Source: Armatimonadota bacterium
GTDB lineage: Bacteria > Armatimonadota > UBA5829 > DTJY01
Length of the DNA: 64,000 nt
Assembly: GCA_023511795.1 (NCBI GenBank)
Contig: JAIMAU010000006.1
Span: forward strand, 13,159-77,158
Direction of reading: 5' to 3'
Shown here: positions 1 to 64,000 of the stretch, one piece after another
Layout of the letters: each line of letters begins with the position of its first letter
Numbering within the stretch: the first letter of the stretch is position 1
Translations under genes and position numbers: made by a program
The notes under the pieces: generated by a model
The model's database searches: none
Told to the model about the DNA's origin: nothing
The model's input: only the letters and a program-made list of their open reading frames with translations

Positions 1-545
1 GATTTTTTCGATTCCATAGAATCATACGCAGTTGCTACAGCTAGAATTCTCGCACCAAGGGGAATTTCTTCGCCTTTTAGCCCATCCGGGTATCCCGAGC
101 CATCCCAGCATTCATGATGATGGCGAATCAGCGGCGCAAGATCTTTGAGTAATCTGACTTGTTCCACCATCTCAGCGCCGATTACGGCATGTTGTTTTAG
201 AATCTCAAACTCCTTGGAGGTAAGCTTGCCTTTTCTGCTGAGGATTGCATACGGCACCCTCACATTGCCGATGTCTGCAAGTAAAGCCGCATACTCCATC
301 CGCAGAATTTGCGCCCTGGGTATGCGCATCTCGCGGGCAATATCTACCACATATCGTGCTACACGTTCTCCATGCCCCTCAGCACCGACGTCTTTTGTTT
401 CAACAGCGCGGGCAAGTGTCAGGAGGGACTGCCTATAAGCCCGACGCATTTGTAATGGCAGATATATATATGAATAGCACCCAAACACGATGGTGAATGC
501 TACAGCCATGAGGAAAACCGGACTGAGCCAGAAGCTATTCCCCAT
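1..545 (-). CDS. HD-GYP domain protein, partial (3' end beyond window start); short N-terminal TM helix; HD motif degenerate (LLADIGN instead of HDxG)
   Basis: Own translation of minus strand from ATG at 543-545: MGNSFWLSPVFLMAVAFTIVFGCY...HGERVARYVVDIAREM...LLADIGNVRV...HHHECWDGSGYPDGL (GYP motif present). Start overlaps stop of upstream HD-GYP gene. Not in ORF track because it runs off the window. Confidence 0.75.
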   Translation of the reverse strand, partial: MGNSFWLSPVFLMAVAFTIVFGCYSYIYLPLQMRRAYRQSLLTLARAVETKDVGAEGHGERVARYVVDIAREMRIPRAQILRMEYAALLADIGNVRVPYAILSRKGKLTSKEFEILKQHAVIGAEMVEQVRLLKDLAPLIRHHHECWDGSGYPDGLKGEEIPLGARILAVATAYDSMESKK

Positions 546-1842
546 GCTCCAACTCCTCTCTCGCCATTACTTGCATGAATGCCTTTACAACCCGTGGGTC
601 GAACTGAGTCCCGGCTCCGTAGCGTACTTGATCTATTGCTTGATCAATTGTTAATGGCGCTCGGTATACGCGCCTATCTTTCTCGTCAGGCCCTCCCGTC
701 ATGGCATCAAAAGCGTCGGCAACGGCAATCACAGCTGCCTCTATTGGAATCTCGCCATCCTTGAGGCCATCTGGATAGCCCTTGCCATCTGGACGTTCGT
801 GATGTCCACGTACCCATGGGACTATCGCTTCAAGGTGCTTCATTTGTGAGAGAATCTCTGCTCCTCGCGCGGGGTGCTGCTTTATAATAGCCCAATCTTC
901 TTCGGAAAGAGCTCCGACTTTGTCCAAAATCTGCTCGTCCACCCCGATCTTACCTACATCGTGTAGAAGGCCCGCATCGCGTATTAACATCAAACTTCGC
1001 AAAGGTAAACCCATTTGCCGGGCAATTTTATCGGAGATGTCCGCCACCCTTTCGAGGTGTCCTTTTGTATATGGGTGGTAATGCTGCATATAGATGCCTA
1101 GTGAAGTAATCGTCTCGCGGTAAGTATCAAGTCGTTTGGCATATTGGTTGAGAGCCTGTCTCCCCATCAAAAACGGGATTATCATAAGCAATATTCCATG
1201 TATACCATAGGCTAAGTAAAGGTATGCAAACAGTATTCCTGATGGGCCAGTCACGAGATTGTTGGTGGCTGTCCATCGCAATTGTTGAGCCACATGAATT
1301 CGCCAGGGTTCGCGAAGATGTAAGGCCAAAGCGGTTGCTAGTAATAGTGCATTTGTCGTTGTGCAGGTAAATACCCATAGCAACACAGGTAGCACAACTG
1401 CAGACAAAGTGACTTCACTTCCTGTCTGCAAGGTCATGCCGCCAGAAAATATGTAGGCGATAGATGCAACTGTTATCGAAATGATAGTATTGCACAAGTT
1501 GTAGTACGTCAAATCTAAGAGCAATCTTAGTGGGTATTTGCCGCGGTGGAACACCATGTTTGACGCAATTAAACCTAATGAAGTTACAAGTAAGGTTTCG
1601 GTGAATCCATGGCTAATAAATAAGGCCAGAACCGCTGGCATAGTCATCGTATATTCGGTTGCTGAGCTGGGGAATACAACGGGAAGTATTTCGGCAAAGA
1701 AGATAAGGATAAAGAAAACAACTAATTCAGGCCAGGCGTGTAGTTCTATTCCCCCAAACGCCACGGCTGAAGTCAAAATAATAAAACCGAGGAGGTATAT
1801 AGTGTACTTATACTGAGTGAATGCTTTGGCGACCTGACGCAC
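535..1842 (-). CDS. 7TM-receptor-linked HD-GYP phosphohydrolase (7TMR-HD family)
   Basis: 435 aa; N-terminal about 215 aa with 6-7 hydrophobic helices; C-terminal HD-GYP motifs LLHDVGKIGV and HHERPDGKGYPDGL. Start is GTG (MRQVAKAF) with AGGAAG SD. Confidence 0.85.
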   Translation of the reverse strand: MRQVAKAFTQYKYTIYLLGFIILTSAVAFGGIELHAWPELVVFFILIFFAEILPVVFPSSATEYTMTMPAVLALFISHGFTETLLVTSLGLIASNMVFHRGKYPLRLLLDLTYYNLCNTIISITVASIAYIFSGGMTLQTGSEVTLSAVVLPVLLWVFTCTTTNALLLATALALHLREPWRIHVAQQLRWTATNNLVTGPSGILFAYLYLAYGIHGILLMIIPFLMGRQALNQYAKRLDTYRETITSLGIYMQHYHPYTKGHLERVADISDKIARQMGLPLRSLMLIRDAGLLHDVGKIGVDEQILDKVGALSEEDWAIIKQHPARGAEILSQMKHLEAIVPWVRGHHERPDGKGYPDGLKDGEIPIEAAVIAVADAFDAMTGGPDEKDRRVYRAPLTIDQAIDQVRYGAGTQFDPRVVKAFMQVMAREELEHGE

Positions 1843-2136
1843 TTGAACTTCCTGTTCAGAGTTGGGCCGACGGAGGTGGCTACTTTGGGTTAGGCATCAG
1901 CCTAAATTTACCCGTCCTAGATCCTAGGGCGGTGGCCAGAATCTACCGAACGCGCCGGATGTAAGCACCAGCGACGCCAGAGCAAGCAGTACTTTGACCA
2001 AGGTCTTCATTTACGTCAACCCCTTTCGTCGTGAGGATAATGTCTATTTCCGCTAGACATAGACATTTCCACCGCTTCGCTCGGGATTTGAATCGTTTTT
2101 GCGACCTTTTCACCGCCTGCCGTCGGCCCAAACAAA

Positions 2137-2793
2137 TTATTCTTTCTCTTCGCCCATTAAGCCCAGCCGTCTATTGACGGCATCTAGCGTTGCATTCACC
2201 ACCGCTTTCCATAAATCCTGCTTGACGATTGCTGAACCTATAAGTGGTTCTTCGCCCCGTGAAGTTATCATGTTTATTAAAACTATTACTATTTGCCTGC
2301 CTGACAAAGTAATATTAGGATTGATGTCTTCAACAACGAATGTCCCATCGGTGCCTTCACAATTTTCAACTGCTCGGAGGGTTGCCGTCGCTATGAGCCT
2401 GAGTTGGCTCAGACTTGAACTATGACCTGTTGCACTGCCAGTATATACTTCTTGGTCTTTTTTAAGATGAACAGTAGCCTGAGAATGAGCTCCATTAAGT
2501 GAGATTGAGACATCCGAAAACTTCAATCTTCCTATGTCGAACCTGAAGCGCTTTCCATCCTGTGTTTGTGCTACGCTTACTTTTTTGTGGTCTAGTTCGA
2601 TTCCGAACTTGGCCATGAGTGCTGACTCGACATCCCTTACAACTTGCTTTGGTGCTCTGCTCGACTCTGCTAGAACATGAATCTCTTCTATGACGCCTGC
2701 ATTGTTTGTTACAACACGGCTTGAGATGATATGGTTGAGCGAGCGAATAACTGATTCAATTTCTGAAGCCGATATTTTTCTTGTGGTCCCCAT
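2137..2793 (-). CDS. hypothetical protein, last gene of thrS-pheT operon
   Basis: 218 aa ORF 16 nt downstream of pheT on same strand with GGAGG SD (ggaggaataaaaATG); no motif I can assign. Confidence 0.5.
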   Translation of the reverse strand: MGTTRKISASEIESVIRSLNHIISSRVVTNNAGVIEEIHVLAESSRAPKQVVRDVESALMAKFGIELDHKKVSVAQTQDGKRFRFDIGRLKFSDVSISLNGAHSQATVHLKKDQEVYTGSATGHSSSLSQLRLIATATLRAVENCEGTDGTFVVEDINPNITLSGRQIVIVLINMITSRGEEPLIGSAIVKQDLWKAVVNATLDAVNRRLGLMGEEKE

Positions 2794-2808
2794 TTTTATT
2801 CCTCCGAG

Positions 2809-4842
2809 CTATGCATCTCTAAAGGATGCTGCAAGCTTGTCTCCAAGGAGATTTCTTATCCTTGCCATGCGGTCGTCTACTTCCTCATCCCGTAGGGTCT
2901 TCGTAGGCGAACGAAATACCATTCTAAACGCAAGACTCTTCTGCCCTGCAGGTAAGGGTGGACCTTTATATAAATCAAACAACGATATACTTTCTAGTAG
3001 GTCTCCCGCCCCTTCTTCCAAAACCTCTCTAACCCTATCATATGGAATCTCGTCGGCGACAACGACGGCCAAGTCCCTCGTAAGTGCTGGATATCGAGAG
3101 AACGGACGATATGGTTCTGCTTCTCGACGACGACTAATCAATTCGTCAAAATCAAGTTCGAATGCGTAAGTTCGACCTGGAAGATCGAACTTAGCAGCAA
3201 GGTCCGAGCTGACCTCGCCAAGAACGCCGACTTCGGTATTTCCTATTTGTATGATTGCTGCTCTAGTCGGGTGGAATCCATCAAGCCGCGCCTGTCTGAA
3301 AAGCACTTCGCCCTTTACCAATCGGTTGAAAATAGTTTCAACTACGCCTTTTGCCAAGAAGAAATCTGCTTCGAGGCTACTTTTGTCCACATTCCAAGCC
3401 GTCTGCCACATCGAGCCAGTTAAAGCCCCAGCGATGCTCAAACGTTCGATAATCGCGCCATTATCGGTAGAGGCCACGCGTCCAATCTCGAATATGCCGA
3501 TATCCCTTATCCCTCGACTTGCGTTGTAGCCAATTACTCCTAATAGATTTGGAATAAGGCGCTTTCGTATCCTGCTTAGATCATCGCTTATCGGGTTGCG
3601 AATCACGACTTCGCCGTGTTCGCCCTCTGTTGGAGGTACAAGTGAATGAGTGACAACTTCCTGAAGGCCGCATGCAATCAACGTATCCGCAACTTCAGAA
3701 GCAAACCTTCCTTCCGGGCTGTCGCTCCCTTGCATTGTTTCACCCATAGGGAGTTTCTCTGGGATTGCATTGTATCCGTACAACCTGCCAACTTCTTCAA
3801 TCAAGTCAATTTCGCGCGTTATGTCTGGCCGAAACGTAGGAACGGTCACCAATAGCGGGTCACCTTTCGCAACAGACATACCTAGTCTGGAAAGGTAGTC
3901 TGCGATTTGCTCTGAGCTTACTTTAACGCCTAAGACCTCGCTTGTACGTTGAGGCCTAATCTCTAAGGTTACCGGGTTAATCTTTCTTGGATAGGCGTCC
4001 ACAATGCCCTTAGCGATTGACCCGCCAGACCACTCCACAATCAATTGGGCTACACGGTCAAGGGCATAGGTTGTTAATTCAGGATCAACGCTGCGCTCAA
4101 ACCTATACGATGCTTCGGTACTCATGCCGAGATATTTTGCGGTTTTTCGTATAGAGATTCGGTTAAAATGGGCTGACTCCAAAAGAACGTTGCGCGTGTT
4201 AAAGCTTACCTCGGTGTCTGCACCGCCCATCACTCCTGCGATGGCAATAGCCCTCTCAGAATCTGCTATCACCAGGATTTCCTCGTTCAGTATGCGCTCT
4301 TCGCCATCTAAAGTTACGATTCTTTCGTCAGGTATTGCTTGGCGAACGATTATATGGTGATTCTTCACCAAATCGTAATCGAAAGCATGAAGGGGCTGCC
4401 CTAGCTCAAGTAGCACATAATTCGTCGCATCCACGACATTATTTATGGGCCGGAGGCCCCCAGCGACTAGCCTTTCCTGAACCCATGCTGGTGACGGCCC
4501 TACCTTGACATCGGTAACTACGCGTGCTGAGTATCGTGGACAATTGATGGGGCTTTCGATGTCAACTTTTACGAGGTCAGATGCCTTCGTATCACTTTCG
4601 ACCAACTTAGGGATTGGAGGATTTAGTTGGGTCCCAAGTAAAGCTGAAACCTCTCGTGCAACGCCAACTATTGAAAGCAAATCAGGCCTATTTGGGGTAA
4701 CGTAGGTTGAGAAGACAAGCTTGTCGCCTATCTCGGTTACCTCTTCCACTTCGAGGCCAGCGAGTGTCAATCGCTCCGCTAGTTGCTTCGGAGGGACATC
4801 AAAGCTCACATATTCTCTTAGCCATTCGACAGGTACTAACAC
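2809..4842 (-). CDS. pheT: phenylalanine--tRNA ligase beta subunit, short form lacking N-terminal tRNA-binding (EMAP/OB) domain
   Basis: 677 aa; LAGLEVEEV then directly TPNRPDLLSIVGVAREV (B3/4 region), FDYD..., C-terminal FDLYKG ferredoxin-fold anticodon-binding region; GTG start; follows pheS. Confidence 0.9.
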   Translation of the reverse strand: MLVPVEWLREYVSFDVPPKQLAERLTLAGLEVEEVTEIGDKLVFSTYVTPNRPDLLSIVGVAREVSALLGTQLNPPIPKLVESDTKASDLVKVDIESPINCPRYSARVVTDVKVGPSPAWVQERLVAGGLRPINNVVDATNYVLLELGQPLHAFDYDLVKNHHIIVRQAIPDERIVTLDGEERILNEEILVIADSERAIAIAGVMGGADTEVSFNTRNVLLESAHFNRISIRKTAKYLGMSTEASYRFERSVDPELTTYALDRVAQLIVEWSGGSIAKGIVDAYPRKINPVTLEIRPQRTSEVLGVKVSSEQIADYLSRLGMSVAKGDPLLVTVPTFRPDITREIDLIEEVGRLYGYNAIPEKLPMGETMQGSDSPEGRFASEVADTLIACGLQEVVTHSLVPPTEGEHGEVVIRNPISDDLSRIRKRLIPNLLGVIGYNASRGIRDIGIFEIGRVASTDNGAIIERLSIAGALTGSMWQTAWNVDKSSLEADFFLAKGVVETIFNRLVKGEVLFRQARLDGFHPTRAAIIQIGNTEVGVLGEVSSDLAAKFDLPGRTYAFELDFDELISRRREAEPYRPFSRYPALTRDLAVVVADEIPYDRVREVLEEGAGDLLESISLFDLYKGPPLPAGQKSLAFRMVFRSPTKTLRDEEVDDRMARIRNLLGDKLAASFRDA

Positions 4843-4865
4843 GACAGGAACCCTTTGTAGGAAGC

Positions 4866-5888
4866 CTAAAATTGCTGAAGAAAGCGCAAGTCGTTCTCAA
4901 GGAACAGGCGCAAATCGTCGATGGCATGCTTAAGCATCGGCATGCGTTCGATTCCCAGGCCAAAAGCAAACCCCGTGTACTTTTCCGAGTCTATGTCAAA
5001 GCGCTCAAGTACGTTTGGGTGAATCATTCCGGCACCGCCTAATTCAAGCCAGCCGGTAGACTTGCAAAGTGAACATCCGGCGCCCTTACACATTACGCAG
5101 CTAATAGCCCACTCAGCGCCAGGTTCTACGAATGGAAAGTAGTCTGGGCGAAACCGCACTTTGGTTTCTGGTCCGAACATCTCGCGCACGAATTGTGCCA
5201 AAGTCCCTTTTAGGTTTGCCAAGCTTATCCCTTCGTCGACCGTAAAACAGTCAACTTGGTGGAAAGTGTGTGAATGCGTAGCATCCACAGCATCGAACCT
5301 AAAACATCGCCCAATTGTTGCGATACGGAATGGCGGTTTCTGGCTTTCCATTACCCTTCCCTGAAGAGCAGTCGTCTGCGTCCTGAGTAGGAGGTCATCA
5401 GTTATATAAAATGACATCTGCTCATCCAGCGCCGGATGTTCTTCGGGATAGTTCAAGGCTTCGAAGTTGTAAAGATATTGTTCGATTTCCGGTCCTTCGA
5501 CCACTTGATAGCCCATCCCGATGAAGATTCGCTTTACTTCTGCGATGGTTACAGACAGGATATGGCGCCTGCCTACTTGGAACAATCTGCCTGGCAGCGT
5601 GACATCCACAGCTTCGCGGGCAAGCTGGGCATCCCGCTCCTCGATTAAAATCTTCTCGCGCTTCTCGGCGATCTTTCCTTCTAGCAGTTGTCGAAGTTCG
5701 TTTGCGCTCTGGCCAAACGATGGCCTTTGCTCTGGGGGCAGCGTTTTCACGCTGCGCAATAGCTCAGTAACCTTGCCCTTACGTCCGAGGTACTCGGTTT
5801 CCAGCTCCGCCAACGTCTGCGAAGATGCGGCTGATGCAATCCGTTGCTCTGCTTCACGGCGCAGGGCTTCGATTTGCTCGTAAACCAA
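4866..5888 (-). CDS. pheS: phenylalanine--tRNA ligase alpha subunit
   Basis: 340 aa; class II aaRS motifs FRxE-like RCFRFDAVDATHSHTFHQVDCF, GLGIERMPML; TTG start after GGGGAG SD. Confidence 0.92.
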   Translation of the reverse strand: MVYEQIEALRREAEQRIASAASSQTLAELETEYLGRKGKVTELLRSVKTLPPEQRPSFGQSANELRQLLEGKIAEKREKILIEERDAQLAREAVDVTLPGRLFQVGRRHILSVTIAEVKRIFIGMGYQVVEGPEIEQYLYNFEALNYPEEHPALDEQMSFYITDDLLLRTQTTALQGRVMESQKPPFRIATIGRCFRFDAVDATHSHTFHQVDCFTVDEGISLANLKGTLAQFVREMFGPETKVRFRPDYFPFVEPGAEWAISCVMCKGAGCSLCKSTGWLELGGAGMIHPNVLERFDIDSEKYTGFAFGLGIERMPMLKHAIDDLRLFLENDLRFLQQF

Positions 5889-5912
5889 ATCCTACTCCCC
5901 GTTCTTAGAAAG

Positions 5913-6272
5913 TCAAGCTGCTAGCTGTTCTGAGGCATGTTTAACCAGCGCAGCGAAGGCGGCTTTGTCATTAACAGCCATTTCCGCAAGAACCTTGCGG
6001 TCTATGGCTATTCCGCCTTTCGCTAAGCCCTGGATGAATCTGCTATAGGATATGCCGTTTTCTCGGCATGCCGCATTGATGCGTGTTATCCAAAGACTCC
6101 GAAACTCTCGCTTCCTAACTCTGCGGTCGCGGTATGCATAGTTGAGCGCCTTTGCGACTGCTTCATTCGCAGTTTTGAAGAGGCGGCTTCTTGCGCCCCA
6201 ATAGCCTTTTGCGCGCTCCATGACTTTCTTATGCCGCTTATGGGTCATTATCCCACGTTTTACCCGTGGCAT
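5913..6272 (-). CDS. rplT: 50S ribosomal protein L20
   Basis: 119 aa [26 protein letters not shown]... canonical L20. Confidence 0.95.
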
Positions 6273-6335
6273 CTAACCTGCTCCTTTCAATATTGCAACT
6301 TGTATTCGGCCTTTTTATGTTATGGCCATCTCCTG

Positions 6336-6536
6336 TTATGAACCGTAAGGAATCATGCGGTGAACTTTCTGCTTTTCGCCGCCAAAAACCAAAGACTCTA
6401 CGCTCAGTCTGCGCTTTCTGGCTGGGGACTTCTTCATCATTAGGTGTCCTTTCCCCGTATTTCGCCGTACAATTTTACCTGATGCAGTTATTTCGAATCT
6501 CTTGGCAGCTGTTTTTCTTGTCCTTATCTTTGGCAT
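6336..6536 (-). CDS. rpmI: 50S ribosomal protein L35
   Basis: 66 aa MPKIRTRKTAAKRFEITASGKIVRR... basic, canonical L35. Confidence 0.9.
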   Translation of the reverse strand: MPKIRTRKTAAKRFEITASGKIVRRNTGKGHLMMKKSPARKRRLSVESLVFGGEKQKVHRMIPYGS

Positions 6537-6658
6537 TCGACTCTATTCCTTTCAAGATACAAGTTGCCACGCGACCTCTCGAGCCAAGCTCCGGATCCGT
6601 GGCACGGCTAGGCGTTCCTATGATTAGTTCACCAATCGGCAGACCTAGACAATCCTTC

Positions 6659-7165
6659 CTACTTTGGGCTTAACACCATCGTCATCGTCCTGCCTTCCAT
6701 GGCGGCAGGTTTTTCAACCACCGCTATATCAGCGGTTGCCTCTGCAATCCGATCAAGTGCGCGCTTGGCGAACTCCGGATGAGTTATTTCGCGACTCCGG
6801 AATATTACTATTATTTTAACCTTGTTTCCTTCTCCAAGGAACCTCAGGGCGTGTCTCAGCTTGACCTGAAAATCATGCTCATCAGTGCCAGGGCGCATTT
6901 TAATGCTTTTCACTTCGGTAATCCGCTGCTTCTTTCGAGCCTCCCGTTCGCGCTTTCCTTGCTCATACTTATATTTCCCGTAGTCCATTATTTTGCATAC
7001 AGGAGGCACAGCGGTCGGCGCCACCTCAATTAAATCAAGGCCCTTCTCCCTTGCAATCGCTAGTGCTTCGTGAACGGGTTTGATTCCAAGCTGGTTTCCC
7101 TGTTCGTCAACCAGCCTGCATTCTCGAGCCCGAATCCGCTCATTAACCCTGAGATCTTTATTTAT
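6659..7165 (-). CDS. infC: translation initiation factor IF-3, non-AUG (AUA) start
   Basis: ORF track gives only the C-domain from an internal Met. Own translation upstream in frame gives [68 protein letters not shown] (IF3 N-domain). In-frame TGA two codons upstream; GAGGTGAT SD 5 nt before ATA at 7163-7165. Confidence 0.85.
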   Translation of the reverse strand: [168 protein letters not shown]

Positions 7166-7326
7166 GCTCCATCACCTCGTAAAAATTAACCACAGGGCCA
7201 TATGCGGACTGCACACACAGCCCGGAGTTGGTGTGCTAAACCCCAGCAACCGCGTCTCCGTGCGCCATCCGAACCCTGCGGTCGTAGCATTTAAAGTATT
7301 ATTGGAGTTAGTATAGCATAATATCA
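7166..7326 (-). promoter_or_regulatory. 161-nt thrS-infC intergenic leader, GC-rich with local hairpins; candidate infC/L20 regulatory region
   Basis: Non-coding in all frames; contains CGGAG...CUCCG and GCU-GGGGUUU-AGC pairings on minus strand; ends with SD + AUA start. Confidence 0.3.
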
Positions 7327-9045
7327 TTAATTCGTCAACTCGTTTTTAGCAAATGCGATAAAGTCCTCTATTAGCATAACTCCTATGTCACCGGTTTCGC
7401 GCTTCCTCACCGATACTTTGCCTGACTCGGCCTCTTTATCGCCAACTATGAGCATATACGGTATCTTTTGTACCTGGGCCTCACGGATTTTAAAACCTGT
7501 CTTTTCATTTCTTGAATCTACTGACACCCTAAAGCCTGCCTCACTAAGACGACCCGCTACCTTCTCTCCATATTCCCGATGCCTGTCTGCGATTGGCAAC
7601 ACAATCATTTGTATTGGCGCAAGCCAAAGAGGAAATGCTCCGGCATATTCCTCAATCAGAACACCCATGAATCGTTCGATAGCACCCAAAGCCGCCCTAT
7701 GAATCATCACCGGTCGGTGGGGCTTGCCATCCTCGCCGATGTACTCTAGGTCGAAGCGCTCTGGCATCGAGAAATCGAGCTGTATCGTGCCTAGCTGCCA
7801 AGAGCGTCCTATCGAGTCTTTGACGTGAAAGTCAATCTTTGGCCCATAGAAAGCTCCATCACCTGGGTTTATTTGATAAATTATGTTATTTGCGCGAAGT
7901 GCTTCGTGAAGGGCTTTCTCTGCGGTTTCCCATATCTCGTCAGAGCCAATGGATTTTTCCGGCCGCGTACTGAGCTCAATGCGGTAATCTTTGAATCCAT
8001 ACTTCGCATACGTTGTGCGAATTAGGTCAATGACGCCCGTTATCTCTGACTGTATTTGCTCAGGGCGGCAAAAAATGTGTCCATCGTCAATTGTAAAGCT
8101 CCGCACTCGGAACAAGCCGGTCAACACTCCCGAGAGCTCGTGCCGATGGACAAGCCCTAGTTCGGCATATCTAAGCGGAAGGTCGCGATATGATTTTAGC
8201 GTCTCCTTGTAGATTAGAATTGCGCCAGGGCAATTCATTGGCTTAACTGCATAGGTCTGGTCGTCTATCTCAAGGAAATACATATTATCGCGATATGTTT
8301 CCCAATGGCCGCTCTGGCGCCAAAGTGATTCGTTCAAGATCATCGGTGTGCGAATTTCTAAATATCCGCGCTTTTGATGTTCCTGCCGCCAAAAATCAAT
8401 AATCTGGTTATAGACAATTGCTCCTTTTGGATGCCAGAAAGGAAATCCAGGACCTTCCTCATGGAAACTGAAAAGGTCAAGGTCTTTACCAATCTTTCGA
8501 TGGTCGCGTTTCTTAGCTTCCTCAAGGCGCTTTAAATATTCATCCAGCTCCTTCTGGGTAGGAAACGCTGTGCCATAGATGCGTTGTAGCATTGGATTCT
8601 TTGAATTGCCTCGCCAATAAGCTCCTGCAACGCTCAGGAGCTTGAAAGCCTTCACCAAACCAGTGCTTGGAAGATGAGGACCGCGGCACAAGTCAATAAA
8701 AGACCCCTGGCTGTAGACGGTGACAACAGGTTCTTCGATTTCACGAAGAAGATCGAGCTTGTAGGGCTCATCAGCAAAAAGGCTAAAAGCCTCTTCCTTT
8801 GATATTTCCTTTTTCTCGAACGGAAGATCTGCTGCGATAATCTCGCGCATTCGGGCTTCAATTTTCTCTAAGTCTTCCGGCGAGAAACCACCTTTGCGGT
8901 CGAAATCATAATAAAAGCCGTCCTCTATTGCAGGCCCGATTCCAAGCTTGACCTCAGGATAAAGTTCTTTCACTGCTTGTGCCAGTATATGCGCTGCACT
9001 ATGTCTCAACGTAAGAGGATCCACTTTGCACCTCTCATCAACCAA
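7327..9045 (-). CDS. thrS: threonine--tRNA ligase, lacking N-terminal TGS domain (editing, catalytic and anticodon domains present)
   Basis: 572 aa; RHSAAHILAQAVKELYP...GPAIEDGFYYDFD (editing domain HxxxH), class II core, C-terminal anticodon-binding domain. Alternative GTG start 21 nt downstream has a better SD (GAGAGGTGcaaaGTG). Confidence 0.92.
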   Translation of the reverse strand: MVDERCKVDPLTLRHSAAHILAQAVKELYPEVKLGIGPAIEDGFYYDFDRKGGFSPEDLEKIEARMREIIAADLPFEKKEISKEEAFSLFADEPYKLDLLREIEEPVVTVYSQGSFIDLCRGPHLPSTGLVKAFKLLSVAGAYWRGNSKNPMLQRIYGTAFPTQKELDEYLKRLEEAKKRDHRKIGKDLDLFSFHEEGPGFPFWHPKGAIVYNQIIDFWRQEHQKRGYLEIRTPMILNESLWRQSGHWETYRDNMYFLEIDDQTYAVKPMNCPGAILIYKETLKSYRDLPLRYAELGLVHRHELSGVLTGLFRVRSFTIDDGHIFCRPEQIQSEITGVIDLIRTTYAKYGFKDYRIELSTRPEKSIGSDEIWETAEKALHEALRANNIIYQINPGDGAFYGPKIDFHVKDSIGRSWQLGTIQLDFSMPERFDLEYIGEDGKPHRPVMIHRAALGAIERFMGVLIEEYAGAFPLWLAPIQMIVLPIADRHREYGEKVAGRLSEAGFRVSVDSRNEKTGFKIREAQVQKIPYMLIVGDKEAESGKVSVRKRETGDIGVMLIEDFIAFAKNELTN

Positions 9046-9070
9046 GTAAGGAAATTCTAAAAGACCAGTA

Positions 9071-9106
9071 GGTAATTATGGGCATCCTTTCTATCACCTA
9101 ATTACC
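9071..9106 (-). promoter_or_regulatory. hairpin in thrS 5' leader (GGUAAUUAGG...CAUAAUUACC) followed by UCUUUUAG; possible attenuator or operator
   Basis: Inverted repeat read on minus strand between predicted promoter and thrS start. Confidence 0.3.
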
Positions 9107-9112
9107 TTAGAG

Positions 9113-9141
9113 ATGATACAAGATTCTTCAGAGATTTGCAA
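9113..9141 (-). promoter_or_regulatory. sigma70-type promoter for thrS operon (TTGCAA-N17-TATCAT)
   Basis: Hexamers read on minus strand about 70 nt upstream of thrS start. Confidence 0.45.
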
Positions 9142-9306
9142 ATTACGCAGGTGGGGAACGCCGCAAGCTATTGAATAATCGGGCAAAATCGCCAATCCGA
9201 CCAGATATAGTGGCAATAAAGGAAATGACATTGCTAAAAATATCTAGGCTTACTATTTTAAATCGGTTTTCTTCCAAACATCCACATACACAGCATCTCC
9301 TACCTC

Positions 9307-9333
9307 GAAGAATAAGCTTTTGAGCTTTTCTTC
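9307..9333 (-). terminator. hairpin downstream of mscS (GAAGAAuAAGCU-UUUG-AGCUUuUCUUC), weak U-tract
   Basis: 11-bp stem with one mismatch 25 nt after mscS stop and upstream of thrS promoter. Confidence 0.3.
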
Positions 9334-9357
9334 TCATCGTCTTACCCTTGAATACCA

Positions 9358-10233
9358 TCAAACTAAATTGATTTCGCCAGCAGAAGCTCTCTCCAAAATG
9401 CGCTCGCGTAGAGCAGTTTGCAACGATTCCTGATAGCCTGGCTTTACGGAACCAGTAATGCGAATAGTAACTTTAGATGCATCTATGGCTATAATTCCGT
9501 CAGCACGTGGCGGAGTGACAACGCCTTCAACCTCATCCGCAATCCTTTTGCCTAATTCATTTATCAAAGACCGTACCATCTCAAGATTGGAGTTCGGAGC
9601 AATGTTAACATCCAACGACACCTGTATTGTCCCGCGGGAATGGTTAGTTACTAGAGTTACATCGCCATTTGATATAAATACAAGCTTGCCAACATCGTCA
9701 CGAATTTTAGTGACTCGCATACCGAGCTCCTCAACTAAACCCGAGATGCTACCGATGGTGACATAATCCCCAACTGCATACTGATTTTCCAAAACTATAA
9801 AGAAGCCAGAAATAACATCGCGAACAAGCCTTTGGGCGCCAAAGCCTATTGCCAAACCAGCGACCCCAGCAGTTGTGAGCACAGGAGCAATGTTAACCTT
9901 GAAGACCTCCAGGACCATTACACCTGCTATAAAAATTAGGACATAAGAAATTACACTCTTAATGAGAGTGCCAAGCGTTTTTGCACGCGCAATCGTTTCT
10001 GGTGTCGGTCCCTTAGTTTCGCGCTGAGTTACCACTTGAATCACGCGTTCAACAAATTTGTTAACCGCAGCGCGAATTAATAGGAAGATGACTACTATCT
10101 TAACCGCGGCCAAAGTGGAGGGAATAATCTTGTGCGCCGCTGTCCTCCAAAACTCAGCAATAAACAGGATATTCCAATTCATACCTTGTACACCTCTGGC
10201 AGAGCTTTCAATAGCCGAAACGGATTGTAACAA
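9358..10233 (-). CDS. small-conductance mechanosensitive channel (MscS family)
   Basis: 291 aa; 3 TM helices then LAIGFGAQRLVRDVISGFFIVLENQYAVGDYVTIGSISGLVEELGMRVTKIRDDVGKLVFISNG (MscS beta domain). Confidence 0.85.
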   Translation of the reverse strand: MLQSVSAIESSARGVQGMNWNILFIAEFWRTAAHKIIPSTLAAVKIVVIFLLIRAAVNKFVERVIQVVTQRETKGPTPETIARAKTLGTLIKSVISYVLIFIAGVMVLEVFKVNIAPVLTTAGVAGLAIGFGAQRLVRDVISGFFIVLENQYAVGDYVTIGSISGLVEELGMRVTKIRDDVGKLVFISNGDVTLVTNHSRGTIQVSLDVNIAPNSNLEMVRSLINELGKRIADEVEGVVTPPRADGIIAIDASKVTIRITGSVKPGYQESLQTALRERILERASAGEINLV

Positions 10234-10532
10234 TTTTCCCTTAGATATGCAAAAGCAGGGGCTACTCCAAGGCGCAAGCGGCTGGAGTTACACTGAATGC
10301 TAGTTCGCAGTTAACCGATAATAAACATGTGATATGTGTTTTAAGCATTTGCCAAAATTTTTTGCCCCCATCGACTCTGAACCTCTTCTTGGAGGCTGCG
10401 GCTTCTCTTGGGTTTCGCCGATAATTATAAAATAGCTGTTTATGTCTTTTGAAGACACAGTATGGAGACATCTGATGAGACGATTTGGTGGGCTTATGCT
10501 TCCACCTTTAAAAGCGAGGAGGAAAAAACTTC

Positions 10533-11192
10533 ATGATTTGGTTTGTTGACGCATTCAATTTCCTATGCAAGGGCGGCCCCGTAATGATTCCACTAATAGC
10601 CTGCTCGATAATCTCAGTAGCAGTAATGATTGAGCGCTTCATACGCCTAAGGAATGCAGGAGCCGACCCTGACGAGCTAATGGAACGCATTGAAAAATGC
10701 CTTGCTCTTGGCAAGGGCTCAGATGCAGTCAACCTTTGCCGAACCGTCGGCACCCCTTTAGCGGAAATGCTCGCCCGAGGGCTTGAATGTCGTGGAATAG
10801 GATCTCGACAGGCTGAGAAATGCATGGAGGAGTATGCTCTCAGAATGACGCCAAATTTGTTTTGCCGGTTACCTATCCTAGACACAATAATTACAATTGC
10901 TCCTCTCTTGGGATTGCTAGGAACAGTCACCGGTATGATACGCTCATTCCATGTAATATCCACTAAGTCAGGCATTGGAACGCCTACTGCAATCACCGGC
11001 GGCGTCGCTGAGGCTTTGATTGCCACTGCAACGGGCCTCGCCATTGCAATTGCCACCCTTGTTGGCTACAACTACTTAACTGAAAAAGCCAAGGCATTGG
11101 TCAGCGACATGGAGATATACGGAACACGCTTAGTCAACATCCTGTCAGCCGGCGAGGAGGACCAGCATGAGGCTAAAGCGCTTCGAGCCTAA
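10533..11192 (+). CDS. exbB: MotA/TolQ/ExbB proton channel family protein
   Basis: 219 aa; 3 TM; LLGLLGTVTGMIRSF...AEALIATATGLAIAI; AGGAGG SD. Confidence 0.85.
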   Translation: MIWFVDAFNFLCKGGPVMIPLIACSIISVAVMIERFIRLRNAGADPDELMERIEKCLALGKGSDAVNLCRTVGTPLAEMLARGLECRGIGSRQAEKCMEEYALRMTPNLFCRLPILDTIITIAPLLGLLGTVTGMIRSFHVISTKSGIGTPTAITGGVAEALIATATGLAIAIATLVGYNYLTEKAKALVSDMEIYGTRLVNILSAGEEDQHEAKALRA

Positions 11193-11580
11193 GAGGGCAA
11201 GGATTGAGATCGTGCCGATGATAGACACGATCTTCTTTCTTCTCGTTTTCTTTATGATTGCCTCGCTGGCAATGACCACCATGAAAGGCATGCCAGTAAA
11301 CCTACCTAAGTCAAGCACGGCTCAAGATAGGTCTATGGTGAAGACCGTTGTCACCATAACTGCAACTGGCAAATTCTATGTGGACAAGCGTCCTGTTCCA
11401 TTCGCGCTTATCCAACCGACTTTGAGGGAGAAACTGAAAGAGAATCCTAAAATGGTTGTTGTAATCAATTGCGACAAGAGCCGCAATTGGGGCGATGGCA
11501 TCGAGGTGATGGATGAAGCAAAAAAGGCCGGCGCTGAAATCATCACCATTGCCACAGAACCAAAGATTGAGAAAAAGTAA
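11167..11580 (+). CDS. exbD: biopolymer transport protein ExbD/TolR
   Basis: 137 aa; RIEIVPMIDTIFFLLVFFM single TM then periplasmic domain; overlaps exbB end. Confidence 0.85.
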   Translation: MRLKRFEPKRARIEIVPMIDTIFFLLVFFMIASLAMTTMKGMPVNLPKSSTAQDRSMVKTVVTITATGKFYVDKRPVPFALIQPTLREKLKENPKMVVVINCDKSRNWGDGIEVMDEAKKAGAEIITIATEPKIEKK

Positions 11581-11581
11581 T

Positions 11582-12616
11582 ATGCGCGACCGGTTGCTTA
11601 CATACGCAATTGCTGCTTCGATTGGAATCCATCTTGCCATTCTTGGTTTGGTTGGCAAAACATCGGCTGCCCGTCCGATTGAAATCGAAGATCTTAAGCT
11701 AGTTCGAGTAGAGGTTGTTGACATCCCGGAGAATGTGAAAGTTTCAGAGCCAGAGAACATCAAACCTGCGCCTAAACTCAAATCAACCGAGTCTGAACAC
11801 TTACCGCTCCCACCGCCGGAAAAGATACCAGTAGCACCGCCAGCAAAGCCAAAACCAAAGCCAGGTAAACAGCCTCCATATCAAGAGACTAGAAAAAAGG
11901 CGCCAATTTCTGGATATTCTCCTGGCTCAACCATTGCCTCTAATAAACCGCCGGGCGACCCGGGCGGGGACTTGAACTTCGGCTCACCAAGCCATCATGG
12001 TGATATCAACATTGGCCCAAGTGGCCAGACACCAGTTGGATGGGTTCCTGGAAACCCGGGCGGCAAGGGCGTAGGTTCAGGCAGTGGAGAAGGTGTTGGA
12101 AAGCCAGAACCCCTACCGAATGCGACTCCAGGTCCTGGTCAAGAACCAAACCCAGCGCCACCACCTCCACCACCTCCGCCACCTCCGCCGCCGCCTGACA
12201 TAGACGTAAAGGTATGCGCCGAATCTGGAATGCTGCCAGGTCCATACTGCGAAAAAACGGTGATTAAGTCATTTAGGCCTGGCAAAGAACCAACCTCAAT
12301 TTGCACAATCTGCAAGCCAAAGCATATCTCAACCCTGGCCGACAGGGCTGAGCCAGAATTGGTCAGCGGGTCAAAGCGTCCGAAATACCCTCCATCAGCC
12401 AGGGACCAAGGAATCGAGGGCTCTGTAACAGTCGAGTATACCATCAACACAGAAGGCAATGTTGTGGGCGTAAAGGTTACAAAATCTTCCGGCAGCATCG
12501 AACTTGACCGCGCGGCGACCGAAACCGTCCAAAGTCGAAAATATAAGCCTGCCGTTCAGGGCGGCATTCCTCGAAACTTTCGCAAACGCGAAACTTTCCA
12601 CTTTGCACTGGATTAA
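11582..12616 (+). CDS. tonB: TonB family energy transducer (Pro-rich spacer, C-terminal TonB domain)
   Basis: Start moved to ATG 11582 (MRDRLLTYAIAASIGIHLAILGL TM anchor) right after exbD stop. Spacer contains a run of 13 Pro; C-terminus KYPPSARDQGIEGSVTVEYTINTEGNVVGVKV... Confidence 0.8.
   Translation: MRDRLLTYAIAASIGIHLAILGLVGKTSAARPIEIEDLKLVRVEVVDIPENVKVSEPENIKPAPKLKSTESEHLPLPPPEKIPVAPPAKPKPKPGKQPPYQETRKKAPISGYSPGSTIASNKPPGDPGGDLNFGSPSHHGDINIGPSGQTPVGWVPGNPGGKGVGSGSGEGVGKPEPLPNATPGPGQEPNPAPPPPPPPPPPPPPDIDVKVCAESGMLPGPYCEKTVIKSFRPGKEPTSICTICKPKHISTLADRAEPELVSGSKRPKYPPSARDQGIEGSVTVEYTINTEGNVVGVKVTKSSGSIELDRAATETVQSRKYKPAVQGGIPRNFRKRETFHFALD
12158..12196 (+). repeat. 13 consecutive proline codons (CCA/CCT/CCG)n inside tonB
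   Basis: ccaccacctccaccacctccgccacctccgccgccgcct. Confidence 0.8.
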
Positions 12617-12843
12617 GCTAATCAAGAGGTTCAGTGCTCATCCCATTTTCTATTTATCGCCCATTCATCCTCATGGCCGCAAGACTTGGCATACTTTGAA
12701 GAAGCAACCAAAAACTTTGTCAGCACTTCCCGGCATGAGATGTTGCCGCAGATGTGTCTAGCCCATGAGTAAATCCATTTTGCATGCAGATTTCTGCTTG
12801 AATGTTCTAATTTTTCGGCGATGCTATAGAAGCATTAGCCATC

Positions 12844-12873
12844 TTGACATCAAGCAGTGTTTAGATTTAAAAT
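12844..12873 (+). promoter_or_regulatory. candidate sigma70 promoter upstream of rpoZ-dnaJ-prmA (TTGACA-N18-TAAAAT)
   Basis: Hexamers about 125 nt upstream of rpoZ start in 380-nt intergenic region. Confidence 0.4.
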
Positions 12874-12996
12874 CATAAGTTGCAATTTTCGAGCTTTGTC
12901 ATCTGATATTTGATTGAAAAGCCAAGCGGTTAGGTGTGCAGTTATTTGGGTTTACTATCACCGCCAACAGTTTAATAATGTGAAAGGGGAGTCGGA

Positions 12997-13437
12997 ATGA
13001 TATATCCTTCGATGGATGAGCTTGACGCCAAGGTAGGAAGCAAGTATGCGCTAGTTATAGCAGTGGCAAAGCGAGCGCGCCAATTGCGCGAGGGTGCTCA
13101 ACCGCTGGTCGAAAGCACATCCAAAAATCCGATCACCATTGCTCTTGAAGAAATTGCGGCTGGAAAGATTCGGATTCACAAGCCAACTCCAGAGGAACAA
13201 GCGGCCCGGGAAGAACAGCTTGCTCTTCCTCGCGAACGCAAGCGTGAAATAGAAGAAGCAGTCGATCTTCTCAGAGCTCCGGTACAAGAAGTCACGGAAA
13301 AGACGGGCGATGAAAAAACATCCCATGAGGAAGAAGGAGAGCTCACTGCTTCGGGCAATGGCTTGTCCAATGTAGATGACCAAGGTTCATTGGGTGAAAT
13401 CGGGCTCGAAGAAAGGCCCGAGATTGTAGAAGAATAA
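12997..13437 (+). CDS. rpoZ: DNA-directed RNA polymerase subunit omega with long acidic C-terminal extension
   Basis: 146 aa; N-terminus [31 protein letters not shown]...[13 protein letters not shown] matches RpoZ core; GGGGAG SD. Confidence 0.7.
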
Positions 13438-13501
13438 TACTTAGAAATTATAAAAAGCCTCGAAACAACTTAAGCACACATTGAGTAACTAAACAACCAA
13501 G

Positions 13502-14647
13502 ATGCCTGTGAAAAGAGATTACTATGAGGTATTGGGAGTTGACCGCGGGGTATCTCAGGAAGAAATCAAGAAGGCATACCGACGGTTAGCTCGCCAATAC
13601 CATCCAGATGTAAATAAGGGCGACTCGAACGCCGAGGAAATCTTCAAGGAAATCAACGAAGCCTATGATGTCCTGAGCGACCCAAAGAAGCGCGAGATAT
13701 ATGACCGATATGGTCATCAAGGGCTAAATGGTCGCTTTTCAGGGTCTGGACCTGGGTTTGGATTTGAGGACTTCGGCATTGGCGGATTTGGCGATATCTT
13801 CGATTTGTTCTTTGGCTCAGGCATAAGAACAGAACAACATCGAAGATCAACCGCCGAACCCGGTGCAGACCTTCAATATGAACTTGAGATTACCCTGGAG
13901 GAAGCTGCCACCGGCGTTGAACGTGTATTCCGACTATCAAGAATGGAACGATGCGAAGCCTGTAATGGAGCTGGGTATCCACAAGGCAGTTCGCCAGGGT
14001 TATGCCCTGACTGTGGCGGCACTGGCCAGATAGAACATCGTCGCTCAACAATACTTGGGTATATCTCATCGGTAAGCACATGCTCCCGATGCCGGGGCAC
14101 AGGCGAGATACTTACGAACCCTTGTCGCAATTGCGGCGGCCAGGGGCGCATTCGCCAGACGAGTGAGCAAACTGTTCACATACCGGCCGGCGTTGAAAAC
14201 GGCTCTCGAATTAGAATCCGTGGGGCTGGCGATGCAGGTATTCGAGGCGGCCGAGCAGGAGATTTGTACGTAATAGTCTACATCAAGCCTCACAACATAT
14301 TTGAGCGTCGCGGGGACGACATCATTTGCGAGGTTCCCATAAGCTTTGTTCAAGCTGCGCTTGGTGATACGATTGAGGTGCCAGTGCTTGGTGGGACTAC
14401 TACTCTGCGCATTCCGCAGGGGACCCAACCAGGACAGGTTTTCAAACTTGACGGCAAGGGTATGCCCAATCTTGATACAGGGCGGCGGGGCGACGAACAC
14501 GTGGTTATCAAAGTAACAATCCCGACTGAGCTTTCGGCCCAGCAGAAAGAATTGCTCGAGCAGTTCGCTCAGTTGAGCGGGATCTCGGTAGAAAATGGCC
14601 GAGGCAAAGGCTTGTTTAGAAAAAAAACAACAAAAGAAGTAGGCTGA
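13502..14647 (+). CDS. dnaJ: molecular chaperone DnaJ
   Basis: 381 aa; J-domain YYEVLGV...HPD, Gly/Phe-rich region, four CxxCxGxG repeats. Confidence 0.95.
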
Positions 14648-14653
14648 AATATC

Positions 14654-15520
14654 ATGCGTTGGGCCGAAATGGAAGTCCAAACCAACGTGACGGCTCAAGA
14701 AGCCGTCGAAGCGATAATGTTTGAGAACGGATGTGGTGGCTTAGCCATTCAAGGTGAAACCCCTGTCTTCATTAAATGCTACCTCCCAGTTGACGATCGG
14801 CTAGAAGAACGCATATCCAATATCCAAAGTGGCATTGCAAACCTCACCAAGTTTGGGCTGGACCCAGCTCCTGCCGAAATTACTATCAAATATGCCGAAG
14901 AACAAGAATGGGCAGAGGCGTGGCGTCAGTTTTTCCGCACAACCCGAGTTGGAAAGCATATAGTTATTAAACCCCCATGGGAAAAATTTAATCCTGAACC
15001 CGGCGACGTAGTGATTGAAATCGAGGCAGGCATGGCCTTTGGAACAGGGCAACACCCAACCACTCGTATGAGCCTTGAAGCCCTTGAGAAGCGCGTTCGG
15101 CAATGCATGACCGTCGTAGATTTTGGTACTGGTTCGGGAATCTTGGCGATTGCAGCGGCGAAACTAGGCGCCTGCCTTGTAATCGCATTCGACATAGACG
15201 AGCTCGCCGTCCGAGCAGCAAGGGAAAACGTCCAGCGTAATAACGAAGAAGAGCATATCGAGGTCCACCAAACTGATAACTTAGGGTTCATTCAAACTAC
15301 TGTTGACCTAATCACGGCAAACATAGTAGCCGAAACGATCACAAAAAACGCTCCTGACATCGCCCGCGTACTTCGCAGGGGCGGCATCCTCATTGCTTCA
15401 GGTATCGTAGACGAGAAATCGGCAGACGTCGAACGTGCACTTCGAAACGAAGGTTTTGACATAGCGGAGATCCTCAAAGATGGCGAATGGACAACCTTGG
15501 TAGCACATAAAGCCAGCTAA
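14654..15520 (+). CDS. prmA: ribosomal protein L11 methyltransferase
   Basis: 288 aa; VVDFGTGSGILAIAAAKLGA SAM motif; dnaJ-prmA order. Confidence 0.9.
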   Translation: MRWAEMEVQTNVTAQEAVEAIMFENGCGGLAIQGETPVFIKCYLPVDDRLEERISNIQSGIANLTKFGLDPAPAEITIKYAEEQEWAEAWRQFFRTTRVGKHIVIKPPWEKFNPEPGDVVIEIEAGMAFGTGQHPTTRMSLEALEKRVRQCMTVVDFGTGSGILAIAAAKLGACLVIAFDIDELAVRAARENVQRNNEEEHIEVHQTDNLGFIQTTVDLITANIVAETITKNAPDIARVLRRGGILIASGIVDEKSADVERALRNEGFDIAEILKDGEWTTLVAHKAS

Positions 15521-15542
15521 CTCTTAACAAAGGAGGCCAACA

Positions 15543-17318
15543 ATGAAGCCCCCCATAGGCCTTGTGTTTCGGATCTGCGCCATAATAATTTTCGCATCCA
15601 CCATATATGCTAAATGCTCCGCAACACACAACATTTCCTACCGGTGGGAAACCCGTCATGTTGAGATCGCCTATAGAGATTCCGTTGGTACACCAATCCC
15701 CACTAGCTACGGCTTTTGGGCATTAATGCAGAACTTGGCCCACCAAAAGCGGCTTTTTGAAAGCTATATGCGTTCGCCGGCAGTAAGTTCCATTGGCAAT
15801 AAGCTGGACGTTGAAATTTCGGTGTTTGGTTTGGAAGGCAAACCGCCAGGAATGGTGCTGAAAGGCCAAAATGTTCAGGCAGTGGTCAAGCCACCATTTA
15901 CTGACCCAAGGGTTATGCATGCTTTGCTTGAAATGTCTGCAGGCAATAGCCTTGAACTTTTCGGCGATCTTTCAGATTACCATACACGTCGCGCGAAGCA
16001 TGCGCTAACCGCATTTCCAGATGATGGCTTTCCAGTCTTTTCTCCATCGGGGAGCCGACTTGCGTTCCAGTCGTGGCGGGGAGATATTGTGGACGTCCTA
16101 ATAGCTTCGCCTGATGGAAGCCGACCTATACGCACAGGTGGTACAACAGCGACAAAGAGCTTGCGGTCGCTTGCTGGAACACACAGCATCTTTGGCTTAC
16201 CTGTTTGGTCGCCTAACGAGCGGATGATTGCATACATCGCAGACGGCAAGGTTGTGGTGGCAGATTTAACACGAGGGACCACTCGCTTAATCACCGACTG
16301 TGAAGATGCAATCACAAAGGTTTTATGGTCACCGGATGGAAGCATGATAGCGGCAATTGTCTCAGGCATGGATGACGACATTCGCTACGCATCAGATGTG
16401 CTCCTATTGAATCCCTATATCGCGAAACCAGTTTCTTTAAAAAACAAATTGGCGGTTCTCAAACGTGGTTTTTTCCCGACGAACTTGAGCTGGCAACCCA
16501 CTTCAAGGGTTTTAGCAGTGGTGGTAGGACTCACAGGCGTCGACTTGGGAATAAATGGTAAATACCTAAGTGCTGAGGAAACGAGAAACTCCATTGTATA
16601 CTTCGTGGATCCCTTTTCTCAGAATACCCAGTCAATCCGCTTGCCAGGATTGTACGTTGACGATGGGTGGAGCGAGGACGGCAAAACGTGGACAGTCGTT
16701 GTTAGGTCTGGAGATGAATATATGCTCCTCTGCATGTCTGAAGAAAACCTCCGCATAAAGACTGTCGCCACGAGTGCCAAAGAAATGTGCATCCTAGGCA
16801 TACAAGACGGCTGCATCTCCTATCTCGATGGCGAGAAGCCAATTCTCGCCAATCTTAGCGAAGGGAAAGCTAAGCCCCTAGACAACGTGCGGGTGGAAAA
16901 TATCCAGCTTATGCCGGGAGTTTACGGTGGTTACATTGGCTCAAGCGAAGATTTCACGACAAAGAATGAGCAGGGCGAGAAGATTATATTAATTGAAGAT
17001 GGGTCTTCACAGCACTACTTACTAGGGGCTAGCGATGGCAAAGTTATCGAGAAGGAGTGGGGCAAAGTAATCATTACCGCTCCTGGAACCTTCCCAGAAG
17101 GCTGGCTTTCTCGGTTTTCAAAGGAGAGCGACCTCATACATCTTGACTGGTCTCCAAAGGCGAAGGCATTTGCCGCGTCGGCAAGTCAGCATGGAGGATT
17201 AATTGAGATGCTTACTGCCAAGCCAGGAGGAGTTCCAACAAACATTAGCAGAAAGCTTGATTCACAGGCAATTAGAATACTCAAGGTGGAACAAAAAGAC
17301 CGCAACAAGTCACCGTAG
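15543..17318 (+). CDS. secreted PD40/TolB-like beta-propeller repeat protein
   Basis: 591 aa; signal peptide; repeated FSPSGSRLAF / WSPNERMIAY / WSPDGSMIAA blades. Confidence 0.7.
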   Translation: MKPPIGLVFRICAIIIFASTIYAKCSATHNISYRWETRHVEIAYRDSVGTPIPTSYGFWALMQNLAHQKRLFESYMRSPAVSSIGNKLDVEISVFGLEGKPPGMVLKGQNVQAVVKPPFTDPRVMHALLEMSAGNSLELFGDLSDYHTRRAKHALTAFPDDGFPVFSPSGSRLAFQSWRGDIVDVLIASPDGSRPIRTGGTTATKSLRSLAGTHSIFGLPVWSPNERMIAYIADGKVVVADLTRGTTRLITDCEDAITKVLWSPDGSMIAAIVSGMDDDIRYASDVLLLNPYIAKPVSLKNKLAVLKRGFFPTNLSWQPTSRVLAVVVGLTGVDLGINGKYLSAEETRNSIVYFVDPFSQNTQSIRLPGLYVDDGWSEDGKTWTVVVRSGDEYMLLCMSEENLRIKTVATSAKEMCILGIQDGCISYLDGEKPILANLSEGKAKPLDNVRVENIQLMPGVYGGYIGSSEDFTTKNEQGEKIILIEDGSSQHYLLGASDGKVIEKEWGKVIITAPGTFPEGWLSRFSKESDLIHLDWSPKAKAFAASASQHGGLIEMLTAKPGGVPTNISRKLDSQAIRILKVEQKDRNKSP

Positions 17319-18020
17319 GGCAGATTGGAATTCGGCAATTAAGGCGGCGGTTGCAGCTTTCATATCATCAGCACAAACTACTGCCGATATAACTGCCGCC
17401 GAATCAGCACCAGCCCTAGCAACTTCGCGTATATTCTCAAGCGAGATTCCGCCAATCGCTACAATAGGAATTTTACAAACTTTGCGAATGGCTACTAAGC
17501 CCTCAATCCCAATAGGAGGCCCAGCATCTGATTTAGTGGAAGTTGAGAAAATTGAACCTACACCTATATAGTCGGCGCCAGCCTCCTCAGCCGCTAGGGC
17601 TTCCTCAATCGTTGATACGGAAACTCCGATGATTCCGCGGGGGAATAGCTTGCGGACTTCTTGAATTGGCTGATCTTCTTGCCCGATATGTACTCCGTCC
17701 GCGCCGCATGCGATAGCAACTTCGACCCGGTCATTAACAATGAACAAAGCCCCAGCCCTAGTGGTAATCCGAACGATTTCAGTTCCAACTTCGATTAAGC
17801 GGCTATCATCGGCAGTTTTATCCCTCAGCTGGATAATACGAGCTCCGCCGGAAATGGCAGCCCTAGCAATTTCAAGATGGGTTCGCCCCGGGGCTAGCTG
17901 CTCATCGGTAATAACATAAATACCAGCTATTTGATGGCGTAAGCTCTTTCTGCTAGCTGCTTGGGTGCAGTTCGAAAACTTTAAAGTCAACTTATTTACC
18001 GACCGATTCACCCCTGACAA
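17310..18020 (-). CDS. thiE: thiamine-phosphate synthase
   Basis: 236 aa; GIYVITDEQ..., IQLRDK, GADGVHIGQED, PIVAIGGI; start as given is TTG and the true start is uncertain. Confidence 0.85.
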   Translation of the reverse strand: MSGVNRSVNKLTLKFSNCTQAASRKSLRHQIAGIYVITDEQLAPGRTHLEIARAAISGGARIIQLRDKTADDSRLIEVGTEIVRITTRAGALFIVNDRVEVAIACGADGVHIGQEDQPIQEVRKLFPRGIIGVSVSTIEEALAAEEAGADYIGVGSIFSTSTKSDAGPPIGIEGLVAIRKVCKIPIVAIGGISLENIREVARAGADSAAVISAVVCADDMKAATAALIAEFQSALR

Positions 18021-18321
18021 AGCTCATCTTGCCTTCATCGTTTATCAGGAACGGGCGATGGTAGAGGCGTTGCTTGATTTTGATTCGCAGGCTCTGCAGG
18101 CTTGCCAATGTCCGGGGCGGGTTCGATATGCCGCAATTCGGAAGGCGAGGCTGGCCTGGAGGATTTGCTTGCAACCAGTGGGTAGGTGACTATGGCCGCG
18201 GCAACGGCCAAAACAAGTATGATCACCACCGCTGCCACCACCGGGCTTATCTCAGCTCTGGTATCGAACTTTGTTATCAGAATCACCTCCCTGACGCTGG
18301 CGGTTCACCCACACCAAAGCG

Positions 18322-18350
18322 AATATACCACTAGCACGAACGCTTGTCAA
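18322..18350 (-). promoter_or_regulatory. sigma70 promoter (TTGACA-N17-TATATT) heading a long leader upstream of thiE
   Basis: Near-consensus hexamers read on minus strand between pth stop and thiE. Confidence 0.55.
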
Positions 18351-18442
18351 GTACTAAAATGAAAACTATTCAATCTTTTTGTAATCGTTTTCTTGATTAA
18401 AATTTCTTTAGTTGGAAATATGTAATCGTTCTCAGCTTTCTC

Positions 18443-19006
18443 TTATAAAGATGGCGCATTGAAGCGGTTCATAGCCTGTTCTATGCCTTGCTCGAGGATA
18501 GTTTCGACAGCATCTGCGGCTCGTGAAACCACCTCGCGAATAATTGGCATCTCCGAATGGCTAAATTTGCTGAGCACATAATCAACCATGTCCCCGGCTG
18601 GCATGCCAATGCCAATCCTAATTCTTGAAAAATCTTCAGTGCCTAGCTCATTAATAATGGACTTTAAGCCCCCATGTCCTCCAGCCGAGCCGCCAGCTCG
18701 GATTCTAAGCCTTCCCAATGGGAGATTGACATCATCGCTAATAATAATCAAATCGGCAGTCGTTACCTGATATTTGCGAACTAATGCCGACACTGCCTGA
18801 CCACTCAGGTTCATGAAAGTGAGCGGCTTGGCAAGCACTACCTCTTGGTCTGCTATAATCCCCTGGCCTATAAGCGCCCTCAGCGCCCGCGATCTGATAG
18901 GAATATGATGCCTGCGACTCAACAAATCAACAGTCATATATCCAACATTATGTCGTGTGCCTTGGTATTTTCTGCCTGGATTGCCAAGACCAACGATGAT
19001 TTTCAT
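18443..19006 (-). CDS. pth: peptidyl-tRNA hydrolase
   Basis: 187 aa [22 protein letters not shown]... Confidence 0.92.
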
Positions 19007-19953
19007 TCTCTGAACAACTCGCTTACGGACTCATCTAGGTGAATTCGCCGGATTGCATCTGCTAACAATGGCGCCACCGAGAGAACTGTAATCTTACTGT
19101 TCGGCTGAGCTTTAACCGGTATTGTGTCAGTCACTACAACTTTTTCAATCGGCGCCGCATCTAGTCTTTCAATTGCCCCGCCTGAGAGCACAGGATGTGT
19201 GCAACATGCATAAACCTTCTTTGCTCCTCGTTTCTTCAGCTCAAGTGCTCCTGTGGCGATTGAGCCTCCGGTATCTATCATATCGTCTATCATCACTGCA
19301 ATCTTATCATTTACGTCGCCGATGATTTCCATGACCTCTGCCCTGTTTGGTTCCGGCCGACGCTTTGCAATTATTGCAATTGGACTTTGAAGCATTTCGG
19401 CAAGCGCCCTTGCTCGCGCCACACCACCGACATCGGGGGAAACCACAACCAAACCTGAATCTGTTAGGCCCAATTTCTTTAGATGCTCCGCGATGATGGG
19501 GCAACCTGAAAGGTGATCCACAGGAATATCAAAAAAACCTTGGATTTGGTCGGCATGAAGATCTACAGTAAGAACACGGCTTGCACCAGCAACTGTCAAA
19601 AGGTCCGCCACCAACCTGGCAGTGACAGGTTCGCGCGGCTTTACCTTCTTATCCTGGCGGGCATAGCCGTAGTAAGGGATTACGCATGTGATGCGCTTCG
19701 CAGAGGCTCTTCTAAATGCGTCAAGCATTACAAGAAGCTCCATGAGATTTTCGTTGACAGGCGCACATGTCGATTGTATAAGAAAAACATCCGTGCCCCT
19801 AGCGCTTTCATCTATCTTAACCCGAACTTCGCCATCAGAGAACCGGGAAACCAACATTTTTCCAAGCGAAAGGCCAAGCTCCCGAGCAATAGACTCCGCC
19901 AATCCAGGATTTGAGTTCCCGGCAAATATTCGCAAATCAGAATTCCTCGGCAT
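19003..19953 (-). CDS. prs: ribose-phosphate pyrophosphokinase
   Basis: 316 aa; [24 protein letters not shown]...[10 protein letters not shown]...[11 protein letters not shown]. Confidence 0.95.
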
Positions 19954-20079
19954 CTCATATCTCCTTTTTTTCTAGCTTTCGCCCCCTTACTGAGGCAGCA
20001 TCATTAGGGGATACCACGACTTTACTTGGAAAATAAAGGGTTGGCAGCTAAATCAGCCACAATATGGAAGGCAAATGGA

Positions 20080-21477
20080 TTAGGTATTGCCATCCTTTTG
20101 GCTTTTCTCACGACGGCGCTTTGCCCAGCCTTCTTTAACTTCCTGACGCTTTCTAGCAACCGCAAGCGAGTCTGCAGGGACGTCCTTTGTGATTGTAGAC
20201 CCAGCAGCAATGTAAGCACCATCGCCAATAGTAACAGGCGCTATTAAGGTTACATTCGACCCAACAAAAGCGTTCTTGCCGATTATTGTGCGGTTTTTCT
20301 TAATGCCATCGTAGTTGCAGGTGATTGTTCCAGCGCCGACGTTGGTATTATCGCCAACTTCAGCATCACCTACATAAGCGAGGTGCGCCATCGAAACCGA
20401 ATTTCCAATTATCGCATTCTTTGCTTCGACAAAGTCGCCCAATCGAACATCCTTACCTATTTTGCATCCAGGACGTATATTTGCAAATGGTCCTACGCGA
20501 GTTCCATCATCTATGACGCTTTCAATAACGGTTGAGTAAAGGATTGTTACTCGATCACCAACCTCCACATTAACCAGCCGTGCCGCAGGGCCTATTAAGC
20601 AATCGGCACCTATCTGACATCCTTTTTCGATAATTGTGCCTGGATATAGAATGGTATCCTGGCCAATTTTCACATCCCAATCAACATATGTTGATGATGG
20701 GTCAACCACTGTTACTCCTTCCAGCATCAACCGCTCGAGGATTCGCCTTCTAATGACATCCCCCAGCTTCGCAAGCTGAACGCGGTCATTAACTCCAAGA
20801 ACTACATCCGGGTCGTCTGACACCACTCCTCCCACTCTCAGACCATCATTAGCCATAAACTCGATTACATCCGTAAGGTAATACTCTCCCTGCTTGTTAT
20901 TTGGCGAAATCTTCTGCAAGTAAGTTTGGAGGCATGCCAGTTTGAAGCAATAGATAGCCGTATTGATTTCACGAATTTCAGTCTCTTCAGGCGAGGCATC
21001 CTTTGCCTCGACAATTCGTTTAATTGAGCCATCCGAACCACGTACGACCCGGCCATAGTGCGCACCATTTTCGAGAACTGCCGTGAGAACAGTTGCGTCC
21101 GCCTCAGACTGAGAATGTTCGCTGATTAATCGCTTCAGGACATCGGCTGTCACAAGCGGTGTGTCGCCCGGGAGGACGAGGACATTGCAAGAACGGTTGC
21201 CAAGGGTATCAACAGCCCGCCGGCACGCATCACCCGTGCCCAGCTGTTCTTCCTGGACGACATATGAGACATCTCTGCCAAGTCCTTCTCTAACTTGCTC
21301 GGCGCCGTACCCAATTACAACAACGCATTCATTAATTCCTGCGTCCTTACACGCGTCAATAATATATCGCGTCATTGGTTTGCCGCAGATTGGATGAAGG
21401 GCTTTCGGTAGTTTTGACTTCATTCTCGTGCCCTTTCCAGCAGCAAGAATTATCCCAACAATATCCTGCATCCTCAT
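20080..21477 (-). CDS. glmU: bifunctional UDP-N-acetylglucosamine pyrophosphorylase / glucosamine-1-phosphate N-acetyltransferase
   Basis: 465 aa; LAAGKGTRMKS N-terminal NT domain and C-terminal left-handed beta-helix hexapeptide repeats. Confidence 0.95.
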   Translation of the reverse strand: MRMQDIVGIILAAGKGTRMKSKLPKALHPICGKPMTRYIIDACKDAGINECVVVIGYGAEQVREGLGRDVSYVVQEEQLGTGDACRRAVDTLGNRSCNVLVLPGDTPLVTADVLKRLISEHSQSEADATVLTAVLENGAHYGRVVRGSDGSIKRIVEAKDASPEETEIREINTAIYCFKLACLQTYLQKISPNNKQGEYYLTDVIEFMANDGLRVGGVVSDDPDVVLGVNDRVQLAKLGDVIRRRILERLMLEGVTVVDPSSTYVDWDVKIGQDTILYPGTIIEKGCQIGADCLIGPAARLVNVEVGDRVTILYSTVIESVIDDGTRVGPFANIRPGCKIGKDVRLGDFVEAKNAIIGNSVSMAHLAYVGDAEVGDNTNVGAGTITCNYDGIKKNRTIIGKNAFVGSNVTLIAPVTIGDGAYIAAGSTITKDVPADSLAVARKRQEVKEGWAKRRREKSQKDGNT

Positions 21478-21713
21478 GCTCCCCAGAGATAATTTTACTA
21501 GATTTTGAACATCCCTATCGAGCGCAACATCTTTAATACCTTCGCCGAGATGTATGGGAATTCCTTCGGAGTAGATGCTGCTGCCTACGTTACTAAGGCC
21601 GCAATAGTAGTTAGCAACTAGTATATTTACTGGTTGTCTTTCTGAAAGTTATTTGGTAGTCTAATTTATGGAAATTTTACACATTTTGGTAACTAATGTT
21701 TCGGAGAAGAAAC

Positions 21714-24700
21714 ATGAGCGGTGGCTCTAGACTCTTTATCGCCCTCCGCACAGCATACATTCTGTGGCTTATTCTATCTGCCGTTAGAGTATTAGCGGCA
21801 GAGTGCCCGTACCTCTACGGCATTCACGACCACGACCCTGCCCCTACCGAATATCTCAATCACATCAAACAATACGGTGTCACCGGCGGCTGGATTACTG
21901 CCACCGTTGCAGTTGGACACAACCCAAATGATCAGAGCGGCGTAGACTTCACGTCCTTCTCAAACGCTGGACATACAGTAATCTGTCGAATTAACAACGG
22001 TTATTGCGACGTCGGCACAATTCCACTACCTGAATATTACGCCGATTTCGCACAGAGGTGCGCCAACTTTGTTTCACATTCGCCTGGCTGTAATATTTGG
22101 GTCATTGGAAATGAGACAAATCTAGCAGTCGAATGGCCGCCGAGAAACGGACATAAAGCATATGTCTCGCCTGAGAGCTATGCTCAATGTTTCCGTTTGT
22201 GCTACAACGCAATCAAAGCAGTTAGACCAAACGATAAGGTCGTCTGCCAAGCAATTGCCCCTTTTGGAGGGCCGTATGGCTCCGGTACAGTATGTGGATA
22301 TACCCACGATGCCTGCCCAATCAACTGGGTGACATATATGAACCAAATGCTTACAGCCATTAAGAGCACAGGGGGCATTGATGGCATAGCATTGCATATT
22401 AACTCCCGAGGCTATACCTATGCCGACATCCACAGTACTCAGAAGGTAAATGCAGGCGGCCAGATGCTATACTTCAGCTTCTATGTGTACAAAGACTGGA
22501 TTGACTATGGCATCCCTGCCGATTTATATCATCTTCCACTCTATGTCACAGAGTGCAACGGCGTTTACTATTGGAAGGGGGGCCACCCAGAAAATCCGAC
22601 TAGCCATTATGAACCGGGATGGATGCAAGAAATTTACGCTGAGATTAATAGGTACAATCAACAAGCAAGGACAGAAGGAAAGCCGATTTTCCGCTGTATC
22701 AATATGTATCGCTGGTGTGCCTATTGTGATGACTGGAATATTGATGGGGCAAGCAATCCGTACAAGAACCAAATCCTAAGCGACCTCGACCAAGCAGTCT
22801 CACAAAAATACCGCTGGCCTGACCCTGGCATTATCATTGATAATTCAGATTCGCAGTTTGCTGTGATATCGGGCACTTGGAACACCGGCACATCTGCTAC
22901 AGACAAATACGGCGCCGACTACCGCTGGAATAGCACTGGAACAGGCGAGGATGTAGTAAGATGGACGCCAAACCTGATCCAAAGCGGCAATTATGAAGTA
23001 ATGGCATGGTACCCAGCTGGCACAAATCGTGCCGTCAATGCTCCTTTTACGGTTGTTCATAAGGATGGCTCGAACACAATCATTATCAACCAGACGATAA
23101 ATGGCGGGAAATGGAATTCATTAGGAACATTCCCATTCAACGCTGGACAGTCTGGCTATGTTTCCCTCTCAGACAACGCAGAGGCATCAAAGGTCGTAAT
23201 TGCAGACGCAATGCGATGGGAGTACAAATCGCCGCTGCAGCTCCCCGGAACTATCACCGGCTTTGTGCGCAATAGGAACGGAAGCGGAATATATGGCGCA
23301 ACAGTTTCCACAAGCCCAGGAGGCTATTCTGCTACTACCAACAGTAGCGGTGAATATACTTTAACCAATATTATGCCAGGAACTTATACGGTTACCGCCT
23401 CAAAGCCAGCATACTGCTATCAGACCATCCCCAATGTGACCGTAGTTTCAGGAGGAACTACAAGTCAGAACTTCACACTTACAATGATTGGTAGCAATAT
23501 GTTACTAAACGGTGATTTTGAGGGTGGATTCCAACCAAATGGTGTGGCAAACTATTGGACCCCCTGGATTTCACCTTGGAGCAACTCAATTACATACACC
23601 GATTCAACATCGCCAGTTCACGGCGGAAGCCATGCGCAGAAATGGGGAAGACCCGACCGTTACCGCGTCCACGGAGGAATATGCCAATCGGTAGGCGGGG
23701 TGACCCCTGGACGACAGTACACTGTTAGCGGCTGGATTAGGTTTCAAGCGACCGATCCTGGCGCTTGGGCCGAGATAGGATACGATCTGACCGGCCAGAC
23801 CTCAAACGGCGAAGCAAGCACGGTGCAATACACGAAGCTTGAAAGCGGCGGCCAGAACACTTGGCTATACTATACAAAAACTGTGACAGCCACTACCGAC
23901 AAAATTTCCATTTTCTATAAGTTTGGCCAATATTACGAAGGCGGCACTGGGCCAAGCTGGGCTTATGCAGATGACGCTGAAATCTACGAGGTGCCCACTC
24001 CACCCGTGATGGTGTACGTCAATGACGATGGTGTCTACCAGACAAGCACAACATCCATTCATGGCTCATGGCTAGCATCCGACCCGGAATCAGGTATTCA
24101 GTTATACAGCTATGCAATTAGCACAACGCCAGATGAATCTGGAATCATTCCTGGTGGGGGTTGGCTTTACACCAGTGGCCCACAAGGCACCAGGACTGGG
24201 CTCTCGCTTGTCAATGGACAAGTATATTACATCCTGGTAAAGGCTAGAAATCCCCACAATCAATGGAGCGACATCATGGCGTCGGACGGCATACGCGTGG
24301 TGCAATCAGTGCCATCTCTTGCAGAGGCAAAGAAATGCCTGGACGGCCGCTGGGTAGAAGTTCAAAACCTTGTCTGCACTCTTCCTGCAACGGCCAACTG
24401 CATGGGGGTACGTCAATCCGACAGCTATGTTGGGATCAAACTCACAAAGGGCACAGGGACTCTGCCATCAATAGCAAGAGGCACTCAGCTTACGGTGATG
24501 GGTCGAATGTCCAGCGCAGGCCACACTAGAGAGCTGACAGATGTGTATATTACCACTGGCGGTTCGGCTAACGGTGACCCAGTTCTTCTGACAAACCGTG
24601 ACGTTGGCGGCGCTGATTTCTTCTATGACCCGGGGCCGCCAGTTCAAGGGCAAAAGGGAACACCATGGGGAAGAGGCCCGAACAACGTCGGGCTGACTGC

Positions 24701-24902
24701 CGTTGTTTTCGGGCGGGTAATAGGTTCGGACCCAGGAGTCTTCTATATTTCCGATGGTTGCCCCATGCCCAACAGCCTGCCAATAAAATACCTTTCGGGA
24801 ATAACGCCGCCGGCCATGAACGCATACGTTAGGGTAACTGGTCTAGTGGAAGCAGACGGCATCTTAGTACTCCGCCAAGAAGACATCTTGACTTTGCAAT
24901 AA
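21714..24902 (+). CDS. large secreted multidomain glycoside hydrolase (GH-A clan TIM barrel + CBM-like + carboxypeptidase-regulatory-like + CBM4/9-like + Fn3-like modules)
   Basis: Start moved to second ATG (GGAGAAG SD; MSGGSRLFIALRTAYILWLILSAVRVLAAE signal peptide). WVIGNETN (acid/base NE) and YVTECNG (nucleophile) motifs; GTITGFVRNRNGSGIYGATV...GTYTVTA CarbopepD_reg-like; NMLLNGDFEGG CBM-like. Confidence 0.7.
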   Translation: MSGGSRLFIALRTAYILWLILSAVRVLAAECPYLYGIHDHDPAPTEYLNHIKQYGVTGGWITATVAVGHNPNDQSGVDFTSFSNAGHTVICRINNGYCDVGTIPLPEYYADFAQRCANFVSHSPGCNIWVIGNETNLAVEWPPRNGHKAYVSPESYAQCFRLCYNAIKAVRPNDKVVCQAIAPFGGPYGSGTVCGYTHDACPINWVTYMNQMLTAIKSTGGIDGIALHINSRGYTYADIHSTQKVNAGGQMLYFSFYVYKDWIDYGIPADLYHLPLYVTECNGVYYWKGGHPENPTSHYEPGWMQEIYAEINRYNQQARTEGKPIFRCINMYRWCAYCDDWNIDGASNPYKNQILSDLDQAVSQKYRWPDPGIIIDNSDSQFAVISGTWNTGTSATDKYGADYRWNSTGTGEDVVRWTPNLIQSGNYEVMAWYPAGTNRAVNAPFTVVHKDGSNTIIINQTINGGKWNSLGTFPFNAGQSGYVSLSDNAEASKVVIADAMRWEYKSPLQLPGTITGFVRNRNGSGIYGATVSTSPGGYSATTNSSGEYTLTNIMPGTYTVTASKPAYCYQTIPNVTVVSGGTTSQNFTLTMIGSNMLLNGDFEGGFQPNGVANYWTPWISPWSNSITYTDSTSPVHGGSHAQKWGRPDRYRVHGGICQSVGGVTPGRQYTVSGWIRFQATDPGAWAEIGYDLTGQTSNGEASTVQYTKLESGGQNTWLYYTKTVTATTDKISIFYKFGQYYEGGTGPSWAYADDAEIYEVPTPPVMVYVNDDGVYQTSTTSIHGSWLASDPESGIQLYSYAISTTPDESGIIPGGGWLYTSGPQGTRTGLSLVNGQVYYILVKARNPHNQWSDIMASDGIRVVQSVPSLAEAKKCLDGRWVEVQNLVCTLPATANCMGVRQSDSYVGIKLTKGTGTLPSIARGTQLTVMGRMSSAGHTRELTDVYITTGGSANGDPVLLTNRDVGGADFFYDPGPPVQGQKGTPWGRGPNNVGLTAVVFGRVIGSDPGVFYISDGCPMPNSLPIKYLSGITPPAMNAYVRVTGLVEADGILVLRQEDILTLQ

Positions 24903-24912
24903 TGAGCGCCAC

Positions 24913-25098
24913 CTATAGCAAGTGAGCCTTCCCAACAATTAACGCATATATTACATAAAACCAGCCGAAGATCATGTGCACGAAGGTCCACACTACCGAG
25001 GTGGTATGCGACCACGAAATAAGCGCAGCTAGTACTGAACCAAAGCCAATGCCAAGAGTGGCCGCTGGGTTTCCTGGATTGCCACTGCTATTTCTCAT
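24913..25098 (-). CDS. possible small membrane protein (Pmp3/YqaE-like?)
   Basis: 61 aa, two hydrophobic segments, ...FGWFYVIYALIVGK resembles the YqaE C-terminal motif; overlaps ttcA 3' end by 11 nt. Confidence 0.3.
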   Translation of the reverse strand: MRNSSGNPGNPAATLGIGFGSVLAALISWSHTTSVVWTFVHMIFGWFYVIYALIVGKAHLL

Positions 25099-25849
25099 CC
25101 TCTGCCCTCCTTAAAGATTCCTTTTCATAAATCTCGCTTTCTAATGCTGCCCGCACAATATTCTCCCTAATCCTATGAGCATCTTTACCCATTTCCTCAA
25201 TTAGTTTCCTCATTAGCTGTCTTTTAGTTTGCTCACTCCGCGGGCAAGGTGGCGGGGGCGAGGGCAACTCAATAAGCGAAGAGAAGCGTTTAATTTCGGC
25301 CTCCGGAACATAAGCTAAGGGACGAATTAGCTTAAACATTCCGCCAAAATAGGACGCACATGGTGTCATTGTTTCCAACCTTCCATGATAAATGAGATTA
25401 AGAAGGGCAGTTTCTGCCAAATCATCGAGATGGTGGCCAAATGCTACTTTATTGCATCCCAATTCCCTTGCCATCTCAAAAAGGGTGCGCCGGCGGTTCC
25501 AAGTGCAACGCTCACAGGTCATCGGGATTGACTCCCCTTCGGGCACGAACATTTGTCGAACCAGATATTCGATTTCGTGCGCCCGAAGCCACTCCTCAAG
25601 CTCTGGGTATGGTAGCAAGTACGAACCTCGGGCATCACCGACGACGTGGATGGCAACGACACTGTATCTCTCAGGCACGAAGCGCATTCTGAATCTAAGG
25701 ATATATAGCAAGCTGAGGCTATCCTTTCCGCCCGAGACCGCAACAGCTATGCGGTCGCCATCCTCTATCATTCTAAACTCATAAATTGCCTTGTTGACTT
25801 TCTTTAGCATGAATCGAGCTAATCGCTCAGCTTTAAGATTAGTAGCCAT
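25088..25849 (-). CDS. ttcA: tRNA 2-thiocytidine biosynthesis protein TtcA (PP-loop ATPase)
   Basis: 253 aa; SGGKDS PP-loop, CERC and later Cys pair, HHLDD. Confidence 0.8.
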   Translation of the reverse strand: MATNLKAERLARFMLKKVNKAIYEFRMIEDGDRIAVAVSGGKDSLSLLYILRFRMRFVPERYSVVAIHVVGDARGSYLLPYPELEEWLRAHEIEYLVRQMFVPEGESIPMTCERCTWNRRRTLFEMARELGCNKVAFGHHLDDLAETALLNLIYHGRLETMTPCASYFGGMFKLIRPLAYVPEAEIKRFSSLIELPSPPPPCPRSEQTKRQLMRKLIEEMGKDAHRIRENIVRAALESEIYEKESLRRAEDEK

Positions 25850-25946
25850 GGCGATTCATTGTATCAAATTCAGCTATTCACTGCTATTAAAAACCATTCT
25901 GCCGCCTTTCTGCTTTATCAGCATCAAAGCTAAAACTAGAAATTAT

Positions 25947-25975
25947 TTGACGTATTCGCGTCTTTTTGTTATATT
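25947..25975 (+). promoter_or_regulatory. sigma70 promoter (TTGACG-N17-TATATT) for downstream GH gene
   Basis: Hexamers 40 nt upstream of GGAGG SD and ATG at 26016. Confidence 0.55.
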
Positions 25976-26015
25976 GCCGCTCGGTAGCAAAAGTAATAAT
26001 TCATCGGAGGACTCC

Positions 26016-27167
26016 ATGAGGTTACGTGACGTGCTTTCCGTATGTCTCTTAAGCTTAATCCCAATGCTCGGCTCTACCAACCCGCAGATTACCTTTGATA
26101 AAGACGGATTTTTGAACGTAAATGGGAAGCCGTTTTTTCCAATAGGAATATACACCCTGCAGAATAAAGACGGGAAAAACCATGATGCAGTTATGGCTGA
26201 GGGCAAAGCCGCAGGGTTCAACATGACGGTTTTTTATGCTTACACACCCGAAACAGTGACCCCACTCTTGGATGCGGCGGCTCGCAATGGGATACTGGCT
26301 TTTATCTACCCTACAATTCCCTTCAGCATAGAGGGAGGAAAGACCCTCACAGACGAAGCTATTGTCAAGGATATTGAGTTGCGCAAGAACCACCCAGCTC
26401 TCCTCGGTTGGTATGTTGTTGACGAGCCCGAAGGCATTGGAAAGGGCTCAGTCGAGGAGGTACTTCACCGCTATAAACTTATCAAAAAAACAGACCCAAA
26501 GCATCCTTGTTCCTTGGTTGTAATGAGCCCCCAGGCGGCTGAAAAATACAGATTATGTACGGATATAATGTGGATTGACCCATATCCTATACCATACAGA
26601 CCCGTAACCTACGTCACCGACTGCGTGTCGGGCGCCATCAAAGCAGTTGGCAAGGACAAACCTGTATGGGCGGTTCTTCAAGCATTTGACTGGAATGTTT
26701 GGAAAACTGGAAAGGTAGATAAAGTACATAGGCCAACACCCGAGGAAGAGCGATGCATGACCTACCTTGCGCTAGTTCATGGAGCAAAGGGCATTATTTA
26801 CTGGGCTCACCTCGGCTCAAGGTACTATATTCACGACTACCCACTCCATTGGGCAACGGTTAAGAAGTTGGCTGGTGAGATGAAGCTCCTAACACCAGCG
26901 CTCCTTGCTCGAAGTATTGAAGGCACCCTTGCTGTGTCGCCAGTGGATGCGCCCATAGATACAATGGTCAAGCAAGTAGGAGATGCGTTCTACGTTTTAG
27001 CTGTAAATCACAATTCAGACGCATGCAAAGCAACCTTCAATCTAAAGGGTCTCCAAAAGAGCGCACGCGTCGAGGTCGTTTTTGAATCCCGCACGTTGGA
27101 AGCAAAAGACGGTATCTGGAGCGACAACTTTGCCCCGCTAGAAGTGCATGTATACAAGATAAAGTAA
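26016..27167 (+). CDS. secreted putative glycoside hydrolase (TIM-barrel)
   Basis: Start at ATG 26016 (GGAGG SD; MRLRDVLSVCLLSLIPMLGS signal peptide); GWYVVDEPEG motif; family uncertain. Confidence 0.6.
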   Translation: MRLRDVLSVCLLSLIPMLGSTNPQITFDKDGFLNVNGKPFFPIGIYTLQNKDGKNHDAVMAEGKAAGFNMTVFYAYTPETVTPLLDAAARNGILAFIYPTIPFSIEGGKTLTDEAIVKDIELRKNHPALLGWYVVDEPEGIGKGSVEEVLHRYKLIKKTDPKHPCSLVVMSPQAAEKYRLCTDIMWIDPYPIPYRPVTYVTDCVSGAIKAVGKDKPVWAVLQAFDWNVWKTGKVDKVHRPTPEEERCMTYLALVHGAKGIIYWAHLGSRYYIHDYPLHWATVKKLAGEMKLLTPALLARSIEGTLAVSPVDAPIDTMVKQVGDAFYVLAVNHNSDACKATFNLKGLQKSARVEVVFESRTLEAKDGIWSDNFAPLEVHVYKIK

Positions 27168-27186
27168 TTTTTAACAACACTCCATC

Positions 27187-27214
27187 TTTATCTCACTACC
27201 ATTGCGGGTATAAT
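27187..27214 (+). promoter_or_regulatory. candidate promoter (TTTATC-N16-TATAAT) for SDR gene
   Basis: Consensus -10 with weak -35. Confidence 0.3.
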
Positions 27215-27258
27215 TCCTCCAAGATTCTGGTGTTTTTATTTGAAAGGAGACCCAAGAC

Positions 27259-28017
27259 ATGAAACTACGCGAAAAATGTGCAGTGGTGACCGGTGCTCAG
27301 CAAGGAATTGGCAGAGAAATTGCGCTTGCAATGGCTTCTGAAGGCGCAGCTGTGGTGGTTGCTGACATAAATCCAGACAAATCCAAAGCCGTAGTAGCAG
27401 AAATTGAGTCGCAGGGCGCCAAGGGTCGTGCAATTTTATGTGACGTAAGCTCAAAAGAGCAAGTAGACAATCTCTTTGACGAGACCATTCGAACGTTTGG
27501 CAAAGTAGATATACTGGTGAACAACGCAGGCATTGCAAAGTTCAAGCCATTCCTCGAAATTACCCCTGAAGAATGGGATGAAACAACAAGTATAAATTTG
27601 GGAGGGCAATTTCTCTGTGCCCAGGCAGCAGCCCGAGATATGATTAAGCGACGCTGGGGCAGAATCATAAACATCGCTTCTGTTGCCTCAGGCCAAATTG
27701 GCATAGGCTTTCCGAACCTTGTACATTATACTGCCTCAAAAGGTGGAATAACAGGCATGACAGAAGCGATGGCGATTGAGTTGGGACCTTATGGTATAAA
27801 CGTCAACGCAATTGGCCCAGGGGTAATAAAAACCGCTATGATTACCCCTTTGGAAAAAGAAGGCGTCCTGGAAACACTCGTCAAACAGCGAATACCCAAG
27901 GGGCGAGTGGGCACTCCTGAAGATATAGCCAACCTAGCAGTCTTTCTAGCATCTGAAGAAGCGGATTACATCACAGGAGCTACTATATTTATTGACGGCG
28001 GATGGCTTGCAACTTAA
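27259..28017 (+). CDS. SDR-family oxidoreductase (FabG-like)
   Basis: 252 aa; VVTGAQQGIGREIA Rossmann motif; YTASKGG catalytic Tyr/Lys. Confidence 0.85.
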   Translation: MKLREKCAVVTGAQQGIGREIALAMASEGAAVVVADINPDKSKAVVAEIESQGAKGRAILCDVSSKEQVDNLFDETIRTFGKVDILVNNAGIAKFKPFLEITPEEWDETTSINLGGQFLCAQAAARDMIKRRWGRIINIASVASGQIGIGFPNLVHYTASKGGITGMTEAMAIELGPYGINVNAIGPGVIKTAMITPLEKEGVLETLVKQRIPKGRVGTPEDIANLAVFLASEEADYITGATIFIDGGWLAT

Positions 28018-28025
28018 GGAAGGTC

Positions 28026-29063
28026 CTACTCAAACAACTCCTTAAGTTTGGCATCCGCGATGCGAGATTGTTCAATCTCTTCATCTGTAAGCGAGCGGTT
28101 TTTAGACATATCGAAACGAGAAAGAGCCAGTATTTGGTCTACAAGATAGGTCGTCGGCGAGTTTTCCAACGCCGCTCGTTTCTCCTCAATTTCCTCTAAA
28201 GTCGCTTGACCTTTAACAAATATCAACTTTGCCAACAGTTCGGCAAGCTCCTCGTTACTTTTCCCCTCCAGTTCAGCGCGCGTAAAAACGTGCGAGCAGA
28301 GGTATTCAAGGTCGGCTTGATACGGCGGCTCGTCTCCAAATGCCTCTGCAAGAAATGATGCTGCTCGCCAATTTAGTATCTTGCGTCTTCCATTTGTTGT
28401 ATAAACCGCCTTAATTTCCACGTCATAGAAGTCAGCTTCTTCACCATTATCTAGTTTGATGTGGTAGGATTTCAGCACCTTGTAAACACCAGGCAACATG
28501 CCACCCTTGCCGGGACCAATCTCTAAAAATTCGATATCCGCAGGTGCAACCGCTAAGACTTTGCCATATAGGTTATGATATTGTTCCATTTCTGGACGGA
28601 GGTCGCCCCGAAGCCTAACATAATCCCCTGGGGCAAGGCCAAGATTGACACCCTCTTCTCGCGCACGAGCTTCCTTTTCCTCGCGTTCACGAAGCTTTCG
28701 CACCCCTGTTCGAAGAAAACGTTTAAGCGCACGTTGCCAGTGCTGGCTCCTCGCATCCTCGTCATCAAACCGAGAAGGTGATTCTCTCGTGAGAAATATC
28801 GAATCACGCCTGTAAAAATCTAAATACTCGCAGTCAGCTCCGTGGAAAATCTCGCTTTCGGCAATCTGCCGCACCTCACCGGTGAAGCTATTCCTCACTA
28901 TATATTCCCAGTGAGGGCTTCCCTCACCAACGAGCATGACTTCAAGTACAATGCCGTAGGTTCGATCTGGCCCAAGTGGGCCGTAGACCTCCTTTGGTTG
29001 TTCCGGTTCGGGATGTCTATATGCCACTATTCGACGGACGCTGTACTTGTGATCGTCTACCAT
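28026..29063 (-). CDS. hypothetical protein (charged, coiled-coil-like central region)
   Basis: 345 aa ORF convergent with SDR gene; no recognisable motif. Confidence 0.5.
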   Translation of the reverse strand: MVDDHKYSVRRIVAYRHPEPEQPKEVYGPLGPDRTYGIVLEVMLVGEGSPHWEYIVRNSFTGEVRQIAESEIFHGADCEYLDFYRRDSIFLTRESPSRFDDEDARSQHWQRALKRFLRTGVRKLREREEKEARAREEGVNLGLAPGDYVRLRGDLRPEMEQYHNLYGKVLAVAPADIEFLEIGPGKGGMLPGVYKVLKSYHIKLDNGEEADFYDVEIKAVYTTNGRRKILNWRAASFLAEAFGDEPPYQADLEYLCSHVFTRAELEGKSNEELAELLAKLIFVKGQATLEEIEEKRAALENSPTTYLVDQILALSRFDMSKNRSLTDEEIEQSRIADAKLKELFE

Positions 29064-29116
29064 AAGCTAATCTTCTCATTAGAAGTATTTAGTTTGGTTC
29101 CATACGCCAAATAAGT

Positions 29117-31300
29117 TTACTCTACTACAACGACTTCATAGGTACCTATTTCCGGAATTGTAAATTCGATACCCACGTCTGTGCGATTAAAATTCAGATT
29201 CTGTTGGGCCCAGAGCGTATAGACGCGGCTTACATTTTCTGTTTTTAAGGCTATTCGAATATTGCGAATGGGAATAATCCCCGACATCGGTCTTTGCATA
29301 TCTCCCGTGTTGTTGACGAGATGAATGATCGTCCGAGTTGGACTCGACTGTCGTCGGAGCTCGACCTCAACAGACGCAGGACATCCAACGAATATTGGAA
29401 GGTTGCCACCACATGCCCATCTAACAGCATTGCCTATAAGGGCCTGATATTCCCACATTCGATATCTTGCATAGAACTCGCCGACCAAGGCTGGGAAATA
29501 AACCACGCGCCCTTTTCCAACCCGGTTAGCGATAATCGCGGGATATGGTGACTCGCCAGTTAGACCCGAATACAACCTCCCAGTAGGGTTCATGAAGATA
29601 ACAGGTACCTCCGCTGAGTCCACCTTTTTAATCTTGACACTAAACTGTGGGCGCGCGATAAGCTGACCCAGATTGAACTGTTCAGTAATTGGATGTTTAG
29701 CTTTGATTTTAACATACTCTTCAGCAACCGAAGGAGTCATCACTTCAAGTATATCCAATGCACCGTAAATTTCGCCCAGCGGATTTTTTTTGCGCCGATT
29801 GCCTCTTTCATCATACCTCCCTGTCTCAAATTCGGCGATGAGGCCGCCGCCCTCTTCAACAAACTGCTTCAGCGCCTCAACCTGCATATCCGATAGACAG
29901 GCGGCATTCCCAAGAATTATTACCTTGTATTTTGCAAGCCCTTCATGAGTCAGGTCGGAGTCAAGTATAACATCAAATGGGATGTGCTCGCGAACCAGGG
30001 AAGTAAAATAACCAAGGTATGTGTTACCGTGGAGCTCGTCGCAGATTTGCTTTCGCTTTTTCCAATCAACAATGCGTTTGCCGCTTCCCAGGTCTGCAAT
30101 TAAATCTTGCTCCCGGCCGCTTCCCTGTTCGCCGTATAGTTCTTCTAATTCCGATAGATAAAAAGTCGCACCTTGCCTAGAGAAGTACAAAGCTACCTCA
30201 GCGGCTGATGTGCTTCCGCAATAATACTCTTCGTTCTTTTCAAGGAAACTTTGAATCTTCTTAATCGGGGTAACTGCTAGATGGCGGCTGTGGTCGAGAG
30301 CATAATCGAAAACCGCAAACCAAGGATTTGCCCCGCATGCCACTGTTTGTGCGATTGCAAGCTCTGCTTCAATAGGAGGCAACGGAACATAATGCCACGA
30401 ACCTAGCGCATGGTGGCTGAAAACAACTGCTGGTTTCTTTCCCGCAACCAAGTGCTTTGCCGCCGTTGACCAGAAATGCAGGATGTGGTTCCTAGGCCCT
30501 GGGTGAAAAAACACCTCAGCGCCGTTGAAGTCTTCGTATGGGCCAACCTTCTCAATATCGCGTGCTACTCTCCACGCACCAGCATGCCAACTGCCTGCAT
30601 TAAGGAAAATCACCCCTTCAGAATTCACCGACTTCACAGCAGCCCGGCAATCTGCAAGAAACTGTGCTAGCGAATCCTCTCGGAACTCTATAAAGTCTTT
30701 CCAGATTGGGTTACTCCAATCCTCGGCTGGCGGAATTTCTCTTCCATAGCGCTCCGCAAACAGCAAGCGGCAAGAGTCGCAGTAACAGCAATCAGGATAA
30801 ACTACAGGTCCGTCGAGAAATACTCCATCAATGCCGGTTTTCATGCACTCTACAATCAGTTCTTGTGCCCAGTGCCGCCAGCCGCTGTTCACGCAAAAGG
30901 TCGTTCCATTCCCATAAAGCGGACGCACCCTGCCATAAGGCGTGCCATCAGCCAAGATTTGTTCCCATCCTGGGTGTCGGTCGGCAAACTCATAGGAGAA
31001 CCAGTGCATGTTAAGGTAAGCAATCACATGAATGCCATATTTATGTGCATAGGGGAGGTACTCACGGATAAGGTCAAAGTCACCAAGTGCTGAATACTTC
31101 TCGAATTTTTGGGTATTAAATGTCGTCATATATCCGAGACCTGGTGCAATGCCCGGCGTGCCTATAACCCACTCGCAATTGATATGCCAATCATCGCGTT
31201 TACTCCTAGCTAGAGCATCAAGATCAATGTCTTTCATTCGCTCAAGCTTGTCAACATAGTCTAGCCTCATCATCCTAACCGGACGCTGCCACCAATGCAT
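29117..31300 (-). CDS. GH42/GHL6-like putative glycoside hydrolase with Cys cluster and beta-gal-trimerisation-like domain
   Basis: Start moved to ATG (GGGAGGAG SD; MHWWQRP...). TIM-barrel-like N-terminus, CCYCDSC motif, KVIILGNAACLSDMQVEALKQFVEEGGGLIAEF (class I GATase-like trimerisation domain). Confidence 0.6.
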   Translation of the reverse strand: MHWWQRPVRMMRLDYVDKLERMKDIDLDALARSKRDDWHINCEWVIGTPGIAPGLGYMTTFNTQKFEKYSALGDFDLIREYLPYAHKYGIHVIAYLNMHWFSYEFADRHPGWEQILADGTPYGRVRPLYGNGTTFCVNSGWRHWAQELIVECMKTGIDGVFLDGPVVYPDCCYCDSCRLLFAERYGREIPPAEDWSNPIWKDFIEFREDSLAQFLADCRAAVKSVNSEGVIFLNAGSWHAGAWRVARDIEKVGPYEDFNGAEVFFHPGPRNHILHFWSTAAKHLVAGKKPAVVFSHHALGSWHYVPLPPIEAELAIAQTVACGANPWFAVFDYALDHSRHLAVTPIKKIQSFLEKNEEYYCGSTSAAEVALYFSRQGATFYLSELEELYGEQGSGREQDLIADLGSGKRIVDWKKRKQICDELHGNTYLGYFTSLVREHIPFDVILDSDLTHEGLAKYKVIILGNAACLSDMQVEALKQFVEEGGGLIAEFETGRYDERGNRRKKNPLGEIYGALDILEVMTPSVAEEYVKIKAKHPITEQFNLGQLIARPQFSVKIKKVDSAEVPVIFMNPTGRLYSGLTGESPYPAIIANRVGKGRVVYFPALVGEFYARYRMWEYQALIGNAVRWACGGNLPIFVGCPASVEVELRRQSSPTRTIIHLVNNTGDMQRPMSGIIPIRNIRIALKTENVSRVYTLWAQQNLNFNRTDVGIEFTIPEIGTYEVVVVE

Positions 31301-31435
31301 TTGTTCTCCTCCCAATATAATAAGCAGAATGGGAGAAAGTGATAACTATCACAGACTCCCTACTCCCCCATTCCCACTTCATCCCTAGCTATCGAACAAT
31401 AGTCTCTAAATTGCTTTTGCTAGCCAATGTCAAAG

Positions 31436-33718
31436 TCATGAGCGTTTTTCGGTTTTTATTCTTATAATTGCCCAGGTTGGTTTGATTTTATCGATTCTAA
31501 TAACTGAATTGCCGCTTGGAGAAGCCACGTCCATCTTAACTGGAGTAATGGTGCCGTCGGACTGCATTATTTCAGCTGAGACGGGAAAGTAGCCTCTGTC
31601 AGCGTACAACCTTATCTCAAAATTAGACTCGCCGTCTGGGGTGAGAATGTGAAGATATCTCGTAAGGCCATCCTCCGATTTGAACACATTTAAACTCGAC
31701 GCAGGCGACATGCCGACTGGCATAATTAGCTGACTTGTGCCAGAGATGTAGGTTGCAAAATTAACAAATAGCTGGTTCATTTGACCTGTGAAGCCTTTCG
31801 CCTCACTTGAGTTAATATAGCCAATTCTCCCGCGCCCAATTCGCTTCTCCAAAACGCAAGCTCGCCTTCCTGAATCCGTCACCTCTTCAGCCATCACCGA
31901 CCATGTATCATCATATCGCGGTTTGTAGCTTGCTGCATCATGTTTATCGGGACTTATTCGGAAACTACCAAAACTCCCCGTCCCTTCTACAGCCATGAAC
32001 ACTGGATGCCTTTCCTTTTTTATCACAAACCCCGAAGGTTCAGGACCACCCTCGGTAGATATTCCAAAGATTTGGTAGGCATCATCGGCGATGGACGTAC
32101 CGTCCAGTTTCTTCTCTGATCCTATGCTTCCCATTAGAAGCAATCCATTTCCTGCCTCGACGTATGCGCGAAGGGTTTCTAAGTCTTCCCTAGTTACATG
32201 GTCAAGTCCCGGAACGATTAAGGCACGATATCGCTTTAGCTCGTCTAGGTTGAGCTTCCGTGATGGCGATCCAGGTTCGGCAGGATCACCAACGGAAATA
32301 AGTTCAACTGGATTCTTCTTCCAGCACTGAAGCAGAGAGTAGACGCCGCCTACCGACCGGAAGCGTTTCCAATAGTCGCCGTTCCAGAAGCTTGCGCCCC
32401 TGTCATAAATTATGCAAGTTCGAGCATCTGGCTTCATGTCAGCAATCCATCTTCCATGTTCACCAGATGTCAAACCTTTTAGATAGCTAATAAACTTGGA
32501 ATCAGCCCACGCAGTCTTACTAACAGTACCTTTCTCTATGGCAGTGCCCAGATACCCAAAGAAGCAGAAGCCTTTTGCACCGCCGCCTATGCCTGATTCA
32601 ATCTGCGCAATCTCTAGGTCAGTTGGGCCCATAAGCCCAGCAGCTTCGTCGGTAAACCAATATCGGCTGATTGGAATAACAGGTTTGCCGCCGCCGTCCG
32701 CAAGCATTGTCTTGACCATGAACTCGTTATACCCATACCTGTTCATGTTCCAGCTAATCTCTTGCTTGGCAAGCTCGCGCTCGTCAAAAGGCGGCTGTCC
32801 AGCCTTCTTGCGCTTAAGATTCTCGGTGACAGCATACATCCGCGGAGTATTGACCGGTTCGGGCGTGAGCATGGTAACGTTTTCCGCAGCAGCGCTCGTC
32901 GAAAGGCCATCCTTATAAGAATTGTAACCACCGCTAACATTTAGGAGGGCAATCGCTCCAGGTTTAGCTTCATCAACTACTTTGCGGTATTTCTGGTAGA
33001 ACTCATTTAGCCACTCAACACGCTTAGTGGCATACAATTTTACTACCGCGTCGTTCCAATTCTCTTTGTCGACAGGCTTCATCGGAAGCCTTTTCCCAGT
33101 CTCCTTCTGGAACCTATCCTGGCAGTTGGAACAGAAACATGTATCCGAGTTAGGAAACACCACCTGGCATGTATCGAAGTAAAACCCATCTACCGCATAG
33201 TTTGCTCCAATCTCGCGAATCATGGGGAAGAAAACCTTGTCCCAATATGGCGAATTCACGCAAAAGTTTTTAAACTTACCGCCCCAAAGAACATCATTCC
33301 CCTTGCTATCCTTCATTCGCCAATTTGGATTCTTATCCCACAAAATATCATTGCTGCCATGGAACTTGATTATTACGCTCATATTTCGCTTTTTTGCTTG
33401 CACAATAACGTAATTGAGGTAGTCATCATTCGCCCACTGGCCAGTCTTGAATTTTTGAGCAGTTGGCAAGGCGGTCAGGGTGGTCTTCTTATAATTCACC
33501 GTGCCCTGGGTATACATTTCGACCTGCACCCAAATGCCGTTAATGCCGTGAGCCTTTAGGTTATCAAGATAGGAATCTATTTTTGCTTTATCAGCAAATG
33601 CGGCAAAAGTAGTATCAGCTTCCCAAAGGAACGGCCCCTTACTAGTGTCAGCCGCCTGGGCAACACCTACAAATATAAAGGCCAAAAGCGCAATCACACA
33701 AAAATATCTACAAGCCAT
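31436..33718 (-). CDS. secreted paralogue of the GH42/GHL6-like protein
   Basis: 760 aa; signal peptide MACRYFCVIALLAFIFVGVAQA; DTCFCSNC motif; YRALIVPGLDHVTREDLETLRAYVEAGNGLLLMG trimerisation-like domain. Confidence 0.6.
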   Translation of the reverse strand: MACRYFCVIALLAFIFVGVAQAADTSKGPFLWEADTTFAAFADKAKIDSYLDNLKAHGINGIWVQVEMYTQGTVNYKKTTLTALPTAQKFKTGQWANDDYLNYVIVQAKKRNMSVIIKFHGSNDILWDKNPNWRMKDSKGNDVLWGGKFKNFCVNSPYWDKVFFPMIREIGANYAVDGFYFDTCQVVFPNSDTCFCSNCQDRFQKETGKRLPMKPVDKENWNDAVVKLYATKRVEWLNEFYQKYRKVVDEAKPGAIALLNVSGGYNSYKDGLSTSAAAENVTMLTPEPVNTPRMYAVTENLKRKKAGQPPFDERELAKQEISWNMNRYGYNEFMVKTMLADGGGKPVIPISRYWFTDEAAGLMGPTDLEIAQIESGIGGGAKGFCFFGYLGTAIEKGTVSKTAWADSKFISYLKGLTSGEHGRWIADMKPDARTCIIYDRGASFWNGDYWKRFRSVGGVYSLLQCWKKNPVELISVGDPAEPGSPSRKLNLDELKRYRALIVPGLDHVTREDLETLRAYVEAGNGLLLMGSIGSEKKLDGTSIADDAYQIFGISTEGGPEPSGFVIKKERHPVFMAVEGTGSFGSFRISPDKHDAASYKPRYDDTWSVMAEEVTDSGRRACVLEKRIGRGRIGYINSSEAKGFTGQMNQLFVNFATYISGTSQLIMPVGMSPASSLNVFKSEDGLTRYLHILTPDGESNFEIRLYADRGYFPVSAEIMQSDGTITPVKMDVASPSGNSVIRIDKIKPTWAIIRIKTEKRS

Positions 33719-33746
33719 TTGGTGGAACCTCCAATTAAAATATTGT

Positions 33747-34655
33747 TTATGCTTGAGGCATGATGCCTGCTCTCTTCATAATTGAGCGTATCTTCTCCAT
33801 TGCCGCAGGAGATGCCGCTGGCGTTGGACGCATAGTCGCCGGCCCACAAATTCCGAGAAGAGATACAGCCGCTTTCATTCCACCTATCGTTGATTCGGCA
33901 GCCCAGAATAGGTCCCATAACTCAGTCATAATTGTCTGAAGCCTTGCTGCTTCTTTTGCTAGTCCGGCAGATGCCGCTTCGTATATATCTACGCACAGTC
34001 TAGGCGCAACGTTTCCCAGGCCCAGAACACCACCATGACCTCCCATTAGCACACTAGCCGCCAATTGGGGCTCACTACCTTGGAAGATGGGAAACTTCCG
34101 TTCCTTCAGCTTTATGATTACCTGCTGGAAGTGATTGAAATCACAAGTGCTATCCTTAAGAGCGAATACAGTCCCATCTTCAGCAAGACTTGCAATCGTT
34201 TCTGCTTTGATGAAGCCCTTGACTGCTTGCGGGACGTTGTACATTGCTAGCGGCATGTCTATATGTTCCCTGACATAACGGAAATGTGCCGCCATATCTT
34301 CCTGACGAACAGGTGTCGCATAGTATGGAAGCACAAGTACTGCAGCATCCGCACCAGCCTTCTTTGCATCCTTGCCGTTTCTAATTGCCAAATCAGTTGC
34401 TGCATCGCTAATTCCCGCAAAGACAGGTACGCGGCCAGCCACTTCGTCCACCACGAATTCGACGATGCGCCTACGCTGGTCTGGCGTGAATGCATAGAAT
34501 TCTCCACTAGATCCCATGACGAAGACGCCATGCACTCCGCTCTCAAGCACGAAGCGAATCAACCGCCGCATCCCGGCTTCGTCAAACTCAAGATCGTCAG
34601 TCAGAGGCGTTATAAGCGCAGGTATGACCCCCTTAAGGTTGCTCAAATCGTGCAA
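33747..34655 (-). CDS. dihydrodipicolinate synthase / N-acetylneuraminate lyase family aldolase
   Basis: 302 aa; GVFVMGSSGEFYAF, YNVP, Schiff-base Lys in FALKDS. Confidence 0.8.
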   Translation of the reverse strand: MHDLSNLKGVIPALITPLTDDLEFDEAGMRRLIRFVLESGVHGVFVMGSSGEFYAFTPDQRRRIVEFVVDEVAGRVPVFAGISDAATDLAIRNGKDAKKAGADAAVLVLPYYATPVRQEDMAAHFRYVREHIDMPLAMYNVPQAVKGFIKAETIASLAEDGTVFALKDSTCDFNHFQQVIIKLKERKFPIFQGSEPQLAASVLMGGHGGVLGLGNVAPRLCVDIYEAASAGLAKEAARLQTIMTELWDLFWAAESTIGGMKAAVSLLGICGPATMRPTPAASPAAMEKIRSIMKRAGIMPQA

Positions 34656-34756
34656 TAGCCTTACCTCCTGTCTTCGATTTTTGAAAAGTTAACCGTAAAT
34701 AAGAACCACTAGCTAATATTAAATCCTTTTCTCCCTTTTCAATATTTGCCAGCGGC

Positions 34757-35557
34757 TCAGGCTCCAAGGACGCGAGCAAATGCCTCTTTCACACTGTTCC
34801 CTGAGTAGGCAACTGTCAGAGGCCCAACTTTGCGAACGCCCTTCCTTTCCTTTATCCTTTCTACCATATCTGTGCGAAAGTATGTTACGATTACTTCAAT
34901 GGGTGGTTGAATTTTGAAGGGCTTGATTTCCTTTGCCTTACTAATGGCCGCCCTTGCTTTTTCTCGTATAAGGTCTCGAGCCGCTTCGATGGGCAATAAA
35001 ATTGCACTAGTGCGGCTGACTCCATATTTCACTACTGCGCACTCGATGCCTGGCGAGAGGTCGGCCGCCTCCGCGCAGGCTTTGTCGTCACCGCTCACCA
35101 TAACGAAAGGCACATCGTATTCCCCAGCAATTGCCGCACAAAGGCCTATTTCGCCCATCGGTTTGCCATTGATTGTCATCTCGACCCATCCCTCTGATGA
35201 CATAGTATGCTCAAGAACGGCGCCGGGAGTTCCGGACATTGCATGAGCACCAATGTGAAAAAGCGCATCGTAGGAACTATCTAATGCTTGAAGATACTCA
35301 GTCCAGGGCGTGCCTTGAATATACCTCGCACCACGGGTCAGCTTCTCATAAACGAAATTACGTCCTCCACGCGCCCCATGACCATCAATCACCAAGATAT
35401 CGGTTGCACCCCCCTCAATGGCGCCCTCGACTGCGGCATTCACTTCCTGGGTAAGCCACTCACAAGCCTTGGGGTAATCAGGCTGATTTGAAAAAGTCTG
35501 CTCCTTGCTAATCACTCCGGCAACGCCTTCAAGGTCGGTGACAATATAGACCTTCAT
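34757..35557 (-). CDS. M55 family D-aminopeptidase (DppA-like)
   Basis: 266 aa; MKVYIVTDLEGVAGV signature N-terminus. Confidence 0.75.
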   Translation of the reverse strand: MKVYIVTDLEGVAGVISKEQTFSNQPDYPKACEWLTQEVNAAVEGAIEGGATDILVIDGHGARGGRNFVYEKLTRGARYIQGTPWTEYLQALDSSYDALFHIGAHAMSGTPGAVLEHTMSSEGWVEMTINGKPMGEIGLCAAIAGEYDVPFVMVSGDDKACAEAADLSPGIECAVVKYGVSRTSAILLPIEAARDLIREKARAAISKAKEIKPFKIQPPIEVIVTYFRTDMVERIKERKGVRKVGPLTVAYSGNSVKEAFARVLGA

Positions 35558-35596
35558 TCATTCCTCCTTGCCTTCATAGCTCAGCGGTTCGCTATG

Positions 35597-36697
35597 CTAA
35601 ATTCTAATCGGATATCTTCCCACTTCCTTTGCGTACTTCACCGCCTGCACCAAGGTATTAGGATTAACTCCTACGTAAGTCTCGCCGCCAACCGCCAGGA
35701 TAAATCCACCTCCGGGCGCACCAATGCGTATCGCGCGGTCAATAGCTGGCTTTGCAGTCTCCAAATCATAATACAAATCCCGACAATTTAGCCCACCCGA
35801 GAAAACTGTCTTTCCATGTAATGCCGGTTTGGCTTTTGCTATATCGCTGAAGCCACCGATATCCATGCTAGTAAGCTTCATGTCATTCGCATACATCTCG
35901 AAATGGTGGTCATTTGGGCCGTCAGCATGAAGATGCCGACCCTTCTTGCCATATCGTTCATAGATTGCCATATTGTATGGAAAGACAAATTCTCGGTACA
36001 TTGCATTTGAGATGAATGCAGAATGATCATCGGCTAGACCAATGCTCTCCGTTCTCCGACCAGCAAGTTTGTCGCGATAGTCCTGAAGTCGGCAGAATGC
36101 TTCTAGGAGCTTTGCAAAGAAACGGTGAATTAAGTCGGGGGCTTCATACATTAGTGAGAATATAAGCTCTGGCTCGGCTAGGGCACATGCACAGCTCAAT
36201 GGTGGATGGATTCCGATAGCTCCCCCTGCTGGCAATCTGATTCCACGTTTTTCGACCAACTCCTTAAATTTTTCAATTCGGCGATAGGCTTCCTGAATCC
36301 CTGGACTCTCGGCCGGATCTGGTACCTCAAATGCCTCAATTTGCTCTGGCTTCTCAATCGTCTTCACAACCCACGGGGATGTGTCGTCCGGATACTCGAT
36401 TGGAAAGCCAAAATAAAGCCCTTCGCCAATTGGTCCAAAATCCAGATGGAGCCCATAGCTGACTCTATCGTCTTGCAGCTCATCAAATGCCCATTCCAAA
36501 CCCCTGAGCTGTACTTCCAAGCAGACTTCTAGGTCGGTGTAGTAGTCGCGGATATTATAGCCAAAAAGCTTCGCATAGAAGCTGCCGCCTGTGCCTATTT
36601 GAATTGGCACGCGGTCTGGCTCTTCAAATCTTCTTATTATTTCCAGCCGCTTTTTAGATTCCTCGATGCGGTCTATATAGCTATCAGGATTAAACAT
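35597..36697 (-). CDS. uroporphyrinogen decarboxylase (URO-D)/MtaA-like family protein, paralogue 1
   Basis: 366 aa; URO-D-like TIM barrel length and composition; no heme-pathway context. Confidence 0.7.
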   Translation of the reverse strand: MFNPDSYIDRIEESKKRLEIIRRFEEPDRVPIQIGTGGSFYAKLFGYNIRDYYTDLEVCLEVQLRGLEWAFDELQDDRVSYGLHLDFGPIGEGLYFGFPIEYPDDTSPWVVKTIEKPEQIEAFEVPDPAESPGIQEAYRRIEKFKELVEKRGIRLPAGGAIGIHPPLSCACALAEPELIFSLMYEAPDLIHRFFAKLLEAFCRLQDYRDKLAGRRTESIGLADDHSAFISNAMYREFVFPYNMAIYERYGKKGRHLHADGPNDHHFEMYANDMKLTSMDIGGFSDIAKAKPALHGKTVFSGGLNCRDLYYDLETAKPAIDRAIRIGAPGGGFILAVGGETYVGVNPNTLVQAVKYAKEVGRYPIRI

Positions 36698-36706
36698 TGA
36701 GACTGC

Positions 36707-37219
36707 TCACAGCTTCTCGCCAAAGCCGATAACTCGCGCATTGCTGGCTTCGCGCAACACCGCTGCAAGAGACATCATTGCATCTTTCGGAAACAGATAC
36801 AGATAGTATATTGGACGATCTTCAGAAACCAGCACTGCTCGATTTCTCTTTCCTCTGAGAAGGCGTATTTCTGCCCACTTGATGCTCTCCTTCGAGCCAA
36901 GGATTGTTACCAACTGCAGGCCAAAATCGGTGACAGCAAAACTTATAGCTATGCGAGTGTAAAGCCAAATGACTATAGCTAAAATTGCTATAACAAAGAT
37001 TCCAAATGCCAAATTGAAGGGGCTGTGCGAACGGACAAGAAGGTCGACAAGTAGGTACAAATCCGCAAGGGCAGCAATTAGCAATGTCAGCCTAAGACTT
37101 AAAACAATTCTAGGTTCAAGCTCACATGAGGTAATATTGGAACCCCCGGATATGTCGCCCCCAGCTCTCTCCACGATATGCCTCCTGCTAATCGCGCACT
37201 CCTGAATCAGCAGAACCAT
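36707..37219 (-). CDS. membrane protein with bacterial PH-like domain
   Basis: 170 aa; two TM helices then a beta-rich about 80 aa region. Confidence 0.45.
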   Translation of the reverse strand: MVLLIQECAISRRHIVERAGGDISGGSNITSCELEPRIVLSLRLTLLIAALADLYLLVDLLVRSHSPFNLAFGIFVIAILAIVIWLYTRIAISFAVTDFGLQLVTILGSKESIKWAEIRLLRGKRNRAVLVSEDRPIYYLYLFPKDAMMSLAAVLREASNARVIGFGEKL

Positions 37220-37332
37220 TATAGAATTGTGTTAAAAGGAGGTCAAGCAGTACTATGTGCAGGGAAATATATGATAGGTGCCGAATTAGATTATACTAGA
37301 GAACTTGAGGATGGCAAGGAGCTGCATGCGCA

Positions 37333-38115
37333 TTGTTGTGGGTACTATTTGCAGAAATCGGCTTGCTTATATTGTTGGGAATACCAGCTGTTCTTGTATA
37401 TAAGCGCTGGGTACGATGGGTTGACCGCTTATCACCTTATCAGCGACCATTTGAGCATTCGCGCCGATTCGGCGTAAGAAGTTGGGCAGCAAGAGCATTC
37501 GTTGTCACCTCATCACCTATCGCAGTCAAAGAACGCATTAATGCTTTGGGCGAAATTACACTGGAAAATTTATTAAAGCGTGAAGAGGACAAATCTAGTC
37601 TTCTCTCTATGGCGACAATGTTTGGAAAAAGCAGCTTTCCAACAGGGATTCAAGTCGAATGGCTAGACCAAGAAACCGCCGACCTTCGAGCTAGAATGTA
37701 TGCCGATTGGCCAGAAAACCTGGAGGATTCAGTAAGACTTCCTTTAAGGCAGAGGCAGATGCTTGCAGAACATGCAGTAATCTATATAAAGCCGGAAGAC
37801 GATAGATGCACTAAAATTGAGTATGAAATTGAGAAGCCGATGTGGGTCTATATTTTGTCGGGAGCTTTGATACTGCTCGCGCTGTGGACCGCATGGGGTG
37901 CGTCGAATTTGGTACGGATTCTAACACCCTCCCATCTTCAAAGTGCTCTTCTACCTTGGCTCTATGTGAATACAGCAGTCTTCGGGGCTGCGCTTGCATG
38001 CGTGATTGGAACAATTTTACCAATACTCAAACTACAAAGTATAAGCCTGTTTGATAACGTCATAGCAGGGTTTGGAGAAATCATAAGCCCACGCAATCAT
38101 CATTTCCAAAAATAA
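37333..38115 (+). CDS. hypothetical membrane protein
   Basis: 260 aa; TM helices at N- and C-termini. Confidence 0.5.
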   Translation: MLWVLFAEIGLLILLGIPAVLVYKRWVRWVDRLSPYQRPFEHSRRFGVRSWAARAFVVTSSPIAVKERINALGEITLENLLKREEDKSSLLSMATMFGKSSFPTGIQVEWLDQETADLRARMYADWPENLEDSVRLPLRQRQMLAEHAVIYIKPEDDRCTKIEYEIEKPMWVYILSGALILLALWTAWGASNLVRILTPSHLQSALLPWLYVNTAVFGAALACVIGTILPILKLQSISLFDNVIAGFGEIISPRNHHFQK

Positions 38116-38118
38116 AGT

Positions 38119-38140
38119 GGGAGCGGATAAAACCGCTCCC
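38119..38140 (-). terminator. rho-independent terminator (GGGAGCGG-uuuuau-CCGCUCCC then U-tract) for minus-strand gene 38177-39262; bidirectional position
   Basis: Perfect 8-bp GC stem; on minus strand followed by ACUUUAUUUUUGG. Confidence 0.6.
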
Positions 38141-38176
38141 GTGCGAACATTTCACCAAACCAGATTTTTAGCTACC

Positions 38177-39262
38177 TTATTGCGCCGGTGCTGTAGGCAA
38201 CGGTGGAGGTGTCTGCATCTCCCTCTCATCTTTGCTAAACGGCCAACCGCTCACATCCATCATCTTTTTCATATCTAAAGCGCGGTCAATTATGATGGTT
38301 TGCCATGGCAGCCCTTGAATTCTCCTGATGCGAAGCAGATCATCAACACTCTCTCCCGTCTCAGCAGCAATATTCGCCGCTATAGCTACACTTTGCCAAT
38401 CGTAGCCACGAACGCGGAGTTCATTCCACTTCTGCTGAGTTATGAGTGGTGCGTTATTTGCGCCTCTCTTATAGTAAAGCAGCGGTGCAACCGCACCAGA
38501 GGGCGCAGTAACAGAAGGCAGCTCCATTATGGCTCCTGCAACCTCTACCCTTGGTACGGGAGTGAGAAGCTCAGCAACTGTCATATTGCATGACTGTGCG
38601 ATGTCGCTCCAAGTTTTCCCAGACTCAAGCATTGAAGCCACATCAGCCACCTGTTTATTGCACCTAAAAGCCGCATTTGCCATAACGGCTATATCTGAAT
38701 AGCTCCAACCACGCATCCGTAAGTCATTCGCTGTGTCACTACTCAACCCAAATCTCTGAGTGATGATGTGGCTTAGGAACGCCTCATCCTCGGGAAGCAC
38801 TGCAACCCGCGAGAAATCAGCCGCTGAAACACGACTGCCAGGAAGGTTGCCTTGAGCGACTATAGTGGTCGGCATTGGATTGGAATCATCCGCTGGTTCA
38901 AGAGAAACCGCCAGCATATCAAATGGCATGGCGTCTGAAAAACGGACTAGCCTTGTTCTTACATTGAACCTCATTCCCGCGAAAGCCCCAAGGCTGAGTT
39001 TGTAGTTGGCATCATTATCAACAAACCATGCTTCATAAACCATGTTAGCGGGTGGGGCCTTATCCGTTCGGGCATTTACCTCAACATTGTAATATGGGCT
39101 AGTCCCCGAAACCTTGGCCGAAATTATCGTGGCCAAACCAGACACTCCCTGATCCCCTACGGGTTTCAGGTCCACATTGTACACATCGGCCGCCTGAGCC
39201 TGCAATCCCAGCACAAACACAGCGGCCAAGCTCAGCATTAGTACTAACCTTGCGCTTCTCAT
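38177..39262 (-). CDS. secreted protein with two tandem about 65-aa helical repeats
   Basis: 361 aa; signal peptide; repeats ITQRFGLSSDTANDLRMRGWSYSDIAVMANAA... and ITQQKWNELRVRGYDWQSVAIAANIAA...; Pro-rich C-terminus. Confidence 0.55.
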   Translation of the reverse strand: MRSARLVLMLSLAAVFVLGLQAQAADVYNVDLKPVGDQGVSGLATIISAKVSGTSPYYNVEVNARTDKAPPANMVYEAWFVDNDANYKLSLGAFAGMRFNVRTRLVRFSDAMPFDMLAVSLEPADDSNPMPTTIVAQGNLPGSRVSAADFSRVAVLPEDEAFLSHIITQRFGLSSDTANDLRMRGWSYSDIAVMANAAFRCNKQVADVASMLESGKTWSDIAQSCNMTVAELLTPVPRVEVAGAIMELPSVTAPSGAVAPLLYYKRGANNAPLITQQKWNELRVRGYDWQSVAIAANIAAETGESVDDLLRIRRIQGLPWQTIIIDRALDMKKMMDVSGWPFSKDEREMQTPPPLPTAPAQ

Positions 39263-39321
39263 GCTTTTCTTTCCCCTTTCCTCATGCTATTGGTTGTCTA
39301 TTTGCTACCACATAAAGCCCT

Positions 39322-39348
39322 GCGGCCGAGCCTAACCGGCTCGGCCGC
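39322..39348 (-). terminator. terminator hairpin after hsp20 (GCGGCCGAGCC-uaacc-GGCUCGGCCGC)
   Basis: Perfect 11-bp stem 20 nt after hsp20 stop; moderate U content downstream on minus strand (CUUUAU). Confidence 0.5.
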
Positions 39349-39368
39349 TCATAATTAGCACTTAGTTA

Positions 39369-39815
39369 TTATCCCTCAACAGGAACTTTCTTCTCTTTCT
39401 CCTTCGCCTCCTCGGCCTTTGGAGCTACGACTTCTAGTACACCGTTCTTGAACGTAGCCTTAACTTCTTCGGGCTTAATGGCTACAGGCATGGGAATGCT
39501 GCGATAGAACCTACCAGCTCGTCTCTCCCGGCGATAGTAGCCTTCTTCTTTAACCTCTTCCTCGCGCTTGAACTCGCCCTTCAAGCTGATGCTGTCTTCC
39601 GTAGCCGTAACTTCGACGTCCTCCCGCTTTAGGCCAGGAAGCTCAGCCTTGATGACTATGTTGTTATCCCTTTCAAACATGTCAATCGCCGGGGAGATTA
39701 CCTCCTCTCGTGGCATCACGAGTAAAGGAGTTCTCCAAAATTCCTCAAACAGACGGTCCATCTCCTCTCGCATGCGTCTTAGCTCAGAGAATGGTTCCCA
39801 TCTCATTAAACTCAT
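39369..39815 (-). CDS. Hsp20/alpha-crystallin family small heat-shock protein
   Basis: Start at ATG (MSLMRWEPF) 5 nt after AGGAGGTGA; alpha-crystallin domain AIDMFERDNNIVIKAELPGLKREDVEVT...GVLEVVAPK. Confidence 0.9.
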   Translation of the reverse strand: MSLMRWEPFSELRRMREEMDRLFEEFWRTPLLVMPREEVISPAIDMFERDNNIVIKAELPGLKREDVEVTATEDSISLKGEFKREEEVKEEGYYRRERRAGRFYRSIPMPVAIKPEEVKATFKNGVLEVVAPKAEEAKEKEKKVPVEG

Positions 39816-39843
39816 ATCTCTCACCTCCTAAGAATGTTATTTT

Positions 39844-39897
39844 CGAGTGTCCTAGCGAATCAGGATTTTGCGTTTTGTGGACAAGTGTCCATCGCAA
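39844..39897 (-). promoter_or_regulatory. candidate operator upstream of hsp20: palindrome TGGACA-CT-TGTCCA nested in TTGCG...CGCAA, plus second GGACACTCG copy
   Basis: Read on minus strand 25-80 nt upstream of hsp20 start; not CIRCE, not HAIR. Confidence 0.4.
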
Positions 39898-40016
39898 TTT
39901 TTTAATACCCAGGAGAAAAACGAGCTTAAACTATTTGGATGACGAAAATTTGGGGGCTTTTCAAAGCATGTTGGGGCACAAGGGCTAACTAAGCACCTAC
40001 ACTACAATCTAGGATA

Positions 40017-40985
40017 TTACAACCACTTGATACGCTTAAAGTAATAGAGAAGAACGACACCAATCAATGCCATTAGACCTAAAGCGTAAGGATAACCATA
40101 TCGCCAAGTGAGTTCCGGCATGTAACGGAAATTCATACCGTAAATAGCCGCTACCAATCCCACTGAGATCAAGACTGTCGCTGCGACCGTGAGCGATTTC
40201 ATCACAGCATTGAGCTGATTGGAAATTACCGTGAGATAGGCATCCAGCGCACCTGCTAAGATGTCGCGATAGGTATCTATGGTGTCTACAATTCGCAAGG
40301 TGTGGTCGTAAATGTCGCGCAGATATGTCACTGCCTGCTCCGAAAGAAGCGGTTGGTCCCTTCGGGTTAGGATATTGAACATATCCCTCAGTGGAGTTGC
40401 AATCCTTCGCAAGACCAGCAAGGTTCGCTTCAGCCGAAATATTCTTTCAGGGGACTCTGCTGCTTCCTGCTTAAATATACTGGTCTCAATTTGGTCAAGC
40501 CTTTCGTCTATTTGGTCAAGGATGGGGAAATAAGAGTCTACCAGTGCGTCAAGAATATCGTACAACAGCAGTCCAACACCGCCCACAAATGCCTGGGGGT
40601 GCCGGCTCCACCTATCCGCAACCTCATGGAGAACTGCGAGCTCCTGCTTATGTAGAGTTACAATATAGTTTTTGCCCACAAAAATATCAAGCTCTATCGG
40701 CCGGACATCTTCCTTCTTTGGGTTGTATGTTACAAAGTGCGATACCAAGAAAAGATAGCCTGGATATTCATCAACCTTAGGCCTATGATGTGGAGTAAAA
40801 TAATCGTCTATTGCGAGCGGATGGAAACCAAACTCTGAGGCGAGCTTTTCCATCTCCTCTTTCGAAGGATTCATAGCGTCCAACCAAACAATAGTCTCTG
40901 GATCGGCAATAAAATCACTAATCTGGGCTATGTTTTTTATAATTTGGACGCCTTTATTCGGGTGATAAGCTGTAATGCGGAACAC
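40017..40985 (-). CDS. corA: magnesium/cobalt transporter CorA
   Basis: 322 aa; two C-terminal TM helices with YGMNF (GMN) motif; 11 nt after grpE. Confidence 0.9.
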   Translation of the reverse strand: MFRITAYHPNKGVQIIKNIAQISDFIADPETIVWLDAMNPSKEEMEKLASEFGFHPLAIDDYFTPHHRPKVDEYPGYLFLVSHFVTYNPKKEDVRPIELDIFVGKNYIVTLHKQELAVLHEVADRWSRHPQAFVGGVGLLLYDILDALVDSYFPILDQIDERLDQIETSIFKQEAAESPERIFRLKRTLLVLRRIATPLRDMFNILTRRDQPLLSEQAVTYLRDIYDHTLRIVDTIDTYRDILAGALDAYLTVISNQLNAVMKSLTVAATVLISVGLVAAIYGMNFRYMPELTWRYGYPYALGLMALIGVVLLYYFKRIKWL

Positions 40986-40996
40986 GTCGTAATATC

Positions 40997-41668
40997 CTAA
41001 CCGTCTTGGTCCACCCTGGGATGGTGGGCAACCTTTACGGCACTCGGTCTAATCACACGGCCATTCATGGTGTACCCTGTCCGAACCTCTTCAACGATAG
41101 TTTCGTCGGGGTATTCCGTCGTATCCACACGTGCAACAGCTTCATGCTTCATTGGGTCGAATTTTTCACCAACAGCTTTTATCGGTTCAACGCCTTCCTT
41201 CGCGAGGAGATCACGGAGTTGACGCAGGATGAGTATTACACCTCCATGCAGAGAGTCAAAATTCTTTGTCTCTTCTGCAGCTTTGATAGCCCTTTCAAAG
41301 TTGTCAAGAATTGGAAGCAACCGAATAATGAAGTCTTCGGTAGCAAATTTCCTTACTTGCTCCAACTCCTCCCTAGCACGGCGTCGGTAGTTGGTAAAAT
41401 CAGCAAGCGTTCGAAGGAAATTGTCATGCTCCTCCTCCGCTCGCCTCTCTGCTTCCTCACACCGTTCCTTTAAGATGCGAATGTCTTCGGGAAGTACTTC
41501 TTCTGCGGTGGATTCCACGACAATATCCGCTTCTTCAGGCGATTCTGAAAACACCTCAGGCGGAACTACGCCAGTCTCCTCAAGCTCTTTATCCCGGTGT
41601 TGTGCCTCAGACTCGGAAGAGTTTTGCGCTGAATTATTATTTATTGGAATTTTCCGTTTATTTGCCAT
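40997..41668 (-). CDS. grpE: nucleotide exchange factor GrpE
   Basis: 223 aa; ...DNFLRTLADFTNYRRRAREE...LLPILDNFERA...MNGRVIRPSAVKV. Confidence 0.9.
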   Translation of the reverse strand: MANKRKIPINNNSAQNSSESEAQHRDKELEETGVVPPEVFSESPEEADIVVESTAEEVLPEDIRILKERCEEAERRAEEEHDNFLRTLADFTNYRRRAREELEQVRKFATEDFIIRLLPILDNFERAIKAAEETKNFDSLHGGVILILRQLRDLLAKEGVEPIKAVGEKFDPMKHEAVARVDTTEYPDETIVEEVRTGYTMNGRVIRPSAVKVAHHPRVDQDG

Positions 41669-41767
41669 TTTTCTACCTCAATGAACAAATTTCACAGCTT
41701 GTTCTTTTCGAATATGATAATTCTTGTTAACCCTGGCATGCTTTTTCACACCAAAAGCTAATTACGT

Positions 41768-43342
41768 TCACTTACCCGCTGGCGGCTGAGCAGTCGCCTC
41801 GGTGTCATCATTACGCTTTTTAATTATGGTATTAATCCTGAGAACGGCGTCTGCAATCTCAGCAGCAGCCTTTAGAGCGTGAACTTTAACCTTTAAGGGA
41901 TCAACTACCCCCAGCTCCCACATATCGGCAACTTCGCCAGTATCGCATTCAATGGCAAGTGAGACCTTGCCTTGTTCTGCTTGGGCGGCTATCACGTCCT
42001 CGACTTTCTCAAGGGGGTTGAACCCAGCATTTGCAACGATTTGGCTCAGAGGTTTCTTAAGGGCCTCCGCCACACAATCAACGCCATAGGCTGCCATACC
42101 CTTAACCCCATCTCTCAGGAAAGAAACCTCTCTCGATGCAGCAATCTCGATAGAGCCACCGCCTGGAACAACCCCGCCTATAATAGCGGCCTGGACTGCT
42201 GAGGCGGCGTCGCGCGCAATCCGCTCGCGCTCGTCTCTGACCTCCCTTGTTGCTGCACCGACAAGTAGTGTGGCGGCAGGCTTCCCAATTCCGCCCATAA
42301 TACGTGTATGTTCCAACCTCTCATCTTCATATACCCGTGCGCATCGCCCAACAAACAAAGATAACTCCTCAAGCGATTTCTTTAGACCCGCTCGCTTTAT
42401 TGTCTTTGCACCCGTATGTTCCACAATCCTTGCTATGTCCCTCGTAGATACACGACGGAGAACTATAATACCAGCATCGGTAAGTAACTCCTCTGCCAAA
42501 TCTGCAACACCTTTATTTGTAACAACGAGACCAATTCCCAAATCAACGATTTTCCGCAAATTTTCACAAAACTCGTTTTGAAGTTGAACATATCGCGCAA
42601 AACCCGATTCTGTGCCAAGTGCATCATCTTCCATTCGTTCGGGCTCAAGCGCGTCATCAATTGCCAACACCTTGACATCTTTAAGCGATCGCGGCATCTG
42701 GCGGTTCATGCGCTCTTTCTCTATAATGAGACCTGTAAATACTTCGTTCTGCGCGCCTTCTTTTGCGACAATAGTATCAGCAAGTTTGAATGCTGGTTCC
42801 GCCAGTTTTTCTTTACCCACAAGCTTTGCCGCCTGGACGACCAAGTCTGCAATCTCGGCATCCTCTCTTCCGGCGATATAAGCCGCCTGCCAAAGAAGTG
42901 GGTCGTCGAAGTCCTTGACTTGCTTGCTTGCGGCTTCCAATACCTCAAGGGCTCTTTTCATACCAATGGAAAGCCCTTGTATCACCTTTGTCACCGGCAC
43001 GCCTCTAGATACCCTGCTGACTCCTTCCATTACAAGGGCAGAAGCTAGGATGGCAGCGGTAGTTGTGCCGTCGCCTACTTCTTCATCTTGAGCCTTGGCG
43101 GTACGGATAACTAACCTTGCGGCAGGGTGACTTATATCAATCTTGTCGAGAATCGTACTGCCATCATTGGTAATTGTCACGTCGCCGAACTTGTCAACGA
43201 GCATGCAATTCAGACCTTTAGGTCCAAGCGTTCCTTCAACAGACGAAGCAACCGCGCGCACTGCGGTTGCATTCGCAAGCAATGCCGCAAGGCGCTCATC
43301 CACGTCCGCCGACTTACTTACCTGCTTAATGTTTGAACTCAT
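41768..43342 (-). CDS. archaeal-type (group II-like; bacterial 'group III') chaperonin, thermosome/CCT family
   Basis: 524 aa. GTLGPKGLNCMLVDKFGDVTITNDGSTIL...HPAARLV...QDEEVGDGTTTAAILA, GIIVLRRVSTRDIARIVEHTGAKTI, VVPGGGSIE, ELGVVDPLKVKVHALKAAAEIADAVLRIN all match thermosome signatures, not GroEL (no GGM tail, no GroES partner). Confidence 0.88.
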   Translation of the reverse strand: MSSNIKQVSKSADVDERLAALLANATAVRAVASSVEGTLGPKGLNCMLVDKFGDVTITNDGSTILDKIDISHPAARLVIRTAKAQDEEVGDGTTTAAILASALVMEGVSRVSRGVPVTKVIQGLSIGMKRALEVLEAASKQVKDFDDPLLWQAAYIAGREDAEIADLVVQAAKLVGKEKLAEPAFKLADTIVAKEGAQNEVFTGLIIEKERMNRQMPRSLKDVKVLAIDDALEPERMEDDALGTESGFARYVQLQNEFCENLRKIVDLGIGLVVTNKGVADLAEELLTDAGIIVLRRVSTRDIARIVEHTGAKTIKRAGLKKSLEELSLFVGRCARVYEDERLEHTRIMGGIGKPAATLLVGAATREVRDERERIARDAASAVQAAIIGGVVPGGGSIEIAASREVSFLRDGVKGMAAYGVDCVAEALKKPLSQIVANAGFNPLEKVEDVIAAQAEQGKVSLAIECDTGEVADMWELGVVDPLKVKVHALKAAAEIADAVLRINTIIKKRNDDTEATAQPPAGK

Positions 43343-43411
43343 TTTTGAACTTAAGAAGGGATCCTGGGGCTGAGGGATTCAGGTATCCAGCAACCCGCCA
43401 TAACATGCTGA

Positions 43412-44449
43412 TTATCCAATACTTAATTGGGTCAGCATCTGGCTGAGGCTCGATGCCATTAGCTCAACAGCGGCCACTGCACGCCGATAATCCATCCTTG
43501 TAGGCCCTACTACTCCTATGCTCCCGCATACGCGATCGCCGATGTGATAGTTTGCTGTAACAAAGCTGCAATCGCTTAGCTCACAGAACTGGTTTTCCTC
43601 GCCGATAATGACGGTTACATCCTTGCCAAGTAATGCCGTGCTCAAAACCTGGAATAGGACTTTGCGCTTTTCAAGGGCGTTGAGAATCATCGTAAGCTTT
43701 TCTGTTCGGGAAAATTCCGGCTGTTTGAGAATATGGCTTGTTCCGTCTATGAAAACCTCGCTGTCAGTAGCCGCAACCAGCGCCTGCTTTACGAGGGCAA
43801 CCACCTTTTTGTAAAAAGCAGTCATTCTAAAAAGCTCTGCCGGCAGAGCATTTCTAATCCTAGTAGTAAATTCGCGCAACTCAGCACCTTGTAGACGCTC
43901 GTTAACTAGACTCCCAATAGAATTAAGGTCAACAGTGTTGAGGTCGCTCTCCCAATCTAGCAATCGGTGGTCAATATGTCCGGTGCTAAGTACAGTGATT
44001 ACAAGAAGCTTGCCCCGGCCAATTGGAGAGAGTGCTACATAGCGAACACTTATGGTGCCCATCTGTGGCTTAGTTGCCAGAGAAGTATATTGGGCCAATC
44101 CAGACAGAATCCGGCACGTCTGTAAAAGGATGTTCTCAATTTCGCTCTCATAAGGATTATATGCCGCCCTTGCACGCGAAGCTTCTGCTCGCCCCAGCTT
44201 GGGATCAGGCATTAGCTTGTCAACATAGTACCGATAGCCAAGGTCTGATGGTACGCGGCCCGCAGATTTGTGCGGTTGTTTCAAGTAGCCCAGCTCTGAC
44301 ATAGCTGCAAGCTCATGACGAATCATCGCGGGCTTAATTCCGAAGTTGTAGTTCGCCGCTAGCGTTTCCGAACCTACCGGTTCTGCAGTCCTCACATATT
44401 GATTTACAATTGCTTCCAGTATTTTGCTTCTCCGCTCGCCGAGTTCCAT
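43412..44449 (-). CDS. hrcA: heat-inducible transcription repressor HrcA
   Basis: Start at ATG (MELGERRSKILEAIV) 6 nt after GAGGTGA; winged-helix N-terminus; C-terminus VCGSIGVVGPTRMDYRR. Confidence 0.9.
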   Translation of the reverse strand: MELGERRSKILEAIVNQYVRTAEPVGSETLAANYNFGIKPAMIRHELAAMSELGYLKQPHKSAGRVPSDLGYRYYVDKLMPDPKLGRAEASRARAAYNPYESEIENILLQTCRILSGLAQYTSLATKPQMGTISVRYVALSPIGRGKLLVITVLSTGHIDHRLLDWESDLNTVDLNSIGSLVNERLQGAELREFTTRIRNALPAELFRMTAFYKKVVALVKQALVAATDSEVFIDGTSHILKQPEFSRTEKLTMILNALEKRKVLFQVLSTALLGKDVTVIIGEENQFCELSDCSFVTANYHIGDRVCGSIGVVGPTRMDYRRAVAAVELMASSLSQMLTQLSIG

Positions 44450-44503
44450 CGGCTTCACCTCAAATAACAAGGTAGCCGTATGCGCAAACCTTCTTCTGAT
44501 AAG

Positions 44504-44532
44504 AGTATACCATTAGCAACGTCTAGAGTCAA
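44504..44532 (-). promoter_or_regulatory. sigma70 promoter (TTGACT-N17-TATACT) for hrcA-chaperonin-grpE-corA operon
   Basis: Near-consensus hexamers about 50 nt upstream of hrcA start. Confidence 0.55.
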
Positions 44533-44618
44533 CATGGGAAAGCTTGCGGTGATTAGCTAACGATGCACACAAGGAGTTCTTATTAACTGACATTTTTATT
44601 AATAAGGGATACCTGGTG

Positions 44619-44945
44619 CTATGTAGTATTACCTATAATAAAAAGTGCCATGCCTATGGAAACTGCCGCCATTCCAATGTATTGCATTGGCGATACTTTT
44701 GGGCTAAAAATTAGGAGAATTGCTACTTGAGCACCCAGGAATCCGCCAGCAGTACACAAGCCAAGCGCAACATTTGGATTCATTGAACGATAGAGTAACA
44801 TTAGAAACCATATGCTTGAGGCTCCAAAAACATTGCCGCAGATATAACCTATCAACCATTTGCTCGGATTGGCGCTCCCATACTTAAAAAACACCTGCGC
44901 CGCCGCTTGCATTAGCCAAAATACAATTAGCCAAACGAGGTTCAT
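44619..44945 (-). CDS. small 4-TM membrane protein (SMR/DMT-like)
   Basis: Hydrophobic ORF; likely start MNLVWLIVFWL; exact start uncertain. Confidence 0.4.
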   Translation of the reverse strand: MNLVWLIVFWLMQAAAQVFFKYGSANPSKWLIGYICGNVFGASSIWFLMLLYRSMNPNVALGLCTAGGFLGAQVAILLIFSPKVSPMQYIGMAAVSIGMALFIIGNTT

Positions 44946-45176
44946 ACCTGCCCTGCCCCCAACTCCAAAAGCTTGATCTCGACAAGCGGAAAATAAAGCC
45001 TTATCCCCCAACGACATCTAACCATGGATAGGAGCGCAAGCTTAGTGACAGCATAGGTCACAAGCAAGCATGGCTCGGATTAAAGGATTCCATACACCTG
45101 CATTGCTTACTTAACTGCCCGCCCAAAAAGCGAACTAAGACAACCGCTATTTTGCAGCCAAGCTTCTCCACAACTT

Positions 45177-45941
45177 CTACTTTAACCCCATCTCTCTTAA
45201 GTTGCGAAGGCTGATTGCTAGGCTCTCGAATGGATCTCTTTCGCAAATATCCTGCTCAACAAGGTACCATTCAACTCCGGCTTCCATAGCAGCTTCCAAT
45301 ATCTCAGGCCAGTTCAGGTTGCCCTCGCCAACCTCCATCATGATTTGCTGGCCGCCCCTATTGCCCATATCCTTCAGGTGAAGCAATGGAACGCGGTCTT
45401 TGCACCGCAGAATCCACTCTGCTGGGTCGCCCCCACCATGCTGAACCCAATACGTATCAATCTCAAAATTGAAGTAAGTGGGGTCGCTCTCGGTGCGAAG
45501 GATTTCTAAGCCAATCTTGTCGCCAAATTTTTCGAATTCAAAGCTATGGTTGTGATAGCTGAAAGTTAGACCACCTTGGGCTAGCTTCTTTGCCACCTTA
45601 GAAGCTTCCTTTGCAAACTGATGGAAGCCCTTAGCATTTCGGTATTCTTGGGGCATCCCACCAACTGCAATGTGCTGACATCCCCACAGTTGATGTTCTT
45701 CGATGACCCGTTCCGTTTCGTTCCGCATGCGGTGGTAAGGAGTGTGGGTAGCACAAATATAAACACCTTCACCATCAACAATTTTCTTCAGCTCAAGCGG
45801 GTCGATTGGGCCAAAGCCAGAGACTTGGACTGCCTCATATCCGATTTCTCGAATCTTCTTAATTGTCTTGGCAATATCAGCAGGAGTTTGCGTAAACTCG
45901 CGCACAGTATAGAGTTGTGCACCAATTCGTGATTCGCTCAT
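45177..45941 (-). CDS. sugar phosphate isomerase/epimerase (xylose isomerase-like TIM barrel)
   Basis: 254 aa; GAQLYTVRE N-terminus, HNHSFEFE, metal-binding E/D/H pattern typical of AP_endonuc_2 fold. Confidence 0.8.
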   Translation of the reverse strand: MSESRIGAQLYTVREFTQTPADIAKTIKKIREIGYEAVQVSGFGPIDPLELKKIVDGEGVYICATHTPYHRMRNETERVIEEHQLWGCQHIAVGGMPQEYRNAKGFHQFAKEASKVAKKLAQGGLTFSYHNHSFEFEKFGDKIGLEILRTESDPTYFNFEIDTYWVQHGGGDPAEWILRCKDRVPLLHLKDMGNRGGQQIMMEVGEGNLNWPEILEAAMEAGVEWYLVEQDICERDPFESLAISLRNLREMGLK

Positions 45942-45955
45942 TATGCATCCTTTCC

Positions 45956-46522
45956 TTAAGGCAATTCTCGAATATAAATATTCTTAAACCAAAGCTTGCT
46001 GCCGTGATGCTGAAGCTCAATTGGTCCCTCATCCGGCACGCCGCCTATGCTATTCATCGTCACTTGGTCAACAACCTGAACACCATTCTCAACGACGGTT
46101 ACCTTCTTGCCACGCATGATGATGACAAAGCGATTCCATTCACCCACTGGCCTGTCCATATTCCTTGTCGGCTTATTATTGTCATTGTACAATCCGCCCG
46201 AACCAATGGGATTATCCCAAATTTGCACCTGAGGTTTTCCACGCAGATAAATGCCACTGTCTCCACCTTTTGGAATTTTCCAGTCAACTATCAATATAAA
46301 GTTGCGGTAGTTCTTTTCGGTAATAAGGTTCTTTCCCTTGCCATCATATTCCAACACGCCGTCTACAACCTTCCAATGTTTCTCAACCTCGGCATCGTGC
46401 TTCCACCCTGTCAAGTCTTTGCCATTAAAAAGCGGTGTGAACCATGGAGGAATGCCCTCAGAAGCATAACCAACACAACCCAGAACCGTGCTAATAATTA
46501 AAATTAACACAATTTTTTTCAT
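45956..46522 (-). CDS. DUF1080 / 3-keto-disaccharide hydrolase-like protein (secreted)
   Basis: 188 aa; signal peptide; LFNGKDLTGWKH...WKVVDGVLEY...NFILIVDWKI...GDSGIYLRG. Confidence 0.75.
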   Translation of the reverse strand: MKKIVLILIISTVLGCVGYASEGIPPWFTPLFNGKDLTGWKHDAEVEKHWKVVDGVLEYDGKGKNLITEKNYRNFILIVDWKIPKGGDSGIYLRGKPQVQIWDNPIGSGGLYNDNNKPTRNMDRPVGEWNRFVIIMRGKKVTVVENGVQVVDQVTMNSIGGVPDEGPIELQHHGSKLWFKNIYIRELP

Positions 46523-46536
46523 AAAATTACCCTCCT

Positions 46537-48054
46537 TTACTTCATTTCGCTTAACATTTGCCGTGCCTGAGCAAGAGATGAATATAGCTCGCGATATATA
46601 GCAAAGCGCTCTTCATAAACCAAAGCATATTTGCGACGGGGCTCGAAAGTTCGTATTGGTACCGTCCATGTCCTAATTGCTTCTTCAATATCAAGTATTC
46701 CTGCCCCTCCACCTGCAAGAATAGCAGCTCCCATGCAAGTTGCCTCAGTAACACGCATTGTGGTGAGTGAAATGCCCAGTATATCAGCCTTTATCTGCAT
46801 CCAAGTATCACTTTTCGCCCCGCCGCCGACAGCCCTTAGCTCAGCAAGGCAGAAACCGGCATCCCTTAAGATTGATAGGTTCCATTTCATTTCGTAAGTG
46901 ATACCATCTAGAAAGGCACGTAGAACCTCCGACCTATTGGTGGAGAGGGTCAAACCAAATAGCAACCCAGCCCCGTGGGCATCAAAGTGGGGCGTGCCTG
47001 TTGGCCCAAAGTGGGGAAGAAGTATAACACGCGAAGGCTCTTCTGCTGCCGCCGATATTATTTGGTCGTAGGGATCTTTTCCATTCCTTCGGGCTTCTTC
47101 TGCCTCCTTGGTTGCAAAATTATCGCGTACCCATCGTAGAACGCTTCCACCAGTAATGTTAAATGCAACCGTCGTGTATATATTTGGTAATACATGCGGA
47201 TAAGTTGCCAAGTTAGCATTCATGAGTTCATCGCTTAGGATAAGGCGGTCAATAGCAGGGCAAATACATTCAGTCGTACCGATGGAATATGCAGCTTGGC
47301 TTGGCGAGGCTGCCCCACATCCAAGTGCCCCAACTGGTTGATCATGACCACAGACTGACACCTTGACTTCATTTGCCAAACCGAGCTTGGCAGCCATTTC
47401 AGGTTTGACAGTGCCAACAACCTCTCCAGAAGGAATCACTTCAGGCAATCGGTCAGCGGCAAGTCCGACGGCTTCTAGAATCTCCGCTGACCATTCCATG
47501 CGGCTAACATCAAAAAGCATCGAACGTGCGGCCATCGTATAATCGGTCTTTACTTCACCAGTCAGTACCCAAGCAAGTAGGTCCTCACAGAAAAGAAACT
47601 TCAGCGTCTTGGCCCATTTCTCTGGCTCATTTTGTTTGAGCCACAAGAGTTTATATAGGGAATACATAGGATATGGTGTGTGTCCTGTTATTCGATATAA
47701 CCTTTTGGCGCCGAACTCCATGCTCCAAGGGCCAACAAGCGAGGCAGCGCGAGCGTCGGAGGAAACCATTATGCTACTTATCATCTGGCCACAGGAGGTG
47801 ATAGCAGTGAAAGCTTCTCCCTGCGATGCAATGCCAATAGCCTTCACAGGATCTAAACTCCGAACAGCGGCCGCTGCTTTCTCAATCATTCGGCAAGCAG
47901 CGCTTACCACGGCGTGAGGATCAAGCTCACAGGCTCCTGGAAACGGAAATAGGAGAGGATACTCCTCGTACGCCCACGAAAGCTGGCTACCCTTCTCATC
48001 GAAAACTACTGCCTTTACCCCTGTCGTACCTATATCTATGCCCATTAAACTCAT
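46537..48054 (-). CDS. FGGY-family carbohydrate kinase
   Basis: 505 aa; MGIDIGTTGVKAVVFD N-terminal ATPase motif. Confidence 0.85.
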   Translation of the reverse strand: MSLMGIDIGTTGVKAVVFDEKGSQLSWAYEEYPLLFPFPGACELDPHAVVSAACRMIEKAAAAVRSLDPVKAIGIASQGEAFTAITSCGQMISSIMVSSDARAASLVGPWSMEFGAKRLYRITGHTPYPMYSLYKLLWLKQNEPEKWAKTLKFLFCEDLLAWVLTGEVKTDYTMAARSMLFDVSRMEWSAEILEAVGLAADRLPEVIPSGEVVGTVKPEMAAKLGLANEVKVSVCGHDQPVGALGCGAASPSQAAYSIGTTECICPAIDRLILSDELMNANLATYPHVLPNIYTTVAFNITGGSVLRWVRDNFATKEAEEARRNGKDPYDQIISAAAEEPSRVILLPHFGPTGTPHFDAHGAGLLFGLTLSTNRSEVLRAFLDGITYEMKWNLSILRDAGFCLAELRAVGGGAKSDTWMQIKADILGISLTTMRVTEATCMGAAILAGGGAGILDIEEAIRTWTVPIRTFEPRRKYALVYEERFAIYRELYSSLAQARQMLSEMK

Positions 48055-48081
48055 AAAGAATCACCAGCCGACAACCAAGGC

Positions 48082-49053
48082 TCAAATCTTCCCGATAAAC
48101 TCCGACAATTTTGTTGCTGACCCTGCTATTTTATACACTTCGCAAATTAAATGTCTTATCACTTCGGCAACCGCCACCTGTGCGTCTGAAATACTCCCCC
48201 CGCTACCAAGAACACTCTCGTAAGGCTGGCGTATGTCAGTGGCGATGTTAATCTTTGCGATACCATTTTTCACCGCTTCATTAATGTACGACTGTGGAAT
48301 CCCAGATCCACCATGCAGGACAAGAGGAATTCCGGTCGCATCGCGTAGTTTTTTTAAGTGCTCAATATCAAGTCTAGCCTTGGGTTTTGGTCGGTCTTTT
48401 GCCGCCGCGGAAATCGCCCCATGAACCGAACCAATCGAAACAGAAAGCCAATCCACTCCTGTTCGCTGAACAAATTCCCTCGCTTCGTTGGGGTCTGTAA
48501 ATCCTTTTTTGCTGGCAAAAAGCTCTTCATATGGAGGAAGTGGACCTGGTTCATGGCCGAGTACCGCGCCTAACTCTGCTTCAACCAGCACACCTTCTTG
48601 ATGTGCAATCTCGACGACGCGCTTAGTCACAGCGATATTCTCCTCAAAATGGAGCCGCGAGCCGTCAATCATAACCGAGTCATAGCCCAAAGATATAGCT
48701 TCCGTAATAAGGGGTTCCCAATCGCAAAGTAAGCCATCCTCATCAATTACCGGCGTGTGGTCAAGATGGAGCGTTGACACTCGGGGGTCGGCATGGCGGC
48801 GATATTCTTCAGCAATGTGGCTTAGGCTCTTTGCCTCGAACTTTATGAGTTCAAGTCGCGCGACAGCCAGCATTCCAAACGTATCAAGCTCCGCCAATGT
48901 CTTAAGAATCGGCTCAGCCATTGGAAGGTATGGAACATTGAACGCTGGAATGACAATTTTATGCTCAACAGCGGCTGAGACCATACGTGCAAGTCGATTT
49001 TTTGGAGCTGGCACCCGGTCGACGATGTTATAATTTTGATGCTTAATATCCAA
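48082..49053 (-). CDS. class II ketose-bisphosphate aldolase (fructose/tagatose-bisphosphate aldolase family)
   Basis: 323 aa; PAFNV, HLDH, LVLHGGSG motifs; TTG start. Confidence 0.85.
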   Translation of the reverse strand: MDIKHQNYNIVDRVPAPKNRLARMVSAAVEHKIVIPAFNVPYLPMAEPILKTLAELDTFGMLAVARLELIKFEAKSLSHIAEEYRRHADPRVSTLHLDHTPVIDEDGLLCDWEPLITEAISLGYDSVMIDGSRLHFEENIAVTKRVVEIAHQEGVLVEAELGAVLGHEPGPLPPYEELFASKKGFTDPNEAREFVQRTGVDWLSVSIGSVHGAISAAAKDRPKPKARLDIEHLKKLRDATGIPLVLHGGSGIPQSYINEAVKNGIAKINIATDIRQPYESVLGSGGSISDAQVAVAEVIRHLICEVYKIAGSATKLSEFIGKI

Positions 49054-49163
49054 TGTTCAACTCTCTAATAAACTTACCACTAAATGATTTACCTGTCGGC
49101 CTCAAAGGATACCATGACAAGTTCATTAATATGGCGGCTTGCTTCAGCGTACCTTGTATTTAA

Positions 49164-49964
49164 CTAAGACTTTAAACCTTTAAAGCTTTCTTCAAATAAT
49201 TCTATATCTTCTTTCAACATATCCGGCTTATGTTCATTGTAGATGCCAACGCAGACCATATCCTGTGGACGCATGACTCTCGCAGCAAAGCCAAATGCCT
49301 CTTTAGGATCGTTACGTCCAGCAGCAAGAATTTTGTAATGAATCGCCGGCTTCGAAAGTCTTCGTATGAGGTGCGCCATGGTTTCCCTATCCTCTTGCCA
49401 AAACCATTCTTGCGCACCGTGAACGTGTGCCGGATTTTCATCGCGACGCATCGAGTTGTAATATGAACACATGTAGTAATCCACATCCAATGCTTTTTCC
49501 GCCCACTCTATAACTCGAGGGTCGTGAGCCGCGATGCCAGCCAACAAACCAGCAGAGCGAATCATTTTAATCAGCTCAGGTATATGGCAAAGTTCCCCTT
49601 TTACAAACTGGTGGTCCATGTAACCACCATGAATGTGACAAGCTTTTGCGCCGCCTTCAATTGCTCGATTAATACACAGCTCGGGCGGACCCTCACTTGG
49701 GCAGGTCTGGGCGAACCACTGAATCTTACCACCCTCATCCCAGTGTTCTCTTAAGAAGCCAACCACCCGGAGGTCGGTTCGCGCTATGACGGTGTTTATA
49801 CCAAGCGACTCGGCTTCCCGTAACAAAGCCTTGATTCTCTCAAATGTAAACCAGCTCAGCATTCGCTGGTCCATTTCCATACTTTGATGGGAAAATCCGC
49901 TGATTGGATTCGTTCCCAGAATGAAACGGCTGACTTCCACACCTTTGATTGCAACTTTTTCCAC
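49164..49964 (-). CDS. hypothetical protein (possible TIM-barrel enzyme), first of the large sugar operon genes
   Basis: 266 aa ORF co-oriented and tightly spaced with aldolase. Confidence 0.5.
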   Translation of the reverse strand: MEKVAIKGVEVSRFILGTNPISGFSHQSMEMDQRMLSWFTFERIKALLREAESLGINTVIARTDLRVVGFLREHWDEGGKIQWFAQTCPSEGPPELCINRAIEGGAKACHIHGGYMDHQFVKGELCHIPELIKMIRSAGLLAGIAAHDPRVIEWAEKALDVDYYMCSYYNSMRRDENPAHVHGAQEWFWQEDRETMAHLIRRLSKPAIHYKILAAGRNDPKEAFGFAARVMRPQDMVCVGIYNEHKPDMLKEDIELFEESFKGLKS

Positions 49965-49997
49965 TCGCGCCTCCGGAGCTGCTTAGCAGACCAAAAA

Positions 49998-50492
49998 CTA
50001 AAATTTTGGCTCAAACACTGTGAGGATACCAACGCGTTTGATGCGGCCGACCATGCGCTTTCTAACCTCAGAATCGCACTCCACTAACGCGAAATAGTTC
50101 TCCGCCGCCCGCTCGACAGCTGAGATAAAATCTTCCAGGTTTATGTGTATTCGTCCAGACTTATCCTGCTTAAAGTGAAGTTGAGGATTCCCGTCGGTAT
50201 ACGCATAACGTCCGTCTTTTACAGTATAGCTATGGAGAAGTTTGCATCGAATCGCATCCCACAAGTCATTTGGGTCATACCGCTTATCGTCAAAAAAGCG
50301 AGCCACAAATTCGCGGAATAGGCTTGCATTGCTGTCATGGCCTGCGTATAGGCAAGTCAGATAATCTATTACGCACGCGGCGAGAATAAACGCACCCATC
50401 TTTGCCCCGCCAGCAGATGCCTTTCGTACATCGCCCAGGGCCATGTCAATAATTGCATGTCGAGCACGAGCCACTATTTCTTGTTCGTCCAT
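49998..50492 (-). CDS. hypothetical protein
   Basis: Start moved to ATG preceded by GGAGGGGGAGA SD (MDEQEIVARAR...), 165 aa; no motif recognised. Confidence 0.45.
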   Translation of the reverse strand: MDEQEIVARARHAIIDMALGDVRKASAGGAKMGAFILAACVIDYLTCLYAGHDSNASLFREFVARFFDDKRYDPNDLWDAIRCKLLHSYTVKDGRYAYTDGNPQLHFKQDKSGRIHINLEDFISAVERAAENYFALVECDSEVRKRMVGRIKRVGILTVFEPKF

Positions 50493-50656
50493 TCTCCCCC
50501 TCCCCTGCGAAAAACGACAACCTTCAGCCAAAAGTGAAGACATAGTTCGCCACTCCTTCGGTAGTCTCTTAGCCGCCATCCGGTGTATTTTTGGGGGGTT
50601 GCAATGAAAAATTTCGCTGACATGTAAATTCACTCCTGCTTGCCAACCCTGCTAAC

Positions 50657-50686
50657 TTGAAGAAAAGGCAAATCAGAAGATATACT
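50657..50686 (+). promoter_or_regulatory. candidate sigma70 promoter (TTGAAG-N18-TATACT) for nadE
   Basis: Hexamers 20 nt upstream of AGGAGA SD. Confidence 0.4.
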
Positions 50687-50704
50687 AAGTATAGGAGAAT
50701 CCAA

Positions 50705-52453
50705 ATGGCAAAATCGATTGACATACCTTTGAGAATAGCGCTTGCACAAGTTAACCTTACTGTTGGCGACCTTGACGGTAACTCTGCAAAAATTGCTGAG
50801 TACATCGCTCGTGCAAAGGAAGCCGGAGCGGATATCGTCGCCTTTCCTGAACTCTCAATCACAAGCTATCCGCCAGAAGATCTCCTTCTTAAAAATGGTT
50901 TTGTCCAACGAAACATTGATTGCCTTCACAAAATCACTGAAGTGTCAAAAGGAATCACGGCAATTATAGGCTTTGTGGATAAGATTAATAGCGATATATA
51001 CAATGCCGCTGCAATCATATCAGACGGCGAACTCGTGGGGGTGCATCATAAGTTTAACTTGCCAAATTATGGCGTTTTCGACGAGCATAGATACTTCCAA
51101 CGTGGCAAAGAAACAAAAGTCTTCAAGGCTGGCGAAGTAAGATTCGGAGTGGAAATTTGCGAAGACAGCTGGTACGCCGAGGGGCCACATAGACTTCAAG
51201 CACTCATAGGTAATGCGCATGTCATCATTGTAATAAATTCCTCGCCATTCCATGCAGGAAAATGGCGGCATCGCGAGGAGATGCTTGCCACGCGCGCAAT
51301 GGACAATTTATGCTTCTTTGCTTACGTCAACTTAGTAGGTGGGCAAGACGAGCTCGTATTTGATGGCCACTCATTGGTTGTCGGGCCGGATGGGAGGGTC
51401 ATCTGCCGTGGCCCAGCATTTGAAGAAGCGCTTGTTATAGTAGATTTGAATATCAATGAGGTCCTCCACCACCGCCTTTCGGACACTCGGTATAAAGAGC
51501 AAAAAGAGCGCCTCTGCCCAAAAGAAGCAGTGGTCGAGAAAGTGCAAATACCCCCATTCTTACAAAAGGCACCAAGGCACGAACTGCCGTCATGCCTACC
51601 AAATCCCCCAAGCCGATTAGAAGAAATATACAAAGCTCTTATCCTCGGCACCAGGGATTACGTTCACAAGAACGGTTTTGAAAAGGTAGTTCTCGGTTTG
51701 AGCGGGGGAATTGATTCCGCACTTACGGCAGTCATCGCAGTGGATTCACTTGGCAAGGACCGAGTAGTGGCAGTGGTTATGCCTTCGCAATATTCATCGG
51801 AGGAGACGCAAAGCGATGCGGTTAAACTTGCCGAAAGTCTAGGCATTCAGTATTACCGCATTCCAATCCAGCAAATCTTTGAAGCATACCTCTCCACACT
51901 CTCCAGCGCCTTTGTGGGAACACAGCCGGGAGTAGCAGAGGAAAATATCCAGGCCCGGATACGCGGAAACATCCTAATGGCTCTATCCAATAAGTTTGGC
52001 TGGCTAGTACTTACTACTGGCAACAAGAGCGAGATCGCGGTAGGATACACTACTCTCTATGGCGATATGGCAGGAGGATTTGGCGTACTTAAGGACGTTC
52101 CCAAGACACTTGTTTATGAGCTTGTGGATTATCGAAACAGCCTTGGAAAGGTAATTCCCGACAGCATCATAAAGCGTCCTCCCTCAGCAGAGCTGCGCCC
52201 TGGCCAGAAGGATGTTGACACACTGCCGCCATACGAGATCTTGGACCCCATCCTACACGCGTACGTTGAACAAGACAAAAGCATTGCAGAAATTGTAGCC
52301 ATGGGTTTTGATGAGCCAACTGTTAGGCGAGTTGCTCACATGGTTGATAGAAATGAATACAAGCGGCGGCAGGCGCCACCCGGCATTAAAATCACACCAA
52401 AAGCTTTTGGCAAGGACAGACGCCTTCCAATCACCAACAAATATAGAGAATAG
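50705..52453 (+). CDS. nadE: glutamine-dependent NAD+ synthetase
   Basis: Start at ATG 50705 (MAKSIDIPLRIALAQVN). N-terminal CN-hydrolase domain (AFPELSITSYPPED...EICED) and C-terminal NAD synthetase SGGIDS PP-loop. Confidence 0.9.
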   Translation: MAKSIDIPLRIALAQVNLTVGDLDGNSAKIAEYIARAKEAGADIVAFPELSITSYPPEDLLLKNGFVQRNIDCLHKITEVSKGITAIIGFVDKINSDIYNAAAIISDGELVGVHHKFNLPNYGVFDEHRYFQRGKETKVFKAGEVRFGVEICEDSWYAEGPHRLQALIGNAHVIIVINSSPFHAGKWRHREEMLATRAMDNLCFFAYVNLVGGQDELVFDGHSLVVGPDGRVICRGPAFEEALVIVDLNINEVLHHRLSDTRYKEQKERLCPKEAVVEKVQIPPFLQKAPRHELPSCLPNPPSRLEEIYKALILGTRDYVHKNGFEKVVLGLSGGIDSALTAVIAVDSLGKDRVVAVVMPSQYSSEETQSDAVKLAESLGIQYYRIPIQQIFEAYLSTLSSAFVGTQPGVAEENIQARIRGNILMALSNKFGWLVLTTGNKSEIAVGYTTLYGDMAGGFGVLKDVPKTLVYELVDYRNSLGKVIPDSIIKRPPSAELRPGQKDVDTLPPYEILDPILHAYVEQDKSIAEIVAMGFDEPTVRRVAHMVDRNEYKRRQAPPGIKITPKAFGKDRRLPITNKYRE

Positions 52454-52467
52454 GGGAAAGTTCGGGT

Positions 52468-53622
52468 ATGCCTCAAATCTTTGTCACAAGCACAGAATCG
52501 GATAATCCGTTTGCGATTGATATTGCTGTATACTGTAAGCAGACTATAGATATAGCCGACATTATTTCTCTAAAGACATTTGCGAACAGCGAATTTTGCC
52601 CGCGCTTTATCAGTGATGAGAACGACCTTCAGAATATTGGCAACAAGCTGTGCAACACGACTGTCATTATTGTTTCCACAGCCTCCAATAGTGTAAGCCG
52701 AAACGAACTCTCCTGGCGGACCCTACTAGTTGCAAGAGCAGCCAAAGATAATGGTGCTAAACAGGTCATTCTAATTGAGCCTGACCTTTTCTTCAGCGCT
52801 CAAGATCGAGGACCTAGACCCGAACACGGAGAGGTGGATTTTAAGCGCGACATATGGGACTATAAGAAATTTGACGGCCAACCTTTCAGTAGCAAGCTTT
52901 ACGCGGAGTCGCTGGCGCTCGCAGGAGTTGATGCTGTAATTACCGTACACAATCACTCAGCTTCCGTGCAAAGGCTTTTTAATCGAATCATGAATGGACG
53001 TTTCCTAAACCTATCTCCCGCCGAGGTTTTCGCAGACTATATCCGCAGGTCCGATGTAACACCAAGCCTGCATTCTGGTGATGGCGTGCTAATATGTGCG
53101 CCAGATAAAGGAGCAAGGGGCTTTGCCGTTGAGGTACAAAATAAGTTGGGTATGCCCTCTGCAGGATTGCTCTATATTGCTAAGGAGCGAACAGGCGAAC
53201 GGCATATATCAAGCTTTATTGACCCATCATCACCATGTCCTTTGGAAGCCATCCAGGGGAAGGACGTCGTAGTATTTGACGATATGGTGCGCACTGGCGG
53301 AACAATTAAAGAATGCTGTCGTCTACTGAAAGAAGCTGGCGCAGGCAGGGTTGTCTTCTTCGTTACCCACTTTTACTCTTCCCCAGAGGTACGCGAGAAT
53401 CTCAACAGCCCCGACCTCGACGAGATTATCACTACCAACACCCTGCCCTCAATCTTGAATCGAGACATGCAGGGACGACTGCGACGTAAGCTCACGGTCC
53501 TAAAGATAGAGAAGTGGATATCCCACCACATCTTAAGTTATTTGGGCTTTCCCACCGACCACCTTACTGGCCAATTGTATTCAGTAGATATGTCCTCTAA
53601 AAATCCACGTTGGTCACCATAA
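52468..53622 (+). CDS. divergent ribose-phosphate pyrophosphokinase-like (Prs-family/PRTase) protein
   Basis: 384 aa; N-domain Prs-like (SAQDRG vs YARQDRK), PRPP-binding loop VVVFDDMVRTGGT; longer and divergent from the canonical prs at 19003-19953. Confidence 0.65.
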   Translation: MPQIFVTSTESDNPFAIDIAVYCKQTIDIADIISLKTFANSEFCPRFISDENDLQNIGNKLCNTTVIIVSTASNSVSRNELSWRTLLVARAAKDNGAKQVILIEPDLFFSAQDRGPRPEHGEVDFKRDIWDYKKFDGQPFSSKLYAESLALAGVDAVITVHNHSASVQRLFNRIMNGRFLNLSPAEVFADYIRRSDVTPSLHSGDGVLICAPDKGARGFAVEVQNKLGMPSAGLLYIAKERTGERHISSFIDPSSPCPLEAIQGKDVVVFDDMVRTGGTIKECCRLLKEAGAGRVVFFVTHFYSSPEVRENLNSPDLDEIITTNTLPSILNRDMQGRLRRKLTVLKIEKWISHHILSYLGFPTDHLTGQLYSVDMSSKNPRWSP

Positions 53623-53873
53623 TGGACTAAACGAAAATTCGCATTTATTAAGGACCGCAACCCCAACATATTAAAACACAAACAATAAATAAGTAACCGC
53701 TCGCGGCCGGGGTGGTCGAGTATCACCAAAATTTTCGCATACTTCCAATAACTCTTTCACAGATGTGAAATCCAAACTACCAAGCAACCAAATATTGAGG
53801 GAACTAGCTTAAGTTGGGTATTATTTACAAATGCGGGATAAATTTTGGTTATAAAATTAGGAGGAATGCGAGC

Positions 53874-54389
53874 ATGGAAGAGGTGTTTAAAAAAACCTCA
53901 GTGGAAACTATCACCCTAAACCCCTTCGAGATAGTGTTAAAAGATTGGATGTTGGTTACAGCCGGGCCGCCGGAAGATTACAACACAATGACAGCAGGGT
54001 GGGGCGGCATGGGTGCGCTATGGGGTAAGCCCATATGCTTTTGCGTAATCCGCCCAACCCGGCACACATACAAGTTTCTGGAGAAAAATGAGAACTTCAC
54101 CCTTTGTTTCTTCTCAGAAGAATATAAGGAGGCGCTTCAATTTTGCGGCAGTAAATCGGGCCGTGATGTGCCAGATAAAGCAAGACAGGCAGGGTTGACC
54201 CCGATGCCTGGCATGCTACCAATGACAAGTGTCTTTAAGGAGGCAAGATTGGTTTTTGAATGTCGAAAAATATATATTCAAGATATAGACCCGAAAAACT
54301 TCCTTGACCCAAATATTGAACAATGGTACCCACAGAAAGACTATCACCGACTGTATGTAGGTGAGGTGATAAATTGCTGGACAAAATAA
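53874..54389 (+). CDS. flavin reductase-like (FMN-binding split barrel) protein
   Basis: Start at ATG after AGGAGG; 171 aa; composition and length fit flavoredoxin/flavin reductase fold. Confidence 0.6.
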   Translation: MEEVFKKTSVETITLNPFEIVLKDWMLVTAGPPEDYNTMTAGWGGMGALWGKPICFCVIRPTRHTYKFLEKNENFTLCFFSEEYKEALQFCGSKSGRDVPDKARQAGLTPMPGMLPMTSVFKEARLVFECRKIYIQDIDPKNFLDPNIEQWYPQKDYHRLYVGEVINCWTK

Positions 54390-54479
54390 ATACACTATAA
54401 GTTTTAATATGACATCGTTATTTGTCTTAAGTGAATACTACCAACCGATTGCTAAATAAATTTCTTATCATGCTTCTTG

Positions 54480-54506
54480 GTTTAATTGCTGCCGTTTGCT
54501 GGGTAG
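54480..54506 (+). promoter_or_regulatory. sigmaB-type (general stress) promoter-like element GTTTAA-N15-GGGTAG upstream of STAS-kinase operon
   Basis: Matches Bacillus sigmaB consensus GTTTAA-N12-15-GGGTAT; about 80 nt upstream of STAS gene ATG. Confidence 0.4.
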
Positions 54507-54585
54507 GTTAAATAAGACAATCTTAAAAGGTTAATAGTATAACTAGCCACAATATTCCATAGAGAAAGGCCATGGAGGGCAATAT

Positions 54586-54945
54586 ATGGATATAGAAATC
54601 ACACACAATTCTTGCACTGCTGTTAAGGTACATGGCGAAATCGACATCGGCAATGTAGATGAATTTAGTGCAATGCTTGAAAAAGCAGCCAAGGATGCCC
54701 AAAACGGCTGTTTAGTGGTGGATTTATCGTCGGCAACATATATAGACGGCGCAGGAATCAAGGAGATTCTGCGTATTTATCATAGGCTGATTTCATTAGG
54801 AGGTGCCATTGCAGTAGTACCAAGCAAAATGGCACAAAGGATTCTTGAAATTCTCAGGGCTCATGAGCTTCCTGGCTTTAAAATCTGCGATGATTTTCAG
54901 ATGGCTATAAAAGCGCTTTTAAGCTATACAGGTAATTTACAATGA
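54586..54945 (+). CDS. STAS-domain anti-sigma factor antagonist (SpoIIAA/RsbV-like)
   Basis: 119 aa; ...VVDLSSATYIDGAGIKEIL... conserved phosphorylatable Ser region; GGAGGG SD. Confidence 0.8.
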   Translation: MDIEITHNSCTAVKVHGEIDIGNVDEFSAMLEKAAKDAQNGCLVVDLSSATYIDGAGIKEILRIYHRLISLGGAIAVVPSKMAQRILEILRAHELPGFKICDDFQMAIKALLSYTGNLQ

Positions 54946-56375
54946 ACTATCAAGTTTCATACGAACCGCAATCAGAAGTTCCTAGAAAAACACAGAATGC
55001 TGAAATGACCCGTTATCCGATATGGTTAGGCTACTTTGCAACAATTGCTCTAGAAGCAATTTTAACTCTGATATTAAGTTTGTTGCCTCCAAGCTTTCCT
55101 TTGTATGAGTTTCCTATTCCCTATGTTTTGCTAACCATGCTGGTTGCTATTCTCTTCGGGGAAGGGCCAGCAATACTAGCATTTGTGCTTGGTTTCTTCA
55201 CCTTCGACTACTTTTTCATACCACCTCTCTACACAATATTTCCGCAGGCGGAAACCCAGCAAGGTTGGACTGCTCTTATAGCATATCTTATAGGTTCATC
55301 AATAGTCGGATTTGCTACGATAATGATGCGGAAAGCGCGCCAGCGAATCCAACAAATAGCAGACCAGCTCAGAGAAATACAAAAGGATCTCAACCGGGCC
55401 CAAGCCGTCGCTCATACCGGGAGCTGGAGGTTAGACGTTCAACAAAATGTGCTAATTTGGTCTGACGAAGTATATCGAATATTTGGAATACCACGAGGAA
55501 CACCTATGACATATGAGAAATTCCTGGAATGCGTCCATCCGGAGGATAGAGAATACGTTGATCAAAAATGGAAATCAGCCCTTCAAGGCGAGCCTTATGA
55601 CATCGAACATCGAATCATAGTGGATGGCAAAATTAAATGGGTTCGGGAACGCGCAGAGTTAGAGTTTGACGAACAAGGAAGGCCGCGTGGCGGGTTTGGA
55701 ACGGTGCAAGACATTACCGACCTAAAGCAAGCTGAAGAAGCCATTCGTGAAAGCGAGGAGCATAAGATTGAGTTCTACCGCCGCACAATTATGGCCGCTA
55801 CAGAAGGAAAACTAATAATTACAGAACATTCGGAAATAGAAAAGATTGCTGGGCCGCCTTTGGCTACTTGGGAAATAAAGACTCCTGAGGATCTCAGAAC
55901 CGTGAGGCATGGCGCAGAAGAGATGGCAAGGTCTTTGGGAATGGACGAAGAAAAAATCAGCAAGTTTGTTGTAAGCATTGGAGAAGCAGCAACAAATGCA
56001 TTGAAACACTCGGGTGGGGGTACCGCTACCCTCCATCGAACGCAAAACGGCTTAATGGTCGTTATATCAGACAAAGGACCTGGAATCGCCGCCCTTTCAC
56101 TGCCCGACATAGCACTAACAAAAGGCTACTCCACGGCTGGCACGCTGGGCATGGGGTATAAGGTGATGATTTCGTTCAGCGACAGAGTTTATTTGGCAAC
56201 TGGGCCCGAAGGCACTACGGTAGGTATAGAGATGAACCTATCAGACATTGAAACATCCGAGGTGCAAAGTGCTATAGGAGCGGCTGGTTTAAAGTGTGAA
56301 GCCAGCAGTGGAAGCGAAACAAAGCCGCAAACTCTATTTTCAATGGCTCCCTTTTTTAATAGCATAGTGACATAA
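54942..56375 (+). CDS. membrane sensor: 4-TM (KdpD/DUF4118-like) + PAS + RsbW/SpoIIAB-like GHKL serine kinase
   Basis: 477 aa; overlaps STAS gene by ATGA; PAS (GSWRLDVQQNVLIWSDEVYRIFG...HPEDRE); C-terminus EAATNALKHSGGG...VISDKGPGI HATPase_c. Confidence 0.75.
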   Translation: MNYQVSYEPQSEVPRKTQNAEMTRYPIWLGYFATIALEAILTLILSLLPPSFPLYEFPIPYVLLTMLVAILFGEGPAILAFVLGFFTFDYFFIPPLYTIFPQAETQQGWTALIAYLIGSSIVGFATIMMRKARQRIQQIADQLREIQKDLNRAQAVAHTGSWRLDVQQNVLIWSDEVYRIFGIPRGTPMTYEKFLECVHPEDREYVDQKWKSALQGEPYDIEHRIIVDGKIKWVRERAELEFDEQGRPRGGFGTVQDITDLKQAEEAIRESEEHKIEFYRRTIMAATEGKLIITEHSEIEKIAGPPLATWEIKTPEDLRTVRHGAEEMARSLGMDEEKISKFVVSIGEAATNALKHSGGGTATLHRTQNGLMVVISDKGPGIAALSLPDIALTKGYSTAGTLGMGYKVMISFSDRVYLATGPEGTTVGIEMNLSDIETSEVQSAIGAAGLKCEASSGSETKPQTLFSMAPFFNSIVT

Positions 56376-56385
56376 TAAGCCTTTT

Positions 56386-57513
56386 ATGCAACTCTCACCA
56401 CGTGAAAGAATTCTACATGTTTACAAGGGCAAGATACCTGATGCGGTACCCTTCATGCTTGACCTATCGCATTGGTTCTACCACAAAACCAGAGCGCCAT
56501 GGGACCTTAGCTCCAGCTACCAGGAGCCTGAGAAAGCGTTAATTGACTATCATAAGCGCATGGGCGTTGGTTTTTACATGCCAAATCTGGCAGCTTTCTT
56601 CTCAATAGAGCATACAGACGGCGTCAATCTGGAAATTAATAAGGAATTCCAGGCTGGCAAATGCGAAATTGTGTGGCGTTATAATACACCCATTGGAAGC
56701 ATTGAGAGAAGACGCATTTGGAATTCCAATACGTATTCCTGGTCGGTCAGTCGCTGGGGATTTGAGTCAGCGAATGATATACGGGTGCTTGAATATGCAC
56801 TAACATCCCGCAGATATGTGCCGCAGTGGGACAATTACAAAGCATGGGCAGACTATGTTGGCGATATAGGAGTTGTCTATATTCCGGCAGGGTACAGCGC
56901 AGTCGGACAACTCCTTCACTATTGGATGGGAATCGAGCGATTTGTGTACGCCGCCCATGATTACCCCAATACAATGCGCGAGGTCGTTAAAAAAATCAAC
57001 GCCAATAATCTTGAATGCATAGACATGCTCTGCTCATCCCCAGCTGAGGTTATAATAATGGGCGATAATTTTTCAAGCGATGTCCAGCCGCCACATTTCT
57101 TCAAAGAATGGTCACAAAACTACTACTTTGAAGCCATCAGCCGCCTTCATTCTGCTGGGAAATTCGTTGCAATACATATAGACGGGCGATTGAAGGGTGC
57201 ACTGGCGATGATTCGTGCGACAGGCGCCGATTGTGCTGATGCGGTAACACCCACACCCATGGGCGACCTAACGCCAGATGAATGCCGGTCAGAGGCAGGC
57301 CCGGAGCTTATTCTTTCTGGCGGCGTTTCGCCGGAACTCTGGCTACCCAACACAAACATCGAAGACTTTAGGTATGCTGTAATGCGATGGCTGGACCTCC
57401 GGAAGCAAAGCCCTCGGTTAATCGCTAATGCCGGCGACCAAGTTCCCCCAGGAGCAGAAGAAAGCCGGATTGCTCTGATGCGCGATTTGGTTGAGAAGTA
57501 CGGCAAATACTAG
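56386..57513 (+). CDS. URO-D/MtaA-like family protein, paralogue 2
   Basis: 375 aa; same family features as 35597-36697 and 57521-58615. Confidence 0.7.
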   Translation: MQLSPRERILHVYKGKIPDAVPFMLDLSHWFYHKTRAPWDLSSSYQEPEKALIDYHKRMGVGFYMPNLAAFFSIEHTDGVNLEINKEFQAGKCEIVWRYNTPIGSIERRRIWNSNTYSWSVSRWGFESANDIRVLEYALTSRRYVPQWDNYKAWADYVGDIGVVYIPAGYSAVGQLLHYWMGIERFVYAAHDYPNTMREVVKKINANNLECIDMLCSSPAEVIIMGDNFSSDVQPPHFFKEWSQNYYFEAISRLHSAGKFVAIHIDGRLKGALAMIRATGADCADAVTPTPMGDLTPDECRSEAGPELILSGGVSPELWLPNTNIEDFRYAVMRWLDLRKQSPRLIANAGDQVPPGAEESRIALMRDLVEKYGKY

Positions 57514-57520
57514 CGCTTTG

Positions 57521-58615
57521 CTACCACAATTCTTTCAAGAGTTCAATCATGTACTTGAAATTCTCAAACTTGGCGTTTGGGGGAACAGCATGGTCGACGG
57601 CAGGAATCCAGCCAAGACGCGCATAAAGCTTAGTTGCCTTTGGAACTACCTCTGCCTCAACATCAGCCCTTTCGCCAATTAGACAACGTTTATCCAAACC
57701 ACCAATGAAAAGGAACTGTGGATATCTCTCAGCATACTCAACAATGTCTTGCTCGGCAGCTATCTCAACAGGGCTTGTGCCGTCTACCCCAGCTTCGATC
57801 CAAAAAGGAATCAATTCGCTTATGTGCCCGTCGCTGTCAACGAACACTTTGTCTGCACAGATACTCTTCGCTTCTTGCACAAGCTCTCGATATCGTGGCA
57901 AGAATTTATCTCGAAGGATAACAGGTGAAACCATGCATGCAGTTTTATATGCCATATCTTCATTAATCATAAGATTATCCACGTGTGCATCGGCAAGATG
58001 CTTGCGCAGTAACCGCACATTGAAATCGAGCACGAAATCAAGCATCTCATCCACGAGCTCTGGCAAGTCATAAAACGCCATCGAAAGACCTTCGAAGCCC
58101 ATCCACTGTCGTAGTGTCCAATAGAAGCCTTGTATGGTAAACATCACGGGACGCTCAGCAGTATGGGAGCGCCGAACGGCCTCATCGAAGCATTGTCCAC
58201 GGCGCCTAGGGTCCTCAGGATCATAGCGCTCCTTCATCCTCAGGAAATCATCTCTGTTTTCGACAGGAAACTTAAGCCATTTCCGAGTGACAAAGCCACT
58301 ACCCTGGGCATCTCTGCGTTCGGTGCGGAGGGCACCTTCCTCATCATAGTAGGTAACTTGACCATCTTTTTCTTCGACAATTATCAACTCGAATTTTGGG
58401 CAATGTGATGTGTTGAGAGGAATGCCTTCGAACCAATCATATCCAAGAAATTCGGCGGTGCTAATGCCCTCGGGATGCCCCTGCTTTATCCACTCGTCCA
58501 TAGTTCCCTTTCGCGTAGGAAAGGTCCAGATGAATGGTCTGTCGGGCCGCTGAAAATCCATTATAGCGCGATATCGTTCTCTCGGCGTTGTAGAATGAAC
58601 GCTATTCACAGACAT
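57521..58615 (-). CDS. URO-D/MtaA-like family protein, paralogue 3
   Basis: 364 aa; convergent with paralogue 2, 7-nt gap. Confidence 0.7.
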   Translation of the reverse strand: MSVNSVHSTTPRERYRAIMDFQRPDRPFIWTFPTRKGTMDEWIKQGHPEGISTAEFLGYDWFEGIPLNTSHCPKFELIIVEEKDGQVTYYDEEGALRTERRDAQGSGFVTRKWLKFPVENRDDFLRMKERYDPEDPRRRGQCFDEAVRRSHTAERPVMFTIQGFYWTLRQWMGFEGLSMAFYDLPELVDEMLDFVLDFNVRLLRKHLADAHVDNLMINEDMAYKTACMVSPVILRDKFLPRYRELVQEAKSICADKVFVDSDGHISELIPFWIEAGVDGTSPVEIAAEQDIVEYAERYPQFLFIGGLDKRCLIGERADVEAEVVPKATKLYARLGWIPAVDHAVPPNAKFENFKYMIELLKELW

Positions 58616-58673
58616 TGCCGCTTAGTTACCTTATTCCAGAAAGATCAAACAACACAGTCAACGTGTCCCTACC

Positions 58674-60674
58674 TTACAATTCTAGATTCAGCCATTTCAA
58701 TTCGTCCGGCGATAATTGTACATTTAGCCCGGCAAGAAGAGTCCTCAGCTCCTCAAGATTTGCTGGCCCAGCCAGGGCAAATGTCGGGAATGGTTGGCAA
58801 AGTACATAAGCAAGGGCAATGCTTACCGGGGGAACACCCTTCTTTTCTGCCATTTCCAAAAGCCGCTCGGCACGAAGGATGTTGTCCTCACTATGCCAGC
58901 AACGAATCATCTCTGGGTCGGTATGATTCCTGGGATGACCATAGGCGAAGAAGCCCCGGGCAAGGCTCGACCATGCCATGAGTGGCATCTGGGTTTTCAC
59001 AAACCATGCACGGGACTGGGAATCGGACGAGGCAAGGCAGCCAGCCCATGGTGGCTCTATCATTCTGGCGAGGCTAAAGTTGTTGCTCACTGCAGCAATC
59101 CCTTTGAGTCCTTTTTGTCGAGCGTACTCGTTCGCCGCCTCTATACGCTCAATTGTCCAATTTGACACGCCAAAGACCTTTATTCTCCCTGCGTGCAAAT
59201 GCTCATTTAAAACATCGATAAACTCACCTACCGGTATGTCAGGGTTATCACGATGCATCATATAGATGTCCACATAATCAGTGCCCAATCGGTCAAGGCT
59301 CTCAAAAAGCTGGCTTGTCAAATCTATAGGGTTACAGAAAGGCGTATGCGCGCCCTTATCTAGAATGACCACCTGCTCGCGGATTCCACGATTTCTAATC
59401 CACTGACCGAGAATACGCTCACTATTACCGCCACCATAGATGTAAGCCGTATCGAAGCAGTTGCCACCTTGGCGGAAAAACTCGTCGAATAGGATTGAGC
59501 AGGATGCGAGTGGGGAAACGCCGCCGCCACCAACGGCGCCCATCGCGATGCGAGATACCGGTTTCTCAAGCCCAGGAATCGAGCCATACCTCATATTTGC
59601 ATCCGAGCGTATTGTCAGCGGCCGATGGTCAATCGTCGGGAAGTTTGCGTCCGGCTTCTCGATATCGTAGACGAGACCCACAGCCTGGCGCCACATGTCC
59701 AAGGTCTTCATATTGCCCAAGCTGTCGTCCCAGGTCATTGCTGGTGGCGGGGCTTGGCGCTTCTCGATATTCTTAGCCACTATATCAGCCTCATGTGTGT
59801 AACTGCTAGCGTCATTTGGCACGAGCACTTCTTTGGGCTGCTCGCCATTTCGGTTCACGACGATTCGTGCAGGCTCGCCCGCCTTGCTTCCAAACCACGG
59901 TGCAGGAATTAAGATGTTGCCTTCGGAGCCGAAAATGCGCACCACATTCTCTTGGTTCAGCGCCACACCTGTCGAAATTTGCGCGATGATATCACCTGGG
60001 AATTGCATTATTCCGACCGCCCACTCGTCAACCCCCGTCTCGCCAAGGTGAGCAACACCTTTCACCTCAATAGGGTCCTCAAAAGGCTTCCCATGAGCCG
60101 CGCCTGCGATTAGGCGAGATATTGAAGTAGTATAACAGCCAACATCCAGAATTCCACCACCTCCAAGGGCGTTGTTAAAAAGTCGGCTCTCAGGATTAAA
60201 TCCGGCATGGAAACTAAAAGTTGCTTGAATAATCCTCACATCGCCTATGGCTCCCTCGCGAATTAGCTCGACAAGCCTGGTTATCTGGGGATGGCAGCGA
60301 TACATAAAGGCCTCCATAAGAAAGACATCGTGCCTCCGAACAGCCTCAATGACTGCCATCGCCTCGGGGTAGTTTAAAGTGAGCGGCTTCTCACAAAGTA
60401 TGTGCTTTTTCGCCTCAGCAGCCTTTACCGCCCATTCGGCATGCATCGGATGAGGAGTCGAGATATAGACTGCCTGCACGTCTGGATCGGCAAGGAGCGC
60501 CTCATAACTCCCATATCTACGCGGAACGTTGTATTCATCGCCAAACCGGTCTGCCGCTTCTTGGGTACGACTCCCAACGGCAAGTACTTCCCCGGTGCTT
60601 GACTCTGCAACCGCCTTCGCAAATACGCCTGAAATTCGACCTGTGCTTAAAATTCCCCAAGCTAGCTTGCCCAT
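58674..60674 (-). CDS. fusion protein: N-terminal Gfo/Idh/MocA NAD(P)-oxidoreductase + C-terminal aldo/keto reductase
   Basis: 666 aa; N-terminus GILSTGRIS...EKPLTLN (Rossmann + EKP); C-terminus GGNCFDTAYIYGGG...IKVFGVSNW (AKR motifs). Confidence 0.75.
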   Translation of the reverse strand: MGKLAWGILSTGRISGVFAKAVAESSTGEVLAVGSRTQEAADRFGDEYNVPRRYGSYEALLADPDVQAVYISTPHPMHAEWAVKAAEAKKHILCEKPLTLNYPEAMAVIEAVRRHDVFLMEAFMYRCHPQITRLVELIREGAIGDVRIIQATFSFHAGFNPESRLFNNALGGGGILDVGCYTTSISRLIAGAAHGKPFEDPIEVKGVAHLGETGVDEWAVGIMQFPGDIIAQISTGVALNQENVVRIFGSEGNILIPAPWFGSKAGEPARIVVNRNGEQPKEVLVPNDASSYTHEADIVAKNIEKRQAPPPAMTWDDSLGNMKTLDMWRQAVGLVYDIEKPDANFPTIDHRPLTIRSDANMRYGSIPGLEKPVSRIAMGAVGGGGVSPLASCSILFDEFFRQGGNCFDTAYIYGGGNSERILGQWIRNRGIREQVVILDKGAHTPFCNPIDLTSQLFESLDRLGTDYVDIYMMHRDNPDIPVGEFIDVLNEHLHAGRIKVFGVSNWTIERIEAANEYARQKGLKGIAAVSNNFSLARMIEPPWAGCLASSDSQSRAWFVKTQMPLMAWSSLARGFFAYGHPRNHTDPEMIRCWHSEDNILRAERLLEMAEKKGVPPVSIALAYVLCQPFPTFALAGPANLEELRTLLAGLNVQLSPDELKWLNLEL

Positions 60675-60778
60675 ATTTTATCCCCCGGAAATAAGCTTTG
60701 TTACCGTAAGCCATGATAACACCCTATTCTCAAGCTGGTCAATTCATTGGATTCCGATGTTAATCAGACTACGAGGAT

Positions 60779-60816
60779 TGTCCAATATTGGATTATCTGT
60801 CCAATAATAGTATACT
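60779..60816 (+). promoter_or_regulatory. promoter TTGGAT-N17-TATACT overlapped by 12-bp perfect palindrome TCCAATATTGGA and direct repeat TGTCCAATA x2; candidate repressor operator
   Basis: Divergent intergenic region between Gfo-AKR fusion and HAD gene. Confidence 0.4.
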
Positions 60817-60904
60817 AGATTTACTAGCAATACCTTCCAAACTTAAGCTAATACGTTTGCAAATTTTGAATACTAATACTAAAGAAAGGTTTTCACAAGC
60901 GGAA

Positions 60905-61669
60905 ATGCCTAAGAAAAGTTATCTTCTAGACATGGATGGCGTGATCGTGCGGGGACGAACAGCAATCCCGGGTGCACCAGAGTTCATCGCTAAGCTTGTG
61001 GAGACAAAGACGCCATTTCTTATACTTACAAACAACCCAATCTGGACTCCCCGCGACCTCCAACATCAACTCTCGGCATTGGGAATTGAAGTCCCTCAGA
61101 ATCGTCTTTATACCTCGGCAATGGCGACCGCTCAGTTCCTTCATCATCAGAGACCGAATGGCACAGCCTTTGCAATAGGTGAAGCTGGTTTAACAAGCGC
61201 TCTACACGACGTTGGATATGTACTTACCGGCATCAACCCCGACTATGTAGTTCTCGGGGAGACAACTTCCTATAGTTTGGAAACTATAACGCATGGAATT
61301 CAGTTGATTTTGGCAGGTGCACGCTTCATTGCCACAAACCCAGACCCCTCAGGACCAACCGAGAAAGGCATACAGCCGGCAACTGGCGCGATGGCGGCGC
61401 TCATTGAGGCAGCAACCGGCGTTAAACCCTATTTCGTTGGCAAGCCGAACCCTTTGATGATGCGAAGTGCTCTCAATTACCTTGGCGCTCACTCGGAAGA
61501 TACAATCATGGTTGGAGACCGCATGGATACCGACATAGTTGCTGGCATCGAGGCTGGTATGGAGACAATTCTAGTACTTACGGGTGTCACAAAAGAAGCC
61601 GATATCGAACGCTTTCCATACTGTCCCACTCACATATTGCCCTCCGTCGCGGATATTGAGATACTTTAA
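60905..61669 (+). CDS. HAD-superfamily hydrolase, subfamily IIA (NagD-like sugar phosphatase)
   Basis: Start at ATG 60905; [11 protein letters not shown] motif I; GDRMDTDI motif IV. Confidence 0.8.
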
Positions 61670-61693
61670 ACTCAACGCAAGACTAAAATATGG

Positions 61694-63139
61694 TCATCCG
61701 GAGGCGGGGAGAATCAAAGGCTCCTTGCCCTCAATTTCTCTAATTCGGCGTTTTAGTATATCGGCAAGCTCTCTGCGAATTGTAGCAAAAGATGGATCGC
61801 AGACGAGGTTTTTGCGTTCGTGCGGGTCGTTTTCAAGGTCATAGAGGAATTCCTCATAATAGACATCGCTTGCAGGATTCTTTGCATCCGGTACGGAAAC
61901 AGAATATTTCCACCTCTTCGTTCGAATCGCCCTACCAGTCTGGCTTTCGCTAATCTGGATGAATACTTCCTTCGGCCAGTCCGTTTTCCTGCCTTTTACT
62001 AAATCCTGAAGCTGCCTACCCCGCATCTGTGGCGGCTTCTCTATCCCCGCGGCGGCAAGGATAGTCGGTGCGACATCAATCAGACTCACCAACTCTTTGA
62101 CAACCTTTCCACCCTTGAAACCCGGCCCATAGGCAAGCATTGGTATGCGGATTGATGCTTCATGGCATGAGCGCTTGTATTCTGCATTCCGCGTGCGAAA
62201 ATGACATCCATGATCGCTGGTATAAAATATTAGCGTATTATCCTCAAGTCCAAGTTTCTTTAATTCTGCGCGAATGCGGCCAAGGTTGTAATCAAGACTA
62301 TTGCAGCACCCAAGGTAGTCGGGATACTCCTCACGCCAATCGCCTTCAGTTCCAACAAGATCACCTGGCGGCTCAAAGTCTTTAAACTTCTCTTTTGAGC
62401 CAATTGGTCCTTCAAAGTGTTTATGGTCGTTTTGGAAATGTGGCTCGATGTATGAGACAAAGAGGAAGAAAGGTTTTTTTCTATCTCGTGAGCGAAGGTA
62501 ATCGAGCACAAAATCGGTAACGCAGTCCACTCGGTAGCCTTTAAACTCAACTTGTTTCCCCTCAGCATCAAACATATGGCCGTCATAGCCATGCGATGTG
62601 AATTCGAGTACATCGGACGCAAGCCAGTAGTCTTTGTAGCCTCCTCTGCGTTCCGGCGGGATGGCCTTATCCCTATAATTATGCTCTTTATCGGAAGCGA
62701 GATGCCATTTGCCAATATAACCTACCTCATAACCTACCTCCGATAAATACCTGGCGATAGTCTTGGCGTTTAATGGAAGAGCAATTCCATTCCGAAAGCA
62801 ACCTGTTTCGGTAGCATACATACCAGTTTGAACAACTGCACGCGCCGGCCCGCATACGGGCTGGACCGTGAATGCGTTCTCAAAGAGTACGCCTTCCCTC
62901 GCCATCCTATCAATATTTGGAGAAATTGGAAGTTTTTGTCCATAACAACCCAAAGTGTCCCACCGTTGCTGATCGGTAAAGAAAAATACGATATTTGGTC
63001 GTTCAGTTTGCTCCATTTTGTCTTTCCCCTCTGTGGGTAATTGAGCCACGCCTATTCCCATCGCAGCAATCACGCCTGATGATTTTCTCAGGAATTCACG
63101 CCGTGTAAGCATATTAGCAATTTTCATGGCCGCCTCCAA
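61694..63139 (-). CDS. Tat-secreted sulfatase (Cys-type, CxPxR)
   Basis: 481 aa; TRREFLRKSSGVIAAMG twin-Arg signal; FFFTDQQRWD, PVCGPARAVVQTG. Confidence 0.85.
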   Translation of the reverse strand: MEAAMKIANMLTRREFLRKSSGVIAAMGIGVAQLPTEGKDKMEQTERPNIVFFFTDQQRWDTLGCYGQKLPISPNIDRMAREGVLFENAFTVQPVCGPARAVVQTGMYATETGCFRNGIALPLNAKTIARYLSEVGYEVGYIGKWHLASDKEHNYRDKAIPPERRGGYKDYWLASDVLEFTSHGYDGHMFDAEGKQVEFKGYRVDCVTDFVLDYLRSRDRKKPFFLFVSYIEPHFQNDHKHFEGPIGSKEKFKDFEPPGDLVGTEGDWREEYPDYLGCCNSLDYNLGRIRAELKKLGLEDNTLIFYTSDHGCHFRTRNAEYKRSCHEASIRIPMLAYGPGFKGGKVVKELVSLIDVAPTILAAAGIEKPPQMRGRQLQDLVKGRKTDWPKEVFIQISESQTGRAIRTKRWKYSVSVPDAKNPASDVYYEEFLYDLENDPHERKNLVCDPSFATIRRELADILKRRIREIEGKEPLILPASG

Positions 63140-63188
63140 AAGCTATTACTAAGTATGAGCCAAGCGCCCGACAACTGTCAATGAGAAG

Positions 63189-63992
63189 CTATTTTTTGCG
63201 CTTAGCAAGGGTAATTTCGTCAAACCAAACGCTCCCTTCTTCTCCAGGGTCCACTGCACAGAAAACGACCGCATAGGTTGTACCACTTGGTGCGCGAACA
63301 CATCCCTCGACTTTCTGCCAATCGCAGTGTGCCACTTCGTTCGTTTCCCCGCTACCCAATGCTCGGCCACCAGCGTCATAGAAAGCAACCCTAAGCCTTA
63401 CCTTTGTTGATGTTGGCGCCGTTGACCGAATATACCCTGACAAATCATACTCCCCAGGCTGTGCAAAGATTTTCTCTGTTTTCCAAAACCTCACCCTGCT
63501 GCCTGGGTCAATGCGGAGGGCACGCTGGCCAGTATAGGAATCACGCATGACTAGATTGATATCCGTGAGTCCTTCGATTTTGTAGGTGCCCCAATCTGGT
63601 TTAGTCCACTTAAGTTTGTCGGAGTCCTCAGATTTTAACCAAAAGTCTGGTTTGTCATCCTTGTCTTCATCGAACTCGACGCTTGCGTCGGGAATTAGTG
63701 ACTGATTAATCCAGGGACAAAAGTCTTCAATAGCCGATGCTGAGTTCTGTTTTTCAGCAGTTGACAGCTTGAATACCATACAATCTATCATTTTTGCATA
63801 AGGCCGATCATTCGCCATTGTAACGAGCATATTTTTCCCCCTCGGCTCGGTAATCCTGATAATGAGCGTATGCTCGCCTTTTGTCAGCCTAATATTACCA
63901 TAATGATACCAAGCAAATATTTGCCGGGTATCCTCTAAAGCGTTATAGAATGTTACAACAGTAATGTCCCTCGGAACCAAAGTAGTCGGCAC
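63189..63992 (-). CDS. hypothetical protein with C-terminal CBM-like beta-sandwich; N-terminus may lie beyond window
   Basis: 267 aa ORF; C-terminus resembles carbohydrate-binding jelly-roll. Confidence 0.45.
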   Translation of the reverse strand: MPTTLVPRDITVVTFYNALEDTRQIFAWYHYGNIRLTKGEHTLIIRITEPRGKNMLVTMANDRPYAKMIDCMVFKLSTAEKQNSASAIEDFCPWINQSLIPDASVEFDEDKDDKPDFWLKSEDSDKLKWTKPDWGTYKIEGLTDINLVMRDSYTGQRALRIDPGSRVRFWKTEKIFAQPGEYDLSGYIRSTAPTSTKVRLRVAFYDAGGRALGSGETNEVAHCDWQKVEGCVRAPSGTTYAVVFCAVDPGEEGSVWFDEITLAKRKK

Positions 63993-64000
63993 ACGGCTCC

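Follow-up and report, generated by a model that had tools for sequence, protein, structure and literature searches.

The window, a 64-kb stretch of DNA (64,000 nucleotides) from an Armatimonadota bacterium, carries on its minus strand a cluster in which hrcA is followed by the gene for a 524-amino-acid chaperonin (cpn), grpE, and corA (Table 1). The co-oriented cluster runs on past corA through hsp20, which has a promoter of its own and belongs to the cluster, to a G+C-rich hairpin. The chaperonin gene starts 69 nt past hrcA, with no Shine-Dalgarno sequence 5' of its ATG, and grpE begins 99 nt past the chaperonin gene. For hrcA, the ATG at 44449, which is preceded by GAGGTG, is a likelier start than the TTG at 44470 of the mechanically called ORF, because the N-terminal alignment of relatives and the gene call in locus L081 (345 aa) agree on it. 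An exact look-up of the window chaperonin returned no record; the closest strain is represented by L081, at 98%. The same gene arrangement occurs in independent assemblies and is therefore no assembly artefact. A scan of positions 39000 to 45200 against Rfam (E ≤ 1) returned only a chance snoRNA match.

Table 1. Features of the chaperonin gene cluster and of the separate dnaJ block in the window.
Feature	Coordinates	Strand	Evidence or description
sigma-70-type operon promoter	44532..44504	-	TTGACT, 17 nt, TG-n-TATACT (extended -10)
hrcA, heat-inducible repressor, 345 aa	44449..43412	-	PF01628; TIGR00331, 302 bits (cutoff 197)
group III (thermosome-like) chaperonin, 524 aa	43342..41768	-	PF00118, 382 bits, residues 31-510
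grpE, DnaK nucleotide-exchange factor, 223 aa	41668..40997	-	PF01025, 173 bits; NF010738, 157.5 bits (cutoff 137)
corA, Mg2+/Co2+ channel, Thermotoga CorA type, 322 aa	40985..40017	-	TIGR00383, 301 bits (cutoff 201)
sigma-B-type promoter GTTTAA-N15-GGGTAT, 5' of hsp20	39905..39931	-	pattern search and conservation
hsp20/alpha-crystallin small heat-shock protein, 148 aa	39815..39369	-	PF00011, 77 bits
G+C-rich hairpin 3' of hsp20	39348..39322	-	11-bp stem GCGGCCGAGCC/GGCTCGGCCGC
rpoZ	12997..13437	+	profile scan of window ORFs
dnaJ	13502..14647	+	PF00226, PF00684, PF01556
prmA	14654..15520	+	rpoZ-dnaJ-prmA block, 12997..15520

The initial annotation had assigned the 524-aa protein to the group III chaperonins rather than to GroEL on the basis of peptide motifs, all of which (LGPKGLNCML, ITNDGSTIL, QDEEVGDGTTT, VVPGGG, and VDPLKVK) were found in the translation. 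Sequence comparison, phylogeny, lid and active-site residues, and predicted fold all bore out this assignment. With phmmer, the chaperonin scored 638 bits against 9RWQ, a reconstructed group III ancestor (PMC12696368), and 452 bits against Ch-CPN (5x9u), compared with at most 228 bits against thermosomes. Its identity is 60% to the group III ancestor, 44 to 45% to Ch-CPN, 31 to 32% to thermosomes, and 28% to a GroEL reference sequence entered by hand. The initial annotation had proposed a phylogeny including groups I, II, and III as a check, and in a neighbor-joining tree built from 23 sequences, the window protein and the other group III members formed one clade in 100 of 100 bootstraps, apart from groups I and II.

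Group III features (a hydrophobic lid tip, Arg155 at the position where group II has the nucleotide-sensing-loop Lys, and the catalytic Asp373) have been described for Ch-CPN (PMC5635000). In the window protein, L242, F248, Y251, and F258 are the equivalents of lid-tip residues L237, F243, Y246, and F253 of Ch-CPN; likewise, R159 (IAGRED) corresponds to R155 and D378 (IARDAA) to D373, and both are invariant in the homologue alignment. The alignment to Ch-CPN is gap-free at the lid and at the nucleotide-sensing-loop site, whereas alignment with thermosomes required 3+1 gaps at the lid, and at the loop site an insertion gives thermosomes 5 to 6 residues more than the window protein has. The AlphaFold model (pLDDT 87.4) has the three-domain Cpn60/TCP-1 fold (equatorial, intermediate, and apical). 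Its built-in lid contains two helices (residues 239 to 243 and 245 to 267). Foldseek returned 5x9v and 5x9u as the top matches (TM-score, 0.88 to 0.95; root mean square deviation, 2.1 to 2.3 Å), compared with TM-scores of 0.80 to 0.85 for group II thermosome and CCT structures. The protein thus shares with archaeal thermosomes and eukaryotic CCT the three-domain fold and a built-in lid instead of GroES, but the lid is shorter, the nucleotide-sensing loop is missing, and the clade is separate. Together, sequence and model support its identification as an already-known group III bacterial protein that is neither GroEL nor an archaeal group II thermosome. The arrangement had also been called rare, and that part of the description is outdated: group III-type peptide patterns gave at least 584 matches in species-representative genomes, and 2333 proteins scored at E ≤ 1e-30 in the chaperonin homology search.

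We placed the window in a comparison set of 90 related loci, with 80 species genomes sorted by gene order. Of these 80, about 50 have the canonical context, hrcA-cpn-grpE-dnaK-dnaJ. The window departs from it, with neither dnaK nor dnaJ next to grpE and no CIRCE between the promoter and hrcA. Among Armatimonadota, hrcA-cpn-grpE without dnaK is the rule, while other lineages have hrcA-cpn-dnaJ without grpE and dnaK, or the chaperonin gene alone. As the initial annotation had stated, dnaK is missing from its usual place, where corA follows grpE instead. Neither tblastn nor Pfam scans of 48 of the window ORFs found dnaK or groEL in the 64-kb window, and the flanking DNA of every locus retrieved contained neither gene outside canonical operons. 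The dnaJ gene was also located correctly, next to rpoZ and prmA, 27 kb away on the plus strand. It encodes a complete type I DnaJ with J domain, zinc-finger domain, and C-terminal domain. The rpoZ-dnaJ-prmA order is kept in other Armatimonadota (L088, L089, and L090), and no dnaK lies beside dnaJ in these three Armatimonadota genomes, which were reached through homologues of the window DnaJ. In Bacillota loci, dnaJ-prmA directly follows dnaK. The persisting linkage of dnaJ to prmA argues for a common origin with the dnaK operon, and the rpoZ-dnaJ-prmA block is the detached distal half of that ancestral operon. Judged by gene order, the ancestral hrcA-cpn-grpE-dnaK-dnaJ-prmA operon came apart throughout Armatimonadota, with one break before dnaK and one after it.

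The closest known system is that of Carboxydothermus hydrogenoformans, whose Ch-CPN (5X9U/5X9V; PMC5635000) is the best structural match and whose chaperonin gene likewise lies between hrcA and grpE, the placement that had been proposed for the window. In contrast to that hrcA-cpn-grpE-dnaK-dnaJ locus, the window has no dnaK or dnaJ after grpE and no CIRCE at hrcA; corA and hsp20 follow instead, and the host belongs to Armatimonadota rather than Bacillota. The Bacillus subtilis-type operon under HrcA/CIRCE control (hrcA-grpE-dnaK-dnaJ-prmA) also has hrcA first, grpE downstream, and dnaJ linked to prmA. Relative to this type, the window has hrcA-cpn-grpE and rpoZ-dnaJ-prmA as two separate units, with a chaperonin gene added, the operator gone, and dnaK not at the locus.

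Both parts of the earlier description of the hrcA upstream region, a near-consensus promoter and no CIRCE, agree with our results. The promoter matches 10 of 12 hexamer positions with TG present. It precedes the hrcA ATG by about 48 nt, an interval that contains no operator. The CIRCE pattern (TTAGCACTC-N9-GAGTGCTAA) had 0 matches at ≤3 mismatches across the 64 kb, and a degenerate search yielded three 5-mismatch matches, all at irrelevant places. CIRCE was present between the promoter and hrcA in 60/60 non-Armatimonadota loci with hrcA (59 perfect; nearly all labelled Bacillota), and none was found in the 387 kb of Armatimonadota loci scanned, in which no dnaK or groESL was seen either. Across these loci, the absence of CIRCE is a clade-wide Armatimonadota trait and not a peculiarity of the window. 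We found no shared palindrome in its stead: among 15 regions upstream of hrcA in Armatimonadota, no inverted repeat with 5- to 6-nt half-sites was common to more than two, while the same search recovered CIRCE half-sites in 15/15 control regions. Armatimonadota relatives keep the promoter architecture CTTGACAC-N14-(G/A)ATG(G/C)TATACT, with TTGACA in 12/15 and TATACT in 9/15 upstream regions. Among them, the 5' untranslated region (UTR) is between about 12 and 170 nt long and has no conserved sequence. An RNA thermometer in the window's 5' UTR was considered, as ACCUU pairs with GAGGU of the ribosome-binding site, but was rejected, given the ordinary folding energy (z = -0.86) and the lack of UTR conservation. 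HrcA itself is full length, with the equivalog model TIGR00331 spanning residues 12 to 346. Near its DNA-reading head, Armatimonadota have GSE.. and KPATIRNE where Bacillota have GSR.. and SPATIRNE, and the window HrcA diverges further (KPAMIRHEL). These differences leave room for changed specificity.

The corA call is correct, and the gene is not a miscalled dnaK, as is evident from the TIGR00383 score and a YGMNF motif. Its GTG start at 40985 lies exactly 11 nt past the grpE stop (40997-40999), the spacing given in the initial annotation. The product scored 239 bits against CorA of Thermotoga maritima (PDB 2BBJ and 4I0U), with a match over the whole soluble and membrane part and conservation of the GMN pore motif and MPEL loop (YGMNFRYMPEL aligned to YGMNFEYMPEL), in keeping with the CorA fold and its two C-terminal membrane helices. 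Unlike its T. maritima counterpart, the window corA is tied to a heat-shock gene cluster. We know of no description of such a tie, and a targeted literature search linking CorA to heat shock gave no paper of direct use. The initial annotation had proposed that corA fills the dnaK slot. That corA follows grpE was confirmed, but it is less an occupant of that slot than a downstream neighbour of grpE, in one family only.

The hsp20 ATG at 39815 has AGGAGGTG in front, and the gene calls in L081 and L082 also give 148 aa. Upstream, GTTTAA-N15-GGGTAT is the sole match in 64 kb, against 0.01 expected. It agrees exactly with the consensus of Bacillus general-stress promoters (sigma-B, GTTTAA-N15±2-GGGTAT; PMC9847131), a consensus from a different phylum. 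The sigma-B-type promoter is kept in six relatives: its position is unchanged in L081, L082, and L086, and it occurs as variants in L083 (GTTTAG...GGGTAA) and L019 (GTTTGG-N14-GGGTAT), and precedes the next gene in L003. No cognate sigma factor was found in the window. A nearby palindrome, TGGACA-CT-TGTCCA (39877-39892), was rejected as an hsp20 operator, being imperfect in the 98% relative L081 and missing in L082. The hairpin 3' of hsp20 (-29.8 kcal/mol, z = -3.2), which escaped a simple terminator scan because its T-tract is weak (CUUUAU), is the likely transcription end of the cluster, as predicted from its fold. Between corA and hsp20, a search for a terminator gave no significant structure, so read-through from corA into hsp20 is possible.

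We conclude that the locus is probably a remodelled dnaK-type heat-shock operon of Armatimonadota, centred on a group III chaperonin. The system itself is known, and what the lineage as a whole shows is a variant of it rather than a new kind of system. Under this explanation, hrcA-cpn-grpE-corA would be one transcript from the sigma-70 promoter, and the operon would escape HrcA autoregulation. HrcA may then act in trans, on genes at other sites that carry CIRCE (groESL most likely, dnaK perhaps), and GrpE would work with a DnaK encoded elsewhere. By analogy with Ch-CPN, the chaperonin would form a lidded double ring that folds proteins independently of GroES. CorA could provide Mg2+ alongside the Mg-ATP-dependent chaperones, and hsp20 may additionally be induced through a general-stress sigma factor.

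Several other explanations deserve weighing against this one. An archaeal group II thermosome, acquired by contamination or recent transfer, or an assembly error behind the absence of dnaK, has a negligible probability. The best NCBIfam models for the protein are indeed thermosome models, but at 301 bits it falls far under their cutoffs of 400 to 671, and both versions are refuted: the chaperonin gene sits between bacterial hrcA and grpE, the margin of Ch-CPN over thermosomes and the monophyly of group III speak against archaeal origin, and identical gene order recurs in L081 to L087, L001, and L006, which differ in sample of origin and in the assembler used. We consider it very improbable that these Armatimonadota do without any DnaK, GroEL, or both, with the group III chaperonin and GrpE having taken over. 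The lack of dnaK and groEL in the window, in the Armatimonadota loci, and beside dnaJ would fit such a loss, but the sampled DNA is <10% of any one genome, and an Armatimonadetes species is listed in cpnDB with a type I chaperonin (PMC6395794, Table 1). The bacterium also retains GrpE and a DnaJ with all three domains. To our knowledge, these two proteins are known solely as partners of DnaK.

That HrcA still controls its own operon through a diverged, non-CIRCE operator invisible to a consensus search is, in our view, improbable. HrcA is intact and still encoded first, helix 2 has changed from Arg to Glu clade-wide, and the window's recognition helix reads AMIRHE rather than ATIRNE. On the other hand, the scarcity of common inverted repeats and the variable, unconserved 5' UTR argue against an operator, and elsewhere CIRCE has stayed conserved even between phyla that are very far apart (PMC545781). 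[quoted passage not shown] A stronger competitor, possible if still rather unlikely, is that corA is a syntenic neighbour without functional tie to the heat-shock genes and that the 11-nt junction stems from genome compaction. In the corA-bearing Armatimonadota family, the entire downstream block is syntenic (an RskA_C-like gene, URO-D, an M55 peptidase, and a glycosidase), and L003 and L019 lack corA yet otherwise keep the block. Moreover, the spacing between grpE and corA is anything from 2 to 276 nt among relatives (276 nt in L086), and in L006 a 20-bp hairpin lies in the gap. Long gaps, hairpins, absence of corA, and wider synteny suggest that the linkage may reflect synteny rather than selection for co-expression. 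Against this, corA follows grpE with constant strand and position in seven independent assemblies with 71 to 98% chaperonin identity (L081; L082, the same contig range as L001; L083/84; L085; L086/87; and L006), and in three lineages the gaps of 2, 11, and 26 nt are too short for a promoter. In Salmonella, raised Mg2+ transport improves heat survival, which also counts against a purely syntenic association.

The remodelled-operon reading could be taken further. It is conceivable, though we think it unlikely, that the Armatimonadota group III module has been uncoupled from both DnaK and HrcA/CIRCE, with a constitutive strong promoter, with HrcA changed in specificity or its autoregulation lost, and with CorA-mediated Mg2+ import joined to the chaperone unit. 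If true, the conserved partner of the chaperonin would be GrpE or HrcA rather than DnaK, which contradicts the hypothesis that work on group III chaperonins has adopted so far.

Group III chaperonins have been discussed as possible relics of, or early transfers from, a thermosome ancestor. The main argument for the cooperation proposed between them and DnaK is location in the dnaK operon and HrcA control, "with one exception" (PMC5635000, PMC5220055, PMC5904260). The "one exception" statement no longer holds, since a phylum-level group keeps hrcA-cpn-grpE and has shed dnaK, dnaJ, and CIRCE. The protein identities are unchanged by the altered gene context. Together with the other variant contexts, the Armatimonadota loci weaken the case that gene context makes for CPN and DnaK as direct partners. 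The kept grpE-corA junction gives a modest hint that magnesium supply and the expression of chaperones are linked, and the variant loci are natural material for testing which chaperonin partner matters.

The chaperonin encoded between hrcA and grpE belongs, with firm support, to the known group III family. In NCBIfam searches, thermosome models ranked first for the 524-aa protein (301 bits) and GroEL fell far below; no model reached its cutoff, as would be expected for a family without a model of its own in that library. Among solved structures, the top matches were 9RWQ (638 bits), a resurrected group III ancestor (PMC12696368), and 5X9U (452 bits), the group III chaperonin of Carboxydothermus hydrogenoformans (Ch-CPN), compared with 283 bits for ACII and at most 228 bits for thermosomes. 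The molecule name of 9RWQ carries a labeling slip: it reads "Ancestral Group II Chaperonin (ACII)," and PMC12696368 describes the entry as ACIII, the group III ancestor. The alignment with Ch-CPN was free of gaps across the lid and the nucleotide site, at both of which thermosomes carry insertions. Furthermore, the hallmark residues reported by An et al. (PMC5635000) were retained: L237, F243, Y246, and F253 of the Ch-CPN lid tip correspond to L242, F248, Y251, and F258, R155 to R159, and D373 to D378. The best structural matches of an AlphaFold model (pLDDT 87) were open and closed Ch-CPN (TM 0.88-0.95). In a neighbor-joining tree that included references from groups I, II, and III, with a GroEL sequence as outgroup, group III membership was recovered in 100/100 bootstraps, in agreement with the initial annotation, which had called it thermosome-like and not GroEL. 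Its named database relatives are proteins from Armatimonadota metagenome-assembled genomes (MAGs; 65-98% identity), already annotated by NCBI as TCP-1/cpn60 family, and Bacillota proteins (e.g., Pelotomaculum, ~63%). In this small neighbor-joining tree, the Armatimonadota clade appeared nested among Bacillota sequences, a tentative placement.

ORF and domain analysis recovered five genes in one orientation at 39.3-44.5 kb, separated in order by 69, 99, 11, and 201 nt. Every factual statement of the initial annotation held: the order hrcA-chaperonin-grpE-corA with its 11-nt grpE-corA gap, the near-consensus promoter upstream of hrcA, dnaJ standing elsewhere beside rpoZ and prmA, and a window lacking dnaK and CIRCE, the usual HrcA operator. 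Neither dnaK nor groEL was detected by Pfam on 48 of the window ORFs or by tblastn with DnaK and GroEL, and no CIRCE was present at up to 3 mismatches. Ribosome-binding signals differ within the cluster. No Shine-Dalgarno motif precedes the chaperonin gene (CTTCTTAAGTTCAAAAATG), here or in two other Armatimonadota loci (L081 and L083), in contrast to hrcA (GAGGTG), grpE (GAGGTA), and hsp20 (AGGAGGTG). Downstream of the cluster lies a gene whose 361-aa product combines a signal peptide with an RskA_C-like domain and lacks the cytoplasmic anti-sigma part; this gene always follows the cluster in L001, L003, L006, L019, L081, L082, and L086. Of three paralogs of the uroporphyrinogen decarboxylase family (URO-D-like) in the window, one shows conserved synteny with the heat-shock block in related loci.

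Features of the heat-shock cluster and its surroundings, in window coordinates unless a related locus (L) is named
Feature	Position	Strand	Remark
hrcA	44470-43412	-	mechanical ORF; likely start ATG 44449 after GAGGTG, 345 aa as in relatives
524-aa Cpn60/TCP-1 protein	43342-41768	-	
grpE	41668-40997	-	
corA	40985-40017	-	
hsp20	39815-39369	-	
Near-consensus sigma-70 promoter	44532-44504	-	TTGACT-17-TATACT, TG extension
Chaperonin gene upstream sequence	43343-43360	-	
Sigma-B-type match	39905-39931	-	GTTTAA-N15-GGGTAT, 84 nt 5' of hsp20 ATG
G+C hairpin 3' of hsp20	39348-39322	-	11 bp, -29.8 kcal/mol, z = -3.2
RskA_C-like gene	38177-39262	-	
dnaJ	13502-14647	+	flanked by rpoZ and prmA
URO-D-like paralogs	35597-36697; 56386-57513; 57521-58615		
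REP-like palindromes	L003:9851-10001, 11551-11663; L082:5907-6001, 7554-7634; L006:12110-12197		
GGTCGAG...CTCGGCC hairpin	L085:5867-6001; L019:9906-10001; L004:9755-10001		

We compared gene order in 10-kb flanks across 80 species-representative genomes with the closest chaperonins. The canonical hrcA-cpn-grpE-dnaK-dnaJ-prmA operon was found in about 50 of the 80, nearly all labeled Bacillota. Nine Bacillota loci (L013, L028, L033, L036, L041, L046, L060, L065, and L077; at ~8.8-13 kb in each locus) had hrcA-cpn-dnaJ(-prmA), with grpE and dnaK missing in between and CIRCE at hrcA perfect in eight and with 2 mismatches in L013; this is a second noncanonical group III context. In four unclassified MAGs (L009-L012, at ~5.9-17.8 kb; e.g., L010:5923-17800), the chaperonin lies in an unrelated conserved cluster of AMIN-amidase, GerM, Asp/Glu racemase, RNase PH, DUF4446, CPN, and a DUF6259 protein of 1300-1460 aa, with no hrcA, grpE, or dnaK within 20 kb of the chaperonin. 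Armatimonadota in the set had hrcA-cpn-grpE or cpn-grpE and never dnaK. More distant members (L026, L039, and L064; 62% chaperonin identity) have cpn-grpE in a locus that lacks hrcA, and grpE is therefore a more constant chaperonin neighbor than hrcA in this phylum. In every Armatimonadota genome looked up for dnaJ (L088, L089, and L090), its setting was rpoZ-dnaJ-prmA. Because the Bacillota operon likewise ends in dnaJ-prmA, the most parsimonious history would be that an ancestral hrcA-cpn-grpE-dnaK-dnaJ-prmA operon split on either side of dnaK. Such a break fits the disorganized genome reported for a cultivated representative of the phylum (PMC4959169).

The arrangement hrcA-cpn-grpE-corA(-hsp20) recurred exactly in further independent assemblies, at chaperonin identities from 98 down to 72%; grpE and corA lie 11, 69, 2, 26, and 276 nt apart in these and 86 nt apart in L006 (71%). 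In L003 (76%) and L019 (65%), corA is absent and the surrounding synteny is kept. By profile and sequence match, the window CorA is a standard Thermotoga-type channel. Judging from spacing, cotranscription of corA with grpE is likely in the window (11 nt), L083 (2 nt), and L085 (26 nt); a long or hairpin-bearing gap makes it doubtful elsewhere. Operon gaps in relatives are filled by long, genome-specific REP-like palindromes, which may be mRNA stabilizers or partial terminators; the chaperonin gene of L003 has a copy of the GTAGGGGCGATCCTTC.ACGGTCGCCCG hairpin on either side. Three Armatimonadota share a short hairpin (GGTCGAG...CTCGGCC, then TTT) immediately 5' of cpn that is absent from the window; it may serve in the hrcA-cpn gap as an attenuator or as a site of processing.

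Outside Armatimonadota, 59 of 60 loci had a perfect CIRCE between promoter and hrcA, and the remaining one had a 2-mismatch copy. No Armatimonadota locus had a CIRCE at hrcA, even at 4 mismatches, and none occurred at 3 mismatches over 387 kb of such loci. A blind search recovered CIRCE half-sites in 15/15 control regions and no inverted repeat common to more than 2/15 Armatimonadota hrcA upstream regions, where only TTGACA(C) and TATACT were conserved. The hrcA 5' untranslated region varies from ~12 to 170 nt across these loci. A possible hairpin masking the hrcA ribosome-binding site in the window was no better than shuffled sequence, and an Rfam scan of the cluster region returned nothing. 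Because Armatimonadota hrcA genes have neither CIRCE nor a common inverted repeat, the operon probably escapes autoregulation by HrcA. Since the window HrcA is intact at the equivalog level, it would presumably act on CIRCE sites elsewhere in the genome, a state matching lineages in which CIRCE stands at groESL only (PMC545781). Alternatively, the DNA specificity of HrcA may have changed in Armatimonadota. Alignment leaves room for this: Glu replaces the Bacillota Arg in GSRT, Lys-Pro replaces Ser-Pro before the ATIRNE helix, and the window helix reads AMIRHE.

The pattern GTTTAA-N12-16-GGGTAT, the sigma-B consensus (PMC9847131), had a single match in the window (0.01 expected), upstream of hsp20. 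Its position is kept in six relatives (L081, L082, L083, L086, L019, and L003); in L003, which lacks hsp20, it stands before the next gene, RskA_C-like. Thus, hsp20 has its own predicted stress promoter. No cognate sigma factor was seen within the window. Read-through from corA into hsp20 is possible, since no structure separates the two genes.

According to earlier reports, the genes for group III chaperonins lie in the dnaK operon "with one exception" and are under HrcA control (PMC5635000, PMC5220055, PMC5904260). In contrast, Armatimonadota have hrcA-cpn-grpE without dnaK and without CIRCE, and none of the papers searched linked the phylum to group III chaperonins. Overall, a remodeled dnaK-type operon around a group III chaperonin is probably the right explanation, with regulatory inferences much less certain than chaperonin identity and gene arrangement. 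The operon is a real, lineage-wide variant of a known system, differing in gene setting and regulation, and involves no new mechanism. It is of value mainly because it weakens the gene-context case that CPN and DnaK are partners and supplies natural variants with which to test that partnership.

Follow-up and report, generated by a model that had tools for sequence, protein, structure and literature searches.

The operon described here, from a 64,000-nucleotide stretch of the genome of an uncultured Armatimonadota bacterium (hereafter the window), sets two protein families of the oxidative route of glycoside cleavage in a row with a sugar kinase and an aldolase. The genes present, their homologies and conserved catalytic residues, and the synteny with its phylogenetic pattern are shown; what we favour, as a possible rather than a probable reading, is a cytoplasmic pathway in which a ketose is phosphorylated and cleaved and which is fed by keto-sugar chemistry. 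The operon is a useful lead, not a new kind of system.

Gene content and arrangement of the operon

Pfam scans of positions 45177-49964 found, all on the minus strand, a TIM barrel, a DUF1080 protein, an FGGY kinase, a class II aldolase and a protein without a family, which bears out the content, adjacency and shared orientation of these genes as given in a preliminary description of the window. With their neighbours and one distant gene of interest, they are:

44619..45017, minus strand: small membrane protein with weak SMR-like similarity (PF00893, E 0.0048, below cutoff)
45177..45941, minus strand: OGE-type xylose-isomerase-like TIM barrel, 254 aa (PF01261 AP_endonuc_2, 51 bits against a cutoff of 31.1)
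45956..46522, minus strand: short exported DUF1080 protein, 188 aa (PF06439 3keto-disac_hyd, 153.9 bits against 26.8)
46537..48054, minus strand: FGGY-family sugar kinase, 505 aa (FGGY_N and FGGY_C, Pfam)
48082..49053, minus strand: class II (metal-dependent) ketose-phosphate aldolase (PF01116, 220.9 bits)
49164..49964, minus strand: 266-aa protein with an AKR-like TIM-barrel fold, of a large uncharacterised family
49998..50633, minus strand: protein without a family, first gene of the cluster (no Pfam or NCBIfam match)
58674..60674, minus strand: Gfo/Idh/MocA–aldo/keto-reductase (AKR) fusion (Pfam PF01408, PF22725 and PF00248)

Gaps of 14 nt separate the TIM barrel gene from the DUF1080 gene and the DUF1080 gene from the kinase gene, which argues for co-transcription of the three, and the kinase and aldolase genes lie 27 nt apart. 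A wider gap of 110 nt separates the aldolase gene from that of the 266-aa protein, and 33 nt upstream of the latter, just beyond the five-gene stretch, lies the first gene of the cluster, whose orthologues also stand directly upstream of the 266-aa gene in loci L001, L089, L094 and L099. Because these orthologues are called at 164-181 aa, the true start of this protein is probably internal. At the other end, the small membrane protein gene lies 159 nt downstream of the TIM barrel gene and is kept in L001 only; its membership of the operon is uncertain. The same gene arrangement was found again in two independent assemblies (L001 and L095). Neither finding that would have refuted the preliminary description was made: the assignment of the DUF1080 gene to PF06439 was confirmed, and the operon did not turn out to be a conventional tagatose or galactitol pathway with an identifiable PTS or dehydrogenase.

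The TIM barrel and the DUF1080 protein

The closest solved relative of the TIM barrel is the O-glycoside β-eliminase AtOGE (8bvk; E 2.7e-31, 32% identity over 222 positions), followed by the AL1/BT1-type structures 8tcd and 8tcs (E about 4e-18) and 8tct, the three spanning 1e-16 to 1e-18, and no epimerase or isomerase appeared among its PDB matches at better than 1e-3. In AtOGE the metal is held by H132, D163, H189 and E233, and H134 is catalytic (PMC10628242). In our alignment AtOGE H132, H134, D163, H189 and E233 correspond to H130, H132, D162, H188 and E229 of the TIM barrel, and these five metal or catalytic positions are invariant in all 21 family members compared (21/21). Judged by its sequence, the TIM barrel is a member of the 3-keto-glycoside lyase branch of its superfamily, and it is predicted to depend on Mn2+ and to have a 3-keto sugar as its substrate. 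Its family keeps 60-83% identity across at least seven phyla, and no signal peptide is visible in it.

Gfo/Idh/MocA dehydrogenases, DUF1080 proteins and AtOGE-type TIM barrels are the families of glycoside cleavage by oxidation, elimination and hydration, a route that has been recognised only recently and for which its authors expect many architectures. In the cluster of Agrobacterium tumefaciens, AtOGE is accompanied by the dehydrogenase GlycDH, the putative hydratase AtHYD and a Gfo reductase (PMC10628242). The TIM barrel of the window has the same H-x-H, D, H and E set and the same short form of about 255 aa with no lid domain; unlike that cluster, the operon has neither a flavoenzyme or Gfo dehydrogenase nor a second TIM-barrel hydratase; it combines a DUF1080 protein with a kinase and an aldolase instead. 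The oxidative glycosidase clusters BT2156-2160 of Bacteroides and AL1-AL5 of Alistipes (10.1101/2024.03.25.586180; Liu et al. 2021, PMC8121099) are alike in that an AL1/BT1-type TIM lyase adjoins an AL2/BT2-type DUF1080 protein; moreover, the TIM barrel shares an HNH motif with the solved lyase 8tcd, and the DUF1080 protein an LQxHG motif with the BT2157-type structures 3osd and 8v31. However, the TIM barrel, the DUF1080 protein and the TAT-exported Gfo oxidoreductase of those clusters are all predicted to be extracytoplasmic (10.1101/2024.03.25.586180), whereas in the window only the DUF1080 protein is exported and is about 90 residues shorter, no dehydrogenase is adjacent, and a cytoplasmic kinase and aldolase are attached.

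The PF06439 match covers residues 28-185 of the DUF1080 protein and positions 2-187 of the 187 of the profile, yet the protein, at 188 aa (about 165 aa when mature), is a minimal form that falls short of the BT2157/AL2-type jelly roll of about 270-280 aa with its five 'finger' insertions, and it can be aligned to 8tda, 8v31, 3osd and 4hxc, all of BT2157 type, only at residues 28-94 and 156-187. The conserved channel residues of BT2157/AL2, in BT2 numbering, are E103, N134, E164, Q166, Y190, K245, Q273 and H275. With a mapping of motifs onto that numbering that we infer from alignments of relatives, LQHHG would keep the Q-x-H pair, GGLY the Tyr, and PQVQ a Gln, with Gln where 4qhz has Glu; GDSG would offer Asp where relatives have Asn, and E103 and K245 could not be placed. 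A single-sequence AlphaFold model (pLDDT 53) was too poor for use. A signal peptide is found in the protein, which may also have a lipobox (VLGC), and in all six of its orthologues. Its setting differs from that of BT2157 and AL2, where a TAT-exported Gfo/Idh/MocA 3-dehydrogenase is encoded alongside the extracytoplasmic protein, as no Gfo gene is adjacent here. With an exported DUF1080 protein and cytoplasmic neighbours, a substrate could pass directly from one to the other only through a transporter, for which the operon has no gene.

Its orthologues lie directly after the FGGY gene in L001, L095, L096, L097, L100 and L114, and this adjacency is kept in seven assemblies with kinase identities of 68-95%. 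What follows the DUF1080 gene varies: VanW/G5 genes in L096 and L100 and a GH3 gene in L097, not the TIM barrel. The TIM barrel family is mostly stand-alone elsewhere and in other Armatimonadota overlaps GNAT acetyltransferase genes; a rearrangement with no bearing on function could therefore have brought it behind the kinase. Among 80 loci of TIM barrel orthologues from other phyla, outside the operon clade, none (0/80) has a DUF1080, FGGY or class II aldolase gene beside it. The commonest functionally informative neighbour is a Gfo/Idh/MocA gene (10-11 of 133 immediate neighbours), followed by a second AP_endonuc_2 barrel (5/133), a company that resembles the AtOGE and levoglucosan clusters. 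The adjacent Gfo genes, at about 11 of the 80 loci, belong to about six non-orthologous subfamilies. These phyla are likely to have many Gfo genes, and several of the pairs are convergent, so part of this adjacency may be chance.

These neighbourhoods speak for an explanation that we consider unlikely but give appreciable weight, namely that a ketose kinase–aldolase operon of a common kind (fuculose, xylulose or rhamnulose type) has taken in the DUF1080 protein and the TIM barrel as passengers with unrelated jobs. The former could be secreted, for instance, to bind glycans or to act as a glycanase, and the latter could be a stand-alone housekeeping enzyme, and the different cell compartment of the DUF1080 product fits such a separation. 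On the other hand, the 14-nt gaps favour co-transcription, the DUF1080 gene keeps its exact place behind the kinase gene even between lineages with no more than 68-80% kinase identity, and the three families accreted by the operon are exactly three of one known pathway, a coincidence that is hard to accept.

The reading of the operon as an oxidative 3-keto-glycoside route therefore stands in part. In its favour are a TIM barrel of AtOGE type with all five residues, a confirmed DUF1080 protein and a Gfo gene inside the operon of sister lineages; the short, exported DUF1080 protein beside otherwise cytoplasmic products and the absence of its partners from the TIM barrel loci of other phyla count against it. 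The comparison with thuAB proved a poor one; the window has a single ThuA match, which is the GH42M-like domain within a putative glycosidase.

The Gfo–AKR fusion as a candidate dehydrogenase

The fusion had been described as the only Gfo/Idh/MocA gene of the window, and phmmer (E<1e-5, ORFs of at least 70 aa), together with Pfam scans of most large ORFs, detected no other. Its Gfo half matches PF01408 and PF22725 at residues 6-254 and its AKR half PF00248 at residues 396-660, an architecture conserved in about 40 clusters at 36-55% identity. It lies 8.7 kb from the operon and 58 nt upstream of a URO-D-like gene, with which it appears to be co-transcribed, and is only 21% identical to the Gfo protein encoded in the operon of L089; we regard it as a candidate dehydrogenase acting in trans only.

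A complete oxidative glycosidase of the BT2156-2160/AL type would require more of the fusion: its Gfo half would oxidise a glycoside at C3, the TIM barrel and the DUF1080 protein would eliminate and hydrate, and its AKR half would reduce 3-keto-glucose to glucose. We consider this very unlikely, although the TIM barrel and the DUF1080 protein are of the right families, the conserved Gfo–AKR architecture implies coupled oxidation and reduction, and in the Chloroflexi locus L045 a TIM barrel orthologue is followed by an AKR 42% identical to that half of the fusion. AL3 and BT3 are periplasmic TAT proteins (10.1101/2024.03.25.586180), whereas the alignment gave no N-terminal Sec or TAT signal for the fusion, and neither it nor the L089 Gfo has a visible signal peptide. 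Moreover, the DUF1080 protein would work outside the cytoplasm and the TIM barrel inside; the fusion is not orthologous to the Gfo of the sister operon or to any Gfo adjacent to a TIM barrel (26-69 bits); nadE, a PRPP-synthetase-like gene, a sensor kinase and others separate it from the operon; and the kinase and the aldolase would be left with no role. Among cytoplasmic systems, the levoglucosan pathway LgdA-LgdB1-LgdB2-LgdC of Bacillus smithii combines a Gfo dehydrogenase with xylose-isomerase-like TIM barrels for oxidation, elimination, hydration and reduction (PMC7676230). Locus L089, with a Gfo protein and a TIM barrel that have no visible signal peptides, is closer to it in layout than to Bacteroides. 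The end product of the Lgd pathway is glucose, however, and FGGY kinase, aldolase and DUF1080 protein are all absent from it.

The kinase–aldolase core and the proposed pathway

Every orthologous locus of sufficient length has the aldolase–FGGY pair, which is the invariant core of the operon. By NCBIfam the kinase is nearest to xylulokinase and stays under every curated cutoff (TIGR01312 XylB, 309 bits against 380; gluconokinase, 231 against 649; fuculokinase, 203 against 471), and it is about equidistant from solved xylulokinase and gluconate kinase. The HLDH, SVHG and LHGGSG motifs of the aldolase align with HLDH, TSHG and MHGSS of the Giardia FBA (3gak); motifs of this type are the Asp/His, His and His motifs of class II aldolases, which hold the catalytic Asp and three Zn-binding His. 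None of its 20 NCBIfam matches reached the cutoff of an aldolase equivalog (FBA, GatY, KbaY or IolJ), the best being TIGR01859 (177 bits against 343). Homologues span only 88-94% of its ORF, and the true start probably lies 15-20 codons inside the listed one. The aldolase family is 60-70% identical across phyla and sometimes solitary, and the enzyme could be the housekeeping glycolytic one, which would count against a role in a dedicated sugar pathway. No signal peptide is visible in the kinase or the aldolase.

The 266-aa protein matches no Pfam or NCBIfam family and belongs to a group of more than 1400 sequence clusters without a family annotation. It has an AKR-like TIM-barrel fold and lacks the AKR Tyr/Lys catalytic pair; taking fold, Asp-Tyr-Lys-His tetrad and sequence level together, it does not belong to the AKRs. 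It is present in all loci of the window's clade for which upstream sequence is available.

In the FGGY tree the loci with a FucI-like isomerase (L098, L101, L103, L104 and L105) are basal, and in these outgroups the aldolase and kinase pair is followed by the isomerase. The L-fucose (FucI-FucK-FucA) and L-rhamnose pathways consist of an isomerase, an FGGY kinase and an aldolase, and L098, L101 and L103 follow precisely this three-gene scheme with orthologues of the window's kinase and aldolase; the window differs in that its aldolase is of PF01116, not of the FucA/RhaD family PF00596, and in that its clade has lost the isomerase. That the core pair is the sole invariant part and is partnered elsewhere by a FucI-like isomerase speaks for the passenger explanation; that the window's clade has no isomerase for making the ketose speaks against it. 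Its loci have instead the 266-aa protein and varying mixes of Gfo, DUF1080 and TIM barrel genes. A Gfo/Idh/MocA gene lies within the operon in the sister lineages L089/L099 and L100, and in L089/L099, where the row is Gfo–aldolase–FGGY–TIM barrel, it stands two genes upstream of the TIM barrel; all three oxidative-route families thus occur in this operon family, although no single locus has Gfo, DUF1080 and TIM barrel together. Neither the FucI-like isomerase nor an L089-type Gfo is present in the window.

The row of L089/L099 would also suit a polyol, cyclitol or sugar-acid pathway with the logic of inositol (IolG–IolE/IolI–IolJ) or tetronate (dehydrogenase–OtnI–OtnK–OtnC) degradation, in which a dehydrogenase would yield a keto compound, the TIM barrel would dehydrate it or shift its carbonyl, the kinase would phosphorylate the product and the aldolase would free DHAP, a scheme that we regard, steps included, as quite improbable. 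IolJ is of what we take to be the same family as the window's aldolase, and a keto-isomerase also needs the first step of an OGE-type enzyme, enolisation beside a ketone. Nevertheless, the matches of the TIM barrel to IolE (44.6 bits against 290, its sole NCBIfam match of note) and of both Gfo proteins to IolG (71-102 against 355) are far below cutoff, equivalents of IolD, IolB and IolC are absent, the kinase is of the FGGY family rather than PfkB or DUF1537, a dehydrogenase is missing from the window's operon, and the closest relatives of the TIM barrel are 3-keto-glycoside lyases.

In the cytoplasmic pathway that we favour, the FGGY kinase and the class II aldolase would act together on a ketose-like sugar, which would be phosphorylated and then cleaved to trioses, and a front end would supply the substrate of the kinase through a keto-sugar intermediate. 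A dehydrogenase, encoded in the operon in sister lineages and necessarily elsewhere in this genome, would oxidise the sugar or glycoside; the cytoplasmic TIM barrel would deprotonate C2 beside a metal-bound 3-keto group, with β-elimination, hydration or a keto shift as possible outcomes; and the DUF1080 protein would act on a related substrate outside the cytoplasmic membrane. The product would be phosphorylated and cleaved rather than merely reduced back to glucose. The substrate, the order of steps and the participation of a dehydrogenase in trans are what we infer, and the lack of a dehydrogenase gene in the window's operon counts against the scheme. The oxidative route as known leads to glucose, and a literature search found no characterised pathway in which an FGGY kinase or a class II aldolase is joined to it, which also counts against the scheme. 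A bolder form, which we think rather unlikely, is an undescribed, non-reductive branch of oxidative cleavage in which the keto-sugar yielded by Gfo, OGE-type and DUF1080 proteins, instead of returning to glucose, would become a ketose for the FGGY kinase and the aldolase, and the 266-aa AKR-fold family would be a new sugar-converting enzyme in the place of the FucI-like isomerase.

In a phylum that has been little studied, the locus links two families of the oxidative route with a kinase and an aldolase, and the related genomes make a swap plausible, with keto-sugar enzymes where a classical sugar isomerase is missing. It also brings forward two highly conserved, unstudied families that can easily be expressed and tested, the 254-aa OGE-like TIM barrel and the 266-aa AKR-fold protein. 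Should the link prove functional, the route would be more than an "alternative glycosidase", since it would also feed triose metabolism directly.

The kinase–aldolase operon and its relatives

Seven co-oriented minus-strand ORFs lie across 44.6-50.6 kb of the window, with the divergent nadE on one side and hrcA on the other, and were assigned by Pfam and NCBIfam as listed here.

Genes of the cluster at 44.6-50.6 kb
49998-50633, minus strand, protein with no family in Pfam or NCBIfam
49164-49964, minus strand, 266-aa protein with no family in Pfam or NCBIfam
48082-49053, minus strand, class II aldolase (PF01116, 220.9 bits)
46537-48054, minus strand, FGGY kinase (Pfam, NCBIfam)
45956-46522, minus strand, DUF1080 protein (PF06439, 153.9 bits)
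45177-45941, minus strand, xylose-isomerase-like TIM barrel (PF01261)
44619-45017, minus strand, small membrane protein

The gaps along aldolase–kinase–DUF1080–TIM barrel are 27, 14 and 14 nt, the gene order is repeated in an independent assembly (L001), and the aldolase is 100% identical to an annotated protein of an NCBI Armatimonadetes MAG. Given these domain calls, the order kept in L001 and the detection of both Gfo/Idh/MocA and aldo/keto-reductase (AKR) domains in a second gene (58674-60674, minus strand), the preliminary description was therefore correct in observing a sugar operon and, apart from it, a fused Gfo/Idh/MocA gene. A promoter and terminator scan gave counts equal to those of shuffled sequence and was uninformative. 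Next to the cluster, a thermosome-like chaperonin (41768-43342, minus strand; PF00118 Cpn60_TCP1, 382 bits) lies between hrcA and grpE, with its flanking heat-shock operon genes at 43412-44470 and 40997-41668; the arrangement is also found in L001 and in another independent assembly, L095, and the protein is similar to the 'group III' chaperonins of bacteria, which have been described in Carboxydothermus. Two PRPP-synthetase-like genes are present in the window, a canonical prs (19003-19953, minus strand) and a divergent copy (52468-53622, plus strand; 384 aa; TIGR01251 118.8 bits, just above the cutoff of 113) placed directly after nadE, as in L001 and in the related locus L089.

The kinase is nearest to xylulokinase, below the cutoff; the class II catalytic motifs are retained in the aldolase, which matches no equivalog. 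Because GatY, KbaY and FBA all score below cutoff for it and no PTS genes were found, a conventional tagatose/galactitol or PTS pathway, which the preliminary description had named among the outcomes that would speak against its proposal, was rejected. In a metagenome scan with the window kinase, the matches of which were annotated by phmmer and Pfam and placed in a neighbor-joining (NJ) tree, the aldolase–kinase pair was present in every orthologous locus with enough sequence. On the basal branches of the tree a FucI-like isomerase, about 500 aa long, comes after this pair (L103, L101 and L098, at 61-68% kinase identity; L104 and L105, at 44%). The isomerase (PF02952) recurs in linkage with this aldolase family, in L101 (9625-12667) and in two distant genomes (L006, L008) where its orthologues also lie near aldolase orthologues; it shows a distant NCBIfam match to the sulfoquinovose isomerase SftI (80-91 bits vs a cutoff of 700), and in L101 a GH4 α-galactosidase comes after it. 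No FucI-like isomerase was found in the window by tblastn, and the window's clade has none; its loci have the following orders instead (hyp266, the 266-aa protein).

Gene orders in loci related to the operon
Window, L001 and L095: hyp266–aldolase–kinase–DUF1080–TIM
L089/L099: hyp266–Gfo–aldolase–kinase–TIM
L100: hyp266 … Gfo … aldolase–kinase–DUF1080
L096, L097 and L114: kinase–DUF1080

Gfo, DUF1080 and TIM genes, which represent the three families of the oxidative route, are thus all found in the operon family, only as pairs and never all three in one locus. The 266-aa gene occurs in every window-clade locus with upstream sequence; in L101 the 7 kb upstream do not contain it. The simplest history would start from an isomerase–kinase–aldolase pathway that later exchanged its front end.

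The TIM barrel and the DUF1080 protein

Among solved structures the TIM barrel is closest to 8bvk (E 2.7e-31); next come 8tcd, 8tcs and 8tct. The last three carry the annotations 'sugar phosphate isomerase' and 'xylose isomerase-like TIM barrel'; presumably they are the '3-keto-β-glucoside 1,2-lyases' AL1/BT1 of the Bacteroides/Alistipes oxidative glycosidase system, an identity that a literature search did not confirm. The structure 8bvk is that of AtOGE, the Agrobacterium tumefaciens O-glycoside β-eliminase, a Mn2+-dependent enzyme that converts 3-keto-O-glucosides into the aglycone and 2-hydroxy-3-keto-glucal, with H132, D163, H189 and E233 as metal ligands and H134 as catalytic base (PMC10628242). 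In the same order these residues align with H130, D162, H188, E229 and H132 of the window protein at an overall identity of 32%, and none of the five varies among 21 family members. Conservation in the family is unusually high: its members are exactly 254 aa long and 60-83% identical across Armatimonadota, Poribacteria, Bacillota, Planctomycetota, Latescibacterota, Gemmatimonadota and Chloroflexi.

Membership of the adjacent protein in PF06439 is secure, in a minimal form: it aligns to BT2157-type structures of the oxidative glycosidase system, which are about 90 residues longer, only at residues 28-94 and 156-187. A motif comparison with the channel of BT2 found the Q-x-H pair and one Tyr retained, Asn changed to Asp and Glu to Gln, and two residues unplaceable; a single-sequence structure model (pLDDT 53) was set aside. 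Since a signal peptide stands at the start of this protein and of 6/6 orthologues, with a possible lipobox in the window copy, DUF1080 works on the outer side of the cytoplasmic membrane. No signal peptide is visible in the TIM barrel, nor is there room for one, because its ORF begins 14 nt past the stop codon of DUF1080. Kinase and aldolase activity must take place inside the cell, on the opposite side from the exported DUF1080.

Around the TIM barrel in 80 orthologous loci, each with ±10 kb of flank, neither an FGGY kinase nor this aldolase nor the 266-aa protein was found, and a DUF1080–TIM gene pair conserved across bacteria was rejected, phmmer and a clade HMM having returned 0 DUF1080 matches within ±10 kb in the 80 genomes. 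In a Pfam census of 133 immediate TIM neighbours DUF1232 came first (18 matches, all in related Poribacteria), followed by Gfo/Idh/MocA (10-11) and a second AP_endonuc_2 barrel (5), and PF06439 was not among the recurrent families. These absences speak for the main rival explanation, that DUF1080 and the TIM barrel are passengers beside an ordinary kinase–aldolase operon; the clade's lack of the isomerase and the 14-nt gaps speak against it, and we consider this explanation rather unlikely. The TIM-adjacent Gfo proteins divide into about six subfamilies, none orthologous to another (about 25% identity), and several of their genes are convergently transcribed with TIM. Such varied partners fit a conserved TIM enzyme that acts on a common intermediate from interchangeable dehydrogenases, although the adjacency could in part be due to chance because Gfo genes are probably abundant in these phyla. 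In other Armatimonadota (L090-L093) there is a 4-nt overlap between the TIM gene and one or two Acetyltransf_3 (GNAT acetyltransferase) genes, and in L089 a GNAT gene lies 48 nt downstream; this arrangement points to a functional link, which the window does not have.

The Gfo–AKR fusion, the 266-aa protein and nearby genes

The fusion architecture is conserved, about 40 clusters (50% identity clustering) matching over the full length at 36-55% identity, which makes a shared pathway very probable for the two halves; each half also occurs as a stand-alone protein. Nothing ties the fusion to the operon as its dehydrogenase or reductase, the role proposed in the preliminary description: it has no signal sequence, and nadE, the PRPP-synthetase-like gene, a flavin reductase, a STAS protein and a sensor kinase lie in between. 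Its Gfo half, 21% identical to the in-operon Gfo of L089, was rejected as a relocated copy of the latter, of which tblastn found no remnant in the window. The sole hint of a link is a Chloroflexi locus in which the gene after a TIM orthologue encodes an AKR with 42% identity to the fusion's AKR half. The full model first proposed, with the fusion as both oxidase and reductase, is unlikely. Beside the fusion are a divergent NagD-type HAD phosphatase (60788-61669) and then a sulfatase (61694-63139).

The fusion lies 58 nt upstream of one of three URO-D-like genes (PF01208) in the window (35597-36697, minus strand; 56386-57513, plus strand; 57521-58615, minus strand). Their relatives score weakly as MtaA/CmuA-type methyltransferases, and such genes recur in unrelated phyla near homologues of the aldolase, the FucI-like isomerase, the TIM barrel and the 266-aa protein (L002, L006, L008, L034, L047, L056, L092, L101, L107 and L110); a role in sugar metabolism, e.g., demethylation of O-methyl sugars, is speculation. 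One of them belongs to a putative glycan-utilisation cluster (27259-36697) with an SDR, a DHDPS-family lyase, an M55 D-aminopeptidase and two large GHL6/GHL10-type hypothetical glycosidases. The only ThuA match is the GH42M-like domain of one of these putative glycosidases (29117-31315), and with no ThuA/ThuB pair the suggested resemblance to thuAB was rejected. A 1068-aa protein with Golvesin_C, CBM4_9 and CarboxypepD_reg domains is encoded at 21696-24902.

The 266-aa protein belongs to a family of >1400 homologous clusters (57-94% identity, several phyla) with no sequence match in Pfam, NCBIfam or the PDB. It has an AKR-like TIM-barrel fold, and the invariant residues of the family (H26, D64, C109, H110, H112, H147, D162, C166, H209, K211 and C238) do not reproduce the AKR Tyr/Lys pair; they look more like a putative metal site. 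Its gene is co-transcribed with a ROK kinase, beside an MFS transporter and DUF4434, in L134-136, and adjoins DegT aminotransferases in L003 and L100 and a methyltransferase and a URO-D-like gene in L002. With neighbours so varied, no single conserved context could be traced; the protein is sugar-associated.

Proposed pathway

The best-supported reading, which we hold tentatively, is that the kinase and aldolase form a cytoplasmic pathway and receive their ketose through keto-sugar chemistry instead of from an isomerase. An OGE-type TIM barrel would deprotonate C2 of a 3-keto sugar, another part of the genome would provide the dehydrogenase, and the cytoplasmic kinase and aldolase would process the ketose coming from this keto-sugar front end. 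The role of DUF1080 is the weakest part of the model, and the exported protein cannot pass substrates directly to cytoplasmic enzymes. The literature consulted contained no pathway joining DUF1080 to an FGGY kinase and no relevant follow-up on OGE. The family of every component is known already and the oxidative route has been published; what is new is the association of oxidative-route families with a kinase–aldolase pair, an isomerase that appears to have been replaced, and the split between compartments.

What the first reader, a model, noticed from the sequence alone, without database searches (positions are those of the whole stretch)
54480..56375. Partner-switching module behind a sigmaB-like promoter: STAS antagonist + membrane PAS serine kinase, no sigma factor gene adjacent
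A STAS-domain antagonist gene and a 477-aa protein (4 TM + PAS + RsbW-like HATPase) are translationally coupled (ATGA overlap). They are preceded by GTTTAA-N15-GGGTAG, a close match to the Bacillus sigmaB promoter consensus. In classical RsbV-RsbW-SigB operons the sigma factor follows the kinase, but here URO-D-like genes follow, so the target of this kinase-antagonist pair is unknown. A membrane-anchored PAS-linked anti-sigma kinase is an unusual architecture.
Basis: partly seen in the sequence, partly recalled or inferred. Interest (0 to 1): 0.55.

Follow-up and report, generated by a model that had tools for sequence, protein, structure and literature searches.

The report
Stress-promoter sensor kinase with serine-less partner
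An uncultured Armatimonadota bacterium has a two-gene signalling unit, a small partner protein and a membrane sensor fused to an anti-sigma-type kinase, behind a conserved general-stress promoter; it is a variant of a well-known bacterial switch, but the partner protein has lost the serine that normally gets phosphorylated.

Summary
There is a 119-aa STAS gene (54586-54945). It overlaps by ATGA a 477-aa protein (54942-56375) built of 4 TM/DUF4118, PAS and HATPase_c_2. GTTTAA-N15-GGGTAG lies 79 nt upstream, and no sigma gene is nearby.

The kinase domain is SpoIIAB/RsbW-like by HMM, profile and predicted fold, with no H-box.

The promoter is real. The same -35/-10 blocks with a 15-nt spacer are kept in diverged orthologous loci. 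They also sit upstream of hsp20 in the window and in three independent hsp20 orthologous loci (61% GC against 48% here), and they are enriched at paralogous kinase operons.

- The STAS protein has Gly where SpoIIAA Ser58 / RsbV Ser56 lies. The Gly is kept in 67-100% identical orthologues under purifying selection, so the adjacent pair cannot work by the classical phosphorylation cycle.
- The architecture is not a one-off. It belongs to a large Armatimonadota family (at least 7 paralogues in one genome), often next to STAS or SpoIIE-type phosphatase genes and never next to a sigma gene.

Best reading: an accessory, binding-only sensor branch of a sigmaB/F-type stress network acting in trans. 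The closest precedents are mycobacterial RsfA-RsbW3 and Rv1365c-Rv1364c. The sigma factor itself could not be looked for. New variant of a known kind, moderate interest.

The parts
54480..54506 (+). SigmaB/F-type promoter-like element: -35 GTTTAA (54480-54485), 15-nt spacer, -10 GGGTAG (54501-54506). The transcript start is expected about 7-10 nt downstream.
   Evidence: 2 matches against 0.03 expected. The same blocks and spacing are kept in the orthologous loci L001, L003 (GTTTGG-N15-GGGTAT) and L073 (GTTTCA-N15-GGGTAA), while the rest of the intergenic DNA diverges. No sigma70-type match lies in this intergenic region.
54573..54578 (+). Ribosome-binding site GGAGGG, 7 nt before the STAS start codon.
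   Evidence: Read from the sequence. Conserved in L001, L003 and L073.
54586..54945 (+). STAS-domain protein, 119 aa (GenBank MCL6519636.1), without the canonical phospho-acceptor serine.
   Evidence: Pfam STAS E 9e-12. TIGR00377 scores 44.2 bits, below its 53.45 cut-off. dN/dS is 0.14-0.33 against orthologues.
54748..54750 (+). Codon GGC = Gly55, at the position of SpoIIAA Ser58 / RsbV Ser56 (motif I-D-G-A-G instead of D-S-x-G).
   Evidence: Alignments. Conserved in P0121, P0122 and P0123. 143 of 164 aligned domains from the 150 nearest cluster representatives have Ser/Thr here.
54942..56375 (+). Membrane sensor fused to an RsbW/SpoIIAB-type GHKL domain, 477 aa (GenBank MCL6519637.1). Its start overlaps the STAS stop (ATGA).
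   Evidence: dN/dS is 0.08-0.10.
55017..55331 (+). Four transmembrane segments / DUF4118 (residues about 26-130).
   Evidence: Pfam DUF4118 E 1.5e-13. Hydropathy scan.
55392..55727 (+). Cytoplasmic PAS domain (PAS_3 type, residues about 151-262), ligand unknown.
   Evidence: Pfam PAS_3 E 1.4e-15 and PAS E 1.1e-8. TIGR00229 E 1e-11.
55728..55880 (+). Linker (residues 263-313): a long helix carrying the family signature FYRRTIMAAT-EGKL (nt 55773-55802), then a short strand and helix. The His in 'EEHK' (55755-55766) is not conserved.
   Evidence: F, Y, A, A, T, G and L are invariant in 29 homologues. The His is replaced by S, E, Q or N in homologues. The model has a helix at residues 2-31 of the construct.
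55881..56225 (+). HATPase_c_2 domain. Motifs: N-box GEAATNALKH (55980-56009), G1 SDKGPGI (56067-56087), lid/G2 GTLGMGYK (56139-56162), and Arg322 (within 55899-55913) equivalent to SpoIIAB Arg20.
   Evidence: The best PDB matches by profile are SpoIIAB (4e-7) and RsbW (8e-7), with the invariant Arg aligned to F-A-R20. The Foldseek top 15 are SpoIIAB, RsbW and UsfX.
56386..57513 (+). URO-D-family gene 10 nt after the kinase stop, possibly co-transcribed. Not a conserved part of the unit.
   Evidence: No terminator-like site lies between the two genes. Pfam URO-D E 5e-18. It follows the kinase in L001 but not in L073 or L003.
39905..39931 (-). Second copy of the same promoter type, GTTTAA-N15-GGGTAT, 90 nt upstream of hsp20. 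It marks the same putative regulon.
   Evidence: GTTTAR-N15-GGGTAT lies 62-78 nt upstream of the hsp20 orthologues in L057/L058, L059 and L072; synteny with the window was checked and found only for L057-L059.
39372..39815 (-). hsp20 (148 aa), a co-member of the putative regulon.
   Evidence: Pfam HSP20 E 1.3e-21.

Best explanation
This is an accessory sensor branch of a sigmaB/sigmaF-type (group 3) general-stress partner-switching network in an Armatimonadota bacterium.

Shown:
- A conserved GTTTAA-N15-GGGTAG promoter, of the type also found in front of hsp20, lies upstream of a translationally coupled pair.
- The first gene encodes a STAS protein.
- The second encodes a dimer-type membrane sensor (4 TM/DUF4118, PAS, long helix) whose output domain is a SpoIIAB/RsbW-type ATP-binding domain. 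All nucleotide-binding motifs and the Arg that SpoIIAB uses to bind its partners are intact.
- The STAS protein has Gly at the phospho-acceptor site, so it cannot be switched off by phosphorylation there.

Inferred:
- The two proteins form a binding-only pair. The STAS protein acts as a permanent antagonist or pseudosubstrate of RsbW-type domains.
- Its binding to, or release from, the membrane sensor is set by the signal read by the PAS/TM part, and by ATP/ADP.
- The pair acts in trans on a soluble anti-sigma/sigma pair, or on Ser-bearing STAS proteins, encoded elsewhere.
- Because the operon is read from the promoter type of that sigma factor, it feeds back on the response. This resembles rsbV-rsbW in Bacillus and rsbW3 in Mycobacterium smegmatis.

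Whether the kinase domain binds the sigma factor itself is open.
For: Kinase domain:
- HATPase_c_2 scores 53.8 bits against HATPase_c 27 bits, with no HisKA.
- The candidate His is not conserved in homologues.
- The model has pLDDT 86, and its best PDB folds are SpoIIAB, RsbW, UsfX and the Rv1364c RsbW domain.
- The profile hits SpoIIAB at 4e-7 and RsbW at 8e-7, with the invariant Arg on SpoIIAB R20.

Promoter:
- 2 exact matches against 0.03 expected.
- The blocks and the 15-nt spacer are kept upstream of the STAS gene in L003 (kinase 57% identical) and L073 (STAS 71%), in otherwise diverged DNA.
- The same motif lies upstream of hsp20 in the window and in L057/58, L059 and L072. The L057-L059 loci are syntenic with the window, and these loci have 60-62% GC against 48% in the window. 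Distant hsp20 genes carry TTGACA/TATAAT instead.
- 7 of 31 relaxed matches lie at the starts of module genes against 0.66 expected. The gene-based control gives 5/64 against 10/500, P = 0.02.
- Other genes behind the motif include BON-domain and DUF2795 proteins and a MEDS-PP2C-STAS-kinase operon.

Serine-less STAS:
-.
- Purifying selection on both genes.

Network:
- 49 family loci in Armatimonadota genomes, 7 of them in one 5.37-Mb genome.
- About 11 of those 49 loci (15 of the 56 loci scanned) have a STAS gene next to the kinase, most of them with D-S-x-G. About 13 of 49 have a SpoIIE-type PP2C nearby.
- The same DUF4118-PAS sensor is also found fused to PP2C.

Precedent: in M. smegmatis RsbW1 is the anti-sigma factor, RsbW2 is a kinase only, and RsbW3 lies next to the phosphorylation-independent RsfA. 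RsbW3 is read from a SigF promoter (GTTT-N17-GGGTAA) and boosts SigF (PMC7693655).
Against: - No group 3 sigma gene was seen in the window or in about 1 Mb of related loci. The rest of the genome could not be searched, so the sigma factor is inferred from promoters only.
- No binding or phosphorylation data exist.
- The kinase keeps every catalytic motif under strong selection. That is not needed for a binding-only role and suggests substrates elsewhere.
- The promoter enrichment at paralogues is modest under the conservative control (P = 0.02).
- In the L003/L004 orthologue the STAS reading frame has no canonical start codon at the homologous position (ATA). The STAS partner may therefore be dispensable in some lineages.
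Confidence: 0.5

Rival explanations
1. Classical reading. The membrane kinase is itself the anti-sigma factor. It holds a sigmaB-like factor at the membrane, and the STAS protein displaces it.
For: - SpoIIAB/RsbW are the best fold and profile matches, ahead of other GHKL proteins.
- The Arg equivalent to SpoIIAB R20, used for both sigmaF and SpoIIAA binding (established knowledge of SpoIIAB), is invariant in the family.
- The operon sits behind the sigma-type promoter, as rsbV-rsbW-sigB does in Bacillus.
Against: - The STAS protein cannot be phosphorylated at the canonical site. A co-translated, permanently active antagonist would keep such an anti-sigma factor neutralised unless the sensor gates binding.
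- None of about 50 family loci has an adjacent sigma gene.
- With at least 7 paralogues per genome and many sensor types, most are more likely feeders than sigma binders, as shown for RsbW2 and RsbW3 in M. smegmatis (PMC7693655).
Confidence: 0.2
2. Partner switching with an output that is not a sigma factor. The STAS protein or the kinase controls an enzyme, a transporter or second-messenger synthesis, as do SypA/SypE, BtrV/BtrW, HsbA/HsbR, SiaC/SiaB and the cyanobacterial IcfG cluster. The promoter then only makes the unit stress-induced.
For: - There is no sigma gene anywhere near the family.
- The unit keeps the same neighbours (NAD synthetase, a PRPP-synthetase-like gene, a flavin reductase-like gene, URO-D-family genes) in window/L001, L073 and L003/L004.
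- A URO-D-family gene follows 10 nt after the kinase stop with no terminator between.
- Non-canonical STAS-only proteins with non-sigma outputs are reviewed in PMC8256260.
Against: - The downstream cistron is not conserved: URO-D in the window, flavin reductase in L003, a convergent gene in L073. The shared neighbours may be plain synteny.
- The known non-sigma systems still use a phosphorylatable serine (PMC8256260), which this STAS protein lacks.
- The promoter link to a sigmaB-type regulon is conserved across genomes.
Confidence: 0.22
3. The STAS gene is a decaying remnant, and the sensor kinase now works alone or with other STAS proteins.
For: - The phospho-serine is lost in the whole orthologous lineage: Gly in window, L001, L073 and P0123; Val in L003.
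- The L003/L004 copy lacks a canonical start codon, and gene callers miss or truncate it.
Against: - dN/dS is 0.14-0.33.
- The reading frame, RBS, ATGA coupling and the motif YIDGAGIKE are kept at 67-100% identity.
Confidence: 0.06
4. The C-terminal domain belongs to a degenerate two-component histidine kinase, and the promoter match is chance.
For: - DUF4118 and PAS are typical histidine-kinase sensor modules, and the same sensors are fused to HisKA-HATPase_c in relatives.
- A His (residue 274) sits in the helix after PAS.
Against: - There is no HisKA match.
- The His is not conserved.
- Histidine kinases appear only as weak, poorly superposed fold matches (TM 0.34-0.40, rmsd above 10 Å), behind SpoIIAB and RsbW.
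- The promoter is conserved in orthologues and at hsp20.
Confidence: 0.02

Closest known systems
Bacillus subtilis RsbV-RsbW-sigmaB (and SpoIIAA-SpoIIAB-sigmaF)
   Same: - A STAS protein is followed by an overlapping gene for a SpoIIAB/RsbW-type GHKL domain.
- The promoter is of the sigmaB type (consensus GTTTaa-N12-15-GGGwAw, from my own knowledge of Petersohn et al. 1999).
- N, G1 and G2 boxes and the R20-equivalent Arg are present.
   Different: - There is no sigma gene in the operon.
- The kinase domain is the C-terminal third of a 477-aa membrane PAS sensor, not a 140-160-aa soluble protein.
- The STAS protein has Gly in place of the phosphorylated Ser.
- No PP2C gene is nearby.
Mycobacterial SigF system: rsfA-rsbW3 of M. 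smegmatis and Rv1365c (RsfA)-Rv1364c of M. tuberculosis
   Same: - An antagonist that is not controlled by phosphorylation (RsfA, which is redox-controlled) sits next to an RsbW homologue with an N-terminal extension, away from sigF.
- rsbW3 is read from a SigF promoter (GTTT-N17-GGGTAA) and acts by protein binding as a feedback booster.
- The anti-sigma and kinase roles are split among paralogues (PMC7693655).
- Rv1364c joins a sensor domain to an RsbW-type domain (my own knowledge). Its RsbW domain (3ke6) is a fold match.
   Different: - Here the sensor is membrane-anchored (DUF4118), and no PP2C or STAS domain is fused to it.
- Nothing shows redox-active cysteines in the STAS protein.
- Different phylum. 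The family carries its own FYRRTIxAATxGKL linker signature.
Non-sigma partner switches: SypE/SypA, BtrW/BtrV, HsbR/HsbA, SiaB/SiaC, cyanobacterial Slr1861 cluster
   Same: - An RsbW-type kinase and a STAS protein are encoded without a sigma gene.
- Kinase domains are fused to other signalling domains.
- SiaB (6kko) is a weak fold match. These systems are reviewed in PMC8256260.
   Different: - These systems depend on phosphorylation of the conserved STAS serine.
- They are not known to sit behind sigmaB-type promoters.
KdpD-type and PAS sensor histidine kinases
   Same: The same N-terminal sensor set (DUF4118 four-helix membrane domain, PAS_3) and a long helix leading into a GHKL domain.
   Different: There is no DHp/HisKA domain, no conserved His, and the GHKL domain is of the HATPase_c_2 class.

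Membership tests
RsbW/SpoIIAB-type anti-sigma serine kinases (HATPase_c_2, PF13581) | GHKL ATP-binding domain that scores as HATPase_c_2, with N, G1 and G2 boxes | tested here: met
   PF13581 E 2.5e-14 (53.8 bits, cut-off 27.4) against PF02518 at 27 bits. GEAATNALKH, SDKGPGI and GTLGMGYK are present and conserved in 29 homologues.
RsbW/SpoIIAB-type anti-sigma serine kinases (HATPase_c_2, PF13581) | Fold and profile closest to SpoIIAB/RsbW, with the Arg equivalent to SpoIIAB R20 present | tested here: met
   The Foldseek top 15 are SpoIIAB, RsbW and UsfX. hmmsearch against PDB gives SpoIIAB 4.4e-7 and RsbW 8e-7, with the invariant Arg aligned to F-A-R20.
RsbW/SpoIIAB-type anti-sigma serine kinases (HATPase_c_2, PF13581) | Small soluble single-domain protein (about 140-160 aa) | tested here: not met
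   477 aa with 4 TM, DUF4118 and PAS in front of the domain.
RsbW/SpoIIAB-type anti-sigma serine kinases (HATPase_c_2, PF13581) | Phosphorylates the conserved serine of its cognate STAS partner | tested here: not met
   The adjacent STAS protein has Gly55 at that position. Kinase activity itself cannot be tested here.
RsbW/SpoIIAB-type anti-sigma serine kinases (HATPase_c_2, PF13581) | Binds and inhibits a sigma factor, usually encoded next to it | not testable with these tools
   No sigma gene lies in the window or within 10 kb of any of about 50 family loci. Binding cannot be assessed.
SpoIIAA/RsbV-type anti-sigma factor antagonists (TIGR00377) | Single STAS domain of about 110-120 aa next to an RsbW-type gene | tested here: met
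   PF01740 E 9e-12, 119 aa, ATGA overlap with the kinase gene.
SpoIIAA/RsbV-type anti-sigma factor antagonists (TIGR00377) | Conserved D-S-x-G loop with the phosphorylatable Ser | tested here: not met
   The motif is I-D-G-A-G. TIGR00377 scores 44.2 bits, below its 53.45 cut-off. 87% of aligned domains from the 150 nearest cluster representatives have Ser/Thr.
SigmaB/sigmaF-type (group 3) promoters | -35 GTTTaa, a spacer of about 12-17 nt and -10 GGGTAt, placed upstream of a gene | tested here: met
   GTTTAA-N15-GGGTAG lies 79 nt before the ATG. 2 matches against 0.03 expected in the window.
SigmaB/sigmaF-type (group 3) promoters | Conservation of the two blocks and their spacing in orthologous upstream regions, and sharing by stress genes | tested here: met
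   L003 and L073 upstream of the STAS gene. hsp20 in the window and in L057/58, L059 and L072. BON and DUF2795 genes behind the motif.
SigmaB/sigmaF-type (group 3) promoters | A cognate SigB/F-family sigma factor in the same genome, and a mapped transcript start | not testable with these tools
   Only the window and fetched loci could be read. Attempts to walk along the contig failed.
Two-component sensor histidine kinases | DHp/HisKA domain with a conserved phospho-accepting His | tested here: not met
   No HisKA-family match. His274 is replaced by S, E, Q or N in homologues.
Stressosome (RsbR/RsbS/RsbT) | Two kinds of STAS protein (RsbR with an N-terminal sensor, and RsbS) plus an RsbT kinase in one operon | tested here: not met
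   There is only one STAS gene and no other STAS or HATPase_c_2 gene in the window. RsbT is not among the top fold matches.

The most novel reading that the evidence does not exclude
Armatimonadota run a sigmaB-like general stress response through a large, dispersed set of sensor-RsbW and sensor-PP2C fusion proteins. In this lineage one pair has become a phosphorylation-independent switch: a membrane PAS sensor holds, and on signal releases, a permanently active serine-less STAS antagonist (or holds the sigma factor itself at the membrane). The input would then enter through the kinase's own sensor rather than through a phosphatase. This would also be the first evidence for a sigmaB-type regulon (hsp20, BON, DUF2795, the modules themselves) in this phylum.
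Probability: 0.2. Interest if true: 0.6.

Novelty: new variant of a known kind. Interest (0 to 1): 0.45.

Why it matters
Partner switching is a textbook way of controlling alternative sigma factors, known mainly from Firmicutes and Actinobacteria. This locus gives sequence-level evidence that a barely studied, mostly uncultured phylum uses the same promoter type and the same protein folds, wired differently:
- Sensors are fused directly to the RsbW-type domain.
- The parts are scattered over the genome.
- At least one conserved pair has its phosphorylation site removed.

If confirmed, three things follow:
- It would give a compact system for studying how a sensor domain, rather than a phosphatase, can gate STAS binding.
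- It would give a promoter motif (GTTTAR-N15-GGGTAT) with which to predict the stress regulon of Armatimonadota from metagenomes.
- It shows that current annotation ('PAS domain-containing protein', 'STAS domain-containing protein') hides this system.

Tried and rejected
- Histidine-kinase reading: rejected. There is no HisKA, the His is not conserved, and histidine kinases are only weak fold matches.
- Chance promoter: rejected by conservation in orthologues and at hsp20.
- Promoter enrichment: the raw test (P = 3e-6) may be inflated by intergenic base composition. A gene-based control still gives P = 0.02.
This says nothing about the rest of the genome.
- Walking along the source contig with the outermost window proteins failed: no exact product is on record, probably because of start-codon choice.
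- Rfam found no credible match in 53600-58700 (one chance-level hit, 18.8 bits against a gathering score of 60, E 0.68). Only chance-level inverted repeats lie around the promoter.
- Literature searches for sigma or anti-sigma work in Armatimonadetes gave nothing specific.
- URO-D genes as targets of the promoter: no motif lies upstream of them.
- CIRCE element for the nearby hrcA cluster: none at up to 3 mismatches.
Full report
**1. What is in the sequence**

The two reading frames are as described. The STAS gene is 54586-54945 (119 aa) and the second gene is 54942-56375 (477 aa). Both are on the + strand, and stop and start overlap as ATGA.

Pfam gives the following:
- STAS for the first protein, E 9e-12.
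- DUF4118 at residues 31-137 of the second.
- PAS_3/PAS at residues 151-258.
- HATPase_c_2 at residues 314-428, E 2.5e-14 (53.8 bits). The generic HATPase_c model scores only 27 bits.
- No HisKA-type domain.

A hydropathy scan shows four hydrophobic segments between residues 27 and 129.

GTTTAA-N15-GGGTAG lies at 54480-54506, 79 nt before the ATG, and a GGAGGG ribosome-binding site lies 7 nt before the start. The pattern GTTTAA-N13-16-GGGTAK occurs twice in the window against 0.03 expected. The other copy is 90 nt upstream of an hsp20 gene (39372-39815, minus strand).

Two URO-D-family genes follow the kinase. No sigma70-family gene and no further STAS, HATPase_c_2 or PP2C gene is detectable in any frame of the window.

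**2. Source**

The proteins are identical to GenBank MCL6519636.1 ('STAS domain-containing protein') and MCL6519637.1 ('PAS domain-containing protein'). Both come from a 149,760-bp contig of an Armatimonadetes MAG.

**3. The kinase domain is RsbW/SpoIIAB-like, not a histidine kinase**

A His (residue 274, 'EEHK') does sit in the helix after PAS. In homologues it is replaced by S, E, Q or N, while the neighbouring FYRRTIxAATxGKL motif is invariant.

A model of residues 256-445, built on 29 homologues (pLDDT 86), shows a long helix followed by a GHKL domain. Its best PDB matches are SpoIIAB (1til, 1l0o, 1th8), RsbW (6m36, 6m37), UsfX (8jzt, 8ih8), the RsbW domain of Rv1364c (3ke6) and SiaB. Histidine kinases come later, with poor superposition.

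A profile search of PDB sequences gives SpoIIAB 4e-7 and RsbW 8e-7. It places the family's invariant Arg (Arg322) on SpoIIAB Arg20. From established work on SpoIIAB, that residue contacts both SpoIIAA and sigmaF. N-box, G1 and G2/lid motifs are intact.

**4. The STAS partner lacks the phospho-serine**

When aligned with SpoIIAA and RsbV, the loop reads I-D-G-A-G. Gly55 (codon 54748-50) stands at the position of SpoIIAA Ser58 / RsbV Ser56.

- STAS proteins next to paralogous kinases mostly have D-S-[AGS]-G (L002, L008, L011, L013, L015, L016, L023, L035, L049, L053), as does a STAS gene about 5.5 kb from the kinase in L051.
- The window lineage has Gly (window, L001, L073/P0122, P0123), and its syntenic relative L003 has Val.
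- The gene is not decaying. dN/dS is 0.14-0.33 for STAS and 0.08-0.10 for the kinase.
- Among the 150 nearest 50%-identity cluster representatives, 143 of 164 aligned domains have Ser/Thr here and about 13% have A, G, C, V or N. Serine-less STAS proteins are therefore a recurrent minority, not unique.

Consequence: this kinase cannot switch off its neighbour at the canonical site, so the pair is not a classical RsbV-RsbW cycle.

**5. The promoter is functional-looking and defines a regulon**

Upstream of the STAS gene:
- L003 (kinase 57% identical) has GTTTGG-N15-GGGTAT.
- L073 (STAS 71% identical) has GTTTCA-N15-GGGTAA.
- Both sit at the same distance from the conserved RBS, while the surrounding DNA has diverged.

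Upstream of hsp20:
- GTTTAR-N15-GGGTAT lies 62-78 nt upstream of the hsp20 start in L057/58, L059 and L072. The L057-L059 loci are syntenic with the window, and these loci have 60-62% GC against 48% in the window.
- Distant hsp20 genes from other organisms show TTGACA/TATAAT instead.

Across 0.96 Mb of family loci:
- 7 of 31 relaxed matches (GTTTnn-N13-16-GGGTAn) lie at the starts of module genes against 0.66 expected.
- A more conservative gene-by-gene control gives 5/64 against 10/500 (P = 0.02). It does not count operons that begin with a STAS gene.
- Other genes behind the motif include a BON-domain protein, a DUF2795 protein, an M50-CBS peptidase and a MEDS protein that heads a MEDS-PP2C-STAS-kinase operon.

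The motif matches the B. subtilis sigmaB consensus (GTTTaa-N12-15-GGGwAw, my own knowledge). It also matches the mycobacterial SigF consensus GGWWT-N16-17-GGGTAY (PMC7693655). I infer a SigB/F-type sigma factor in these organisms. I could not look for its gene.

**6. The family**

- The C-terminal module (FYRRTIxAAT helix + HATPase_c_2) was found at 49 loci in species-representative genomes. Most records are titled Armatimonadota/Armatimonadetes MAGs and the rest are titled only 'bacterium' or 'metagenome'; seven loci lie in the 5.37-Mb genome OY970325.1. The scan used two family-specific peptide patterns, so absence elsewhere is not shown.
- N-terminal sensors vary: DUF4118, one to several PAS, GAF, CHASE, receiver, PocR. 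The same DUF4118-PAS(-GAF) sensors are also fused to SpoIIE-type PP2C phosphatases and to HisKA kinases.
- About 11 of the 49 loci (15 of the 56 loci scanned) have a STAS gene next to the kinase and about 13 of 49 have a PP2C gene nearby, in varying order. None has a group 3 sigma gene within 10 kb.
- Cultured Armatimonadetes are described as having dispersed, 'disorganized' gene order (PMC4959169). Fimbriimonas is reported to have 40 sigma genes, including three rpoD-type (PMC4072686). A sigma gene far from its regulators is therefore unsurprising.

**7. Mechanism**

Shown: the promoter type and its conservation, the coupling of the two genes, the fold and motifs of the kinase domain, the loss of the phospho-serine, and the family context.

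Inferred:
- The STAS protein binds RsbW-type domains but cannot be inactivated by phosphorylation. It behaves like the SpoIIAA S58A or RsbV S56A mutants, which are permanently active antagonists (established genetics, my own knowledge).
- Binding to the membrane sensor is set by the PAS/TM input and by the nucleotide state.
- The pair acts in trans on a soluble anti-sigma/sigma pair, or competes with Ser-bearing STAS proteins for kinases.
- Its own expression from the sigma-type promoter gives feedback.

The closest worked example is M. smegmatis (PMC7693655). There RsbW1 is the anti-sigma factor and RsbW2 is only a kinase. RsbW3 has an N-terminal extension, lies next to the phosphorylation-independent RsfA, is read from a SigF promoter, and boosts SigF by protein binding. 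In M. tuberculosis the equivalent neighbour of RsfA is Rv1364c, which couples a sensor domain to an RsbW-type domain (my own knowledge; 3ke6 is a fold match).

I give this reading 0.5. The other readings are:
- The direct membrane anti-sigma factor, 0.2.
- A non-sigma output, 0.22.
- A decaying STAS gene, 0.06.
- A histidine kinase with a chance promoter, 0.02.

**8. Comparison, novelty and score**

The unit works like a partner switch and uses its folds. It fails two defining features of the classical families: a small soluble kinase, and a phosphorylatable STAS serine. A third, sigma binding, cannot be tested.

It is best called a new variant of a known kind: a sensor-fused RsbW-type protein with a serine-less STAS partner, inside a phylum-specific expansion. 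I found no paper describing it.

A specialist would find it interesting but not startling, because sigma-less partner switches, split RsbW roles and phosphorylation-independent antagonists all have precedents. Interest 0.45.

Noticed in passing
window 39905-39931 (-) and 39372-39815 (-): hsp20 carries an exact GTTTAA-N15-GGGTAT promoter-like site 90 nt upstream. The motif is conserved upstream of hsp20 in L057/58, L059 and L072, although those loci have 60-62% GC against 48% in the window.
   Followed up: yes
window 40017-44470 (-): A heat-shock cluster lies next to hsp20: hrcA (43412-44470), cpn60/groEL-like (41768-43342), grpE (40997-41668), then a CorA Mg2+ transporter (40017-40985). No CIRCE element was found anywhere in the window at up to 3 mismatches, even though hrcA is present.
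   Followed up: partly
window 38177-39262 (-): The gene directly downstream of hsp20 encodes a 361-aa protein with an RskA_C (anti-sigma-K C-terminal) domain, E 1.4e-8. It is syntenic with hsp20 in L057-L059. It may be a membrane anti-sigma-like protein in the same transcription unit.
   Followed up: partly
window 35597-36697 (-), 56386-57513 (+), 57521-58615 (-): There are three URO-D-family paralogues in 64 kb, with only weak similarity to MtaA/CmuA methyltransferases (NCBIfam, far below cut-off). A flavin reductase-like gene (53814-54389) stays next to the STAS-kinase unit in window/L001, L073 and L003. This could be plain synteny or a hint at the PAS signal.
   Followed up: partly
L003 5610-6020 and L004 (same sequence): The orthologous STAS frame is intact and has the conserved RBS. 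At the position of the start codon it reads ATA, and it has Val at the phospho-site. Gene callers miss it (L003) or call only an 80-aa fragment (L004).
   Followed up: partly
L035 7182-7991: An Armatimonadota locus encodes, after a sensor kinase and a PP2C, a single protein that fuses a STAS domain (with D-S-G) to a small RsbW-like HATPase_c_2 domain.
   Followed up: no
L042 6199-10558: The promoter motif GTTTGG-N14-GGGTAA precedes a four-gene operon: MEDS-domain protein, PP2C, STAS (D-K-A-V, also serine-less) and sensor kinase.
   Followed up: partly
window 58674-60674 (-): A 666-aa protein fuses a Gfo/Idh/MocA oxidoreductase to an aldo/keto reductase domain (Pfam families from the gene table of the 95% identical contig L001).
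   Followed up: no
cluster of the window kinase (P0276, MDH7481844.1): In another MAG (271,904-bp contig) the same kinase is annotated as only a 194-aa 'ATP-binding protein', which suggests a frameshift or a miscalled start there.
   Followed up: no
window 21696-24902 (+): A 1068-aa protein with Golvesin_C, CarboxypepD_reg and CBM_4_9 domains. Together with several glycoside-hydrolase-like genes (29117-33718), it fits a carbohydrate-scavenging lifestyle.
   Followed up: no
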